DNA from: a virus
Length of the DNA: 42,632 nt
Reading direction: 5' to 3' (one strand)
IMG/VR virus record: IMGVR_UViG_3300045988_146228
Within the stretch, counting starts at the first letter, position 1. The number at the start of each line of letters is the position of its first letter. This document shows, one piece after another, positions 1 through 42,632 of the stretch. The notes under the pieces are model-generated. The model saw only the letters and a program-made list of their open reading frames with translations, ran no database searches and had not been told where the DNA came from. The position numbers and the translations under genes were made by a program.

Positions 1-99
1 ATTTTTTTTTAAAGAATCAGAAAAGCTTTTGTGTATGCTGTCAGAAAGGGACTTTGCCAATTGTTGTGATAAACAAGAACCTATAGTTTTGGCAATAGA
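1..99. repeat. Terminal redundancy: bases 1-99 are identical to 42534-42632 (circular-assembly overlap or short direct terminal repeat)
   Basis: Direct comparison of both window ends (ATTTTTTTTTAAAGAATCAG...TTTGGCAATAGA at each end). Confidence 0.95.
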
Positions 100-282
100 A
101 TCTGAATAAGCGGTTTTGAAATTTTCACACAAATTTCGATACGGCTCCATGATTTTAGCTACACTTTGAGTAGTAGCAAAAGCAGTAGAAGAAGTTACGG
201 CTTTATGAAATTGTGATGTACAAAGCAAACTATCAGACATGATTTTAGTCATGCGTTTGAGAGAATCATTGTAATCCGACAT
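1..282 (-). CDS. 5' part of a ~275-aa membrane/coiled-coil protein gene that crosses the circular junction (continues in 41988..42533)
   Basis: ATG at 282-280 preceded by AGAGGT RBS. The frame stays open to the window start and is in phase with ORF 41988..42593 through the 99-bp overlap (MSDYNDSLKRMTKIMS...AKSLSDSIHKSF...). Confidence 0.6.
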   Translation of the reverse strand, partial: MSDYNDSLKRMTKIMSDSLLCTSQFHKAVTSSTAFATTQSVAKIMEPYRNLCENFKTAYSDSIAKTIGSCLSQQLAKSLSDSIHKSFSDSLKKN

Positions 283-413
283 AAAATACCTCTTTTCATT
301 ATATTATGAAAGAATTTTAGCATTTTATGAAAGATATTACAACAGTATTACAGGAAAGAAGGCTTGTAGGATAACCATTGAGGCCCGCAAGGCCGGATAG
401 GGGGTGAACTGAG

Positions 414-569
414 ATGATAATAGAAAGCATTGATAAAACTATAGAAGTTTTGTGCGAGAGGATTCAGAAAGAAGCTGAAACTTCAATATGTATTGAAACT
501 GTACCGGACATAGTAAAAGCCCTGGCAGAGCTGGTGTCTGCCAGGGAAAAACTCAAGAAAGAGTTTTAG
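414..569 (+). CDS. Hypothetical small protein (51 aa)
   Basis: ATG 414 with a GGGGG-type RBS 8-9 nt upstream; MIIESIDKTIEVLCERIQKEAE...; below the ORF-track size cutoff. Confidence 0.4.
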   Translation: MIIESIDKTIEVLCERIQKEAETSICIETVPDIVKALAELVSAREKLKKEF

Positions 570-574
570 ACTGA

Positions 575-745
575 TTATTCTTTGCTGCTTGACTTACCGA
601 GATGTTCAACAATCGTGTTGTAAAAAGCGGCTATTTCTTTAGCATTACCAGTTGAAGTTGTAGTTTTTCTGATCAGACCATTTTGGATAGCCAATTCAGT
701 AAATGTTGCAGCAAGCTGATTTTTATTGGAGTCATTAAGAGCCAT
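575..745 (-). CDS. Hypothetical small protein (56 aa)
   Basis: Internal ATG of ORF 575..844 preceded by AAAGGAGG; MALNDSNKNQLAATFTELAIQNG... Confidence 0.5.
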   Translation of the reverse strand: MALNDSNKNQLAATFTELAIQNGLIRKTTTSTGNAKEIAAFYNTIVEHLGKSSSKE

Positions 746-909
746 AATTGCAATCCTCCTTTCATATGTACTCGGGTGTGCCAGCACCCTGTATATATAG
801 AATAGGAGCGTACTGTCGAAACCGCAAGAAAAAGCGTTCGACAAAGTAGTAAAAATTCTATAAACACAACAAATACAATCTTCATACGATAAAACAGGAG
901 GTGAACCAC

Positions 910-1065
910 ATGGCAGTTATCAAAGAAATCAAAAACGGATCCGGAGGAGTAATCCGGATCCATGACGACTACTGCAAGAACAATACTCCGGAAGACAACC
1001 AGAAGATCATAGATAACGTATCCCGGATAGTCAATGATTATTACATAAGAAAATCCGTGGGGTAG
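910..1065 (+). CDS. Hypothetical small protein (51 aa)
   Basis: Strong RBS ACAGGAGGTG then ATG 910; MAVIKEIKNGSGGVIRIHDDYCKNN... Confidence 0.55.
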   Translation: MAVIKEIKNGSGGVIRIHDDYCKNNTPEDNQKIIDNVSRIVNDYYIRKSVG

Positions 1066-1124
1066 AAGGAACTTGCAGAGCTCCGCCCTCTGGTGGATGA
1101 GGAACATAAGAAAAGAGGCAAGAA

Positions 1125-1286
1125 ATGAAACGAGATGCGATCATATCCCTGTGTATAGCCCTCCCGGTGGCAAATCTGCCGTTCTGGCAGTGGAGAAGCC
1201 CGGCAGAGATGCTCCTGATGGCAGGGCTGTTCTGGCAGGTGGCGTTTGTTGCCGTGGTCGGGACGGGATATAAGAAACGAAGATAA
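1125..1286 (+). CDS. Hypothetical small hydrophobic protein (53 aa)
   Basis: AAGAGG RBS then ATG 1125; MKRDAIISLCIALPVANLPFWQW...FVAVVGTGYKKRR; followed by the hairpin at 1292-1315. Confidence 0.4.
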   Translation: MKRDAIISLCIALPVANLPFWQWRSPAEMLLMAGLFWQVAFVAVVGTGYKKRR

Positions 1287-1384
1287 AAAATGCCAGCACA
1301 TAGCAGTGTGCTGGCAAAGGGAAAAATCCCAGATGTAAACGTTCAACATCATCATAGCATCTGGGAGGAGAACAGTCAAGCGGC

Positions 1385-1411
1385 ACGGGTGAAAAGCCCG
1401 TATTTATTTTT
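1385..1411 (+). terminator. Rho-independent terminator-like hairpin upstream of the Rep-like gene
   Basis: ACGGG-TGAAAAG-CCCGT followed by TATTTATTTTT. Confidence 0.45.
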
Positions 1412-1465
1412 GGGGTACGAGTCCCCTTGCAGGCTTGATTAAACGTATTAGAGATAGGACAAGGA

Positions 1466-2230
1466 TTGCTTATGAGGTGTGGATATATAAGATGGATCTG
1501 GGACTGTGGAAACACCAGGGAAGTTGAAGAAAAGCATACGGGCAGATATGGAGCCAGGGGACAGAAAAGACAGAAGAGGAGAAAAGCCACTCCGGAAGAG
1601 ATCGCTAAACAGAACCAATGGAAAAAGGAACGGGATGTCCGTCGTCTGATCAAATGGAATTTCGGAATAGGAGATTACTGGTTCACACTGACATACAAGA
1701 AAGGATCACGCCCACCTTGGAAACAGATGCAGAAAGATATGTCAAAGTTTATCCGGAAGCTTCGGGACAGGTATAAAAAATATGGATGGAAGTTGAAGTA
1801 CATATACCGCCTGGAGATTGGAAAGCAGGGCGGACCCCACGTACATATCCTGGTCAACCGGAAATCAAACAATGAGACAGATACAGGGCTTTTAGTGGAA
1901 ATGTTATGGAACCATGGCCATGCACAGACAAAGAGAGTGTATGACGTAGATTCCGGAGAACTGGCAGAATACATAACCAAGCCGTTGAAAGAACATGAGC
2001 CAGAGGACCTGAAACGGTACCACCCATCCAGAAACCTGATCCGCAAGGATCCGGAGAAAGAAGAGATAAAAAAACGGAGCTTGGTGGACAGGCAGGGGAT
2101 ACCGAGAGATCCGAAACCACCAAAGGGATGGGCGATTGTTCCTGGTTCAGTAAAACATGGGAAAAACAAGGTGACAGGCTACGCATACCGGCATTACATA
2201 CTGGTCAGAACAGGGAATAGAAGGGATTGA
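1466..2230 (+). CDS. HUH-superfamily rolling-circle Rep-like replication initiator
   Basis: Motif I FTLTY, motif II PHVHILVN (H-U-H), motif III AEYITKP (YxxK), basic N-terminus. Confidence 0.65.
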   Translation: MLMRCGYIRWIWDCGNTREVEEKHTGRYGARGQKRQKRRKATPEEIAKQNQWKKERDVRRLIKWNFGIGDYWFTLTYKKGSRPPWKQMQKDMSKFIRKLRDRYKKYGWKLKYIYRLEIGKQGGPHVHILVNRKSNNETDTGLLVEMLWNHGHAQTKRVYDVDSGELAEYITKPLKEHEPEDLKRYHPSRNLIRKDPEKEEIKKRSLVDRQGIPRDPKPPKGWAIVPGSVKHGKNKVTGYAYRHYILVRTGNRRD

Positions 2231-2231
2231 C

Positions 2232-2675
2232 ATGTGGAAAGTAGACATATATCTGGAGGCAGACAGCAAGGCCCAGAAGAATACAGAGAGAAAATGTGCA
2301 TATATCCTGGAAACGATTTGCGCCGGCGCAATTAAAACAGCAGAAGGGTTCCAATGTATTTCTGGAACATACCACAGTGCAACCCTTCAAAACCTGGCGG
2401 CAGCATTATCGCGGATCAGAAAGACAAGCAATGTCTGCGTCCATACAGAAGATGTTTATGTGGTATCCCGTATCCGGAAACTTCCGGAAATGGCAGCAGC
2501 CAATTGGGAAGATGCCAGAGGCACCAGGATTGGGAATGCAGAACTCTGGAAAAGGATCTGGGAGCTGATAGAAGAGCATCACTTAACATTAACAGCAAAA
2601 GCCGGGAAGCACAGTTACTCAAACTGGCTTCAGGAAGCTATGAAAAAAATGAAGGGAGAAGATGTAAATGTTTGA
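2232..2675 (+). CDS. RNase H-like fold protein (degenerate catalytic residues)
   Basis: VDIYLEADS...ATLQNLAAALSRI...VHTEDVYV...NAELWKRIWELI resembles the RNase HI motif order; weak. Confidence 0.4.
   Translation: MWKVDIYLEADSKAQKNTERKCAYILETICAGAIKTAEGFQCISGTYHSATLQNLAAALSRIRKTSNVCVHTEDVYVVSRIRKLPEMAAANWEDARGTRIGNAELWKRIWELIEEHHLTLTAKAGKHSYSNWLQEAMKKMKGEDVNV
2318..2331. repeat. Palindrome TTGCGCCGGCGCAA, copy 1 (inside the RNase H-like gene)
   Basis: Exact 14-bp palindrome. Confidence 0.9.
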
Positions 2676-3162
2676 AAAATTTGGAGAGATGAGCAGCTGC
2701 AGGGAGATCAACGAGCTTGCAGAGAATCTGCTGAATGAAGGAGATATCCAGAGCCTGAAAGTGATGGCGCAGGAGAACGGCATCCCGGAAGACTATGTTG
2801 AGATGTATCAGTCCGGCGATATCCCGTATCTTTGTGACGCTGTGACGGCCGCCATGGGAAAACTGGATGTGGAATGCGGATCTCTGAAACTGGCCGGTCT
2901 GATGAATGACTGGGTGGAGTATATCCGGGGGCTCTGTATGGAGGATGAGATGGTCGCGCACCAGGTCCGCAAGAAAGGAAAGAGCCTGAAGCAGTGCATC
3001 GCAGAGATTTTGAAGTATGCCTTTAAGAACCAGGTGCCTGTGGACAAGGAGATCATAAAGGCTGCAGGAGTCAACGCCGAAAAAGTGACCTTCGGAGACC
3101 CGGATATGGGCACTGCAAAAAAACTGATCCGTGATTACTATCTGGGAGGCAGCAGGAAATGA
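2668..3162 (+). CDS. PcfK-like protein (family that includes AcrIIA9-type anti-CRISPRs)
   Basis: Size, acidic N-terminal helix region, C-terminal ...ILKYAFKNQ...FGDPDMGTAKKLIRDYY, and position directly upstream of a PcfJ-like gene as in pCF10 pcfK-pcfJ. Confidence 0.45.
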   Translation: MFEKFGEMSSCREINELAENLLNEGDIQSLKVMAQENGIPEDYVEMYQSGDIPYLCDAVTAAMGKLDVECGSLKLAGLMNDWVEYIRGLCMEDEMVAHQVRKKGKSLKQCIAEILKYAFKNQVPVDKEIIKAAGVNAEKVTFGDPDMGTAKKLIRDYYLGGSRK

Positions 3163-5231
3163 AGAAAAAGGAGATAGAAAAGATCCCATTCCGGGGCGGT
3201 GTCAGGGCAGACAAACAGTATCGTAACACAGCAGTTGCATTTTTTCAGGATATCCGTGGAGAGAGCCATCTGTTTGTTGAAGTTTATGAAAACAAAAAAC
3301 GGAAGCTGCAAACCCCGTGGATCCGGATGGTGTTTAGTCAGAAGGACTGGGGCTTGTATTATCCGGATGCAGGCGTCTGGTCGGCAGCAGGGCTGGATGA
3401 AGAAAGGGAAAAGATCGGCAGTAACTGCGAAAAAAGAGACAACAAGTGTTATATGGCTAGGTCCCAGGGAGATATGGTGTGGAAGTTTGCTGGAGATACG
3501 TGGGAACGGAAATACACCACCTGGGTAGGTGCCCTGCAGAGCCTGATCTATAACATCAAAGCGCAAAGAGTCCAGAAAAGGGAAGACAAACGTGCGGACA
3601 GGCTTAAAGAACGGGAACAGAACACCCCGCCGCTTCCGAAAGGACTGGAAGACTGGGCGAAAAAAACAGGCATCGGAATAGAACACTTCCTGTACTACAA
3701 GCGTCATGGAAGATATGCGGATATAGCCTGCTCTGCATGCGGACAGGTGACGGAGGCAGCGGTCAGAAGCAAAGACACCTACGAGGGACAGTTTGAAAAG
3801 ATAATCCCGGTCCCGCAACATAATTCGGTGGGAACGTGCCCTCATTGTGGTGCTACAGGGGTGTATAAGGTTCAGGGAAAGGCCAAAGGAGTATGGGGGC
3901 ATGGGATGAACTGCTTTATTGCACAGAGATATAAGGATGATGGAGCAGTGATCAGATATGTGGAGATAGAAAAAATATACAGACTGGATACTTTCCTGGA
4001 TGAAAAAGAGATCATGACAGGCGCAGGCGAAAAGATGATCATAACTGAGATCGCAAGGACTTACCTGGAAAAAGGAAAAAGGCCACAGACAGATTATCAT
4101 AAATTTAGTTCTTACTCCGGAGAATTCTGGGATGACTGCAATTTGTGCGGAATGAACAACATTTCGATCAAAGCAGCAAGGATATATCCGGAAAGCTACA
4201 AAGAACTCCGGACCACATTCCTGAGATATTCGGCAGCAGAGATGCATGGAAAACATAAGACCATGTACAACCTGAAAGAATACCTCGAAAGATATATCCA
4301 ATGGCCGCAGATAGAGATGTTTGTGAAAATGGGATTACATCATATAGCGGAATCCATAGTAGAGGGCTACTGCGGGATCATAGCAGACAAGGATGCCATA
4401 AAGCCGGAATGTTTTCTTGGAATCTATAAAAGAAGGCTCAGGGACCTGAAGACCTTGCAGGGAAACCCTGACTATCTGAAAGTGTGGCAGATGGAGAAAC
4501 GGATGGGACTTCACGTGACAGTACAGGAAAGCGTATTTCTTGCGGAAAGTCAGGTACGGCAGAACGATCTGGAAGAAATATTGAAATATACCACAGTAGC
4601 AAAGTTCATGCACAGGATAGAGCAGTATTCCGGATGCGAGATCCCTGATACTATGCAGGAACCCATGTGTGGAAGGATGGCAAGTGCTGTAAGCGGCGTA
4701 ACCCGCACTTATGTGGATTATCTGCATATGCGGATACAGAGGGGGTATGACCTGCATAACCAGATTTTCCTTTTTCCGAGAGACTTGAGGCTTGCCCATG
4801 ACCGGATGGTCATTGAGACAAATGCGGAAGAAATCCGCAAGAGAGAACAGGCAGTTAGCGAAAAATATCCGGACATCCGAAAGAACTACAGGGGTCTGAG
4901 GAATCAATATTTTTACGAAGACGAGGATTATCTGATACGGCCGGCAAGATCAGCAGAAGAGATCGTTGCAGAAGGAAGGATACTACATCATTGCGTCGGC
5001 GGGGACAGCTATCTGAATAAGCATAACACCGGCCGGAGCACGATCCTTTTCCTGCGTTCAAAGTCAGCGCCGGAAACACCGTATATCACAATAGAGATCT
5101 GCGGGACAAAGATCCTGCAGTGGTATGGGATCCGGGATACAAAGCCGGATGAAATCAGGATAGAAAGGCATCTGAGAAGATACATAAAAACATTAAAGGA
5201 AAAAGAGCAGATAAAGTCAGTGACCGCATAA
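3159..5231 (+). CDS. PcfJ-like protein
   Basis: C-terminal signature EGRILHHCVGGDSYLNKHNTGRSTILFLRSKSAPETPYITIEI typical of the PcfJ domain; CxxC...CxxC zinc ribbon near aa 190-230. Confidence 0.6.
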   Translation: MKKKEIEKIPFRGGVRADKQYRNTAVAFFQDIRGESHLFVEVYENKKRKLQTPWIRMVFSQKDWGLYYPDAGVWSAAGLDEEREKIGSNCEKRDNKCYMARSQGDMVWKFAGDTWERKYTTWVGALQSLIYNIKAQRVQKREDKRADRLKEREQNTPPLPKGLEDWAKKTGIGIEHFLYYKRHGRYADIACSACGQVTEAAVRSKDTYEGQFEKIIPVPQHNSVGTCPHCGATGVYKVQGKAKGVWGHGMNCFIAQRYKDDGAVIRYVEIEKIYRLDTFLDEKEIMTGAGEKMIITEIARTYLEKGKRPQTDYHKFSSYSGEFWDDCNLCGMNNISIKAARIYPESYKELRTTFLRYSAAEMHGKHKTMYNLKEYLERYIQWPQIEMFVKMGLHHIAESIVEGYCGIIADKDAIKPECFLGIYKRRLRDLKTLQGNPDYLKVWQMEKRMGLHVTVQESVFLAESQVRQNDLEEILKYTTVAKFMHRIEQYSGCEIPDTMQEPMCGRMASAVSGVTRTYVDYLHMRIQRGYDLHNQIFLFPRDLRLAHDRMVIETNAEEIRKREQAVSEKYPDIRKNYRGLRNQYFYEDEDYLIRPARSAEEIVAEGRILHHCVGGDSYLNKHNTGRSTILFLRSKSAPETPYITIEICGTKILQWYGIRDTKPDEIRIERHLRRYIKTLKEKEQIKSVTA

Positions 5232-5241
5232 GGAGGAAAGC

Positions 5242-6486
5242 ATGGAATATGTACAGCTGAGCATGGATGAATACATCCAGAGTAAAAACGACATCAAAAA
5301 TAATCTTGGAGGTATCGTAAAAAGCTTTGTCCGGATCGGATGGCAGTTGACCAGGATTGACCGGTCGGGCGCTTATAAAAATGACGGATACAGCAGCATA
5401 GCCGAATTTGCGGCAGCAGAATATGGGATGAACAGGACCGGTGTCAGCCGTTTTATGACCGTATATGAAACATATTCTGCAGACGGGGATACACCGGAAC
5501 TGAAAGAACAGTACCGGGAATTTAAGTTCTCGCAGCTGACCGAACTCCTGCAGGTCCAGGAAGCAGACCGGCAGATGTTCACGCCGGAAGTAAAAAGGGA
5601 GGATATCAGAGAATTCCAGAGGTTTGAAAAAGAAAATGAATCAGATCCGGCCCGGCTGCTTGACTGGAAAGATGCAAAAAGCCCGGAAGAAAAGCTGAAA
5701 GCAACGATACAGGAGTTTTGCAGGGAGAATAAAGAGATCATTAATGCAGTGTATAGCTCAATCATGGAGCCAAAAGACCTGGCGGAGATGATCAGCCCGT
5801 CCGGCAGCAGGAGTTACCGGAAAGGCACCGTGTACATGATGTTTTATGAAGAATCAAAAGGGATCATGGTCAAGGTGTTCGGGGAGACACCGGTGGATAT
5901 CACGTATCGATATTTCCTGGATGTGGTGCACAGCCTGTTCGATGAGTACGATGCAGGGGCCCATACCTGGGAAAAATGCTTCGGGGTACTGCCAGACGAG
6001 GGGGCAACAGCCCAGAAACGGGAAGAACCTGTGGAACCGAAAATGCCAGAGTATAGCGGTGAAATCACCGGGAAGGTACACGATGATGTTTCAACCGAGA
6101 AGGTGATGGAAAAACCAGAGATTGCGCCGGCGCAACAGGAAGAACAGATCCCTGGACAAGACAGTATTGATCAGCATCCGGAATATATGCCAGAACCGGT
6201 GCAAGAACCAGATATCCCGAAGAAACCAGAAGATTCCGTACCGGAGATCCATAAAGAAGAACAGAAGTCCGACCCAGTACCGGAAAACAATGAAACTATT
6301 CCGGAAAAAGCAATAACCCGGAAAGAATACCTTGAAACGCTCACATTATACGGCTGGGCGGATTACGTGGCAGCAGCAATGCGGACCTTTGGAAGCATAC
6401 CATTCTCCAGATTGCGTGAGATCAGCTTCTGGGAAGAATGGCTGTGTGGAAAAGTGGACAAAAAAGGACGTCCATGGATTGAGTAA
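5242..6486 (+). CDS. Hypothetical early protein with an N-terminal HTH-like region and an acidic/Pro-rich linker
   Basis: AAGGAGG RBS; ...GYSSIAEFAAAEYGMNRTGVSRFMTVYETY...; PE/PV-rich low-complexity segment near aa 290-345. Confidence 0.75.
   Translation: MEYVQLSMDEYIQSKNDIKNNLGGIVKSFVRIGWQLTRIDRSGAYKNDGYSSIAEFAAAEYGMNRTGVSRFMTVYETYSADGDTPELKEQYREFKFSQLTELLQVQEADRQMFTPEVKREDIREFQRFEKENESDPARLLDWKDAKSPEEKLKATIQEFCRENKEIINAVYSSIMEPKDLAEMISPSGSRSYRKGTVYMMFYEESKGIMVKVFGETPVDITYRYFLDVVHSLFDEYDAGAHTWEKCFGVLPDEGATAQKREEPVEPKMPEYSGEITGKVHDDVSTEKVMEKPEIAPAQQEEQIPGQDSIDQHPEYMPEPVQEPDIPKKPEDSVPEIHKEEQKSDPVPENNETIPEKAITRKEYLETLTLYGWADYVAAAMRTFGSIPFSRLREISFWEEWLCGKVDKKGRPWIE
6122..6135. repeat. Palindrome TTGCGCCGGCGCAA, copy 2 (inside gene 5242..6486)
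   Basis: Exact 14-bp palindrome. Confidence 0.9.
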
Positions 6487-6560
6487 AGGGTGTTTTCAAA
6501 AATCCAAATATATCACAAATACATAAGGGGAGGCCCTGACCTCCCCGGAAAGGGGCAGAA

Positions 6561-6935
6561 ATGTTATTCCCAAAGACAAAACCAAAGAAAAAGAGAATGC
6601 GCCATCCGGTCAGCGTTCTTCACGATAAAAATAGCAGAACCTGTTATCTCTGCGTAATGCTTCATGACAACTGGAATGAATACAGGATCCTGGATGAGCA
6701 TCATGTATTTGGAGGACCAAACCGGAAAAACTCAGAAGAATATGGCCTGAAAGTATATCTGTGCAATGATCATCACATCTACGGCCCAGAGGCAGTACAC
6801 AACAATGCACGGATTCGCCACGAATTACAGCGGACAGCACAGAGAGAATTTGAAAAGCAGCATAGTCACAAGGAGTTCATGGAGATATTCGGCCGGAACT
6901 ACCTTGATCCAGTAGAGATAGGGGGAAAACAATGA
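6561..6935 (+). CDS. Cys/His-rich putative HNH-like zinc-binding protein
   Basis: CYLC...EHHVFGGPNRKNSEEYGLKVYLCNDHH...AVHNN pattern. Confidence 0.5.
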   Translation: MLFPKTKPKKKRMRHPVSVLHDKNSRTCYLCVMLHDNWNEYRILDEHHVFGGPNRKNSEEYGLKVYLCNDHHIYGPEAVHNNARIRHELQRTAQREFEKQHSHKEFMEIFGRNYLDPVEIGGKQ

Positions 6936-7201
6936 AAAGAAGGATGTATCTGTACAAGATCGTAGACCAGAACGGGAAACAGGTCTTTGAGGATCTGCTG
7001 ACAGCCAAACAAGTCACAGAGAAGATTGGCTGTACAAGTGCCAACGTTGGCCAGGCAGCAGCCAATTTCGCCCTTGTAGACAAGAAGTACCGGATCATTC
7101 CGGAGGATATTAAGCTCAGTAAAAGATTGGACATTGTATTACTCCTCGAATGGGACAGGGTACGAAGGAAGATCTTGCAGGCAGCAGGGAGGGAAGTATG
7201 A
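6932..7201 (+). CDS. Hypothetical protein, possible HTH
   Basis: ORF with start overlapping the upstream stop; LTAKQVTEKIGCTSANVGQAAAN. Confidence 0.6.
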   Translation: MKRRMYLYKIVDQNGKQVFEDLLTAKQVTEKIGCTSANVGQAAANFALVDKKYRIIPEDIKLSKRLDIVLLLEWDRVRRKILQAAGREV

Positions 7202-7467
7202 ATAAGAGACAGAAAAAGAAGTTATTCAAGAAAAGAGCAGGATTCTATCCGCCGGGAGGTCCCGATGCTTTGAGATTCCAGATCTGGACAGGAATTGGAA
7301 TGACAAAAAGCAAGTGGAAGAAGTTCAATGAGACGCTGAAAGAAATTTTTGAAACAACAGAATATGATCGTAATACCAGAAATGTAGAGAATTTCAATTG
7401 GCTGATGAGAAAGAGGTGGGATAAAAATGGCAATCAAAAGAACTGTAGAAACAGACGTATACTGTGA
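7198..7467 (+). CDS. Hypothetical basic protein
   Basis: ATG 7198 overlaps the stop of the upstream gene (ATGA); MNKRQKKKLFKKRAGFYPPGG... Confidence 0.55.
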   Translation: MNKRQKKKLFKKRAGFYPPGGPDALRFQIWTGIGMTKSKWKKFNETLKEIFETTEYDRNTRNVENFNWLMRKRWDKNGNQKNCRNRRIL

Positions 7468-7742
7468 TATCTGTGGAGAATGGCTTGCAAGTTGGAAATC
7501 TAATGGCACAGGAGTCAGCAGAACTTGGGCAGCAGTATTTGCGAGAGAGAAAGGCTGCACAGTTGGAAAAAAAGGTTATTTGCAGAGAATGCAGGATCAA
7601 GAAAAGAATCCAGATATGCAGCATACAGCGCAAGATCGGAAGCGCAGGAATAGATAGCAATGGAATGTGCCTGGGGTTCGAAAGCGAAAAATGTAAACAG
7701 TGCTTTGCATGTACATCTTATGAACAGAAGGAGACATTATGA
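7427..7742 (+). CDS. Zinc-ribbon protein split over two frames at an A7 run (7567-7573); parts 7427..7657 and 7464..7742
   Basis: RBS AGGTGGG then ATG 7427. CDIC in the first frame and CREC/CKQC in the second. Removing one A gives the continuous ...AREKGCTVGKKVICRECRIKK... Confidence 0.55.
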
Positions 7743-8035
7743 AAAAATCGGTATTTGTAATAGATACACCGGAACATGGTTGTATTTCTTGCCCGATCGG
7801 GAGAAATCATAGCGACAGAGTAAACGTCTGTACGTATTGCCCGATTACAGAAAAAATTGCATGGAATGAAGAAGCAGAGACAATTCCTGACTGGTGTCTA
7901 CTGAGAACACTTCCAGAGAAAATCTCGCTGGAAAAACCAAAGGAATATTATTACGGCAAAATGCACGGATGGAATGCTTGTATAGATAAGATTGCAGGAG
8001 GAGACGATGGAAAAGACGATGGGAAATACATGTAA
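7739..8035 (+). CDS. Hypothetical Cys-rich protein
   Basis: ORF with ATGA overlap to the upstream gene; HGCISCP...CTYCP. Confidence 0.6.
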   Translation: MKKSVFVIDTPEHGCISCPIGRNHSDRVNVCTYCPITEKIAWNEEAETIPDWCLLRTLPEKISLEKPKEYYYGKMHGWNACIDKIAGGDDGKDDGKYM

Positions 8036-8444
8036 AACCTGTATCAACAACGATGATGGCCTTTGTGATCGCAGAGGAATCCTTGTAGAAGATGAAGATT
8101 TCTGTGAGCATCACTGGGCAGCAGGAAAGAAGGTCAGAATGAAACGACATGAGAAGAAGATGGACATCACACCAGAGCTGATGCTGTCAGCATATAACAC
8201 ACTGATTCAGGGATGTAAAAGCCAGCCGGCCAGTGAAGACGGAACCTGCAGCAGCTGCATCCTGTATCAGAACTGCCCAGGTACATCAAACCTTCTTCCG
8301 GAAGACTGGAAGGAGATACATTATCCATATTTGACAGGAAACACGATTCACTACATAAAGGCTGGTAAAGTCAAGCAGATTATATTTTCTAGCCGGGAAG
8401 ATGCAGAGGAAAGGCTCAGAGAGATGAAAGAAGGTGTGAAATGA
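8007..8444 (+). CDS. Hypothetical Cys-rich protein
   Basis: AGGAGG RBS then ATG 8007; MEKTMGNTCKTCINNDDGLCD... Confidence 0.6.
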   Translation: MEKTMGNTCKTCINNDDGLCDRRGILVEDEDFCEHHWAAGKKVRMKRHEKKMDITPELMLSAYNTLIQGCKSQPASEDGTCSSCILYQNCPGTSNLLPEDWKEIHYPYLTGNTIHYIKAGKVKQIIFSSREDAEERLREMKEGVK

Positions 8445-8623
8445 GCTACAAGAACAATGAAGGCTATCCAGATCCGACAGCTGGTAAAGCGGTCCGGTCA
8501 GCGGGCAGGATGCCGACACACATTTATAACGCCTTTTGTGTCCTGAATAATACGGCAGGCCTGCTAGGATTAGAGATTACAGGCATACGGGATCGAAAGA
8601 CAGGAAAAGAATGGAAGAAATAG
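8441..8623 (+). CDS. Hypothetical small protein
   Basis: ATGA overlap with the upstream gene; MSYKNNEGYPDPTAGKAV... Confidence 0.55.
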   Translation: MSYKNNEGYPDPTAGKAVRSAGRMPTHIYNAFCVLNNTAGLLGLEITGIRDRKTGKEWKK

Positions 8624-8673
8624 AGAAAGCCGGGAGCATACGCGTTCCCGGCTAAAAGCATCGAAAGGGGAGG

Positions 8674-9105
8674 ATGCCGTTGGAAACAGAAATCCAGAAA
8701 GAAAACGAAGAAAAGAAGGAATACCTGAGATCTTACCGAAGGGTAGTAAAAAGAGAAAAAGATATCCTTGACGAGATTCAGCGACTGAGGACAGACAAGA
8801 TGTTCCCATCCGTGGTCAATGACGGGATGCCACGCGGCAGCAGCCAGTCCGATCTGTCAGACTACATAGCTATTCTGGATGAGCAGATCGAGCTTCTGAA
8901 AACAGAACGGCTGGAAAAAGCCAGATGTTATCAGAAGATTGAGAGACAGATCAAACAGATGGAAAATGAGGATGAACAGGAAGTGCTGAGACTACGGTAT
9001 ATAACAGGCCTGAAATGGGAGGAAGTAGCTGTACGAATGAGCTATAGCTGGAAACATATACACAGAATTCATTCATCAGCTCTTTGCAATTTCAAGATGA
9101 CATAG
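8674..9105 (+). CDS. Sigma-70 region-4-like / ArpU-DUF1492-type putative late transcription regulator
   Basis: C-terminal EQEVLRLRYITGLKWEEVAVRMSYSWKHIHRIHSSAL (HTH, sigma r4-like); last gene before the packaging module; the start may instead be TTG 8680. Confidence 0.55.
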   Translation: MPLETEIQKENEEKKEYLRSYRRVVKREKDILDEIQRLRTDKMFPSVVNDGMPRGSSQSDLSDYIAILDEQIELLKTERLEKARCYQKIERQIKQMENEDEQEVLRLRYITGLKWEEVAVRMSYSWKHIHRIHSSALCNFKMT

Positions 9106-9206
9106 AATGACACACTTTATATGTGATATCATTACAATGGGTTTCAGAAAAAGCAGATGGAATCCTCCTTTCAAGAATTTAGCTGCCAACCCACGGGCAG
9201 CAGTAG

Positions 9207-9282
9207 TGGAACGCAGCTCAGTGGGATGTAGAGCAGCTGGTTTATATTCAGTATGTCGATGATTCGAACCCATCCGTTCCAA
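9207..9282 (+). tRNA. tRNA-like gene, anticodon UAU (Ile, AUA) by manual folding; non-canonical C8 and A53-C61
   Basis: Acceptor TGGAACG/CGTTCCA (7 bp), D arm GCTC/GAGC, anticodon arm GCTGG-TTTATAT-TCAGT, T arm GATGA-TTCGAAC-CCATC, 76 nt in total. Confidence 0.5.
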
Positions 9283-9386
9283 TTTCTCTGTTGTCAAGAA
9301 ACTCCTAACATCATACATTTTTACGAAACGTCCTGTAGAAATATGGGGCGTTTTAGCGTATAATAAAAATATATGAGGAGGATAGT

Positions 9387-9539
9387 ATGGACATTTTAAG
9401 TTTGATTGATAAATTTATTCAGTGGTGTGATGGAAATGTTGGCTTTTTAAATGTAATATTGTCATTGTGTACTTTAATATTAACAGTTACAATTGCAAAA
9501 TTACCGTATAAGAAAAAATTGTTGGATCACTGGAAATAA
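9387..9539 (+). CDS. Small single-TM protein (50 aa) in the AT-rich moron
   Basis: GAGGAGG RBS then ATG 9387; ...FLNVILSLCTLILTVTIAKLPYKKK. Confidence 0.5.
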   Translation: MDILSLIDKFIQWCDGNVGFLNVILSLCTLILTVTIAKLPYKKKLLDHWK

Positions 9540-9610
9540 TACCGGAAAAAACACAGTATGAGCCATTTTTTAAATGCTTTATAAGAGTTTACTTAACTAA
9601 TGTAGGACGA

Positions 9611-9859
9611 GTGCCAATTTATATAAAGCGAATAGAAATAATAGACTGGAAGGGAAAAAGTCTTGGGTCATGTCTTATGAATTTGAGACATAATCAATGT
9701 GCGGAACTTTCCGCTGGCCAAAATTATTCGTGTGAGGGAATGTTTGTTGATTCAGTATTTATAAAACATGTCATTGATTTGAATGGATATGTAAAAATAA
9801 AAGTGACAGATATAAGTGGAAAGAAGTATTATATTTCAAGGACTTTTCCAGTGGGTTAA
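9611..9859 (+). CDS. Hypothetical protein (82 aa) in the AT-rich moron
   Basis: GTG start after AGGA; AT-rich relative to flanks; followed by a hairpin with T-run. Confidence 0.45.
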   Translation: MPIYIKRIEIIDWKGKSLGSCLMNLRHNQCAELSAGQNYSCEGMFVDSVFIKHVIDLNGYVKIKVTDISGKKYYISRTFPVG

Positions 9860-9900
9860 TGATGGAACCTTTTGAAAAAAGTAAAAAAATAAATGCAATA

Positions 9901-9930
9901 AAAAAAGTAGCTTAAGGGCTGCTTTTTTTA
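9901..9930. terminator. Terminator-like hairpin flanked by an A-run and a T-run
   Basis: AAAAAAGTAGCTTAAGGGCTGCTTTTTTT. Confidence 0.45.
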
Positions 9931-9969
9931 TATTTCAAAAAAAACGAAACGAATGAGAGGTGGTGAGGC

Positions 9970-10743
9970 TTGCCAAGAGCACCAGATCAGAGAGTTGAAG
10001 AAGCCAGAAAACTATATGCTTCTGGAGCGAAATTAATTGAAGTTTCTCAAAAGCTTGGAATCCCGGTAGGGACGATCCGAAGCTGGAAAAATAGATATAA
10101 ATGGGATAATGCAACGTTGCAAAAGAATAAACGCAACGTTGCGAAAAAGAAGGGCGGACAGCCTGGAAATAAAAATGCGGAGGGGCATGGAGGAACTGGC
10201 CCGCCGGGAAATAAGAATGCAGTCAGGACAGGAGAGTTTGAAACTCTCTTTTTTGATACCCTGGAACCAGAAGAAAGAACATTGGCAGAGATGATCCAGC
10301 CGAACAAAGAGCAACTGCTTCTCAGAGAAATCCAGCTTCTTGCAGTCAGGGAACGCCGGATGCTGAAAAGAATCCAGTCTCTCCGTGAACTGGAAGCACA
10401 GACAGGATCTGAAGAAGATTCGGCACCATGCGGAATGTCTGTAACAGAATATACTTCTGGTCTCGAAAAAGGAAAACTAACAGAACTTCGAAAGTATGAA
10501 GGCATCCTTGGCCAGATCCAGGCCATAGAGGATGCTCTGACCAGAGTGCAGGCCCGGCAGCAGAAAGCAATCGAGATGCTGCATAAGTTTGGTTATGACG
10601 ATGCAAAACTGGAACTAGCAACCATGCAGCTTGAATTCGAGATGCTGAAGCAGGATAACCAGGCAGAAGAGACCACAGATGATGGCTTCCTGGAAGCTAT
10701 GAATGCAACAGCACAGAATGTCTGGGGTGATGAGGATGTATGA
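9970..10743 (+). CDS. terS: Terminase small subunit
   Basis: N-terminal HTH (LIEVSQKLGIPVGTIRSWKNRYKWD), GNKNA repeats, directly upstream of TerL. Confidence 0.8.
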   Translation: MPRAPDQRVEEARKLYASGAKLIEVSQKLGIPVGTIRSWKNRYKWDNATLQKNKRNVAKKKGGQPGNKNAEGHGGTGPPGNKNAVRTGEFETLFFDTLEPEERTLAEMIQPNKEQLLLREIQLLAVRERRMLKRIQSLRELEAQTGSEEDSAPCGMSVTEYTSGLEKGKLTELRKYEGILGQIQAIEDALTRVQARQQKAIEMLHKFGYDDAKLELATMQLEFEMLKQDNQAEETTDDGFLEAMNATAQNVWGDEDV

Positions 10744-12151
10744 AAAACTCAAAACCCTGAAAGATAAGCTGCAGAAAATGAAATCCAACAGAGCCAATAG
10801 ACAGACAGGCCAGACGTTTCATTTTTCTCCGTTCTCAAGAAAACAGAAGCAGGTCCTGACCTGGTGGTGCAAAGAATCCCCGGTTCACGATATGGACGGA
10901 GTTATCGCTGATGGAGCAATCCGATCAGGAAAAACAATCAGCATGTCCTTATCGTTCGTTATGTGGGCCATGAGCACCTTCACTGGTCAAAACTTTGCTA
11001 TGTGCGGAAAGACCATAGGATCCTTCCGGCGAAATGTTCTGTTCTGGCTGAAGCTGATGCTTCGGTCAAGAGGATATTCCATCACGGATCACAGGGCAGA
11101 TAACCTTCTGACCATCCGAAAAGACGGAAAAGAAAATTATTTCTACATCTTCGGTGGCAAGGATGAAAGATCTCAGGATCTTATCCAGGGAATCACCCTG
11201 GCGGGCGTGTTTTTTGACGAAGTTGCCCTGATGCCGGAATCTTTTGTGAACCAGGCAACAGGCCGATGCTCTGTAAAAGGTTCAAAATTTTGGTTTAACT
11301 GCAACCCGGATGGCCCGTATCACTGGTTTAAACAGAACTGGATAGATAAATCCACCGGATATCTGGGAAAAGAAGAAACTGCCCGGAGGATGCAGCAAGC
11401 GGCCGCGGAGGGGAAAGATCCTGGTCTGAAAGATATTCTGTATCTCCACTTTACTATGGACGATAACCTGTCCCTGGATGAAGAGATCAAGGCCAGATAC
11501 AGGAGCATGTACGTTGGAGTATTCTTTAAACGTTACATCATGGGACTGTGGGCGGCAGCAGAGGGAATCATCTACGACATGTTCGATGAGAACAAACATG
11601 TCCAGGATATCAAAGATTTCTATCAGTTGCTGATCAACGGGAACAGGTATGTTTCCTGTGACTATGGTACACAGAACGCCACAGTATTCCTTCTGTGGAA
11701 TAAAGGAACCAACGGGAAATGGTACTGCATCCGGGAGTATTACTATTCCGGAAGAGACAAAGGTAAACAGAAAACAGATTCCGAATATGCAGACGACCTG
11801 AAAGAGTGGCTGGATGGGACCAAGATCAAAGCAATCATCGTGGATCCATCGGCCGCTTCTTTTATTGCAGAACTCCGGAAACGAGGATATAAGGTTCTGA
11901 AAGCCAACAATGACGTTTTGGATGGAATCCGGCTGGTTGGAATGCTTCTGAACCTGGAGAAGATCGTCTTTGCTTCTTCCTGTAAAGAAACCATAAAAGA
12001 GTTTGCTTCTTACATCTGGGATGAGAAAGCCCTGGAAAGAGGAGAAGACAAACCGGTGAAACAATTCGATCATTGTTGTGACGCTGTGAGGTACCTATGC
12101 AGCACCATAATCGGCAGAAAAGCAGCACGTTTCCGAGAGATAAGGAGGTGA
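10736..12151 (+). CDS. terL: Terminase large subunit (PBSX-like)
   Basis: Walker A DGAIRSGKT, Walker B GVFFDE, C-terminal nuclease region; start 10730/10736 overlaps the terS stop. Confidence 0.9.
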   Translation: MYEKLKTLKDKLQKMKSNRANRQTGQTFHFSPFSRKQKQVLTWWCKESPVHDMDGVIADGAIRSGKTISMSLSFVMWAMSTFTGQNFAMCGKTIGSFRRNVLFWLKLMLRSRGYSITDHRADNLLTIRKDGKENYFYIFGGKDERSQDLIQGITLAGVFFDEVALMPESFVNQATGRCSVKGSKFWFNCNPDGPYHWFKQNWIDKSTGYLGKEETARRMQQAAAEGKDPGLKDILYLHFTMDDNLSLDEEIKARYRSMYVGVFFKRYIMGLWAAAEGIIYDMFDENKHVQDIKDFYQLLINGNRYVSCDYGTQNATVFLLWNKGTNGKWYCIREYYYSGRDKGKQKTDSEYADDLKEWLDGTKIKAIIVDPSAASFIAELRKRGYKVLKANNDVLDGIRLVGMLLNLEKIVFASSCKETIKEFASYIWDEKALERGEDKPVKQFDHCCDAVRYLCSTIIGRKAARFREIRR

Positions 12152-13563
12152 GAAAAATATACACATTTACAATACCGAGAGAAAGTTTTGATGAGTTAAA
12201 TCCGGATAAGCAGGCGATCCGCCAGCTGATCAGCAAACACATCAGCATGGTGGACCGGCTGAAGAAGAATATGTCCTACTACGAAGGAAAGCACAAGATC
12301 CTGGATGAGACCAAACGGGAAAACCGTCTTGTGTGCAATCATGCAAAAGACATCTCTGATACAGCCAGTAGCTATTTTATCGGCAACCCAGTGACTTATA
12401 AATCCGAAGGAGACATCAAGCTCCTAACAGATGCGCTGGAACTGGCCGGAGCAGATGAGACAGACGGAGACAACGGTCTGGAGGCATCCATCTACGGCCT
12501 GGCTTACGAATATGTCTATGTGAAGGAAAACGAGAACAACCTGCAGACCAAGAACCTGTCTGCGGAGAATACATTCATGGTAAAAGACGACAGCATAGAG
12601 GAAAACGAACTCTTTGCTGTCTATTATTATATCCGGAAAGATGATTCCGGGAAGCTTCCGGACCACTATATAGCCACAGTAGTGACCACAAACTATAAGT
12701 ACGAGCTGGACATTGAGAACAGCAATACGATCCAGGCAACCACAGAGCCGGCGGTGCCCCATTATCTTGGTGAGATCCCGATCATCGAATACCTGAACAA
12801 TAAACTGGCCATTGGAGATTTTGAACTGCAGATCCCACTGATCGATGCATACAATGCGCTGATGAGCGATCGTGTGACCGATAAGGAGCAGTTTATTGAT
12901 GCAATCCTGGCTATCTATGGAACATTGCTGACCGATGAGGACGAACCGAACACTGAGGATGAAGACGAGAGCATCCGAAAGGCCAAAGCCCGTCTTAAAA
13001 AGTACAAGGTTCTTGAGATGCCGGACACAGCCAAAGCAGAGTATCTGACCAGGACTTTTGATGAAAACGGTGTGGAGATCCTTAAGAAAGCCATTGAGCA
13101 GGATATCCATAAGTTTTCCCATATTCCCTGTATGTCAGATGAAAGCTTCGGAGGGAACGTCAGTGGTGTGGCTATGGAATTTAAGCTCCTGGGCATGGAA
13201 AATATCACAAAGATCAAGACCAGATATTATAAAAAAGGTCTGAGAAAAAGAGTTCGGATATTCTGTAACTATCTGGCTTTGCATGGGATCAGCATCGATC
13301 CATCCGGGATCACGATGACGTTCACCAGAGCGTTGCCGAAAAATCTCCTGGAGATATCCCAGATTGTGGCAAATCTGTGGGGAAAGGTAAGCCGTAAGAC
13401 CTTGCTTTCCCAGGTCCCGTTTGTGGATGATGTGGATGAGGAACTGAAAGCCCTGGAAACAGAGGAAGAAGAGAATCTGAAGCGGCAGCAGGAGGTCTTT
13501 GGACTACAGGACAATACGCCACCGGAGCAGGATTCCGATGATAAGGAAAAAGTAGATGAGTAG
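12097..13563 (+). CDS. Portal protein (SPP1 gp6-like)
   Basis: YYEGKHKI...NHAKDISDTASSYFIGNPVTY signature, acidic C-terminus, position after TerL; start uncertain. Confidence 0.85.
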   Translation: MQHHNRQKSSTFPRDKEVRKIYTFTIPRESFDELNPDKQAIRQLISKHISMVDRLKKNMSYYEGKHKILDETKRENRLVCNHAKDISDTASSYFIGNPVTYKSEGDIKLLTDALELAGADETDGDNGLEASIYGLAYEYVYVKENENNLQTKNLSAENTFMVKDDSIEENELFAVYYYIRKDDSGKLPDHYIATVVTTNYKYELDIENSNTIQATTEPAVPHYLGEIPIIEYLNNKLAIGDFELQIPLIDAYNALMSDRVTDKEQFIDAILAIYGTLLTDEDEPNTEDEDESIRKAKARLKKYKVLEMPDTAKAEYLTRTFDENGVEILKKAIEQDIHKFSHIPCMSDESFGGNVSGVAMEFKLLGMENITKIKTRYYKKGLRKRVRIFCNYLALHGISIDPSGITMTFTRALPKNLLEISQIVANLWGKVSRKTLLSQVPFVDDVDEELKALETEEEENLKRQQEVFGLQDNTPPEQDSDDKEKVDE

Positions 13564-14641
13564 GAAATACTGGGAGCAGAGATCTGCCTGGGATATGTAT
13601 CAGTTTATGGAGGATGCAGAAGAGACAGCAGATCTCATTGCCAGAGTATACCGGAAAGCCTCTCTCCAGCTGGAATATGCCGCAAGAGATATCTTTGAGA
13701 AGTTCATGACAAAATATGGTCTGTCAGAAACAGAAGCCTGGCAGATCATAAATTCCATCCAGGATAAAAACTCCATTGATCAGCTGAAACAGGAACTCCA
13801 GAACAGGAAAAGGGACAGTGAGATCCTGAAACAGTTGGAAGCTCCGGCGTACCGTGCAAGACTGGAACGCTTGCAGGAGCTTATGACACAGATAGATGCA
13901 GTGATGCAGCAGGTGTATCAGCAGGAGAAACAGTTCGATACCAAACTTCTGGAGCAGCTTGGAGAAAAAGCGTATTATCATTCCATCTACAATATGCAGA
14001 AAGAAACTGGCCTGGCATTCAGTTTTTCTCATGTAAGCAGGAAGCAGATCGACCAGGCTCTGCAGATGAAATGGTCCGGAAAACATTTTTCAGACCGTAT
14101 CTGGCAGAACACACAGCAGCTTGTAGATTCCTTGAAGGATGAATTGCTGATCAGCCTCCTTACCGGCCGGACAGACCGGGAAACAGCGGAATCCATCCGG
14201 GCCCAGTGCGGAGGTGGAGCAAAGCAGGCCAGGCGATTGGTAAGAACAGAATCCTGTTACATGGCAGGAGAATTGACTGCACAGAGTTATATTGACTGCG
14301 GGATCAAGAATTATCGCTATGTGGCTGTGTTGGATCTTCGTACCAGTAAGATCTGCCGAGAGTTGGATGGAAAGGTTTTTCCAGTGAAAGACCGGAAAGC
14401 CGGAGTGAACTATCCGCCCATGCATCCATATTGCCGTTCTACAACGATTTCTGTCATAGATGATAAAATCCTCAGAAACATGAAAAGAAGCGCCTACAAC
14501 CCGGAAACAGGGCGTACAGAGATGGTTCCTGCGGATATGACCTACGAACAGTGGTATGAGAAATACGTCAAAGGAAATCCAAAAGCAGAAGCCCAGGAAA
14601 AAAGCAGTCAAGAACGCTGCATCAGACAGGAAACAGTATGA
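13556..14641 (+). CDS. Head morphogenesis protein, MuF / SPP1 gp7 family
   Basis: C-terminal PPMHPYCRSTT motif, position after the portal gene. Confidence 0.85.
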   Translation: MSRKYWEQRSAWDMYQFMEDAEETADLIARVYRKASLQLEYAARDIFEKFMTKYGLSETEAWQIINSIQDKNSIDQLKQELQNRKRDSEILKQLEAPAYRARLERLQELMTQIDAVMQQVYQQEKQFDTKLLEQLGEKAYYHSIYNMQKETGLAFSFSHVSRKQIDQALQMKWSGKHFSDRIWQNTQQLVDSLKDELLISLLTGRTDRETAESIRAQCGGGAKQARRLVRTESCYMAGELTAQSYIDCGIKNYRYVAVLDLRTSKICRELDGKVFPVKDRKAGVNYPPMHPYCRSTTISVIDDKILRNMKRSAYNPETGRTEMVPADMTYEQWYEKYVKGNPKAEAQEKSSQERCIRQETV

Positions 14642-15149
14642 TCAGTATCGGGAACTACTTAAAAAAGACATGCCAAAATATTTTGCAGACTTCCAGGAAA
14701 TGAAGTATAATGATCCTGAGAAGTGGGAATTGCTCAGGACTTATGCTCGTTCGGTGAAGAACGGAATGATATCTCCACTGTCCGGTTTTAAGAATTATCA
14801 GAAGATCTATGATGAAATCAATGAAAAAGTTGTTGGAGTCAAAACTTCTGAGGGAACCGAAGTAACCAGACAGAGCAAACACTTCATGGAGAGAGTGATC
14901 GGAACCATGAAAGATCCTAAAACTGGACGACCACGATCGGGAGTATCGGTGGAAGGAATAAAGGATGCGCTGGAGAAACCGGCGAAGGTATTTCCTGTGA
15001 GAACGGATCCTGGTGGAGAAAAAAGTCAGAAATATATGGGCAGAAACGGAACAGTTTCAGTAGATCCAGATACGGGAGTTCTGATTCAATGTAATCCAAC
15101 AGATTCAGATTATGTGAGGAGAATAAGAAATGGAAATGCGAAGATTTGA
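14556..15149 (+). CDS. Toxin-like C-terminal extension of MuF, in the +1 frame relative to 13556..14641
   Basis: No RBS before 14556. The frame is open from before the MuF stop. ...QYDQYRELLKKDMPKYFADFQEMKYNDPEKWELL... is the linker typical of long MuF proteins. It is followed by ...SKHFMERVIG...GRNGTVSVDPDTGVLIQCNP. Confidence 0.55.
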   Translation: MRNTSKEIQKQKPRKKAVKNAASDRKQYDQYRELLKKDMPKYFADFQEMKYNDPEKWELLRTYARSVKNGMISPLSGFKNYQKIYDEINEKVVGVKTSEGTEVTRQSKHFMERVIGTMKDPKTGRPRSGVSVEGIKDALEKPAKVFPVRTDPGGEKSQKYMGRNGTVSVDPDTGVLIQCNPTDSDYVRRIRNGNAKI

Positions 15150-15387
15150 ACTGACGAATGAACAAATTGAATTTCTTAAAGAAATGTATCCTGACAATGA
15201 ACTTGTTCAGAGAGTACTGAGTCATGAAAACAATGGAGTATTTGAAGTAGATGTGGATACCAAAATTGATTTTATGGAGTACATGGAAGATGAGTCGGTA
15301 TATTGGATGAATCCACATCATGAGCCATCAGCAAAAACATATATGCTCGAATCAATAAGGGATGATATTTATTATCAGACCAACTGA
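15130..15387 (+). CDS. Small acidic protein, candidate immunity partner of the MuF-associated toxin domain
   Basis: GAGGAG RBS; overlaps the end of the toxin-like ORF; 85 aa, acidic; followed by a strong terminator. Confidence 0.5.
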   Translation: MEMRRFELTNEQIEFLKEMYPDNELVQRVLSHENNGVFEVDVDTKIDFMEYMEDESVYWMNPHHEPSAKTYMLESIRDDIYYQTN

Positions 15388-15425
15388 TACCACCAGTCAG
15401 AAATGGCCGGTGGTATTTTTATAAT
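15388..15425 (+). terminator. Rho-independent terminator
   Basis: TACCACC...GGTGGTA stem followed by TTTTTATAATTTTTT. Confidence 0.75.
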
Positions 15426-15431
15426 TTTTTC

Positions 15432-15460
15432 TTGACTTTTTGTGGCTCAAAAAATATAAT
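15432..15460 (+). promoter_or_regulatory. Consensus sigma-70-type promoter (TTGACT-17 nt-TATAAT)
   Basis: TTGACT 15432-15437, 17-nt spacer, TATAAT 15455-15460, about 30 nt upstream of the RHH gene. Confidence 0.7.
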
Positions 15461-15491
15461 ATATTTGTGCTACAAAAAGTGAGGTGAAGAA

Positions 15492-15677
15492 ATGAGTCCA
15501 CGCACAGGAAGGCCAACTTCTAAGAATCCTAAAAACGTAGAGATTAAAGCTCGTATTAATGAAGAAACGGCACGTAGATTATTAGCATATTGCGAAAAAC
15601 TAGGAAAAACACGTACAGAAGTAATACGAGAGGGAATTGAACGGATTTTACAAGATGAGGCAGAAGAAAAGAAATAA
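15492..15677 (+). CDS. Ribbon-helix-helix (CopG/Arc-like) DNA-binding protein
   Basis: ...VEIKARINEETARRLLAYCEKLGKTRTEVIREGIERIL; own promoter and flanking hairpins. Confidence 0.65.
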   Translation: MSPRTGRPTSKNPKNVEIKARINEETARRLLAYCEKLGKTRTEVIREGIERILQDEAEEKK

Positions 15678-15713
15678 GAGCGTTACCGCCCTGAGAAAGT
15701 GATAAACGCTCTT
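15676..15713 (+). terminator. Hairpin (9-bp stem AAGAGCGTT/AACGCTCTT), weak T tract
   Basis: Perfect 9-bp inverted repeat directly after the RHH stop. Confidence 0.4.
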
Positions 15714-15797
15714 ACCTTTGTGAGGAAAATCCTCTGAAAATATTATAGCATTCAAAGGTTTTTCTCGCAATCAAAAATTGAAAGTGAGGAAGGAAAA

Positions 15798-16526
15798 ATG
15801 CAAATACCAAATGTGCTAGAGGTAAAGGGGATCAGAGTTTTAACTACGAAACAGATTGCTGAATTATATGGAGCTGACTTGAATACGGTACGTCACAATT
15901 TTCGTTATAACAAAGATAAATATATTCTTGGAAAACATTATATTGAAGTGTATGGAGAAGAATTAAGGAGGTTAAAAACGAGTGGAGAATTTACCCCCTC
16001 CCTTAAATATGCGAAATCAGCATATCTCTGGACAGAAAAAGGGGCTCTGCTCCATGCAAAATCCCTTAATACAGACAAAGCATGGCAGGTATATGATTAC
16101 CTGGTAGACTTCTATTTCAGAGCCAAAGAGAAAGAACCAGAGCTTCCGCCAAAGAAAGAGATAGTCCCTACACAGACCAAAACAGAACCACTCAAAAAGA
16201 AAATTACAATTCCATGTATGGAAGAACCGGTATTTGTGTTCAAGAATCTGCTGGCATTAGCGGAAGAACAGGGGATTTCGTTGAAAGTAAAAGATACTTC
16301 AGGTTGCACAAGTATCTTGAAAGGGAATCGCATAGCCGTCAGAAAGCATCAGCTGTTTGAAAAAGTAGTATATGAAACAGCATATGAACTGGCACATTAT
16401 TTCATCCACTACAATCAAGGGGACTTGATAAACAATCCGTTGGCAAAAGATTATAATGATCAGGCAGAGCGGGCAGCTTTTATGATGATTCGGATGTTAG
16501 ATATTAAAGCAAAACAGAAATATTGA
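15798..16526 (+). CDS. ORF6N/KilA-N-type antirepressor-like protein with a degenerate ImmA/IrrE-like C-terminal region
   Basis: N-terminus VKGIRVLTTKQIAELYGADLNTVRHNFRYNKDKYILGKHY...LWTEKGALLHAKSL; C-terminus AYELAHYFIH (HExxH lacking the first His). Confidence 0.6.
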   Translation: MQIPNVLEVKGIRVLTTKQIAELYGADLNTVRHNFRYNKDKYILGKHYIEVYGEELRRLKTSGEFTPSLKYAKSAYLWTEKGALLHAKSLNTDKAWQVYDYLVDFYFRAKEKEPELPPKKEIVPTQTKTEPLKKKITIPCMEEPVFVFKNLLALAEEQGISLKVKDTSGCTSILKGNRIAVRKHQLFEKVVYETAYELAHYFIHYNQGDLINNPLAKDYNDQAERAAFMMIRMLDIKAKQKY

Positions 16527-16530
16527 TTTA

Positions 16531-16560
16531 AGAGAGAGCTTGGAAACAGGCTCTCTTTTA
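16531..16560 (+). terminator. Rho-independent terminator
   Basis: AGAGAGAGC...GCTCTCTTT stem plus TTTT. Confidence 0.6.
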
Positions 16561-16571
16561 ATATGCAAGAA

Positions 16572-16585
16572 TTGCGCCGGCGCAA
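16572..16585. repeat. Palindrome TTGCGCCGGCGCAA, copy 3 (intergenic, 19 nt upstream of ATG 16605)
   Basis: Exact 14-bp palindrome located between a terminator and an RBS. Confidence 0.9.
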
Positions 16586-16604
16586 CGGAGGGGAGGTGAA
16601 GAGA

Positions 16605-16769
16605 ATGAAAGTGAAATGCATCAAAAGATACAGCGACATCTGCTTAAAAGAAGTAGTTGAGAAGGGAACTGTTCTGGAAGTAACAGAAAACAGAGGGGCA
16701 CATCTGATCAGCGAGGGTGTTGCTGAGGCAGTGAGAGAAGCAAAGGCAGCGGCCAAAGGGAAGGAGTAG
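16605..16769 (+). CDS. Hypothetical small protein preceding the scaffold gene
   Basis: GGAGGGGAGGTG RBS then ATG 16605; MKVKCIKRYSDICLKEVVEKGTVLEV... Confidence 0.6.
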   Translation: MKVKCIKRYSDICLKEVVEKGTVLEVTENRGAHLISEGVAEAVREAKAAAKGKE

Positions 16770-16911
16770 GTGATCCAATTATCTCCCGATGAGACGCAGG
16801 GTGAAGCGTCTTATTTTTTATGCCTTTTTCCGCCAGGCGTTAAAGAAGCGGATTCCACAAACTGAATGGCCCGGGCGTGAGAACGAATAGGCTGGGCAGA
16901 AAGGAAAAGAT

Positions 16912-17547
16912 ATGAGAAACAGAGTATTCAAAGCAATGTGTAAAGTTCCAATGAACCTGCAGTTATTCGCAGAAAGCGGAGACGGTGCTGGGGACAGTGA
17001 GGGCAACGGCGGCGGATCTGGCGAAGGTACAGGCGGTGAGGGTGGAGATAATCCTCCATCTTTTGATGACTTCCTGAAAACAGGCAGTAATCAGGCAGAA
17101 TTTGACAGACGTGTCCAGAAGGCAGTCAATACGGCAGTGACAAACGCACAGGAGAAGTGGCAGGCACTGACGGATGATAAGCTTTCCGAGGCTGATAAGC
17201 TGGCCAAGATGACCAAGGAAGAAAAAGCACAGTACATGCAGAAGAAAAAAGAAAAGGAACTTTCCGACAGAGAGGCAGCAGTAACCAGAAGTGAGCTCAT
17301 GGCAGAAGCAAAGAACAACCTGTCAGACGAAGGACTTCCGGTGGAGCTTGCAGAAGTACTGAATTATACAGATGCAGATGCCTGCAAGAAATCCATGGAA
17401 ACCGTCAAAAAAGCGTTCCAGACTGCAGTTGAGAAAGCAGTCGATGAGAAGCTGAAAGGCGGCAAGCCTCCGAAAAAAGCACCAGAAACAAACACACAGG
17501 AAGCCCTTGAAAAGCAGGTATACAATGCAATGATGGGTATTTTTTAA
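16912..17547 (+). CDS. Capsid scaffolding protein
   Basis: MNLQLFAE motif, Gly/Ser/Glu-rich region, coiled-coil, directly upstream of the capsid gene. Confidence 0.75.
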   Translation: MRNRVFKAMCKVPMNLQLFAESGDGAGDSEGNGGGSGEGTGGEGGDNPPSFDDFLKTGSNQAEFDRRVQKAVNTAVTNAQEKWQALTDDKLSEADKLAKMTKEEKAQYMQKKKEKELSDREAAVTRSELMAEAKNNLSDEGLPVELAEVLNYTDADACKKSMETVKKAFQTAVEKAVDEKLKGGKPPKKAPETNTQEALEKQVYNAMMGIF

Positions 17548-17564
17548 AGGAGAGTGAATAAACA

Positions 17565-18497
17565 ATGGCAATCAATACTTTAGCAACAGCAACCTTATTT
17601 ATGACACAGCTTGATAAGATCGCTGTTCAGGAAGCAACCACCGGCTGGATGGATGCCAATGCCGGTCAGGTGATCTATAACGGTGGATCTGAAGTAAAGA
17701 TCCCGAAAATGAGCGTTCAGGGAATGGGCGACTATGACCGTGAGGCTGGATACCAGCGCGGATCCGTTACCCTGGAGTACGAGACCAGAAAAATGACACA
17801 GGACCGTGGCCGTCTCTTCCAGCTGGATCCGATGGATATCAACGAGGCAAACTTTATCCCGACTGCTGGTGCAGTTATGGGAGAGTTCCAGAGGACACAG
17901 GTAGTTCCGGAGATCGATGCGTACCGTATCAGCAAGCTGGCTACAGAAACACTCACTGCAGATAAAGCAGGAATGATCGGAGAATCTTATGTACCGGGAA
18001 CTGCTTCTACATCTGCTCTGCGTAAGCTGAAAGAAGGGATCAAAGCGGTAAGAGAAAACTATAACGGAGCTCTTATCTGCCAGGCAACACCGGACTTTAT
18101 TATGGAGCTGGAACTGGAACTTGCGGGCAAGATCATTGCAGTGACCTTCTCTAAAGGCGGAATTCAGACACAGGTTCCTTCTGTAGATGGTGTACCGCTG
18201 GTTTCCACACCTTCCAACCGTATGTACACAGCTATCAAGATCAATAACGGTAAAGATAGTGGCCAGGAAAAAGGCGGATATGAAAAAGGAACATCTGCAA
18301 AGAACCTGAACTTCTTCATCTGCCCTGTAACCACGCCGATCGCTGTCACAAAACAGGATATCATGCGTATCTTCGACCCGACAACAAACCAGAAATTGAA
18401 CGCATGGCAGATGGATTACCGCCGTTTCCATGATATGTGGATTCTGGATAATAAACTGGATTCCATCTATCTGAGCATCCAGGAGGCGAAAGTATGA
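17565..18497 (+). CDS. Major capsid protein
   Basis: 310 aa, strong RBS, position after the scaffold gene. Confidence 0.8.
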   Translation: MAINTLATATLFMTQLDKIAVQEATTGWMDANAGQVIYNGGSEVKIPKMSVQGMGDYDREAGYQRGSVTLEYETRKMTQDRGRLFQLDPMDINEANFIPTAGAVMGEFQRTQVVPEIDAYRISKLATETLTADKAGMIGESYVPGTASTSALRKLKEGIKAVRENYNGALICQATPDFIMELELELAGKIIAVTFSKGGIQTQVPSVDGVPLVSTPSNRMYTAIKINNGKDSGQEKGGYEKGTSAKNLNFFICPVTTPIAVTKQDIMRIFDPTTNQKLNAWQMDYRRFHDMWILDNKLDSIYLSIQEAKV

Positions 18498-18733
18498 GGC
18501 TGATCCGTAAAAATGTAGAAAGAGAAGCGGAAGGATCTGCAGCAGAAAAACTGATCAGTGATGGCTTCACACCGATGAAAGAGGCCACACCAGACACAGT
18601 ACCGGAAGAGAAAGCCGGCAAGAATATTGAAGATATGACAGTCGAGGAGCTGAAAGCTCTTGCAAAGGAGAAAGGCCTGACTGGTGTATCTTCCCTTGCC
18701 AAGGCAGATCTGCTTGCTATTTTGAAAGGATGA
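18494..18733 (+). CDS. Small head-associated protein with a Rho-N/SAP-like HeH motif
   Basis: MTVEELKALAKEKGLTGVSSLAKADLLAIL. Confidence 0.6.
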   Translation: MRLIRKNVEREAEGSAAEKLISDGFTPMKEATPDTVPEEKAGKNIEDMTVEELKALAKEKGLTGVSSLAKADLLAILKG

Positions 18734-18737
18734 TCCT

Positions 18738-19067
18738 GTGGCGAAAAGTAAAGACATAGAAAGAGTTCAGACCTTGACAGGAGAAAAAGATGAGGATCTC
18801 ATAGAGATTCTTCTTGATGATGCAGAAGCTTTCGTACTGTCTTACACAAACCGGACACAATTAAAAACTGGACTTGAAAAAGCAGTCAGGGATCTTGCCG
18901 TGATCGCTTTGAACCGGATGGGAACGGAGGGGGAAAAGTCCAGAAGTGAGGGCGGAGAGAGTTACACTTTTGATGATGCGCCGAAGCAGATCTATGACAC
19001 ACTGAACCGGTATCGCCTGGCCAGAGTGGGAGGTAAGACTTATGAGGCTGAGAAGAAACAGGCTTGA
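18738..19067 (+). CDS. Head-tail connector (gp6-like)
   Basis: GTG start after AAAGGA; ...DLIEILLDDAEAFVLSYTNR...; position. Confidence 0.65.
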   Translation: MAKSKDIERVQTLTGEKDEDLIEILLDDAEAFVLSYTNRTQLKTGLEKAVRDLAVIALNRMGTEGEKSRSEGGESYTFDDAPKQIYDTLNRYRLARVGGKTYEAEKKQA

Positions 19068-19416
19068 GGAATTTTTCCATAAGAAAATGACGGTAAAGAA
19101 AGACAAGGAAGGCAGTACCAGTGAAGAATATGGTGCTGCCTCTTCTGTTACCGGAGAAAGCTGGCCGGCATCCGGAAAAGTACAGGCTGAGCAGTACGGC
19201 CAGAGACTGAATTATATCCGGAATATCCGGATACAGGGAAGCTATAAGATCCAGACGGATGAAAAAGGCCGGCTGCATTATATCCTGGGAGATGGAACGG
19301 ATATAGAGGAACGGGACGGGATTTGTCTATATGTGGCAGCAGATCAGCTTCCAGACTATCGGATCATATCCATCAAACCATATCGTTTCCTTACCATGGA
19401 GGTGGAAAAGATATGA
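19042..19416 (+). CDS. Head closure / head-tail adaptor protein
   Basis: Position and size; ...PDYRIISIKPYRF... Confidence 0.6.
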   Translation: MRLRRNRLEEFFHKKMTVKKDKEGSTSEEYGAASSVTGESWPASGKVQAEQYGQRLNYIRNIRIQGSYKIQTDEKGRLHYILGDGTDIEERDGICLYVAADQLPDYRIISIKPYRFLTMEVEKI

Positions 19417-19922
19417 GTGTAAATGGATTTGATGAAGTAGAGAAAGCTTTGCAGGAGGTGTCCGAGTTGGACGCCCGGCAGGCAGTTGGAGAAGCGATCC
19501 AGTTTGTACGGTCAGCAGCAGTTGAGAATTGCCATGCAGATACCGGAGAACTCCGGCAGAGCATTTTTGCCGAAACCACAGAGGAAGAAAACACTGTCAC
19601 AGGGATCTGCTGGACAGACAAAGCTTATGCTCCATACATAGAGTTCGGAACCGGACCGAAAGGCCAGGAGAAACATGCCGGCATCTCTCCGGAAGTAACT
19701 CCGGTCTATACTCAACAGCCATGGTGGATCCATGAAAGCCAGATAGACAGAAGGGTGGCTGAAAAGTACCGTTGGCCATATATGGACACGCCGGATGGAA
19801 GATTCTATAGATGCAGCGGAAATCCGGCCTATCCGTTCCTGTATCCGGCTATGAAGGATAACGAAGAACAGATCTTAAAGATGCTGGGCGGAAGCCTTGC
19901 GTCAGATTTGGAGGATATATGA
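19413..19922 (+). CDS. HK97 gp10-like tail/neck component
   Basis: Internal ATG 19413 (ATGA overlap); ...TGELRQSI...YAPYIEFGTG. Confidence 0.7.
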   Translation: MSVNGFDEVEKALQEVSELDARQAVGEAIQFVRSAAVENCHADTGELRQSIFAETTEEENTVTGICWTDKAYAPYIEFGTGPKGQEKHAGISPEVTPVYTQQPWWIHESQIDRRVAEKYRWPYMDTPDGRFYRCSGNPAYPFLYPAMKDNEEQILKMLGGSLASDLEDI

Positions 19923-20287
19923 AGAATGTAAAAGATCAAGTGTACGCGGCACTGTGCACGGTGTCCGAAAATGTTTCAGATGCTTATCCACGTTCCTGGG
20001 CGGAGGGCTCAACGATCCAGTATACCGAAGAACAGAACGATGTATACGAAGCCAGCTCCGATGCTGAAGGAATGAGAGAGGATAAAGCCCTTGTAAGATA
20101 CCGGATCGATATCTGGAACAATCACAGCACTTCAGAAGCAGCTCTGCAGGTAGATGAAGCGATGAAAGTGACAGGCCTGAAACGGATCGCATGTGCAGAT
20201 GTGCCGGATCCGTCAGGGATGAAGCATAAACAGATGCGCTACGAAGGGATCATTGATATGGATTCTGACAGCGTGTACTGGAGATAA
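19919..20287 (+). CDS. Tail completion/terminator-like protein
   Basis: Position between the gp10-like and major tail genes. Confidence 0.55.
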   Translation: MKNVKDQVYAALCTVSENVSDAYPRSWAEGSTIQYTEEQNDVYEASSDAEGMREDKALVRYRIDIWNNHSTSEAALQVDEAMKVTGLKRIACADVPDPSGMKHKQMRYEGIIDMDSDSVYWR

Positions 20288-20299
20288 GGAGGAATAGCG

Positions 20300-20722
20300 A
20301 TGTTAGCAAATGGAGCAACATTAGGTTACAGAAAACACACAGCTGGAGAAAACGCTGCAGCTTACACAGATCTTCCAGGACTGAAAGAGATCCCGGAAGT
20401 CGGAGTGGAACTGGATAAGGAGGAAAACACCTGCCTTACAGATCCGCACAAGATGTACGAGGAAGGTATTGGAGACCTTCCGGATATGAAGTACAAATGG
20501 AAGTACGACAACAGTAAAGCCGGAAGCCCGTACAGGCTTATGAGAGATGCAGCAGACAAAAAAGAGATCTGGGATTTCCAGGAAAAAACAAAAGATGGAA
20601 CAGTTACCGAGTTTACTGCACAGTTTTCCGTAAAACGTACAGGCGGTGGAGTAAATGGTGTGATCGAGTTTGAGGTGACCATGGCCGTACAGTCTGAGAT
20701 CAAACAGACAGATCCGGCGTAA
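20300..20722 (+). CDS. Major tail protein
   Basis: AAGGAGG RBS, 140 aa, position upstream of the chaperones and tape measure gene. Confidence 0.75.
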   Translation: MLANGATLGYRKHTAGENAAAYTDLPGLKEIPEVGVELDKEENTCLTDPHKMYEEGIGDLPDMKYKWKYDNSKAGSPYRLMRDAADKKEIWDFQEKTKDGTVTEFTAQFSVKRTGGGVNGVIEFEVTMAVQSEIKQTDPA

Positions 20723-20735
20723 GGAGGAATAAAAG

Positions 20736-21185
20736 ATGATGAATTTTGAAGGTATTCAGGATCTGGGCGGAGCTTCTGCCCAGAATGAGACACAGGCTCC
20801 AGAGGAAAAAGTAGTCAATCTGGAGGAACAGAAGAAAAAGAGACAGCCCTTTGCTTATTGGAATGTAGGCGGCAGGAGCTTCAAGATGAAACTGAAAGCT
20901 TCCGGGATCGGACGCCTGGAAAATAAGTACAGACAGAATCTCATGAATATGATCGATGATATTCCGCCGCTTTCCGTGATGCTGACGATCATCCAGGAAG
21001 CAATGTCACCGTGGGAGCATGGGATTGATTATCAGGATGTGCAGAAGCTGTATGACGCATGGATCGATGAAGGGAACAGTCAGCTGGAACTCTATCAGAA
21101 GATTTTGATCCCGCTCATGGTGGTATCGGGTTTTTTACCGGAGAAAACAGCGGTATCCCTTCTGGAGGAAATCGAGAACGCCTGA
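20736..21185 (+). CDS. Tail assembly chaperone
   Basis: Position between the major tail and tape measure genes. Confidence 0.65.
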   Translation: MMNFEGIQDLGGASAQNETQAPEEKVVNLEEQKKKRQPFAYWNVGGRSFKMKLKASGIGRLENKYRQNLMNMIDDIPPLSVMLTIIQEAMSPWEHGIDYQDVQKLYDAWIDEGNSQLELYQKILIPLMVVSGFLPEKTAVSLLEEIENA

Positions 21186-21547
21186 TGTCAGAACAGCTCT
21201 CAGAGCTGTATCCGGTAGCTCTTGAGATGGGGATCCTGGCGGAAACATTCTGGAACCTTTCTGTAAATGAGATATTTGATACTTTGGCAAATATAAGAAA
21301 GCGGCTGCTAAGAGAAGAAAAGCAGCGGATCATGGATAATTTCATACAGGCCCAGGCCATAGCAGTAGATATCTCAGCGTTATTTGCCAAAGATGGCAAG
21401 ATAGCCCATCCCTGGGATTATTATCCGGAACTGTTTGAAAAAGAACAGAAGGCATACGAAGAAGCAGAGGAAGCCCGCCAGTGGGAAGAGTACATGGAAA
21501 AAAGAAGGGCGTACAACGCCGAATGGAACTATAGACATAATCATTAA
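21185..21547 (+). CDS. Gp15-like tail assembly protein
   Basis: Position directly upstream of the tape measure gene; ...FWNLSVNEIFDTL... Confidence 0.6.
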   Translation: MSEQLSELYPVALEMGILAETFWNLSVNEIFDTLANIRKRLLREEKQRIMDNFIQAQAIAVDISALFAKDGKIAHPWDYYPELFEKEQKAYEEAEEARQWEEYMEKRRAYNAEWNYRHNH

Positions 21548-21577
21548 TTTGTTGAGAAAAAGAGAGGAGGTGAGACC

Positions 21578-24500
21578 ATGGGAGACACACTTCATAAGAT
21601 GCAGGTGATAATTGAAGCTACAACAGAACCATTGAAAAAAGGGATGGAAAACAGCCGGCGGGAAGTAAAGAAAAGCGTTGAAGAAATCCAGAAGGAAACT
21701 GAGAAAGTAAAGAATCCGTTCAAGGGAATGGAAAGCAAGGCGCTGCAGCCGGTAAGGAATACTCTGAATAAGATCAGGGAAATGCTCAGCAGGAATCCTG
21801 TGAAAAATTTCCAGATCAAGGCAGGCATCAAAGTTCCAACGGAAGAGTATCAGCAACTGAACTCCACAATTCAAAAAACACAGACTCAGCTCAACAAATA
21901 CTATGAACGCCGGAATAAGATGAGTGATCTTGGCGTAGATCAGGAAAGCATGAGCTGGAGAAGCCTGGCATATGACATTGAGGGCGCTGAACGTAAATTG
22001 AGAATGTATGAAACTGACAAAAAACATATGGAATCCTCAAATACAGATGTAAAGCGGCCGGTATCTCTTCCGAAACAGGCATTGAACTTTGGAACAGGAA
22101 TTTTCAAAGGAATAGGAGCAACTGTTTCGAAGGGGTGGGGAGGCTTTACAAAGCTTCTTGGAGGTGTTGGAAACGTTGCATCTTCCTTCACCGGTGTGAT
22201 CCGAAAATGCTCCGGTGCTTATGCTGCACTGATCCAGAAGTTCACATCCGGAATCCCGTTTCTTAACAGGACAAAATCTTCGTTCAATGGTCTGGGAACA
22301 TCCGGACAAGGCTTGACAGGTATACTGAAGACAATCGGAATGACTGCAAAATTTATGTTTGCAAGTTTTGTGATCCGTGGAGCTGTAGATGGCGCAAAGC
22401 AGGGATTTCAGAACCTTGCACAGTACAGTGGAGAAACAAACAGAAGTCTTTCTCTGCTGATGTCGTCTCTGACACAGCTCAAAAATTCACTGGCCACAGC
22501 CTTTGCACCAATCCTGAATGTTGTAGCACCAATTCTGAACAGTTTCATTCAGACGGTTATCAACGTGGTAAATTCCATAGGCCAGCTGATGGGAGCCTTC
22601 ACAGGCAAAACCACCATGGTCACGGCCAAGAAAGTCAATCAGGATTATGCTGCAAGTCTTAACAGTACCTCAACGGGTCTGAAGAATAATGCAAAGAACG
22701 CGGATACGGCATCAAAAGCGGCAAAACAATATCAGCGCACTCTTCTGGGATTCGACCAGATCAACAAGCTGAACGATGATTCAGACAGCTCCGGATCAGG
22801 AGGAACAGGAAGTGGAACGGATACATCACCGCTTGGTGGCGTTAATGATATGTTCCAGACAACGGCCATCAAGAGCCGTTTCAAAGATCTCGCAAAACTG
22901 ATCAAAGATTCCTGGAAGTCCGGTGATTTTACAGAACTTGGCGCCATGGTCGGCAATAAGCTCAACGAAGCACTGGAACGTATTCCGTGGGGTAAAATCC
23001 AGAATACCTGTAACAAGATTGCAAAAAGCATTGCCACTTTTCTGAATGGCTTTATTGAAGCTGCGGATTGGAAATTAGTTGGTAATACATTCTCTAAGGG
23101 ACTGAACACAGCCTTTGGATTTGTAGATACCTTTGCAAAGAATTTCCACTGGAACAGTCTTGGGAAAGCTATCGGAGATGGGATCAATGGTGCTCTTGAA
23201 GGCATTGACTGGAATCTGATCAAAGGAACCGTACATGATACCGTCTTTGGTCTGGTAAGCACACTGAATACAGCGATTGCGACAACCAATTGGAGTGTAG
23301 TTGGAAAAACAGTTGGAGAGTGCTTTAACACACGACTGGAAGCACTTTATACCACAGTTCATAACTTTAACTGGAGAGGCTTGGGCACTGCACTGGCTAA
23401 TCTTGTAACCAACACGGTCAAAACCATTGATACTGGAAAAATAGGACAGACCTTATCCGATGGGATAAAAGGCTTTTTTGAATTTGCAATCTCAGCGATC
23501 GAACACATGGATTGGTGGTCCATGGGGGACACCATCTATAACAAAGCAAAAGATCTGATGGTAAACATTGACTGGAGCGGAATTGCTGACAGAGTTTTTG
23601 AAACGATTGGAGCTGCATTTGGAGGTTTTGCCGCATTTATTGGCGGTATCTTTAAAAATGCAGTTGCAGATGCAAGGAAGTATATTATAAAGCATTTCAC
23701 AGAAGCTGGAAAATTCACCTGGGAAGGCTTTAAAAATGGTGTTGTGCAGTCATTTAAAGATATAGGAACCTGGATCAAGGCACACATTTTTAAACCATTC
23801 ATAAACGGATTTAAAAAAGCTTTCGGAATCCATTCACCATCAACAGTCATGCGTACGCAGGGCGGATATGTTATATCTGGCCTGTTCAATGGTATGAAAG
23901 CAGGATTGCCAGCTGTACTGTCTTGGATTGCTAAACTCCCAGGGCAGGTAAAAGAGAGACTTGGAAATGCCAAAACATGGCTACGTGGGAAAGGAAATGC
24001 TGCGATCACCGGTCTGAAAAATGGCTGGGAAGCTGTAAGGGAATCAACATTCCTGAGCAGAGTAAAGAAAATCGGTTCTCAATCTTTCAACGCTATCGGA
24101 GATATCAAAAGCAAAGTAACGCCGAAAGGCAGGGATATCATAAGCGGAATGAGAACCGGCCTGAATAATAACTGGAGCTCTCTGTCTGGAATATTAAGTA
24201 ATATACCAGGCAAGGTGGCAAACGCAATTCCAAGCTTATACACAGTTGGCCAGAATGTTATTCAGACTTTTGCAAATGGATTTTCAAGCATCCATATCCC
24301 TATGCCACATATCGGCTGGGATTGGGAAGGTGGATCTATAAAAATCGGTAACTTCAAATTTTCATTGCCACGTTTCAATCTGAGCTGGTACGCAAATGGT
24401 GGATTCCCTGGTATGGGAGAAATGTTCGTGGCAAGAGAGTCCGGACCGGAGCTTGTCGGAAGAATGGGAAAACGTTCTGCGGTGGCAAACAATAATCAGA

Positions 24501-24688
24501 TCATTGCCGGAATCCGGGCAGGTGTATTTGAAGCAGTTGTGAATGCTTTTGAAAGCATGCAGGGCAGAAATGATCGTGGACAGGAACTCCACATCTATCT
24601 GGAAGGCGATGCAAAGAAATTGTTTAAGGTGATCCGCCAGGAAGGAAACAACTATCAGAAACAGACCGGAAATCCGGTATTTGGATAA
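21578..24688 (+). CDS. Tape measure protein
   Basis: 1036 aa, coiled-coil N-terminus, Gly/Ala-rich hydrophobic segments, position. Confidence 0.9.
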   Translation: MGDTLHKMQVIIEATTEPLKKGMENSRREVKKSVEEIQKETEKVKNPFKGMESKALQPVRNTLNKIREMLSRNPVKNFQIKAGIKVPTEEYQQLNSTIQKTQTQLNKYYERRNKMSDLGVDQESMSWRSLAYDIEGAERKLRMYETDKKHMESSNTDVKRPVSLPKQALNFGTGIFKGIGATVSKGWGGFTKLLGGVGNVASSFTGVIRKCSGAYAALIQKFTSGIPFLNRTKSSFNGLGTSGQGLTGILKTIGMTAKFMFASFVIRGAVDGAKQGFQNLAQYSGETNRSLSLLMSSLTQLKNSLATAFAPILNVVAPILNSFIQTVINVVNSIGQLMGAFTGKTTMVTAKKVNQDYAASLNSTSTGLKNNAKNADTASKAAKQYQRTLLGFDQINKLNDDSDSSGSGGTGSGTDTSPLGGVNDMFQTTAIKSRFKDLAKLIKDSWKSGDFTELGAMVGNKLNEALERIPWGKIQNTCNKIAKSIATFLNGFIEAADWKLVGNTFSKGLNTAFGFVDTFAKNFHWNSLGKAIGDGINGALEGIDWNLIKGTVHDTVFGLVSTLNTAIATTNWSVVGKTVGECFNTRLEALYTTVHNFNWRGLGTALANLVTNTVKTIDTGKIGQTLSDGIKGFFEFAISAIEHMDWWSMGDTIYNKAKDLMVNIDWSGIADRVFETIGAAFGGFAAFIGGIFKNAVADARKYIIKHFTEAGKFTWEGFKNGVVQSFKDIGTWIKAHIFKPFINGFKKAFGIHSPSTVMRTQGGYVISGLFNGMKAGLPAVLSWIAKLPGQVKERLGNAKTWLRGKGNAAITGLKNGWEAVRESTFLSRVKKIGSQSFNAIGDIKSKVTPKGRDIISGMRTGLNNNWSSLSGILSNIPGKVANAIPSLYTVGQNVIQTFANGFSSIHIPMPHIGWDWEGGSIKIGNFKFSLPRFNLSWYANGGFPGMGEMFVARESGPELVGRMGKRSAVANNNQIIAGIRAGVFEAVVNAFESMQGRNDRGQELHIYLEGDAKKLFKVIRQEGNNYQKQTGNPVFG

Positions 24689-24700
24689 GGAGGCGGTAAA

Positions 24701-25066
24701 GTGACAGATGATATCATTATTGACGGAGTTACGATGCCGACTCCGGCCCTCGGGGGCTTGACCATTAAAAAAGAAAAAGTGTGGTCAAATAATACAGGGC
24801 GTGCTGCAAACGCAGAAATGATTGGTGATGTGATTGCTATCAAGTATACACTTGAGTGTACATGGACGATGCTTAGTAGGGCTGATGTCGCAAAAATTGA
24901 TGCGGCAATAAGTCCTGCTTTTTTTAGTGTAACATTTACAGATCCTGGAACAAACACAAGAACAACGAAAAAATTCTATTCAAATACACCATCTTATCCC
25001 GTATACAGTTATGTTAATGGCGTGAAAACATATAAAGGAGTAGGAGCAACACTAATTCAGAAATAG
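24701..25066 (+). CDS. Tail component (function unclear, short for a Dit)
   Basis: GTG after AGGAGG; position after the tape measure gene. Confidence 0.6.
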   Translation: MTDDIIIDGVTMPTPALGGLTIKKEKVWSNNTGRAANAEMIGDVIAIKYTLECTWTMLSRADVAKIDAAISPAFFSVTFTDPGTNTRTTKKFYSNTPSYPVYSYVNGVKTYKGVGATLIQK

Positions 25067-25078
25067 GAGGAAACAAAC

Positions 25079-25339
25079 ATGTTAAAAGGTACAAAATCAA
25101 TGAATCTCAGTTACAGCTCCATCATCGATGGAAAAAGTGTGGTATACATGTCTGCACAGGTTCCGGAAACCGGAAAGAGCAACTGCACAAAGACCATTCA
25201 GGACCAGGAGATGTATGAGGCGAACAAAGCAGAATGTAGAAAAGACATGGCTGCATTTGACGAGCTCCTGTGGAAACTGGAAGATCAGGGGACGGTAGAC
25301 ACTGCAAAAGATACTGATACGGAGGAACAGGGAGTATGA
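25079..25339 (+). CDS. Hypothetical tail-module protein
   Basis: AGGAGG RBS, 86 aa. Confidence 0.6.
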   Translation: MLKGTKSMNLSYSSIIDGKSVVYMSAQVPETGKSNCTKTIQDQEMYEANKAECRKDMAAFDELLWKLEDQGTVDTAKDTDTEEQGV

Positions 25340-25728
25340 AGATGAAGAACAGTGAGATTGTAGCATTCCTTAACACCTGTGCAGGCTTAAGAGAGAAACG
25401 CCTGCCTGTCCGTCTGGCGTATGCGATTAAGAAAAACATGGCAGCAGTTCAGGAAGCGGCGACTGCATACATGGAGGAAAGAGAAGAACTTATTGCCAGA
25501 TATGCGAAAAAGGACAAAAAGGGAGAATATCTTGTCAAGGATAGCTGCTATGTGTTCGAAAACAAAGATGAGTTTGAGAAGGATATGAGTGAACTTTTAG
25601 CGATTGAAACTGCAGTGAAAATCCACACGGTATCAATTGATATTGTCGAAAAATGCGATGACGATCAAAAGTATGATTTACTGACCATGGAAGAACTGGA
25701 TGTCATTGAGTTTATGATTACAGAGTAA
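25336..25728 (+). CDS. DUF1617-like tail-module protein
   Basis: MKMKNSEIVAFLNTCAGL...LPVRLAYAIKKN pattern; position. Confidence 0.55.
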   Translation: MKMKNSEIVAFLNTCAGLREKRLPVRLAYAIKKNMAAVQEAATAYMEEREELIARYAKKDKKGEYLVKDSCYVFENKDEFEKDMSELLAIETAVKIHTVSIDIVEKCDDDQKYDLLTMEELDVIEFMITE

Positions 25729-25754
25729 GGAGGCTAGAGTAAGGAGGCGGTTTT

Positions 25755-28700
25755 GTGTATCAGTCAACAGCAGAATTCGGAAACCTGGTACAGCAGGATT
25801 CCCGAACATTTAAGTGTCTGCTTACTTATGACAAGGTATCGATCACAAAGGTTAAGAGCATCAAGCTCACCGGAGGATCTGAGGCAGAAGATGATTTTTC
25901 CCTGGGATCAACGATGTCGCAGTATATCGAGGTAACGATTCCAGATGGCAACCTCCTGATCGAGGGAAAAGAGATCCTCCTGCAGATCGGGATGGACGTG
26001 AACGGTCTGACAGAATACATCCCGATGGGATACTTTACCGTAGGGAAGCCAAAGAAAGCGGACGATCAGATCACATTCACAGCTTACGACCGTATGATGA
26101 ACACAGAGCGGACGTTTTTCATGGATGGCACAACCACAAATACAGTGGCAGTACTGAAGAAGATTGCGGATATCACAGGTGTTCCTGTAGTGACATCCGG
26201 ATTAACTGCGATATCCATAAAAGTGCCGAAAGGATATAGTTGCAGGGAAGTGCTTTCCTACGTGGCCCAGCTTTATGGGGCGTTTGCGGTTTGCATCCGT
26301 AGAGGTCAGATCGAGCTGCATACCTATGTGGATTCAGATTATAAGGTAAAGACGAGCCGGTACTGGGGAAATTTTGAACATAATGATTATGCTTTTGATG
26401 TTTCAAAATTTGTATGTTTTACGGGACAAGATAAAAATGGAAAAAGCATATCAATCTTTTCGGGATCCGGAGCAAGGTCCGTGTCTTTTTCCAATCCGTT
26501 CATGACACAAACAGTCCTCAATAATATCCTGGCATCTTTCAAAAATTTCTCCTATATGCCAGGTACATTGAAAATGCTGGGAGATCCCCGACTGGATCCT
26601 TGGGATATCCTGACCGTAACAGATCTGTCTGGAAACACATATAAGGTTCCTATCATGAAACTGGATTGGGAATACGATGGCGGTCTTACATATTTAGTTG
26701 AAGCTGTCGGCCTGTCAGAAGAAGAAACCAACGCAGATTATAAAGGACCGCAGACAAAAGAAATGGAACGGTATTACGCACAGTTGGTAATGATTGACAG
26801 GGCGATGATCAACAAGCTAGATGTAGATACCGCGAACATCACATACGCTACGATCAAAAATTTGAGTGTAGTGGAAGAGAATGTACAAAAAATAAATGGA
26901 GAGGTTGGTAACTTCAAGGAACTGACCGCTGCGAATTTTACAGCGGCCAACGCAAAGATTGATGTCCTGGATGGAAATTACGCAAATATCAAAGTACTGC
27001 TTTCCGGAGGCGCTGGCATCGGGGATCTGCAGAACATTCACCTGACCTCACAGAATGCGGTCATTGACTCAGCTTTGATTCGATCAGCCGTGATGCAGAC
27101 GGTATCCGTAGCAGATCTTCTTGCTAGCACGATTTCAACAAATAAATTCCTGATAGCTTCTGATGACGGAGGCATCCGGATACAAGGAGCGACACAGCAG
27201 TGGTCTGACGAAGATGGTACGATCCGGATGCAGGCAGGCCGGGATGCGAATGGAGATTTCACCTTCTCCCTGTTCGATAAGACCGGAAAAGGCATCCTGA
27301 TTGATGCAACAGGCGTTAAACCTGATGCAATTACAGATGGCCTGATCGTCAACAAAATGGTCGCAGATAACGCGGGGATTGCCGGTTCCAAGCTGGACAT
27401 CCCGTCTGTGGTATCAGCAATCAATGACAGCTCGCAGACTATCAAGAGCAGCCGGATCTGGTTCGATGAACAGAATCAGTCGTTGAATCAGACGTATAGC
27501 CAGTTGAATCAGAACGTGACAGAAATCCGTTCCACAGCCTCATCAGCGGCCAGTAAGGCAGATGCGGCAAATGAGACGGCAGGAGCTGCTTCGAAGACAG
27601 CACAGCAGGCTCTGTCCGTACTTTCTGGAATATCCATACTGGACGCCATTGGAGCCGCATTGAATAACGATGCACACGTGGTCCATACAAACACAGATGG
27701 CTCAGGCGGGGACTATAGCGACTGTTTCTCAAAAATGACGGTATATCTCGGAGATACTGACGTATCTGATGACAGCGTTTTCTCAGTATCTACATCTGCA
27801 GGTGTAACCGGACACTGGGACGATGCAAGCAGGACATACTATGTTACAGCCATGAGCGCTGATAATGGATATGTTGACATTGATGCGTTGTACGGTACAG
27901 GAGCAAGATACCTGACTACACGAAAGGGATTAAGGCTCACAACCAGATCCGGGAAATATATCCTCGTACAGTCTGGCGGAGCACACATCCGGAAGCGTTT
28001 CAGCATCAGCAAGGCGAAGGACGGAAAGATCGGCCTGTCTTATGATCTGCATAGCTCCACGCTTGCAGTTCGAAAGCAGAAAGACGGAAAGACATTGATA
28101 CCGGCATCTATCACTTTCTCAGCAACGCAGAATGACAATGGACTGGTCAGGAGCTATTCCGGAAGATACAGCATCCAGGAGACAGAGGATGGAACGACGT
28201 ATACTCTCAAATACGTCTCGACATCTGATGAAATCCAGAAAATCTATACGCCCTCAAGCGTGAACGTAAAAGCAGTCAGATGCACTCTCTTATCTGCAGG
28301 AGGGGTGTCCGAGTTGGACACACAGACAGTGATCATCATTGCTGATGCGGAAGGCCTGACAGATGATATCAAAAAAGCTCAAGGAACTGCAGATCAGGCA
28401 AAAGAAGCTATTGTGACAACAAACCAGAATGTAGCGAACATAGAGACGAGTATGGAAGGTTTCCGGACGGAGCTGTCTGAGACCACAACAGATCTCCACG
28501 GTCTGACGGATAACACATTGTTATACAACGTGAAATACCACGATAACGGCGATGGCACGACCACCCTGAATGCAGCAGTGTACAAGAACGGAACCGATGT
28601 TACAAAAACATACCCGGTCAGATGGTATACCTGGAACAGGAAGACGGAATCCGGAGAAATTTATCTCGGATATGGATACAGCATTACGGTCAACAACTCC

Positions 28701-28829
28701 GACTACGAGTTTGGCGGCGTGTGCGTGGGAATATTCGCTACATATGACACTTTGAACCTTACGACAAGATCTGGAAAACAGCTTACAACCAGATCCGGAA
28801 AACATATCACAATTTGGAGGGAAAAATAA
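25755..28829 (+). CDS. Large tail tip / baseplate (Tal-like) protein with coiled-coil and repeated LTTRSGK motifs
   Basis: GTG after AAGGAGG; 1024 aa; N-terminal tail-endopeptidase-like region; LTTRKGLRLTTRSGK and LTTRSGKQLTTRSGK. Confidence 0.8.
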   Translation: MYQSTAEFGNLVQQDSRTFKCLLTYDKVSITKVKSIKLTGGSEAEDDFSLGSTMSQYIEVTIPDGNLLIEGKEILLQIGMDVNGLTEYIPMGYFTVGKPKKADDQITFTAYDRMMNTERTFFMDGTTTNTVAVLKKIADITGVPVVTSGLTAISIKVPKGYSCREVLSYVAQLYGAFAVCIRRGQIELHTYVDSDYKVKTSRYWGNFEHNDYAFDVSKFVCFTGQDKNGKSISIFSGSGARSVSFSNPFMTQTVLNNILASFKNFSYMPGTLKMLGDPRLDPWDILTVTDLSGNTYKVPIMKLDWEYDGGLTYLVEAVGLSEEETNADYKGPQTKEMERYYAQLVMIDRAMINKLDVDTANITYATIKNLSVVEENVQKINGEVGNFKELTAANFTAANAKIDVLDGNYANIKVLLSGGAGIGDLQNIHLTSQNAVIDSALIRSAVMQTVSVADLLASTISTNKFLIASDDGGIRIQGATQQWSDEDGTIRMQAGRDANGDFTFSLFDKTGKGILIDATGVKPDAITDGLIVNKMVADNAGIAGSKLDIPSVVSAINDSSQTIKSSRIWFDEQNQSLNQTYSQLNQNVTEIRSTASSAASKADAANETAGAASKTAQQALSVLSGISILDAIGAALNNDAHVVHTNTDGSGGDYSDCFSKMTVYLGDTDVSDDSVFSVSTSAGVTGHWDDASRTYYVTAMSADNGYVDIDALYGTGARYLTTRKGLRLTTRSGKYILVQSGGAHIRKRFSISKAKDGKIGLSYDLHSSTLAVRKQKDGKTLIPASITFSATQNDNGLVRSYSGRYSIQETEDGTTYTLKYVSTSDEIQKIYTPSSVNVKAVRCTLLSAGGVSELDTQTVIIIADAEGLTDDIKKAQGTADQAKEAIVTTNQNVANIETSMEGFRTELSETTTDLHGLTDNTLLYNVKYHDNGDGTTTLNAAVYKNGTDVTKTYPVRWYTWNRKTESGEIYLGYGYSITVNNSDYEFGGVCVGIFATYDTLNLTTRSGKQLTTRSGKHITIWREK

Positions 28830-29284
28830 TGGCAGATCAGAATATAACAGCATTACCAGTATCAGCAACACCAGCATCATCAGACCAGTTACTGCTGGTA
28901 GGAGCGACCGAAGAGAAGCTGATTGACTATGACAAGCTCGCAGATGCGATACTCAATAAATTGACATCAAAAAACTTCAGTCTGGACCAGGGAACCATGC
29001 CTTTGGTAAGCGCTCTTAATCAATTAAATAGTAAGCCCTTTCTGAGGTACGAAAAAGCATTTGGCGAATCGCTTACTATCAAAAATGTACGTGCTGCCAC
29101 TCATGGATTAATCATAATCGAGAAAGCGATGGTTGTTTTCTACCTCGGAGGTTCTATCAATATTGGTTATACCGTGACCACATCAGCACTTCCGGACGGT
29201 ATCACTGTCAGCAATTCGGATAGGACCGTAACAATAAAATCGACAAAAACTCAGATGATCACATGCTTTTATGCTTTTTTATAA
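28829..29284 (+). CDS. Tail-fibre tip protein (151 aa): expression locus of the shufflon, constant aa 1-68 and variable aa 69-151
   Basis: GGAGGG RBS, ATG 28829 overlapping the upstream stop; fibre-type N-terminus MADQNITALPVSATPASSDQLLLVG; internal core AAATAGTAA at 29026-29034. Confidence 0.85.
   Translation: MADQNITALPVSATPASSDQLLLVGATEEKLIDYDKLADAILNKLTSKNFSLDQGTMPLVSALNQLNSKPFLRYEKAFGESLTIKNVRAATHGLIIIEKAMVVFYLGGSINIGYTVTTSALPDGITVSNSDRTVTIKSTKTQMITCFYAFL
29024..29038 (+). repeat. Shufflon crossover site A (TTAAATAGTAAGCCC) inside the expressed fibre gene
   Basis: The 9-nt core AAATAGTAA is shared with six inverted copies downstream and lies in phase AAT-AGT-AAx (Asn-Ser-x). Confidence 0.8.
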
Positions 29285-29301
29285 TTTTCCTCTTCCCATT
29301 T
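29283..29301 (+). repeat. Left copy of the perfect 19-bp inverted repeat AATTTTCCTCTTCCCATTT bracketing the recombinase gene
   Basis: Exact reverse complement found at 30492-30510. Confidence 0.9.
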
Positions 29302-29372
29302 AATTGGTTTGTGAACAGCGCACTTCTTATGGCAAAATAAAGGTAAAATAAAGTCATAGGAGGTGCACTTTT

Positions 29373-30371
29373 TTGACAAAAATCGAAATGATACAATCGA
29401 GAATAGTGGAGAGGATGCAGGATATACTCACAAACGAACAACTACAACATCTGGAGAACGTTCTGGCGATAGAATTTCATGGAGTTGAGGTTAGGGAAGA
29501 GTGTACGCAGCTGGTTACTTCGGAAATTCACTGGCAGAAGATACTTCGGACATTCATTGCATCGAAACGAATTGAGAACTGCAGTCAGGGAACTCTTGAG
29601 CGTTACAATGACTGTGTGACAAAGTTGGTCACCACGCTGAATAAGCGGCTGCAGGACGTCACTACAAATGACATTCGCTATTATCTGGCAATGTATCAAG
29701 AACAACGGAAGATTTCAATGAGCTACATGGATACAATCAGACGGTATCTAAGCAGCTTCTTCGCCTGGATATCGGATGAGGGCTATATCAGCCGGAATCC
29801 TATGCGGCGATTGCGAAAAATAAAAGTACCGCGGACAATCAAAAAGCCTTTCACACAGGCTGAAATGGAGCATCTGCGGTGTAACGCAGAGTGCCAGAGA
29901 GATATTGCAATCATGGCATTTCTGTACAGTACGGCGGCCAGAATCGGTGAAGTTGTAAGACTGAACCGGAAAGATATTGACTGGAGCAATAAAGAGGTGA
30001 TCATATACGGAGAAAAGGGCAAGAAAGAGAGAAGAGTGTATCTGACAGATGACTGTGCATATCACCTGCACAAGTATCTTTTGTCCAGGGATGATACGAA
30101 TCCGGCATTGTTCGTATCGAACAAACGTCCGCACACACGGCTGGGAAAGCAGGCTATTCAGTCCATGCTCCGCACTCTGGGGCAAAAGACAGAGATTCAT
30201 GCTCATCCGCACAAGTTTCGCAGGACCTTGCTCACGGATGCTGGAAACAGAGGAATCCCACTACAAGAAATCCAGATGTATGCGGGGCACCAGAAACCAG
30301 ATACGACAATGATGTACGTTACTGTCAGTGAAGAAAATGTCCGGGCATCGTTCAGACGATATATAGCCTGA
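29373..30371 (+). CDS. Tyrosine site-specific recombinase (XerC/D-Rci-like), candidate shufflon invertase
   Basis: AGGAGGTG RBS then TTG 29373; catalytic signature STAARIGEV (Arg), HPHKFRRT (HxxR), AGHQKPDTTMMYV (His, Tyr). Confidence 0.9.
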   Translation: MTKIEMIQSRIVERMQDILTNEQLQHLENVLAIEFHGVEVREECTQLVTSEIHWQKILRTFIASKRIENCSQGTLERYNDCVTKLVTTLNKRLQDVTTNDIRYYLAMYQEQRKISMSYMDTIRRYLSSFFAWISDEGYISRNPMRRLRKIKVPRTIKKPFTQAEMEHLRCNAECQRDIAIMAFLYSTAARIGEVVRLNRKDIDWSNKEVIIYGEKGKKERRVYLTDDCAYHLHKYLLSRDDTNPALFVSNKRPHTRLGKQAIQSMLRTLGQKTEIHAHPHKFRRTLLTDAGNRGIPLQEIQMYAGHQKPDTTMMYVTVSEENVRASFRRYIA

Positions 30372-30398
30372 ATTGTTCTAAAAAATATGATTTTTTGA

Positions 30399-30424
30399 AG
30401 CTGGCAGAAATGGCAGCTTTTTTG
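30399..30424 (+). terminator. Terminator after the recombinase gene
   Basis: AGCTGGCA-GAAA-TGGCAGCT (one mismatch) followed by TTTTTT. Confidence 0.6.
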
Positions 30425-30491
30425 CGATGTATGAAAATGTGCAAAGACAGGAGGGAAGACAAGAGAATAATCGGAGAGGCTGTTTTACACA

Positions 30492-30510
30492 AAATGGGAA
30501 GAGGAAAATT
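30492..30510 (-). repeat. Right copy (inverted) of the 19-bp repeat, 5 nt downstream of the cassette 1 stop
   Basis: AAATGGGAAGAGGAAAATT is the reverse complement of 29283-29301. Confidence 0.9.
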
Positions 30511-30515
30511 TCTTT

Positions 30516-30767
30516 TTATATGATAATCTCGAACGAATCATTTTTGTACCGAAATGCAGTGACGGTCGGCTTAAAATAGTCAACATATACGCCAATGGCA
30601 TCTCTTGATTCTGGAACGGACAATATGATCATATATGGGTGTCCTCCATTCGTTGTTGCCGCAAAGACGCTTGAACCTTGTATCATAATAGCTTCTTTCT
30701 CAGCGTTCATGGCACTGATAATATCGTCATACGCACGCCAGTTACGCTCTCTGAGCCGGTTACTATT
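30516..30767 (-). other. Silent fibre C-terminal cassette 1 (83 codons, NSNRLRERNWRAYDD...FEIII)
   Basis: Open frame in phase with the AAT-AGT of site S1; no own start or RBS at the junction; includes ORF 30516..30710. Confidence 0.75.
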
Positions 30768-30770
30768 TTA
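30756..30770 (-). repeat. Shufflon site S1 (TAAAATAGTAACCGG on the minus strand)
   Basis: Core at 30760-30768, inverted relative to site A. Confidence 0.8.
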
Positions 30771-31025
30771 TTGAGCATTAAAATACTTCCACTTACTCCA
30801 ATTCTCCGTTCCGCCTTTTCGACGAATTGCAATTCTATCTGCCGAAAATGAAAAAGCGATCATTGCATCAAAGTTACTGGAACCCAATTTCATTCGAATG
30901 ACTGTAACAGCATTGGCACCGCCAAGATTGTCGGGAAGATTGGTACTACCTGCCATGGCTGAAAAAATCATTTTTTCAGGAGGATTGTCCAGATCATATA
31001 TACCGCCAGCCGGCAGGTTACTATT
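30768..31025 (-). other. Silent cassette 2 (85 codons, NSNLPAGGIYDLDNPPEK...WSKWKYFNAQ)
   Basis: In phase with S2; its stop TAA is the left arm of S1; includes ORF 30768..30971. Confidence 0.75.
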
Positions 31026-31028
31026 TAA
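31014..31028 (-). repeat. Shufflon site S2 (TTAAATAGTAACCTG)
   Basis: Core at 31018-31026. Confidence 0.8.
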
Positions 31029-31317
31029 GCATCAGCATCTTAATGCCTCCCCATATGGTTTCGCTGGCGCTTATCGTCAATGTAGATGTGTCATCACTGT
31101 ATGTACCCGAAAAAGTCCTTTTTGCCACAAAGTCTGCAATTTTAATAAAATTTACTGTCCGTTTTTCCGATGCAACATCAACAAAGACAATGTACATAAA
31201 TCCATTATATCGTGAAGTCGCTCCGTACATGAGAAACGATGCATAGGTGTAAGTATTAAGCTCAATATTTACAGAAAATGTTGAAAGATTTCGAATATCA
31301 ATGAAGACATTACTATT
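31021..31317 (-). other. Silent cassette 3 (98 codons, NSNVFIDIRNLSTF...SETIWGGIKMLMLK)
   Basis: In phase with S3; its stop TAG lies inside the S2 core; includes ORF 31021..31230. Confidence 0.75.
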
Positions 31318-31320
31318 TAA
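31306..31320 (-). repeat. Shufflon site S3 (TTAAATAGTAATGTC)
   Basis: Core at 31310-31318. Confidence 0.8.
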
Positions 31321-31613
31321 CTTATAGTCACAGGATCAAAGCAGATTAAAAGTGCTGTGCTCCAGGGAATAAGTGTCACTTTCAATGTTGCCGAAGAAGT
31401 ATCAAGTACGGGTGGTGCTGCGTATTCAGATTTTTTTGATATTTCTGTCGCTCCCGTCTGCTTTCCTGTTATGTATAAAGAGGTAATGCAGTTGTTATCA
31501 ATTAGTAGAAACGAAGTCATATGATTGTTTACACTATTCCACTTTACGCTTACTGTTTTGGTAGAGCCATCACTATGTATAATATAACTATCGGCCTTGA
31601 ACCGCTTACTATT
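31317..31613 (-). other. Silent cassette 4 (98 codons, NSKRFKADSYIIHSDG...CFDPVTIS)
   Basis: In phase with S4; its stop TAA overlaps S3; includes ORF 31317..31520. Confidence 0.75.
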
Positions 31614-31616
31614 TTA
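31602..31616 (-). repeat. Shufflon site S4 (TAAAATAGTAAGCGG)
   Basis: Core at 31606-31614. Confidence 0.8.
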
Positions 31617-31863
31617 TGTAGAACACGACAATATCGAGTTCTGTATTTACCAATCGATCACCAGCATCGTTTTTTGCCACGACAAAAGCATACGTTTTGT
31701 ACGAATATAGTTCGGTGTGTATATTTCTACTCCCGGCAGAATCAAATATTTTTACGGCAATAATATTTTTTATAGACGATCCACTGATAAAATTATTTGT
31801 TGCAATTTCGCCTGTTTTACTTGTTGTTATTTTTCCAATGTAAACAGCAACACGGTTACTATT
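31609..31863 (-). other. Silent cassette 5 (84 codons, NSNRVAVYIGKITTSK...DIVVFYIK)
   Basis: In phase with S5; its stop TAG lies inside the S4 core; part of ORF 31609..31926. Confidence 0.75.
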
Positions 31864-31866
31864 TTG
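31852..31866 (-). repeat. Shufflon site S5 (CAAAATAGTAACCGT)
   Basis: Core at 31856-31864. Confidence 0.8.
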
Positions 31867-31868
31867 TT

Positions 31869-32153
31869 TTAAGACAATTGTATTTTTTTCCACTCGCCCC
31901 AAGTAGTAGATTTGGTTTTCATCCATATAGTTTCAGAGTAAGAAAAAAGCACAACAATTCCGTATTTGCTGCCGGATTTGCTTTGATATGCAAGTAGAAA
32001 TCCGCCTTTGCCATCCGGAGAACCTTGATCGATACTTACTGTGCTTTGTATTGTGAATAACCTAATTTCTCCATAGTCACATTTTATAAGTATATCTTCA
32101 GCAAGATCAGAAGCAGAAGTTATGTTTTCTGAGCTCCTGAGCCGGTTACTATT
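31869..32153 (-). other. Silent cassette 6 (94 codons, NSNRLRSSENITSASD...WGEWKKIQLS)
   Basis: In phase with S6; its stop lies 3 nt before the S5 site; part of ORF 31869..32162. Confidence 0.75.
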
Positions 32154-32156
32154 TAA
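32142..32156 (-). repeat. Shufflon site S6 (TTAAATAGTAACCGG)
   Basis: Core at 32146-32154; 10 nt from the RBS of the next fibre gene. Confidence 0.8.
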
Positions 32157-32181
32157 TCTCACAGAAAGGAGGTGAGAAAAA

Positions 32182-34332
32182 ATGAGATTTCAGAAAGAAG
32201 TGAATATTTTTGCGCCGGATGCGATTCTAAAGCGATTTCAGGCGAATGAGACAAATTTTTCTGTTGTCAAAGGCAAGATAGAGGCCTTGATCAGCGAAAG
32301 CGAAATCCTCGAACTGCAGAACAGCAAAGTAACAATGTACAGCAAACTCGCTGATGTGAAGCTTACTGTACATGGACTGGAGCAGACCTATACAGATATG
32401 GCATCGAAATATGATTCCGTAACCGGAAAGTATACGGATCTTGATGCCAAAGTTGCTGAGTATAAGTCAACTGTAGACGGATTCTCCTCAAATTTATCTC
32501 AGGTCAAATCAAATCTGAAGGATAACTATAGTACGACTACGACCATGAATACCGCGATACAGGGAAAAATAGATGAACTTTCACTGTCTGTATCTAATAC
32601 ATACGCCACAAGAGATGCGGTAGGAGCACTTGAAACATGGAAAAGCGAAGCTTCGCAGAAGATCACTGACAGCGCTATCGTATCAACAGTCACATCGAGC
32701 ACGGAATGGACAAAAAAGGCTGACAAAGCATCACTGATCAGTCAGATCAATCAGTCGGCAGAACAGATCAAGATCCGTGCAAGCATCATAGACCTGCAGG
32801 GCAACATCAGTATCACGGATATATCTAACGACGCTATGAATATTATCAAAAATTATAGCATCACAGCGCTATCAGATGCGAAAAAGTATACAGATGACTG
32901 TGATGTACTGGTTCTTAAAGACTCACAGGACTATACACGGACGTATACGCTAGCGGAAATCGGAAAGCTAGAAGCGTCTGGTGGAAACCTTGTGAAAGGA
33001 TATCGGTTATCAGCGGATAATGTAAAAACGTACTGGAATACAGTCGGGACCGTGAAAACAGGCCAGAATGATCCAGATGGTGGGAAAAATGCGGTAGTGA
33101 TTACTGCCGATGCAGACAACTGCATTCTTGCTGCAAAGCGGGACACAAACGCTGTACTCAATGCCACCGGACGATATACTATAACATTCTGGGCAAAAGC
33201 GTCAAAAGCACAGTCTATAGCATTCTCTTTCAATAAAGTGCGAGAAAGCATAGCGCTGACCACATCGTGGAAAAAGTTTTCATTCGTGAAAGATGTCACG
33301 AGCGTGGAAGAAACAGGAAGCCTGATCATGTTTGGCGGCGGGAATACGATTAGCACTGGCGATGGGAACATATACATCTACCGTCCAGATGTTCGGCATG
33401 GATATACATCAGAAGATGTTTTTAACCTTCTGACTAATAATGGAAAAATCGAGGGTATGTACATGACCGGTGGCAAGTTGTACTGGAACGGAGCTTACAT
33501 CAAGTCCAAGTCTATAACCACAGCTGCACTTGCGGCCGATAGTGTAACCGCGGAAAAAATTAAAGTAGACGATTTGTACTCCCTGAAAGCAAGCATAGCC
33601 GGATTCAAAATCTCATCAGATACGATATCACATCAGAGTACTACAAAACCTGCAAGTGGCATCGGACAGACTTATTACGACACATATTTTTCATCCAAGA
33701 ATAAACGTCTTACTTTTCGAAAGGGTCCCGGAACATCTGATTATATGACGTTCAGCATAAATGGTCTAAGAACCAGCAACTGGAAATGCTTAGATCTGAT
33801 ATCGGATGCGGATACAGAGGCTGGTGGTGATTTTACCAGCGGAAACCATCACTCTTTAGGATGCACAAATATTTACGGAGCACTATATGTTGCAGAAGGC
33901 CTCAGAGTTGCCGGAACTAAACAGGCAGTTCGCCAAACAGAAAACTACGGAGAAAAAGGAGTTTACTGCTACGAAACTCCAACACCACTGTTTGGAGATA
34001 TCGGATCCGGAGAGATATCAGAAGATGGAAAATGTTATATTGACATCGAAGATATCCTGAAAGAGATGATCAACACAGGAATACAGTACTATGTTTTTTT
34101 ACAGAAGCGCGGAGAAGGAGATCTGTATGTTTCGGAATGCCGTCAGGATTATTTTTTAGTAACCGGTACACCTGGTCTTAGATTTTTTTGGGAATTGAAA
34201 GCAAAACAGAAAGGCTATGAGTACAACCGGTATGAAGGCGAGGATAGAATGGTAGGATTTAAACAGATAGCATATGACGATGAGTACCTGAACGATATAG
34301 AAAAACTCATCGAGGAAAGAGAGGGAATATGA
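32182..34332 (+). CDS. Tail fibre / receptor-binding protein (coiled-coil N-terminus, CBM-like central domain, conserved C-terminal domain)
   Basis: AAAGGAGGTG RBS; 716 aa; heptad-rich aa 30-220; ...YCYETPTPLFGDIGSGEISEDGKCYIDIED... C-terminal module common in Firmicutes prophage fibres. Confidence 0.8.
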   Translation: MRFQKEVNIFAPDAILKRFQANETNFSVVKGKIEALISESEILELQNSKVTMYSKLADVKLTVHGLEQTYTDMASKYDSVTGKYTDLDAKVAEYKSTVDGFSSNLSQVKSNLKDNYSTTTTMNTAIQGKIDELSLSVSNTYATRDAVGALETWKSEASQKITDSAIVSTVTSSTEWTKKADKASLISQINQSAEQIKIRASIIDLQGNISITDISNDAMNIIKNYSITALSDAKKYTDDCDVLVLKDSQDYTRTYTLAEIGKLEASGGNLVKGYRLSADNVKTYWNTVGTVKTGQNDPDGGKNAVVITADADNCILAAKRDTNAVLNATGRYTITFWAKASKAQSIAFSFNKVRESIALTTSWKKFSFVKDVTSVEETGSLIMFGGGNTISTGDGNIYIYRPDVRHGYTSEDVFNLLTNNGKIEGMYMTGGKLYWNGAYIKSKSITTAALAADSVTAEKIKVDDLYSLKASIAGFKISSDTISHQSTTKPASGIGQTYYDTYFSSKNKRLTFRKGPGTSDYMTFSINGLRTSNWKCLDLISDADTEAGGDFTSGNHHSLGCTNIYGALYVAEGLRVAGTKQAVRQTENYGEKGVYCYETPTPLFGDIGSGEISEDGKCYIDIEDILKEMINTGIQYYVFLQKRGEGDLYVSECRQDYFLVTGTPGLRFFWELKAKQKGYEYNRYEGEDRMVGFKQIAYDDEYLNDIEKLIEEREGI

Positions 34333-34526
34333 AAGTATTAACAAGCTTTATAGCGCTGAATACAGGAGAGGGAGAAAGAATCTCTTTTACCTATTCGGAA
34401 GTAGCTGAAGACGGAACAATCATCAGTCAGAACAACAAGAAAAACTTCCTGGTACTCAATAAAGAGCTGAAAAATCATATCAGTGAAATCAAAAAGTACA
34501 TCGAAGATACACACCTGACAGAATAG
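34329..34526 (+). CDS. Small protein after the fibre gene (XkdX-like position)
   Basis: ATGA overlap with the fibre gene, 65 aa. Confidence 0.55.
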   Translation: MKVLTSFIALNTGEGERISFTYSEVAEDGTIISQNNKKNFLVLNKELKNHISEIKKYIEDTHLTE

Positions 34527-34551
34527 GAGATGAGAATATGAAAATCAGAGC

Positions 34552-34575
34552 AGAGCCGGAAGGCTCTTATTTTTA
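34552..34575 (+). terminator. Rho-independent terminator
   Basis: AGAGCC-GGAA-GGCTCT followed by TATTTTTAT. Confidence 0.65.
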
Positions 34576-34584
34576 TACTTAAAA

Positions 34585-34598
34585 TTGCGCCGGCGCAA
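34585..34598. repeat. Palindrome TTGCGCCGGCGCAA, copy 4 (intergenic, 20 nt upstream of the holin ATG; 16-bp palindrome here)
   Basis: Exact palindrome located between a terminator and an RBS. Confidence 0.9.
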
Positions 34599-34618
34599 TA
34601 CCGGAGAAAGGGAAAATA

Positions 34619-35092
34619 ATGAAAGAAAATCACATCAAAGCAATTTTTACAGCTATCTTTGCACTGATCAGTTCCGTACTGGGGGTACTGACAGTGCCGG
34701 TCCTCCTTATGGTGGCCTGCAATGTTCTCGACTATGCCACAGGTCTTATGGCATCTACATACAGAGCTGAGGATATCAATTCATACAAAAGCATTCGTGG
34801 AATCATGAAAAAAGTGAGCATGTGGCTCCTGGTGATTGTAGGAGCAATCATTGATCAGCTTCTTTTATATGCTTCCCAGACTGCAGGCATCACTTTACCA
34901 TTTACATTCCTGGTGGCCTGCATTGTGGCAATCTGGATTATTTGCAACGAGATCATTAGTATCCTGGAGAATATCAAAGATATGGGAGTAACAATTCCAA
35001 CATTTCTGATTCCGCTTGTAACACATGTAAAGTCTCAGGTGGAAGATAAAGTTAATATCAATCCAGAAAACGAAGATTCAGAGGGCGAGTGA
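34619..35092 (+). CDS. Holin (phage_holin_4_1 / LL-H-TcdE-like)
   Basis: Three to four TM segments; ...VLDYATGLMAS...KSIRGIMKKVSMWLLVIVGAIID...; directly upstream of the endolysin gene. Confidence 0.85.
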   Translation: MKENHIKAIFTAIFALISSVLGVLTVPVLLMVACNVLDYATGLMASTYRAEDINSYKSIRGIMKKVSMWLLVIVGAIIDQLLLYASQTAGITLPFTFLVACIVAIWIICNEIISILENIKDMGVTIPTFLIPLVTHVKSQVEDKVNINPENEDSEGE

Positions 35093-35114
35093 TCGTCCTC
35101 TTAGGAGGAAGAAC

Positions 35115-36416
35115 ATGTTAAAGATCATGGGAAAATCACAGGCCAGCATTGACCAGATGAGGGCCTACATTAAAAAAGTAAATCCGCAGGTGTCCGATTC
35201 GGTCACAAAGATGATTCCGTTATATATCACAGAAGGAGCTGCAGAAGGAGTTCGCGGAGATATTGCCTTCGCTCAGAGCTGCCTGGAGACAGGAAACTTC
35301 ACATTTGCAGGTTCAGCAGTAACTTTCGATCAGAATAACCTCTGCGGTCTTGGTGTAACTAAAACCGGTATGAAGGGCAACAGCTTCAGAACACCGGCAG
35401 AAGGCATCCGTGCACAGATCCAGCACCTGCAGGCCTACGCATCCACAGATCGGCTGAAGAACCGTTGCGTGGATCCACGCTATACATACGTCAACAGAGG
35501 CTGTGCGCCTTATGTGGAGTGGCTTGGGATCCAGGAAAATCCCAAAGGACAGGGCTGGGCATCCGGAAAGAACTATGGACAGAAAATCATCAATATCCTG
35601 AACGGCATATTATCTATTAAGGCATCAAAGAAGGCATTAAAAACAGAAAAGGAGAGTGTTACCATGAACATTATCAAAATGATCAGCAAGAAGAACTGCT
35701 ATATCGGCCAGAACAAACCTGCTTACATCGTGATCCACGAGACAGACAACTGGAGCAAGGGCGCAGGTGCAAAAGCCCATGCTACAGCCATGAAGAATGG
35801 CAATCTGGCCGGAACCGTGCACTACTATGTAGATTCCAAGTCTGTTTACCAGACACTCGATCACAATGACGGAGCCTGGGCCGTGGGAGATGGAAAAGGA
35901 AAATACGGTATCACAAACCGTAACTCTATCAACATCGAGATTTGTGTAAATCCGGAAACAGACTACTATAAAGCGGTAGATAAGGCGGAGCAGCTGGCAG
36001 CACAGCTTCTGAAGCAGTATGGATGGGGAACAGATCGCCTGAAACGCCACTATGATGCTTCCAGGAAGAACTGCCCGCGCCGGATCCAGGCAGAAGGACG
36101 CTGGCCGGAATTTGTAAAAAAGACTGTAGCATATATGAAGGGAGCAACGACAGTGAAGAATACGACAACAAAGAACACCGTAACATTAACCGACAAGATT
36201 GAAGTCCAGTTCCCGGTTATTCAGAAAGGCAGCAAAGGAACGGCTGTGTCCATGCTGCAGGCTATGCTCGGAGTAAAGGTGGATGGTGATTTCGGAAACG
36301 ATACAGATACCTCGCTGAAAGTATTTCAGAAAAATGTAAAGCTCACAGCAGACGGGATTTGCGGAAAAGACACTTGGACAAAGGTGATTGAACACATGAA
36401 GGTCAACACAAAATAA
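35115..36416 (+). CDS. Endolysin: N-terminal glucosaminidase, central Amidase_2, C-terminal PG_binding_1
   Basis: FAQSCLETGNF (glucosaminidase); IVIHETDN...NSINIEICVN...RKNCPRRI (amidase_2); GSKGTAVSMLQAMLGVKVDGDFGNDT...LTADGICGKDTW (PG binding). Confidence 0.9.
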   Translation: MLKIMGKSQASIDQMRAYIKKVNPQVSDSVTKMIPLYITEGAAEGVRGDIAFAQSCLETGNFTFAGSAVTFDQNNLCGLGVTKTGMKGNSFRTPAEGIRAQIQHLQAYASTDRLKNRCVDPRYTYVNRGCAPYVEWLGIQENPKGQGWASGKNYGQKIINILNGILSIKASKKALKTEKESVTMNIIKMISKKNCYIGQNKPAYIVIHETDNWSKGAGAKAHATAMKNGNLAGTVHYYVDSKSVYQTLDHNDGAWAVGDGKGKYGITNRNSINIEICVNPETDYYKAVDKAEQLAAQLLKQYGWGTDRLKRHYDASRKNCPRRIQAEGRWPEFVKKTVAYMKGATTVKNTTTKNTVTLTDKIEVQFPVIQKGSKGTAVSMLQAMLGVKVDGDFGNDTDTSLKVFQKNVKLTADGICGKDTWTKVIEHMKVNTK

Positions 36417-36433
36417 CTTCCTATTATAAAAAA

Positions 36434-36458
36434 GTCCGGCAGGTACCCACTGCCGGAC
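36434..36458. terminator. Bidirectional terminator hairpin between the convergent endolysin and integrase genes
   Basis: GTCCGGCAG-GTACCCA-CTGCCGGAC; the A-run on the + side gives a T-run on the minus strand. Confidence 0.7.
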
Positions 36459-36514
36459 GGATATTGTATCATCATTTATGTGCTAATGTGTAGGTACATA
36501 AAGGCTACCTACAC

Positions 36515-38083
36515 TTACTTTTGCTGGATTTTCGGATAAATATCTAAAGTAAAAGAGATGTCATCGCCATTTTTCCATGTATTTTTTGCGTTTTTAGTAT
36601 AAACAGCCTTTTCTATCAATTCACGGAGAAATCGGTTCTTTGTAGAGGTATCCCACGTCCAGTAATTTGCGAGAAGATCCTCGCACTTGGGAATAAAAGA
36701 GGAACGTTGAAACTGAAGTTCCTGTTCATGTTCAATTTCTTGCTTCAGAGAAAGAATTACTGCATCGCAGGCAGACAGCTCGGCAGCAGTAGCACGGGAG
36801 CGTTCAAGAAATTCTTCCGTGGAGTAAATTCCCTGTTCAAGAAGATCGTACTGCCTTTGTTTTCTTTTCTTTAAAATATCAATTTCTTTTAATTTTCCTT
36901 GAATCATTTTTTCTCCTTCAGAAATAGAAAGAGAATACTCCTGATCGGAAACACTGTTATTTAGTCTGTAGCCATCTACAAGCTCTTGGATTCCGTCAAG
37001 AAGAGCTTTTTCAACAAGAGGAAGCTTGCTGCTTATATTGCTACAAGAACTGTATGGGCACCGGATCAGATCACCCTGTCTTCCGTTAGGGGATTTACGA
37101 GTCATAACATGATCACATTTTCCACAACGAACAATACCGGCAAGAGGGTTACGAAGAACATGCAAAGAGTTAAGCGGCCGTGCAGGATTTTTGTTTACGA
37201 TATCTTGAGCTTGCTGAAAGAGTTCCCTTGATACAATAGCAGGATGCCTGCCTTTGACAAGAATATAATCCTGAGCGAAAGGACGGGAGATAGTTATTTG
37301 CCCATCCTTTATATGCTTTACTGCTTTCCGACTGTTCCATCGTATCATTCCTTCATATACTGGATTTCTGAGGATTGCCTGCACACGAGAAATGGTCCAT
37401 AGGCCACCATCCATGGTCTTGATTCCGGAATCATTTAATTTACGGCAGATCTTAGCCATTCCAATTCGTTCGCCGGATACTCCATGGACATATAAATTGA
37501 ATATAAGCTTGACAATCTCTGCCTGGTCAGGAACAGGCTGCAATGTCCATCCTTTTTCACCAACAAGTTTTACACGGGAATATCCATAAGGCGGCTTACT
37601 GCCGCAATATTTTCCTTCTTTTGCGGAAGATTCGCGACCCGCAGTGAGACGGCGGCGAATGGTCTTGTATTCACGCCGGGACATAAAAAGTCCGAATTCA
37701 AAATACTCTTCGTCGTATTCGTTGTTTGGATCGTAAGTTTTAAGTGGAGTAATGATTAATGTGTTGGAGTATTGGAAAGATCTGGCAACAACACCCTGGT
37801 CAATGGTATCGCCCCTGGCCAGACGTTCCACTTCAACAACAAGGACGCCATCCCACATACCGGATTCAACTTCCCGAAGAAGTTGTTGCATAACAGGTCT
37901 GGCAGAAATCGTCTCATCGGATACGATCTCTTTATAGATTGCTCCTACATTATAGCCACGCTTTTTGGCAAGATCCAGCAGAATCCGCTCATGTCGGGCG
38001 AGAGTTTCGCCTTCGCCCCTGGCTTCAGCCTCCCGATCAGCACGGGACTTACGCAGGTAGATACATACATTTAAAAGTTCCAT
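36515..38083 (-). CDS. int: Large serine recombinase (phage integrase)
   Basis: Start MELLNVCIYLRKSRADRE after GAGGTG; resolvase catalytic domain, recombinase domain, zinc ribbon (CGKCDH...CPYSSC), C-terminal coiled-coil. Confidence 0.9.
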   Translation of the reverse strand: MELLNVCIYLRKSRADREAEARGEGETLARHERILLDLAKKRGYNVGAIYKEIVSDETISARPVMQQLLREVESGMWDGVLVVEVERLARGDTIDQGVVARSFQYSNTLIITPLKTYDPNNEYDEEYFEFGLFMSRREYKTIRRRLTAGRESSAKEGKYCGSKPPYGYSRVKLVGEKGWTLQPVPDQAEIVKLIFNLYVHGVSGERIGMAKICRKLNDSGIKTMDGGLWTISRVQAILRNPVYEGMIRWNSRKAVKHIKDGQITISRPFAQDYILVKGRHPAIVSRELFQQAQDIVNKNPARPLNSLHVLRNPLAGIVRCGKCDHVMTRKSPNGRQGDLIRCPYSSCSNISSKLPLVEKALLDGIQELVDGYRLNNSVSDQEYSLSISEGEKMIQGKLKEIDILKKRKQRQYDLLEQGIYSTEEFLERSRATAAELSACDAVILSLKQEIEHEQELQFQRSSFIPKCEDLLANYWTWDTSTKNRFLRELIEKAVYTKNAKNTWKNGDDISFTLDIYPKIQQK

Positions 38084-38250
38084 AATATCACCTCGGTTTA
38101 AAATATGTAAAAATGGGTACAAAAATAACGACCACACAAACGTTCTGATTGTGCAGCCGCTCCGAAGATGATACAATATTTTTGCGAAATGAGGTATCTC
38201 TTCGGAGATCCACCACCGTCCCGGTATTGGCGTACTGGGGCGGTTTTTAT

Positions 38251-39696
38251 TTATTTTGATTCAGATTCAATTAAAGATAAAGTTTGCCGATATTCTTTTG
38301 CAACGGGAACTTTTGTAAAATTTGCAATGTCATTAAAGTTATCATGAACAACCTTTTCAATCTCATCAAGAGATACATGGAAAAATTCTTTTCGAAGATT
38401 TACACGGTTGATGCTTTGCTTTTCAAAGTGTTTATGTAAGAGAGCTTCCAATTCCGGTGCATTTTCAGAAAAAATCATAGCATGCACATCAAATTCAAAT
38501 GGAACCGAAGCACTGCTGAGCTCCTTTATTCTATCCATTGGTTCGAGGCGACGTGTCATTCCAATTTTATAAATATCTTCTCCGAATGAACCAATATTTG
38601 AAATAACATACACAAATCCGGCTTTTGCATTCGCTTCTCTGTCCAGTACATTTTTCTTATCGGCCTCTAAATCTCGTAATTTATCTTCAAGTTCTTTGAT
38701 TTTATCAATGTATAATTGTTTTTCAACATCACTGGAAGTTTTTTGCATATATGCCATAAGCTTTTTTACTTCGTTATTAAATTGATTACAATCCTTATCA
38801 ATTTTAGCTTTCTGACGTTCAATTTCACGGCGTACCTTTTCTTCCTCTACCATTTGCTCTTTAATAGCTTTTTGTCGTTCTTTTTCTTGCTGTTGCTTTA
38901 ACTGAAAAGTATATGTTAAATTGAGTTCTTCTAATTTTATCTCAAGTAGCTTAGAATTTAAAACAACGCCATCGATTTCAAAAATCTTATTGAGACTCTC
39001 AAAAGATTTTGCTATCTTGGATCGTACAGAATCAATATTTTTGACAGACAAATTTAATAATAAATTTGTACACTCAGCCTGAAAACACCGTAAAATCTGT
39101 TTCTTGTTATCATTAGTAGCTTTCCTCGAACTTGAAAATGAAATATCAAAAGCATTGCCGGACTTTATTAATTCTTGTTCTTCATTCTTTAAAATGACAA
39201 GCTTACTTTTACAATCTTCCGAGAAAAGTCCATCATATTCAGCAAAATTATAGTGATCTACAAGAACCGCAGCAGTTAACTGGTCAGATTCCTGGGATAA
39301 GTTACTTATTTCTTGTTTTAACAGGTCTATTTGTTGAGTGTACTCTGTTTCTTTAAGGGATAACTTATTCCAATTTGCTTTATACTGATTCTCCAAAGAG
39401 GATTCTTTTTCGTGGTATTCATCATCTAACTGTTCCTGCTTATCGGAAAAATCTTTCTCTAACTCTATTTGCTTATTGGAAAAATCTTCTTCAAGTTTGT
39501 TTGTTTTTGCAACTATTTCATCATATGTACCATATGCAGATAGCAATCTTTTGTTATCTTTCGCTTGAATAATAATTAATGCAATACCAACAACAAGTAT
39601 TATTAGTCCAGCGATAGGTACCATTACAATGAAAAAGAATGCAATGAAGAAAAGTAATGCAATAAACCATGTTTGTAAGTACCATTTCTTTTTCAT
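38251..39696 (-). CDS. Membrane-anchored coiled-coil protein with DUF4041-like region and C-terminal T5orf172/MUG113 (GIY-YIG-like) domain
   Basis: N-terminal TM helices (WFIALLFFIAFFFIVMVPIAGLIILVVGIALIII); long Glu/Lys coiled-coil; C-terminus GFVYVISN...YKIGMTRRLEPMDRIKELSSASVPFEFDVHAMIFSENAPELEALLHKHF. Confidence 0.7.
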   Translation of the reverse strand: MKKKWYLQTWFIALLFFIAFFFIVMVPIAGLIILVVGIALIIIQAKDNKRLLSAYGTYDEIVAKTNKLEEDFSNKQIELEKDFSDKQEQLDDEYHEKESSLENQYKANWNKLSLKETEYTQQIDLLKQEISNLSQESDQLTAAVLVDHYNFAEYDGLFSEDCKSKLVILKNEEQELIKSGNAFDISFSSSRKATNDNKKQILRCFQAECTNLLLNLSVKNIDSVRSKIAKSFESLNKIFEIDGVVLNSKLLEIKLEELNLTYTFQLKQQQEKERQKAIKEQMVEEEKVRREIERQKAKIDKDCNQFNNEVKKLMAYMQKTSSDVEKQLYIDKIKELEDKLRDLEADKKNVLDREANAKAGFVYVISNIGSFGEDIYKIGMTRRLEPMDRIKELSSASVPFEFDVHAMIFSENAPELEALLHKHFEKQSINRVNLRKEFFHVSLDEIEKVVHDNFNDIANFTKVPVAKEYRQTLSLIESESK

Positions 39697-39783
39697 TAGT
39701 GTATTCTCCCTTTAAAATATAATATGCATAAACAATACGACGTTCCTTACAGAAAATCGCTTATTTGCGTTCTTTATTATAGA

Positions 39784-39818
39784 ATAAAAAAAGGTGTTGC
39801 CATAATGACAACACCTTT
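39784..39818 (-). terminator. Rho-independent terminator (minus strand)
   Basis: AAGGTGTTG-9 nt-CAACACCTT; on the minus strand it is followed by TTTTTTT. Confidence 0.7.
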
Positions 39819-39940
39819 AAGATGATCCAAGCAACAAGATGGGCGGCGTATCCATCATCTCAGGTACTCTTGCGAGTGTGTCGGGAGCCTTTCCGACCTT
39901 TACTACTTGGTTATTACTCTATGCCATCATTATGCATTTA

Positions 39941-40408
39941 TTATAAAACATCAATTCTCATCACAGCTAACTGCGGAATAAAATAGATTATATAATTATC
40001 CACAGCAACATACTGTCCGTATTTGGAACGGTAGCAGTCTATCACTTCAATGAGATAATCCTCCGGTACATCCAGATGTTCAGCTATCTCGTGAAGATTT
40101 CGGCAGCGGGCTTCATAGGCTTTGATGATCCCGATCAGGCCAACCCGGAGGTTATAGCCGTAAAGTCTGGCACGGTATTCCTGCTTCTGGTTCATCACAT
40201 CAGTTGACTGTTCCAGGATATTGCCAGTAGTGGTGTAGTGGTGACCAAGTTCTTCAGCCAGCACACAGGACTTTTCAGCCTGAGTGTCAATACTTTTTCG
40301 AATAGCAATGCGATTGCCACGGATCAGACCATCATGTTTTTGAAGTGGACGTTCTTTTACCGTAAGACCGGCCTGATCGGCAGTAGTTAAAAGTTGTTCG
40401 TAGGTCAA
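39941..40408 (-). CDS. ImmA/IrrE (DUF955)-like protein
   Basis: VLAEELGHHYTT (HExxH-like with Glu in place of the first His); TTG start; in the lysogeny module. Confidence 0.6.
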   Translation of the reverse strand: MTYEQLLTTADQAGLTVKERPLQKHDGLIRGNRIAIRKSIDTQAEKSCVLAEELGHHYTTTGNILEQSTDVMNQKQEYRARLYGYNLRVGLIGIIKAYEARCRNLHEIAEHLDVPEDYLIEVIDCYRSKYGQYVAVDNYIIYFIPQLAVMRIDVL

Positions 40409-40427
40409 ATAAATCAGTCCTTTTAAT

Positions 40428-40727
40428 TCAAATTACGGATTTTAAAGACGGATACGCATAACTATGCTCGTACATATACTCAGGAGCACAGTCAATATCT
40501 TCGTCCATCCAGGTGACAACTCCATCTACGATTTTGCAGTCTTTGAATATTTTTTCATCAGTTAATGGAGCGAAAGCGGGGCCGTTTAATACCGAAGCAT
40601 CAAAAAGTCTCTGCTCACCGGTTGAAAAAGTGAGGAGCATCATCATATCATCCAATGGCTTTGCTCCAATAATCTGTACATTTTCTGGGCGTTCACTGGC
40701 ATAAACAATTCCGTTTGAAATAAACAT
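40428..40727 (-). CDS. DUF2442-like protein
   Basis: Internal ATG after AAGGAGG; MFISNGIVYASERPENVQIIGAKPLDDMMMLLTFSTGEQRLFD... Confidence 0.6.
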   Translation of the reverse strand: MFISNGIVYASERPENVQIIGAKPLDDMMMLLTFSTGEQRLFDASVLNGPAFAPLTDEKIFKDCKIVDGVVTWMDEDIDCAPEYMYEHSYAYPSLKSVI

Positions 40728-40740
40728 AAAGAATTCCTCC

Positions 40741-41007
40741 TTACTGTAAAGGTTTAATCTTATCAAAGTGCTCGCCTCTGACAGCTTTGTTCCATGCTGC
40801 ATAAGCTTCATCTTCGTGCAAAGCAAGCCAACCGACCAGCATTTTAAACTGTTTTTGCGGAAGTGATCCGGCAAGCAGTTCGCCGTCAATACCGACAGAA
40901 GCTCTGTATTCACCATAAGTAACATGGACATGCGGCTTATTATGCTGGACAGTGTCATTAAATAACATTTTAATAACCATCCCCTCAAATCTACTTAATT
41001 CTGGCAT
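40741..41007 (-). CDS. DUF4160-like protein
   Basis: MPELSRFEGMVIKMLFNDTVQHNKPHVHVTYGEYRASVGIDGELLAGSLP matches the DUF4160 consensus pattern. Confidence 0.65.
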   Translation of the reverse strand: MPELSRFEGMVIKMLFNDTVQHNKPHVHVTYGEYRASVGIDGELLAGSLPQKQFKMLVGWLALHEDEAYAAWNKAVRGEHFDKIKPLQ

Positions 41008-41022
41008 ATGCATTTCCCCTTT

Positions 41023-41520
41023 CTATTCCCATTGAGAATCATCGTTCATAATATCCAGATCATGCTGAACACCTTCAGGAGTTTGTTCTACATCTGCACG
41101 AGTATGAGCAGCGAGAGGTGTGAGATCAACAGTGACAATGTTATCGGGATCTTTACCTATATATTTAGATTGCGGAGCAAAATCACGCAATTCAATAATG
41201 TGGTCATATTCTTTCTGAAGAACAGTATCAACCATATCTTTACCGTGAGTGTCGAGTTCACGGTATTTTTTTATATGCTCATATTCTCCAGAACGAAGTT
41301 TGTAAGCATGTAAAAATTCACGTTCGTCTTTTAAACCAAGAAGATAATCTATTGATACATCAAATTTTTCTGAAATAAGAATTAAAAAATCTGAAGAGGG
41401 TTCCCGAGCTTCGGTTTCATAACCATTATAGGTAGTGTATTTTATTCCAATATATTGGGCAAATTCTTTCTTATTTAATCCAAGATTTTCGCGAATTTCC
41501 TTGAGCTTTTCTCCAATCAT
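41023..41520 (-). CDS. CI-like repressor (XRE-family HTH)
   Basis: AAGGAGG RBS; MIGEKLKEIRENLGLNKKEFAQYIGIKYTTYNGYE...; divergent from the Cro-like gene. Confidence 0.8.
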   Translation of the reverse strand: MIGEKLKEIRENLGLNKKEFAQYIGIKYTTYNGYETEAREPSSDFLILISEKFDVSIDYLLGLKDEREFLHAYKLRSGEYEHIKKYRELDTHGKDMVDTVLQKEYDHIIELRDFAPQSKYIGKDPDNIVTVDLTPLAAHTRADVEQTPEGVQHDLDIMNDDSQWE

Positions 41521-41543
41521 TAAGAGTACCTCCTTATAGATTC

Positions 41544-41572
41544 ATACTATTACATATTTTATATATTGTCAA
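41544..41572 (-). promoter_or_regulatory. Leftward promoter for the repressor (TTGACA-17 nt-TAGTAT on the minus strand)
   Basis: -35 is the reverse complement of 41567-41572; -10 is the reverse complement of 41544-41549. Confidence 0.55.
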
Positions 41573-41578
41573 TTAAAT

Positions 41579-41589
41579 AATTCACAAAA
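41579..41589 (+). promoter_or_regulatory. Operator-like repeat AATTCACAAAA (copy 1)
   Basis: An identical 11-mer occurs at 41653-41663; located between the divergent -35 boxes. Confidence 0.4.
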
Positions 41590-41614
41590 TGAAAAATAAT
41601 TTTCAAAATAAGTA

Positions 41615-41643
41615 TTGACAAATTCTTAATATGAGAGTATTAT
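41615..41643 (+). promoter_or_regulatory. Rightward early promoter (TTGACA-17 nt-TATTAT)
   Basis: TTGACA 41615-41620, TATTAT 41638-41643, about 45 nt upstream of the cro-like start. Confidence 0.65.
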
Positions 41644-41652
41644 ATAAACAGA

Positions 41653-41663
41653 AATTCACAAAA
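41653..41663 (+). promoter_or_regulatory. Operator-like repeat AATTCACAAAA (copy 2), just downstream of the rightward -10
   Basis: Identical to 41579-41589. Confidence 0.4.
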
Positions 41664-41686
41664 CGAGTAACGAGGAGGTGGAAATA

Positions 41687-41899
41687 ATGATGTTTAACAG
41701 CATAGAGGCTGAAAGGGCAAGGAATGGAATGTCTAAAGAAGAACTTGCAACTCAAATTGGAATTTCTGTAAAGACCTATTATAACTGGCTGAACGGAGTG
41801 AATCCTATTCCCAGTACGGCATTAATAAAGATGTCAGACATTTTTGGCGTAACAATTGATTACTTACTGAATAGAGACGAACAGAGAAAGGCGGTTTAA
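41687..41899 (+). CDS. Cro-like XRE-family HTH regulator
   Basis: GAGGAGGTG RBS then ATG 41687; MSKEELATQIGISVKTYYNWLNG...IDYLL. Confidence 0.8.
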   Translation: MMFNSIEAERARNGMSKEELATQIGISVKTYYNWLNGVNPIPSTALIKMSDIFGVTIDYLLNRDEQRKAV

Positions 41900-42127
41900 A
41901 TGGAAGAAACGGAAAAAGAAATTGTTTACCTGCGTAATCAGATAAACATGCTTAAGATCTGTCTGGCAATTACGCAGGTAAGTGCAATTATTGTATTGGT
42001 TTCTTTGCTGTATCAATATTCTCGACTGTCTCGTGATTATCAAGAGCTTCTTCAAACTTGTCAAGGGTTTCTTGACACTGTGAAAGCTGTTTACTTTGCT
42101 CTTCGACAGATTGCTTCAACTCATTGA
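41900..42127 (+). CDS. Possible small TM protein downstream of cro (low confidence; its 3' end overlaps the convergent gene by 140 nt)
   Basis: TAAATG junction with cro, weak AAAGG RBS. Confidence 0.3.
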   Translation: MEETEKEIVYLRNQINMLKICLAITQVSAIIVLVSLLYQYSRLSRDYQELLQTCQGFLDTVKAVYFALRQIASTH

Positions 42128-42632
42128 TTGCTTCAATTTCACTTGAAGAAGAAATGTCTGCATTATGTAGGAGTTGCTGCAATAATTCGTTTTGAGATTG
42201 CAAAAGCTGAAGCTCGATCACTTCAGTTTCAGAAGGCTTAGATTGCAGATACAAAGGAATGATTATACCGGAAATGATAGCGATAATGAGACTAATGATA
42301 GCGCAAAAATCAGATGTTGAGATCTTACGCTTATGCTCATTAATAGGAACTGCAACAGTACAAGGTATGTCGTACGCCGTACTTACTGCATTATCAATAA
42401 CAATAGAATCATCATTATCTTTTTCGGAGATACCACCTAAGTCTTTCGGAAAATCATATGTATGTGAAAGTGATGTAAAAATTAGTTCCGGTGTTATGGC
42501 GTTGAGAGTTGAGGATAATTCATTAAAAGCAGGATTTTTTTTTAAAGAATCAGAAAAGCTTTTGTGTATGCTGTCAGAAAGGGACTTTGCCAATTGTTGT
42601 GATAAACAAGAACCTATAGTTTTGGCAATAGA
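41988..42632 (-). CDS. 3' part of the junction-spanning ~275-aa membrane/coiled-coil protein gene
   Basis: ORF open to the window end; TM segment FCAIISLIIAIISGIIIPLYL; C-terminal coiled-coil. Confidence 0.6.
   Translation of the reverse strand, partial: SIAKTIGSCLSQQLAKSLSDSIHKSFSDSLKKNPAFNELSSTLNAITPELIFTSLSHTYDFPKDLGGISEKDNDDSIVIDNAVSTAYDIPCTVAVPINEHKRKISTSDFCAIISLIIAIISGIIIPLYLQSKPSETEVIELQLLQSQNELLQQLLHNADISSSSEIEAINELKQSVEEQSKQLSQCQETLDKFEEALDNHETVENIDTAKKPIQ
42534..42632. repeat. Second copy of the 99-bp terminal redundancy
   Basis: Identical to 1-99. Confidence 0.95.

Follow-up and report, generated by a model that had tools for sequence, protein, structure and literature searches.

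The locus between two tail protein genes of the 42,632-nt stretch of viral DNA analysed here (the window) is, with a probability of about 0.85 as judged from sequence comparison, a multiple-inversion system (shufflon) in the tail module. It would consist of two cassette stacks flanking a tyrosine recombinase gene (R), with each inversion swapping the inner parts of the stacks. R, an armless XerA/XerC-like enzyme, would pair one forward ('>') with one reverse ('<') site and invert the intervening DNA. As all sites point toward R, the R gene would be included in every inversion. The cassette lying directly after site A would be joined in frame at codons 66–69, where a helix ends, to a 66-residue N-terminal domain, and the swapped part of the tail-module protein would be its C-terminal portion. 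In the isomer present in the window, the left stack would hold one cassette (a, expressed) and the right stack six. In a second tier, inner core-like inverted repeats (29283–29301 and 30492–30510) would let the R gene flip alone. Comparison with related loci shows the sites and frames, isomers that break at sites, collapsed derivatives without R, and R in either orientation or flipped on its own.

The expressed gene and its tail context

The variable gene is located between the genes for tail proteins T and D, in the order TMP ... T – variable gene – D – holin – endolysin. T (1024 aa; 25755..28829, plus strand) lies outside the invertible DNA, and the variable gene begins within its stop codon. 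PHROG families for tail proteins and for host range/adsorption match the N-terminal 430 aa of T, whose positional counterpart in another phage backbone is a Prophage_tail (Tal) protein encoded after an SPP1_Dit protein. D (716 aa; 32182..34332, plus strand), which matches PHROG tail-protein families at residues 408–688, marks the fixed right-hand edge of the shufflon and adjoins the terminal site in relatives too.

The constant region (C; 28829..29026, plus strand) comprises codons 1–66 of the expressed 151-aa gene, encodes the N-terminal domain and has 1807 database relatives. In AF2 models of both fusions, the constant region has a pLDDT of 82–90, and a helix at residues 59–68 stops at the junction. 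Foldseek matched the predicted N-terminal domain to tailspike and fibre N-terminal domains; no fold match in the PDB was significant (best E 4.8e-3). The sequence-only reading had named the product a tail fibre. This name is only approximate: the gene has a tail location and a fibre/tailspike-like predicted N-terminal domain, but no model in the family-model searches names it. The protein would serve in host recognition, with its variants altering host range. The phage is a temperate siphovirus-like gut prophage, probably of Blautia/Lachnospiraceae. The separate large serine recombinase noted previously was found (553 aa; 36515..38176, minus strand; Pfam Resolvase, Recombinase and Zn_ribbon_recom); it lies outside the shufflon and is presumed to be the prophage integrase.

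Core sites

Exact matches to the core AAATAGTAA number seven in the window, compared with a mean of 0.34 in shuffled sequences, and none of 100 shuffles reached seven. A single copy is found on the plus strand at 29026, and six are on the minus strand at 30760, 31018, 31310, 31606, 31856 and 32146, precisely as the sequence-only reading had placed them. A scan allowing one mismatch gave 19 matches, 12 of them besides the exact ones, against 13.4 expected, which is the chance level.

Site A (ATTAAATAGTAAG; 29023..29035, plus strand), with the invariant core at 29026–29034, is the sole '>' site in the window. Translation of the 151-aa ORF (28829–29284) reads it as Leu66-Asn67-Ser68-Lys69, and the earlier assignment of the core to Asn67-Ser68-Lys69 was thus correct. 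Read in the other frames, the site contains stop codons. The family consensus derived from 293 unique sites is A-T-W-AAATAGTAA-S, ~13 bp. Tyrosine recombinases usually need two binding arms, and a conserved site of ~13 bp is very short by comparison.

In a clade with R ~76% identical, AAATAGTAA is replaced by AAATAGCAA, present in 9–10 copies per locus. This AGT-to-AGC change is synonymous and common to all copies of a locus, which indicates that the constraint acts on DNA. Across ~100 loci, 402 of 415 core copies follow the same orientation rule ('>' to the left of R and '<' to the right), and up to at least 14 sites are present in relatives (L037).

Silent cassettes

Cassette a (85 aa; 29027..29284, plus strand) is the currently expressed C-terminal domain and is all-beta in the model. 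The six silent cassettes are on the minus strand, and their coordinates include the stop codon: c1 (83 aa; 30516–30767; site S1, core 30760–30768), c2 (85 aa; 30768–31025; S2, core 31018–31026), c3 (98 aa; 31021–31317; S3, core 31310–31318), c4 (98 aa; 31317–31613; S4, core 31606–31614), c5 (84 aa; 31609–31863; S5, core 31856–31864) and c6 (94 aa; 31869–32153; terminal site S6, core 32146–32154, 27 nt upstream of the D gene). The frame phase at every minus-strand core is A-AAT-AGT-AAx, and c1–c6 have 83, 85, 98, 98, 84 and 94 codons, respectively; the in-phase cassettes of 83–98 codons reported before, and the peptides quoted for them, match the re-read frames. The array has no spacers, and a stop codon from the next site ends four of the six silent cassettes. 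The TAA of c2 overlaps S1, the stop codons of c3 and c5 are the TAG within S2 and S4, respectively, and that of c4 overlaps S3.

If the minus-strand segments were instead independent small paralogous genes with an N-terminal Asn-Ser-Asn, the 9-mer would mirror a coding motif, and minus-strand ORFs of 64–105 aa can indeed be drawn, starting at an ATG or GTG that is internal or upstream. However, no start codon is found at the c1–c6 junctions, and a start with a Shine-Dalgarno sequence is missing at every one, in agreement with the sequence-only reading. A GTG lies three codons upstream of c6 and an in-frame ATG 21 codons upstream of c5, both without a Shine-Dalgarno sequence. In c1 and c4, an in-frame stop immediately precedes the NS codons, and in c2 and c3 one is found 3 and 7 codons upstream, respectively, with no intervening start codon. 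Further evidence against independent genes is that the cassettes abut and take their stops from the next site, that natural fusions of the same cassettes to the constant region exist (see below), that the AGT-to-AGC change occurs in all copies of a locus, and that most cassettes have no sequence similarity to each other. This explanation is hardly credible.

Family-model searches assigned none of the cassettes to a family. The motifs SETIW (c3 and c6) and W-x-x-WK (c2 and c6), on which the cassettes had been proposed to be diverged homologues of one tip, are present, but homology is detectable by hhalign for c2 and c6 only (probability 75%, E 2.6e-5) and in no other cassette pair. In the AF2 model of the constant + c6 fusion, the c6 domain models poorly (pLDDT 38–49). 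Given this model and the lack of family assignments, a common receptor-binding fold is unproven.

The tyrosine recombinase, inner repeat and leader

R (332 aa, TTG start; 29373..30371, plus strand) lies within the invertible DNA, as first reported, and matches Pfam Phage_integrase (4.7e-30) and Phage_int_SAM_4. In the alignment with the XerC-like PDB entry 4a8e (E 1.6e-26), the R, K, HxxR, H and Y positions correspond, and all catalytic positions align with XerC-like and XerA structures. The catalytic set is intact across clades 61–100% identical. R scores as XerA/XerC/XerD-like (NCBIfam XerA, 199.8 bits; cutoff 220), and its closest annotated relatives, at 40–42% identity, are recombinases among inverted hsdS fragments (Type I R-M loci, Lactobacillales plasmids). 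The previous description of R as Rci-like is not supported by these comparisons. R would be the enzyme that acts on both classes of site.

The inner inverted repeat consists of AATTTTCCTCTTCCCATTT on the left (29283..29301) and AAATGGGAAGAGGAAAATT on the right (30492..30510), 19 nt that are 100% complementary. The reverse complement of the left copy with its flank, CAATTAAATGGGAAG, resembles site A, CAATTAAATAGTAAG. In most loci, the copies lie 55–79 nt before the R start and 106–130 nt after the R stop, and they vary together between recombinase clades. R-only flips exactly at the inner repeat were found in L005, L011, L023, L099 and L100/L103.

The leader of R (29320..29366, plus strand) is predicted to form a hairpin, in which GCACTTCTTATGGC (29320–29333) pairs with GTCATAGGAGGTGC (29353–29366) and thereby sequesters the Shine-Dalgarno sequence AGGAGG (29358–29363); the leader folds with an MFE of −23.1 kcal/mol. 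At least six of the seven Shine-Dalgarno nucleotides are paired in 44 of 50 unique leaders of relatives, and changes in the Shine-Dalgarno and anti-Shine-Dalgarno strands are compensatory between clades. This predicted hairpin probably keeps R translation low. The inner repeat, the leader hairpin and the R-less collapsed versions described below were absent from the sequence-only reading. A terminator-like hairpin followed by a T-run (30397..30426, plus strand) was seen 3' of the R gene in the ViennaRNA fold and was not reported by a simple terminator scanner. In the window orientation it falls between the variable gene and D, where late transcription would have to pass it to reach D, a point against the shufflon reading.

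Natural isomers in relatives

Fusion of the constant part to other cassettes by inversion had been predicted from the window, and such fusions exist in relatives. The constant + c6 protein (P0121, 160 aa) was found exactly as predicted in the public assembly SRR22877710. Its contig (L001) follows the window from 28067 to 29034, continues with the reverse complement of 32157–31849 (c6) and then with that of 31615–31515 (c4), the junctions falling at cores. More than 100 full-length proteins of the constant + c6 type were listed. Fusions of a constant region to c4 (L027 and L035), to c5 (P0129 and P0134) and to c3 (P0136, a truncated protein) were also found, and exact chimeras of c1–c5 with the constant region of the window phage itself were not found in the protein collection.

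More than 100 related loci carry the cassettes of the window, 97–100% identical, but order and orientation differ, and the breakpoints that were mapped lie at cores. Cassette a recurs silent or displaced in L016, L100, L102 and L111 (96–100% identical), c1 is present in L014, L017/L106, L090 and L107 (95–100%), and c2 occupies a different position and orientation in L100 and L102 (96–97%). Further orders, again with breakpoints at cores, are c1-c3-c5-D, c3-c5-c4-D, D(rev)-c4-a-R and a constant region fused to c4. One identical constant + c6 protein, P0178, is encoded by contigs that differ in downstream cassette order, namely 6-x-2-5-a-R(reversed) in L100/L103, 6-5-... in L101 and 6-y-5-2-...-a in L102, with cassettes 96–100% identical to those of the window. 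R has the same direction as the constant region in 26 loci and the opposite direction in nine. R-less collapsed versions also exist, one of them in a Blautia massiliensis genome. Among contig ends lying ≤300 nt past the last site, 17 of 32 are within 30 nt of a site, a sign of heterogeneity; strain mixtures could likewise break contigs at cassette borders. The search of relatives for the core next to a tyrosine recombinase, suggested with the sequence-only reading, thus yielded ~100 loci in which sites converge on R, and the seven-cassette shufflon is supported by the natural isomers, both R orientations and the convergent site rule.

A fossil array of relic cassettes and repeats, with differences between loci due to occasional inter-phage recombination (mosaicism) rather than ongoing inversion, is considered unlikely. 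The arrangement evidence all comes from different samples, and frozen recombinase-less versions exist. The shufflon module is 97–100% identical within backbones that are 75–78% identical, hence exchange between phages does happen. However, the breakpoints lie inside identities of 9–13 bp, which are too short for homologous recombination, as RecA-type recombination has a minimal pairing length above this. Relic status is also difficult to reconcile with the site rule kept at 402 of 415 sites, a catalytic set intact across clades 61–100% identical, the same synonymous core variant in all copies of a locus, one identical protein with differing cassette orders among its contigs, and contig breaks at sites. 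Under the shufflon reading, switching would be ongoing within populations.

Deletion, or gene conversion that copies from silent cassettes in the manner of pilin-type antigenic variation, is less likely still as the main route in place of reciprocal inversion. It would account for the absence of c3 between c2 and c4 in L003, for c4 directly after c6 in L001, and for the S2-to-S1 junction at which L002 ends, as expected of a circle or tandem copy. The same cassette is found on both sides of R in L025 and L067 (a perfect inverted repeat of 229 nt in L067), and R-less deletion derivatives exist. Yet the L001 and L003 orders are derivable by inversions alone in the two-stack model, cassettes are moved and re-oriented, not copied, R flips along with them, and the locus has no associated recA-type or conversion machinery.

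Comparison with known systems

The sequence-only reading recognised no described phage system of this kind. However, the Rin shufflon, in which a phage tyrosine invertase switches a receptor-binding protein (PMC6109161, PMC8778435), was described in Bifidobacterium breve/longum prophages (Mavrich et al. 2018, PMC6109161) and in 2022 also in Eggerthella lenta clade 1 prophages (PMC8778435). The locus is a relative of Rin, widespread and with an architecture of its own, and the earlier claim of novelty was overstated. Both are encoded by gut prophages, within the distal tail module, and both have a tyrosine recombinase without an arm-binding domain, separate from the prophage integrase. In both, short asymmetric repeats (in Rin, of 11 bp and 8 bp) lie within the expressed gene and ahead of every cassette, a constant N-terminus is joined to one cassette from a set of dissimilar C-termini of ~95–100 aa, and the evidence is mainly comparative.

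The two are set apart by architecture and published description. The Rin recombinase gene is at one end of its array, whereas R is mid-locus between convergent arrays and inverts in every event. The Rin cores, TTCCCTAACCC and ttccgtat, are unrelated to AAATAGTAA, and the constant part is 168 aa in Rin compared with 66 aa here. Rin has five cassettes, compared with seven in the window and at least 14 sites in relatives (L037), and its hosts are Actinomycetota rather than Bacillota (Blautia). The inner self-flipping repeat and the Shine-Dalgarno-sequestering leader are present here and not reported for Rin.

The R64/IncI shufflon (Rci, sfx, pilV) shares multiple inversion by one tyrosine recombinase at asymmetric sites, and a constant N-terminal part with alternative C-terminal segments of a surface-recognition protein. 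It is, however, a plasmid pilus system and not a phage tail, and rci lies outside the invertible segments, whereas R lies inside. The sfx site has a 7-bp core and a conserved 12-bp arm, compared with ~13 conserved bp here. By family scores, R is XerA/XerC-like, and its nearest annotated relatives are in hsdS loci.

Mu Gin, P1 Cin and p15B Min, the last a multi-segment version, also swap the C-terminal part of a phage tail protein by DNA inversion. They are small serine invertases that use 26-bp sites and a Fis-dependent enhancer, and the tail-fibre swap changes host range. In contrast, the only serine recombinase here is the 553-aa integrase type, ~4.4 kb away. The hsdS inversion loci of Firmicutes (e.g. 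pneumococcal ivr/SpnD39III) likewise combine one expressed gene, silent partial copies and short in-frame repeats; their target is the DNA-specificity subunit of a defence system and they have far fewer cassettes, whereas the target here is a virion protein.

Recombination sites and silent cassettes

The core AAATAGTAA is present in the window in seven exact copies, one on the plus strand at 29026 and six on the minus strand at 30760, 31018, 31310, 31606, 31856 and 32146. The expected number is 0.34 copies (shuffle mean) and none of 100 shuffles reached seven, while copies with one mismatch occur at chance level. The plus-strand copy (site A) lies within the 151-aa open reading frame at 28829–29284 (plus strand), where it encodes Asn67-Ser68-Lys69; codons 1–66 of this variable gene are here called the constant region and its current C-terminal part cassette a. 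Each minus-strand copy (sites S1–S6) opens a frame in the same phase, of 83, 85, 98, 98, 84 and 94 codons for the silent cassettes c1–c6, respectively, and a start codon with a Shine-Dalgarno (SD) sequence is absent from every cassette junction. The positions, phase and frame lengths agree with what the sequence-only reading had described. Its further claim that the cassettes are diverged homologues finds support in sequence for c2 and c6, the one pair detectable by hhalign, and for none of the other pairs.

With one site in one direction and six in the other, the locus has more than two sites in both orientations, the arrangement by which a shufflon is recognised. The cassettes lie end to end, and four of the six silent ones take their stop codon from the next site, either TAG in the core or TAA overlapping it. 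The site of about 13 bp (29023–29035, and likewise all of S1–S6) carries stops in both frames that are not used for fusion, TAG within the core and TAA to which positions -2/-1 contribute. A rule offered for testing is that the 13-bp site doubles as a source of stop codons in the other reading frames.

Across the family, 293 unique sites gave the consensus A-T-W-AAATAGTAA-S, with information content limited to positions -3 to +11. In one clade, in which the recombinase is ~76% identical to that of the window, AAATAGCAA replaces the core in 9–10 copies. The change is synonymous and common to all copies of the locus; hence the constraint is on the DNA.

Rearranged forms in public data

The six predicted fusions of the constant region to c1–c6 were built and looked up by exact sequence. 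The constant-plus-c6 protein is on record (P0121, on a contig from SRR22877710), and the constant-plus-c1 to -c5 chimeras were absent from the same exact look-up. The P0121 contig consists of window positions 28067–29034, the reverse complement of 32157–31849 (c6) and the reverse complement of 31615–31515 (c4). Both junctions, A with S6 and S5 with S4, thus lie at the cores. When P0121 was used as the query of a homology search, the matches listed included more than 100 full-length constant-plus-c6 proteins, 59–100% identical. The constant region is fused to c4 in two related loci (L027 and L035), and truncated fusions to c3 and c5 were found in P0136, P0129 and P0134. The earlier prediction that the constant part can be fused to each cassette is therefore borne out for c6 exactly, for c4, and in truncated form for c3 and c5, but no constant-plus-c1 fusion was seen among the relatives examined.

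Contigs from different samples that encode an identical constant-plus-c6 protein (P0178) differ downstream, with the orders 6-x-2-5-a, 6-5-... and 6-y-5-2-...-a. More generally, 93–100% identical copies of the window's cassettes are found rearranged in order and orientation, the breakpoints falling exactly at the cores, as in c1-c3-c5-D, c3-c5-c4-D and D(rev)-c4-a-R, where D is the downstream tail protein and R the recombinase. Alternative arrangements of the same segments thus occur when samples are compared, and contig breaks at the sites are a suggestive hint of several isomers within a sample.

Scanning metagenomes with the constant region plus core recovered three contigs only. Scans of IMG/VR with the core plus the start of c1, c2, c3 or c5 gave more arrangements and no new constant-region fusions, c2 having no matches. 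A search with the 68-aa constant sequence alone found 56 proteins of 43–119 aa, all shorter than 151 aa, which are evidence of broken or odd junctions. The shufflon is real and, judging from these natural sequences, almost certainly functional.

The recombinase

The gene for R (29373–30371, plus strand; 332 aa) had been read as a tyrosine recombinase inside the invertible DNA, and the protein indeed has Phage_integrase and SAM_4 (SAM-like) domains, and the sites converge on it. From residue ~58–68 to ~325, R aligns with XerC-like (4a8e, E 1.6e-26), XerA and XerD structures, and every catalytic position (Arg, Lys, His-x-x-Arg, His and Tyr) is matched in the alignment with Xer structures. A domain search detected no DNA-binding domain of the arm type within residues 1–57. 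The best NCBIfam model is XerA, with 199.8 bits, under its cutoff of 220. R is the presumed catalyst of inversion at these sites, as predicted from its sequence.

The closest annotated relatives of R, with 40–42% identity, are recombinases found among inverted hsdS fragments in Type I R-M loci carried by Lactobacillales plasmids. Hence, by descent, R looks like an hsdS-shufflon invertase taken up by a phage. Among the INPHARED phage records, no R homologue exceeded 41% identity. Two cultured phages, Terrisporobacter phage TPELB_ph1 (L095) and Clostridium phage phiCp-D (L096), encode a distant homologue (28–29% identity) between the last tail gene and the holin gene, as well as a second integrase. 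They were considered as similar shufflons and dropped, a quick scan having given no convincing repeat system.

An inner repeat and inversion of the recombinase gene

A perfect 19-nt inverted repeat surrounds the R gene (29283–29301 and 30492–30510), a feature that had not been described before in this DNA. Read as its reverse complement and including flanking bases, the left copy is CAATTAAATGGGAAG and resembles site A, CAATTAAATAGTAAG; thus, the inner repeat is a core-like site with AAATGGGAA in place of AAATAGTAA. Both copies are directed away from R. Their position is kept in most loci, at 55–79 nt before the R start and 106–130 nt after the R stop, and the two copies covary from clade to clade. 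Extra copies of AAATGGGAA in L100 and L102 were rejected as sites, being coding coincidences (DGKWEAW).

In five independent assemblies made with different assemblers (L005, L011, L023, L099 and L100/L103), cassette a is followed by a reversed R gene, and the junction of this R-only flip lies exactly within the inner repeat. Several contigs end exactly at 29301. Under inversion between outer sites (A and S1–S6), cassette a must stay next to the 5' side of R, but a is found followed by reversed R. We infer that the inner sites serve for inversion of R alone, the simplest agent being R itself. Recombination between inner and outer sites would be prevented by the two differences in the core, at positions 5 and 7 (A/G and T/G). 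Inversion of its own gene by the enzyme, perhaps with a regulatory effect, is a possible rule that is open to testing.

The leader of R (29320–29366) is predicted to fold such that the SD sequence at 29358–29363 pairs with 29320–29333, with a minimum free energy of about -23 kcal/mol. Leaders of relatives were folded one by one with shuffles, since RNAalifold gave no structure, the clades having been misaligned by MAFFT. At least six of seven SD nucleotides were paired in 44 of 50 unique leaders (28–100% R identity), and almost never in shuffles. The SD and anti-SD sequences change together between clades in a compensatory manner, and even the distant Clostridium phage phiCp-D homologue shows the pairing. 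The natural reading of the folds would be that expression of R is low and gated. The R gene is followed by a terminator-like hairpin (30397–30426, plus strand) that separates the variable gene from the tail and lysis genes downstream. With R oriented as in the window, the hairpin could stop late transcription from reading through; with R flipped, it would not.

Architecture of related loci

The sample comprised 79 IMG/VR loci with R homologues and contigs reached through specific proteins, ~100 loci overall; related proteins in public data number ~1,800. The proposed check for the core motif beside a tyrosine recombinase in relatives was positive across these ~100 loci. Of 415 core copies located no more than 4.5 kb from R, 402 follow the pattern of the window, pointing rightwards on the left of R and leftwards on its right. 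The number of sites ranges from 2 to at least 14, and their split to the left and right of R varies, being 1+6 in the window, 1+13 in L037 and 2+8 in L052, with at least seven on the left in L014. R runs in the same direction as the constant region in 26 loci and against it in nine, and every locus examined has it in a central position flanked by convergent arrays. Scanning genomes with R gave one contig (L012), from a MAG binned as Eggerthellaceae; as the contig is ~80% identical to the window, this label was taken as unreliable.

Each inversion would swap the inner parts of the two cassette stacks, flip R and leave the sites convergent. The patterns across the family are thus the invariants expected of a system with a central recombinase that acts by inversion alone. 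By our own derivation, all arrangements seen should be reachable by inversions, including those of L001 (c6 beside c4) and L003 (c2 beside c4). In L067 and L025, R has one and the same cassette on either side, which in L067 forms a 229-nt perfect inverted repeat; a duplication or conversion event of this kind goes beyond simple inversion. Given that R sits at the pivot of two convergent stacks, recombination between outer sites in direct repeat could remove cassettes but not R. That the central recombinase is not removable by outer-site recombination is offered as a further rule for testing.

The ~100 loci yielded 249 unique cassettes of at least 60 aa (median 88 aa), which fall into at least 87 clusters unlinked by BLAST. 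In L100–L104, a group that includes the contigs encoding P0178, the cassettes and R are 96–100% identical to those of the window, whereas the flanking tail proteins T (upstream) and D are only 75–78% identical. Thus, the module moves between phage backbones. Some members of the lineage differ in their Dit-Tal module.

Forms that lack the R gene were found as well. In L092 and L093, a direct join at CAATTAAAT/GGGAAGAGGAAAATT links the constant region to the array of leftward sites, and the product is truncated to 87 aa (junction CAATTAAAT/GGGAAG at about 6190–6270). A widespread lineage without R (L113–L118, about 8440–8520), members of which include Blautia massiliensis GCA_013305005.1 and a 291-kb contig, has T, a constant-plus-a gene, a 59-nt spacer and D, and in the spacer there is still a remnant of inner repeat and terminal site. 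We regard these collapsed forms as rare cross-class or other deletions. They indicate that the 151-aa protein is a regular component of the tail module and that Blautia is the likely host.

The variable protein and its tail context

The window is a temperate siphovirus-type genome that encodes terminase, portal, major head protein, tape measure, T, the variable protein, D, holin and endolysin. The separate large serine recombinase noted before in the integrase position was confirmed (553 aa, 36515–38176). A public contig, L004 (ena:ERZ27261786:k99_95784), is exactly as long as the window (42,632 nt), and its positions 1–6687 match 28598–35284. The window appears to be this contig in rotated form, which fits a circular or circularly permuted assembly. 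In T, the motif LTTRSGK is doubled at two places, around residue 700 and at the C-terminus (YLTTRKGLRLTTRSGKYI and NLTTRSGKQLTTRSGKHI); the second doubling is encoded by a 24-nt tandem repeat at 28758–28805, just before the variable gene.

The variable protein has no match in Pfam, PHROG or NCBIfam. The AF2 model of the expressed 151-aa form (pLDDT 85) has a small N-terminal domain, a helix of residues 59–68 whose end coincides with the recombination site, followed by an all-beta domain. In constant-plus-c6, the constant part is modelled with the same confident fold, and the cassette is unreliable (pLDDT 38–49). Foldseek against the PDB gave a best E value of 4.8e-3, which is not significant. 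A search of BFVD matched the ~100 residues at the N-terminus to N-terminal domains from tailspikes and fibres, with E values of 2.6e-4 to 1.6e-3 and a query-normalised TM of ~0.4. The position of the gene after T/Tal fits a receptor-binding protein or fibre. Given the gene position and the anchor-like modelled fold, a role of the variable protein in host recognition is plausible.

A possible two-tier class of shufflon

The central recombinase, its inversion at inner sites, the leader hairpin, the cassette pool and the mobility of the module may together define a distinct, portable, two-tier class of shufflon, a reading to which we assign a probability of about 35%. In such a class, the inner variant sites would toggle expression of R and, possibly, whether transcription continues into the tail and lysis genes downstream, and the covarying hairpin over the ribosome-binding site would throttle R translation. 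The module would draw on at least 87 cassette families and move between Lachnospiraceae phage backbones. If this is true, it could be a major cause of both host-range plasticity and assembly breaks in abundant gut Firmicutes phages.

Host-range switching in gut Firmicutes phages is poorly understood. The literature found credits mainly DGRs for it (e.g. 10.64898/2026.01.26.701711). The locus would be a second, combinatorial mechanism beside DGRs, an effect on host range being plausible. Such loci break short-read assemblies and mislead gene callers, and many of the database proteins encountered here are truncated fusions. For the retargeting of phages that infect Blautia and related bacteria, the natural cassettes offer a ready set of parts.

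Comparison with known systems

Unlike the Gin, Cin and Min systems, the locus has no small serine invertase, and the sole protein with a Resolvase domain is the 553-aa enzyme at 36515–38176. The sfx site of R64 consists of a 7-bp core and a conserved 12-bp arm on one side. In contrast, the 293 unique sites have no conserved 12-bp arm. The earlier reading spoke of an enzyme like Rci of R64; in family and structure searches the best matches of R are XerA, XerC and XerD, and its nearest annotated relatives are from hsdS loci.

No description of the present Lachnospiraceae shufflon was found in the papers searched. However, the claim of the sequence-only reading that no described phage system is of this kind fails, because the Rin shufflon, a phage tyrosine-invertase shufflon acting on receptor-binding proteins, has been known since 2018 (PMC6109161; PMC8778435). 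Both systems have a phage tyrosine recombinase that lacks an arm-binding domain and is distinct from the integrase, here a large serine recombinase, and both have short asymmetric repeats within the expressed gene and before each cassette, though the sequence here is unrelated to rix. They differ in that the Rin recombinase gene lies at one end of the array, whereas R is central between convergent arrays. The core sequence is also unrelated, the constant part is short, the size of the cassette repertoire differs, the nested inversion of R and the SD-sequestering leader are features of the present locus, and the host phylum is different. The locus is therefore not a new principle but a variant that stands beside Rin.
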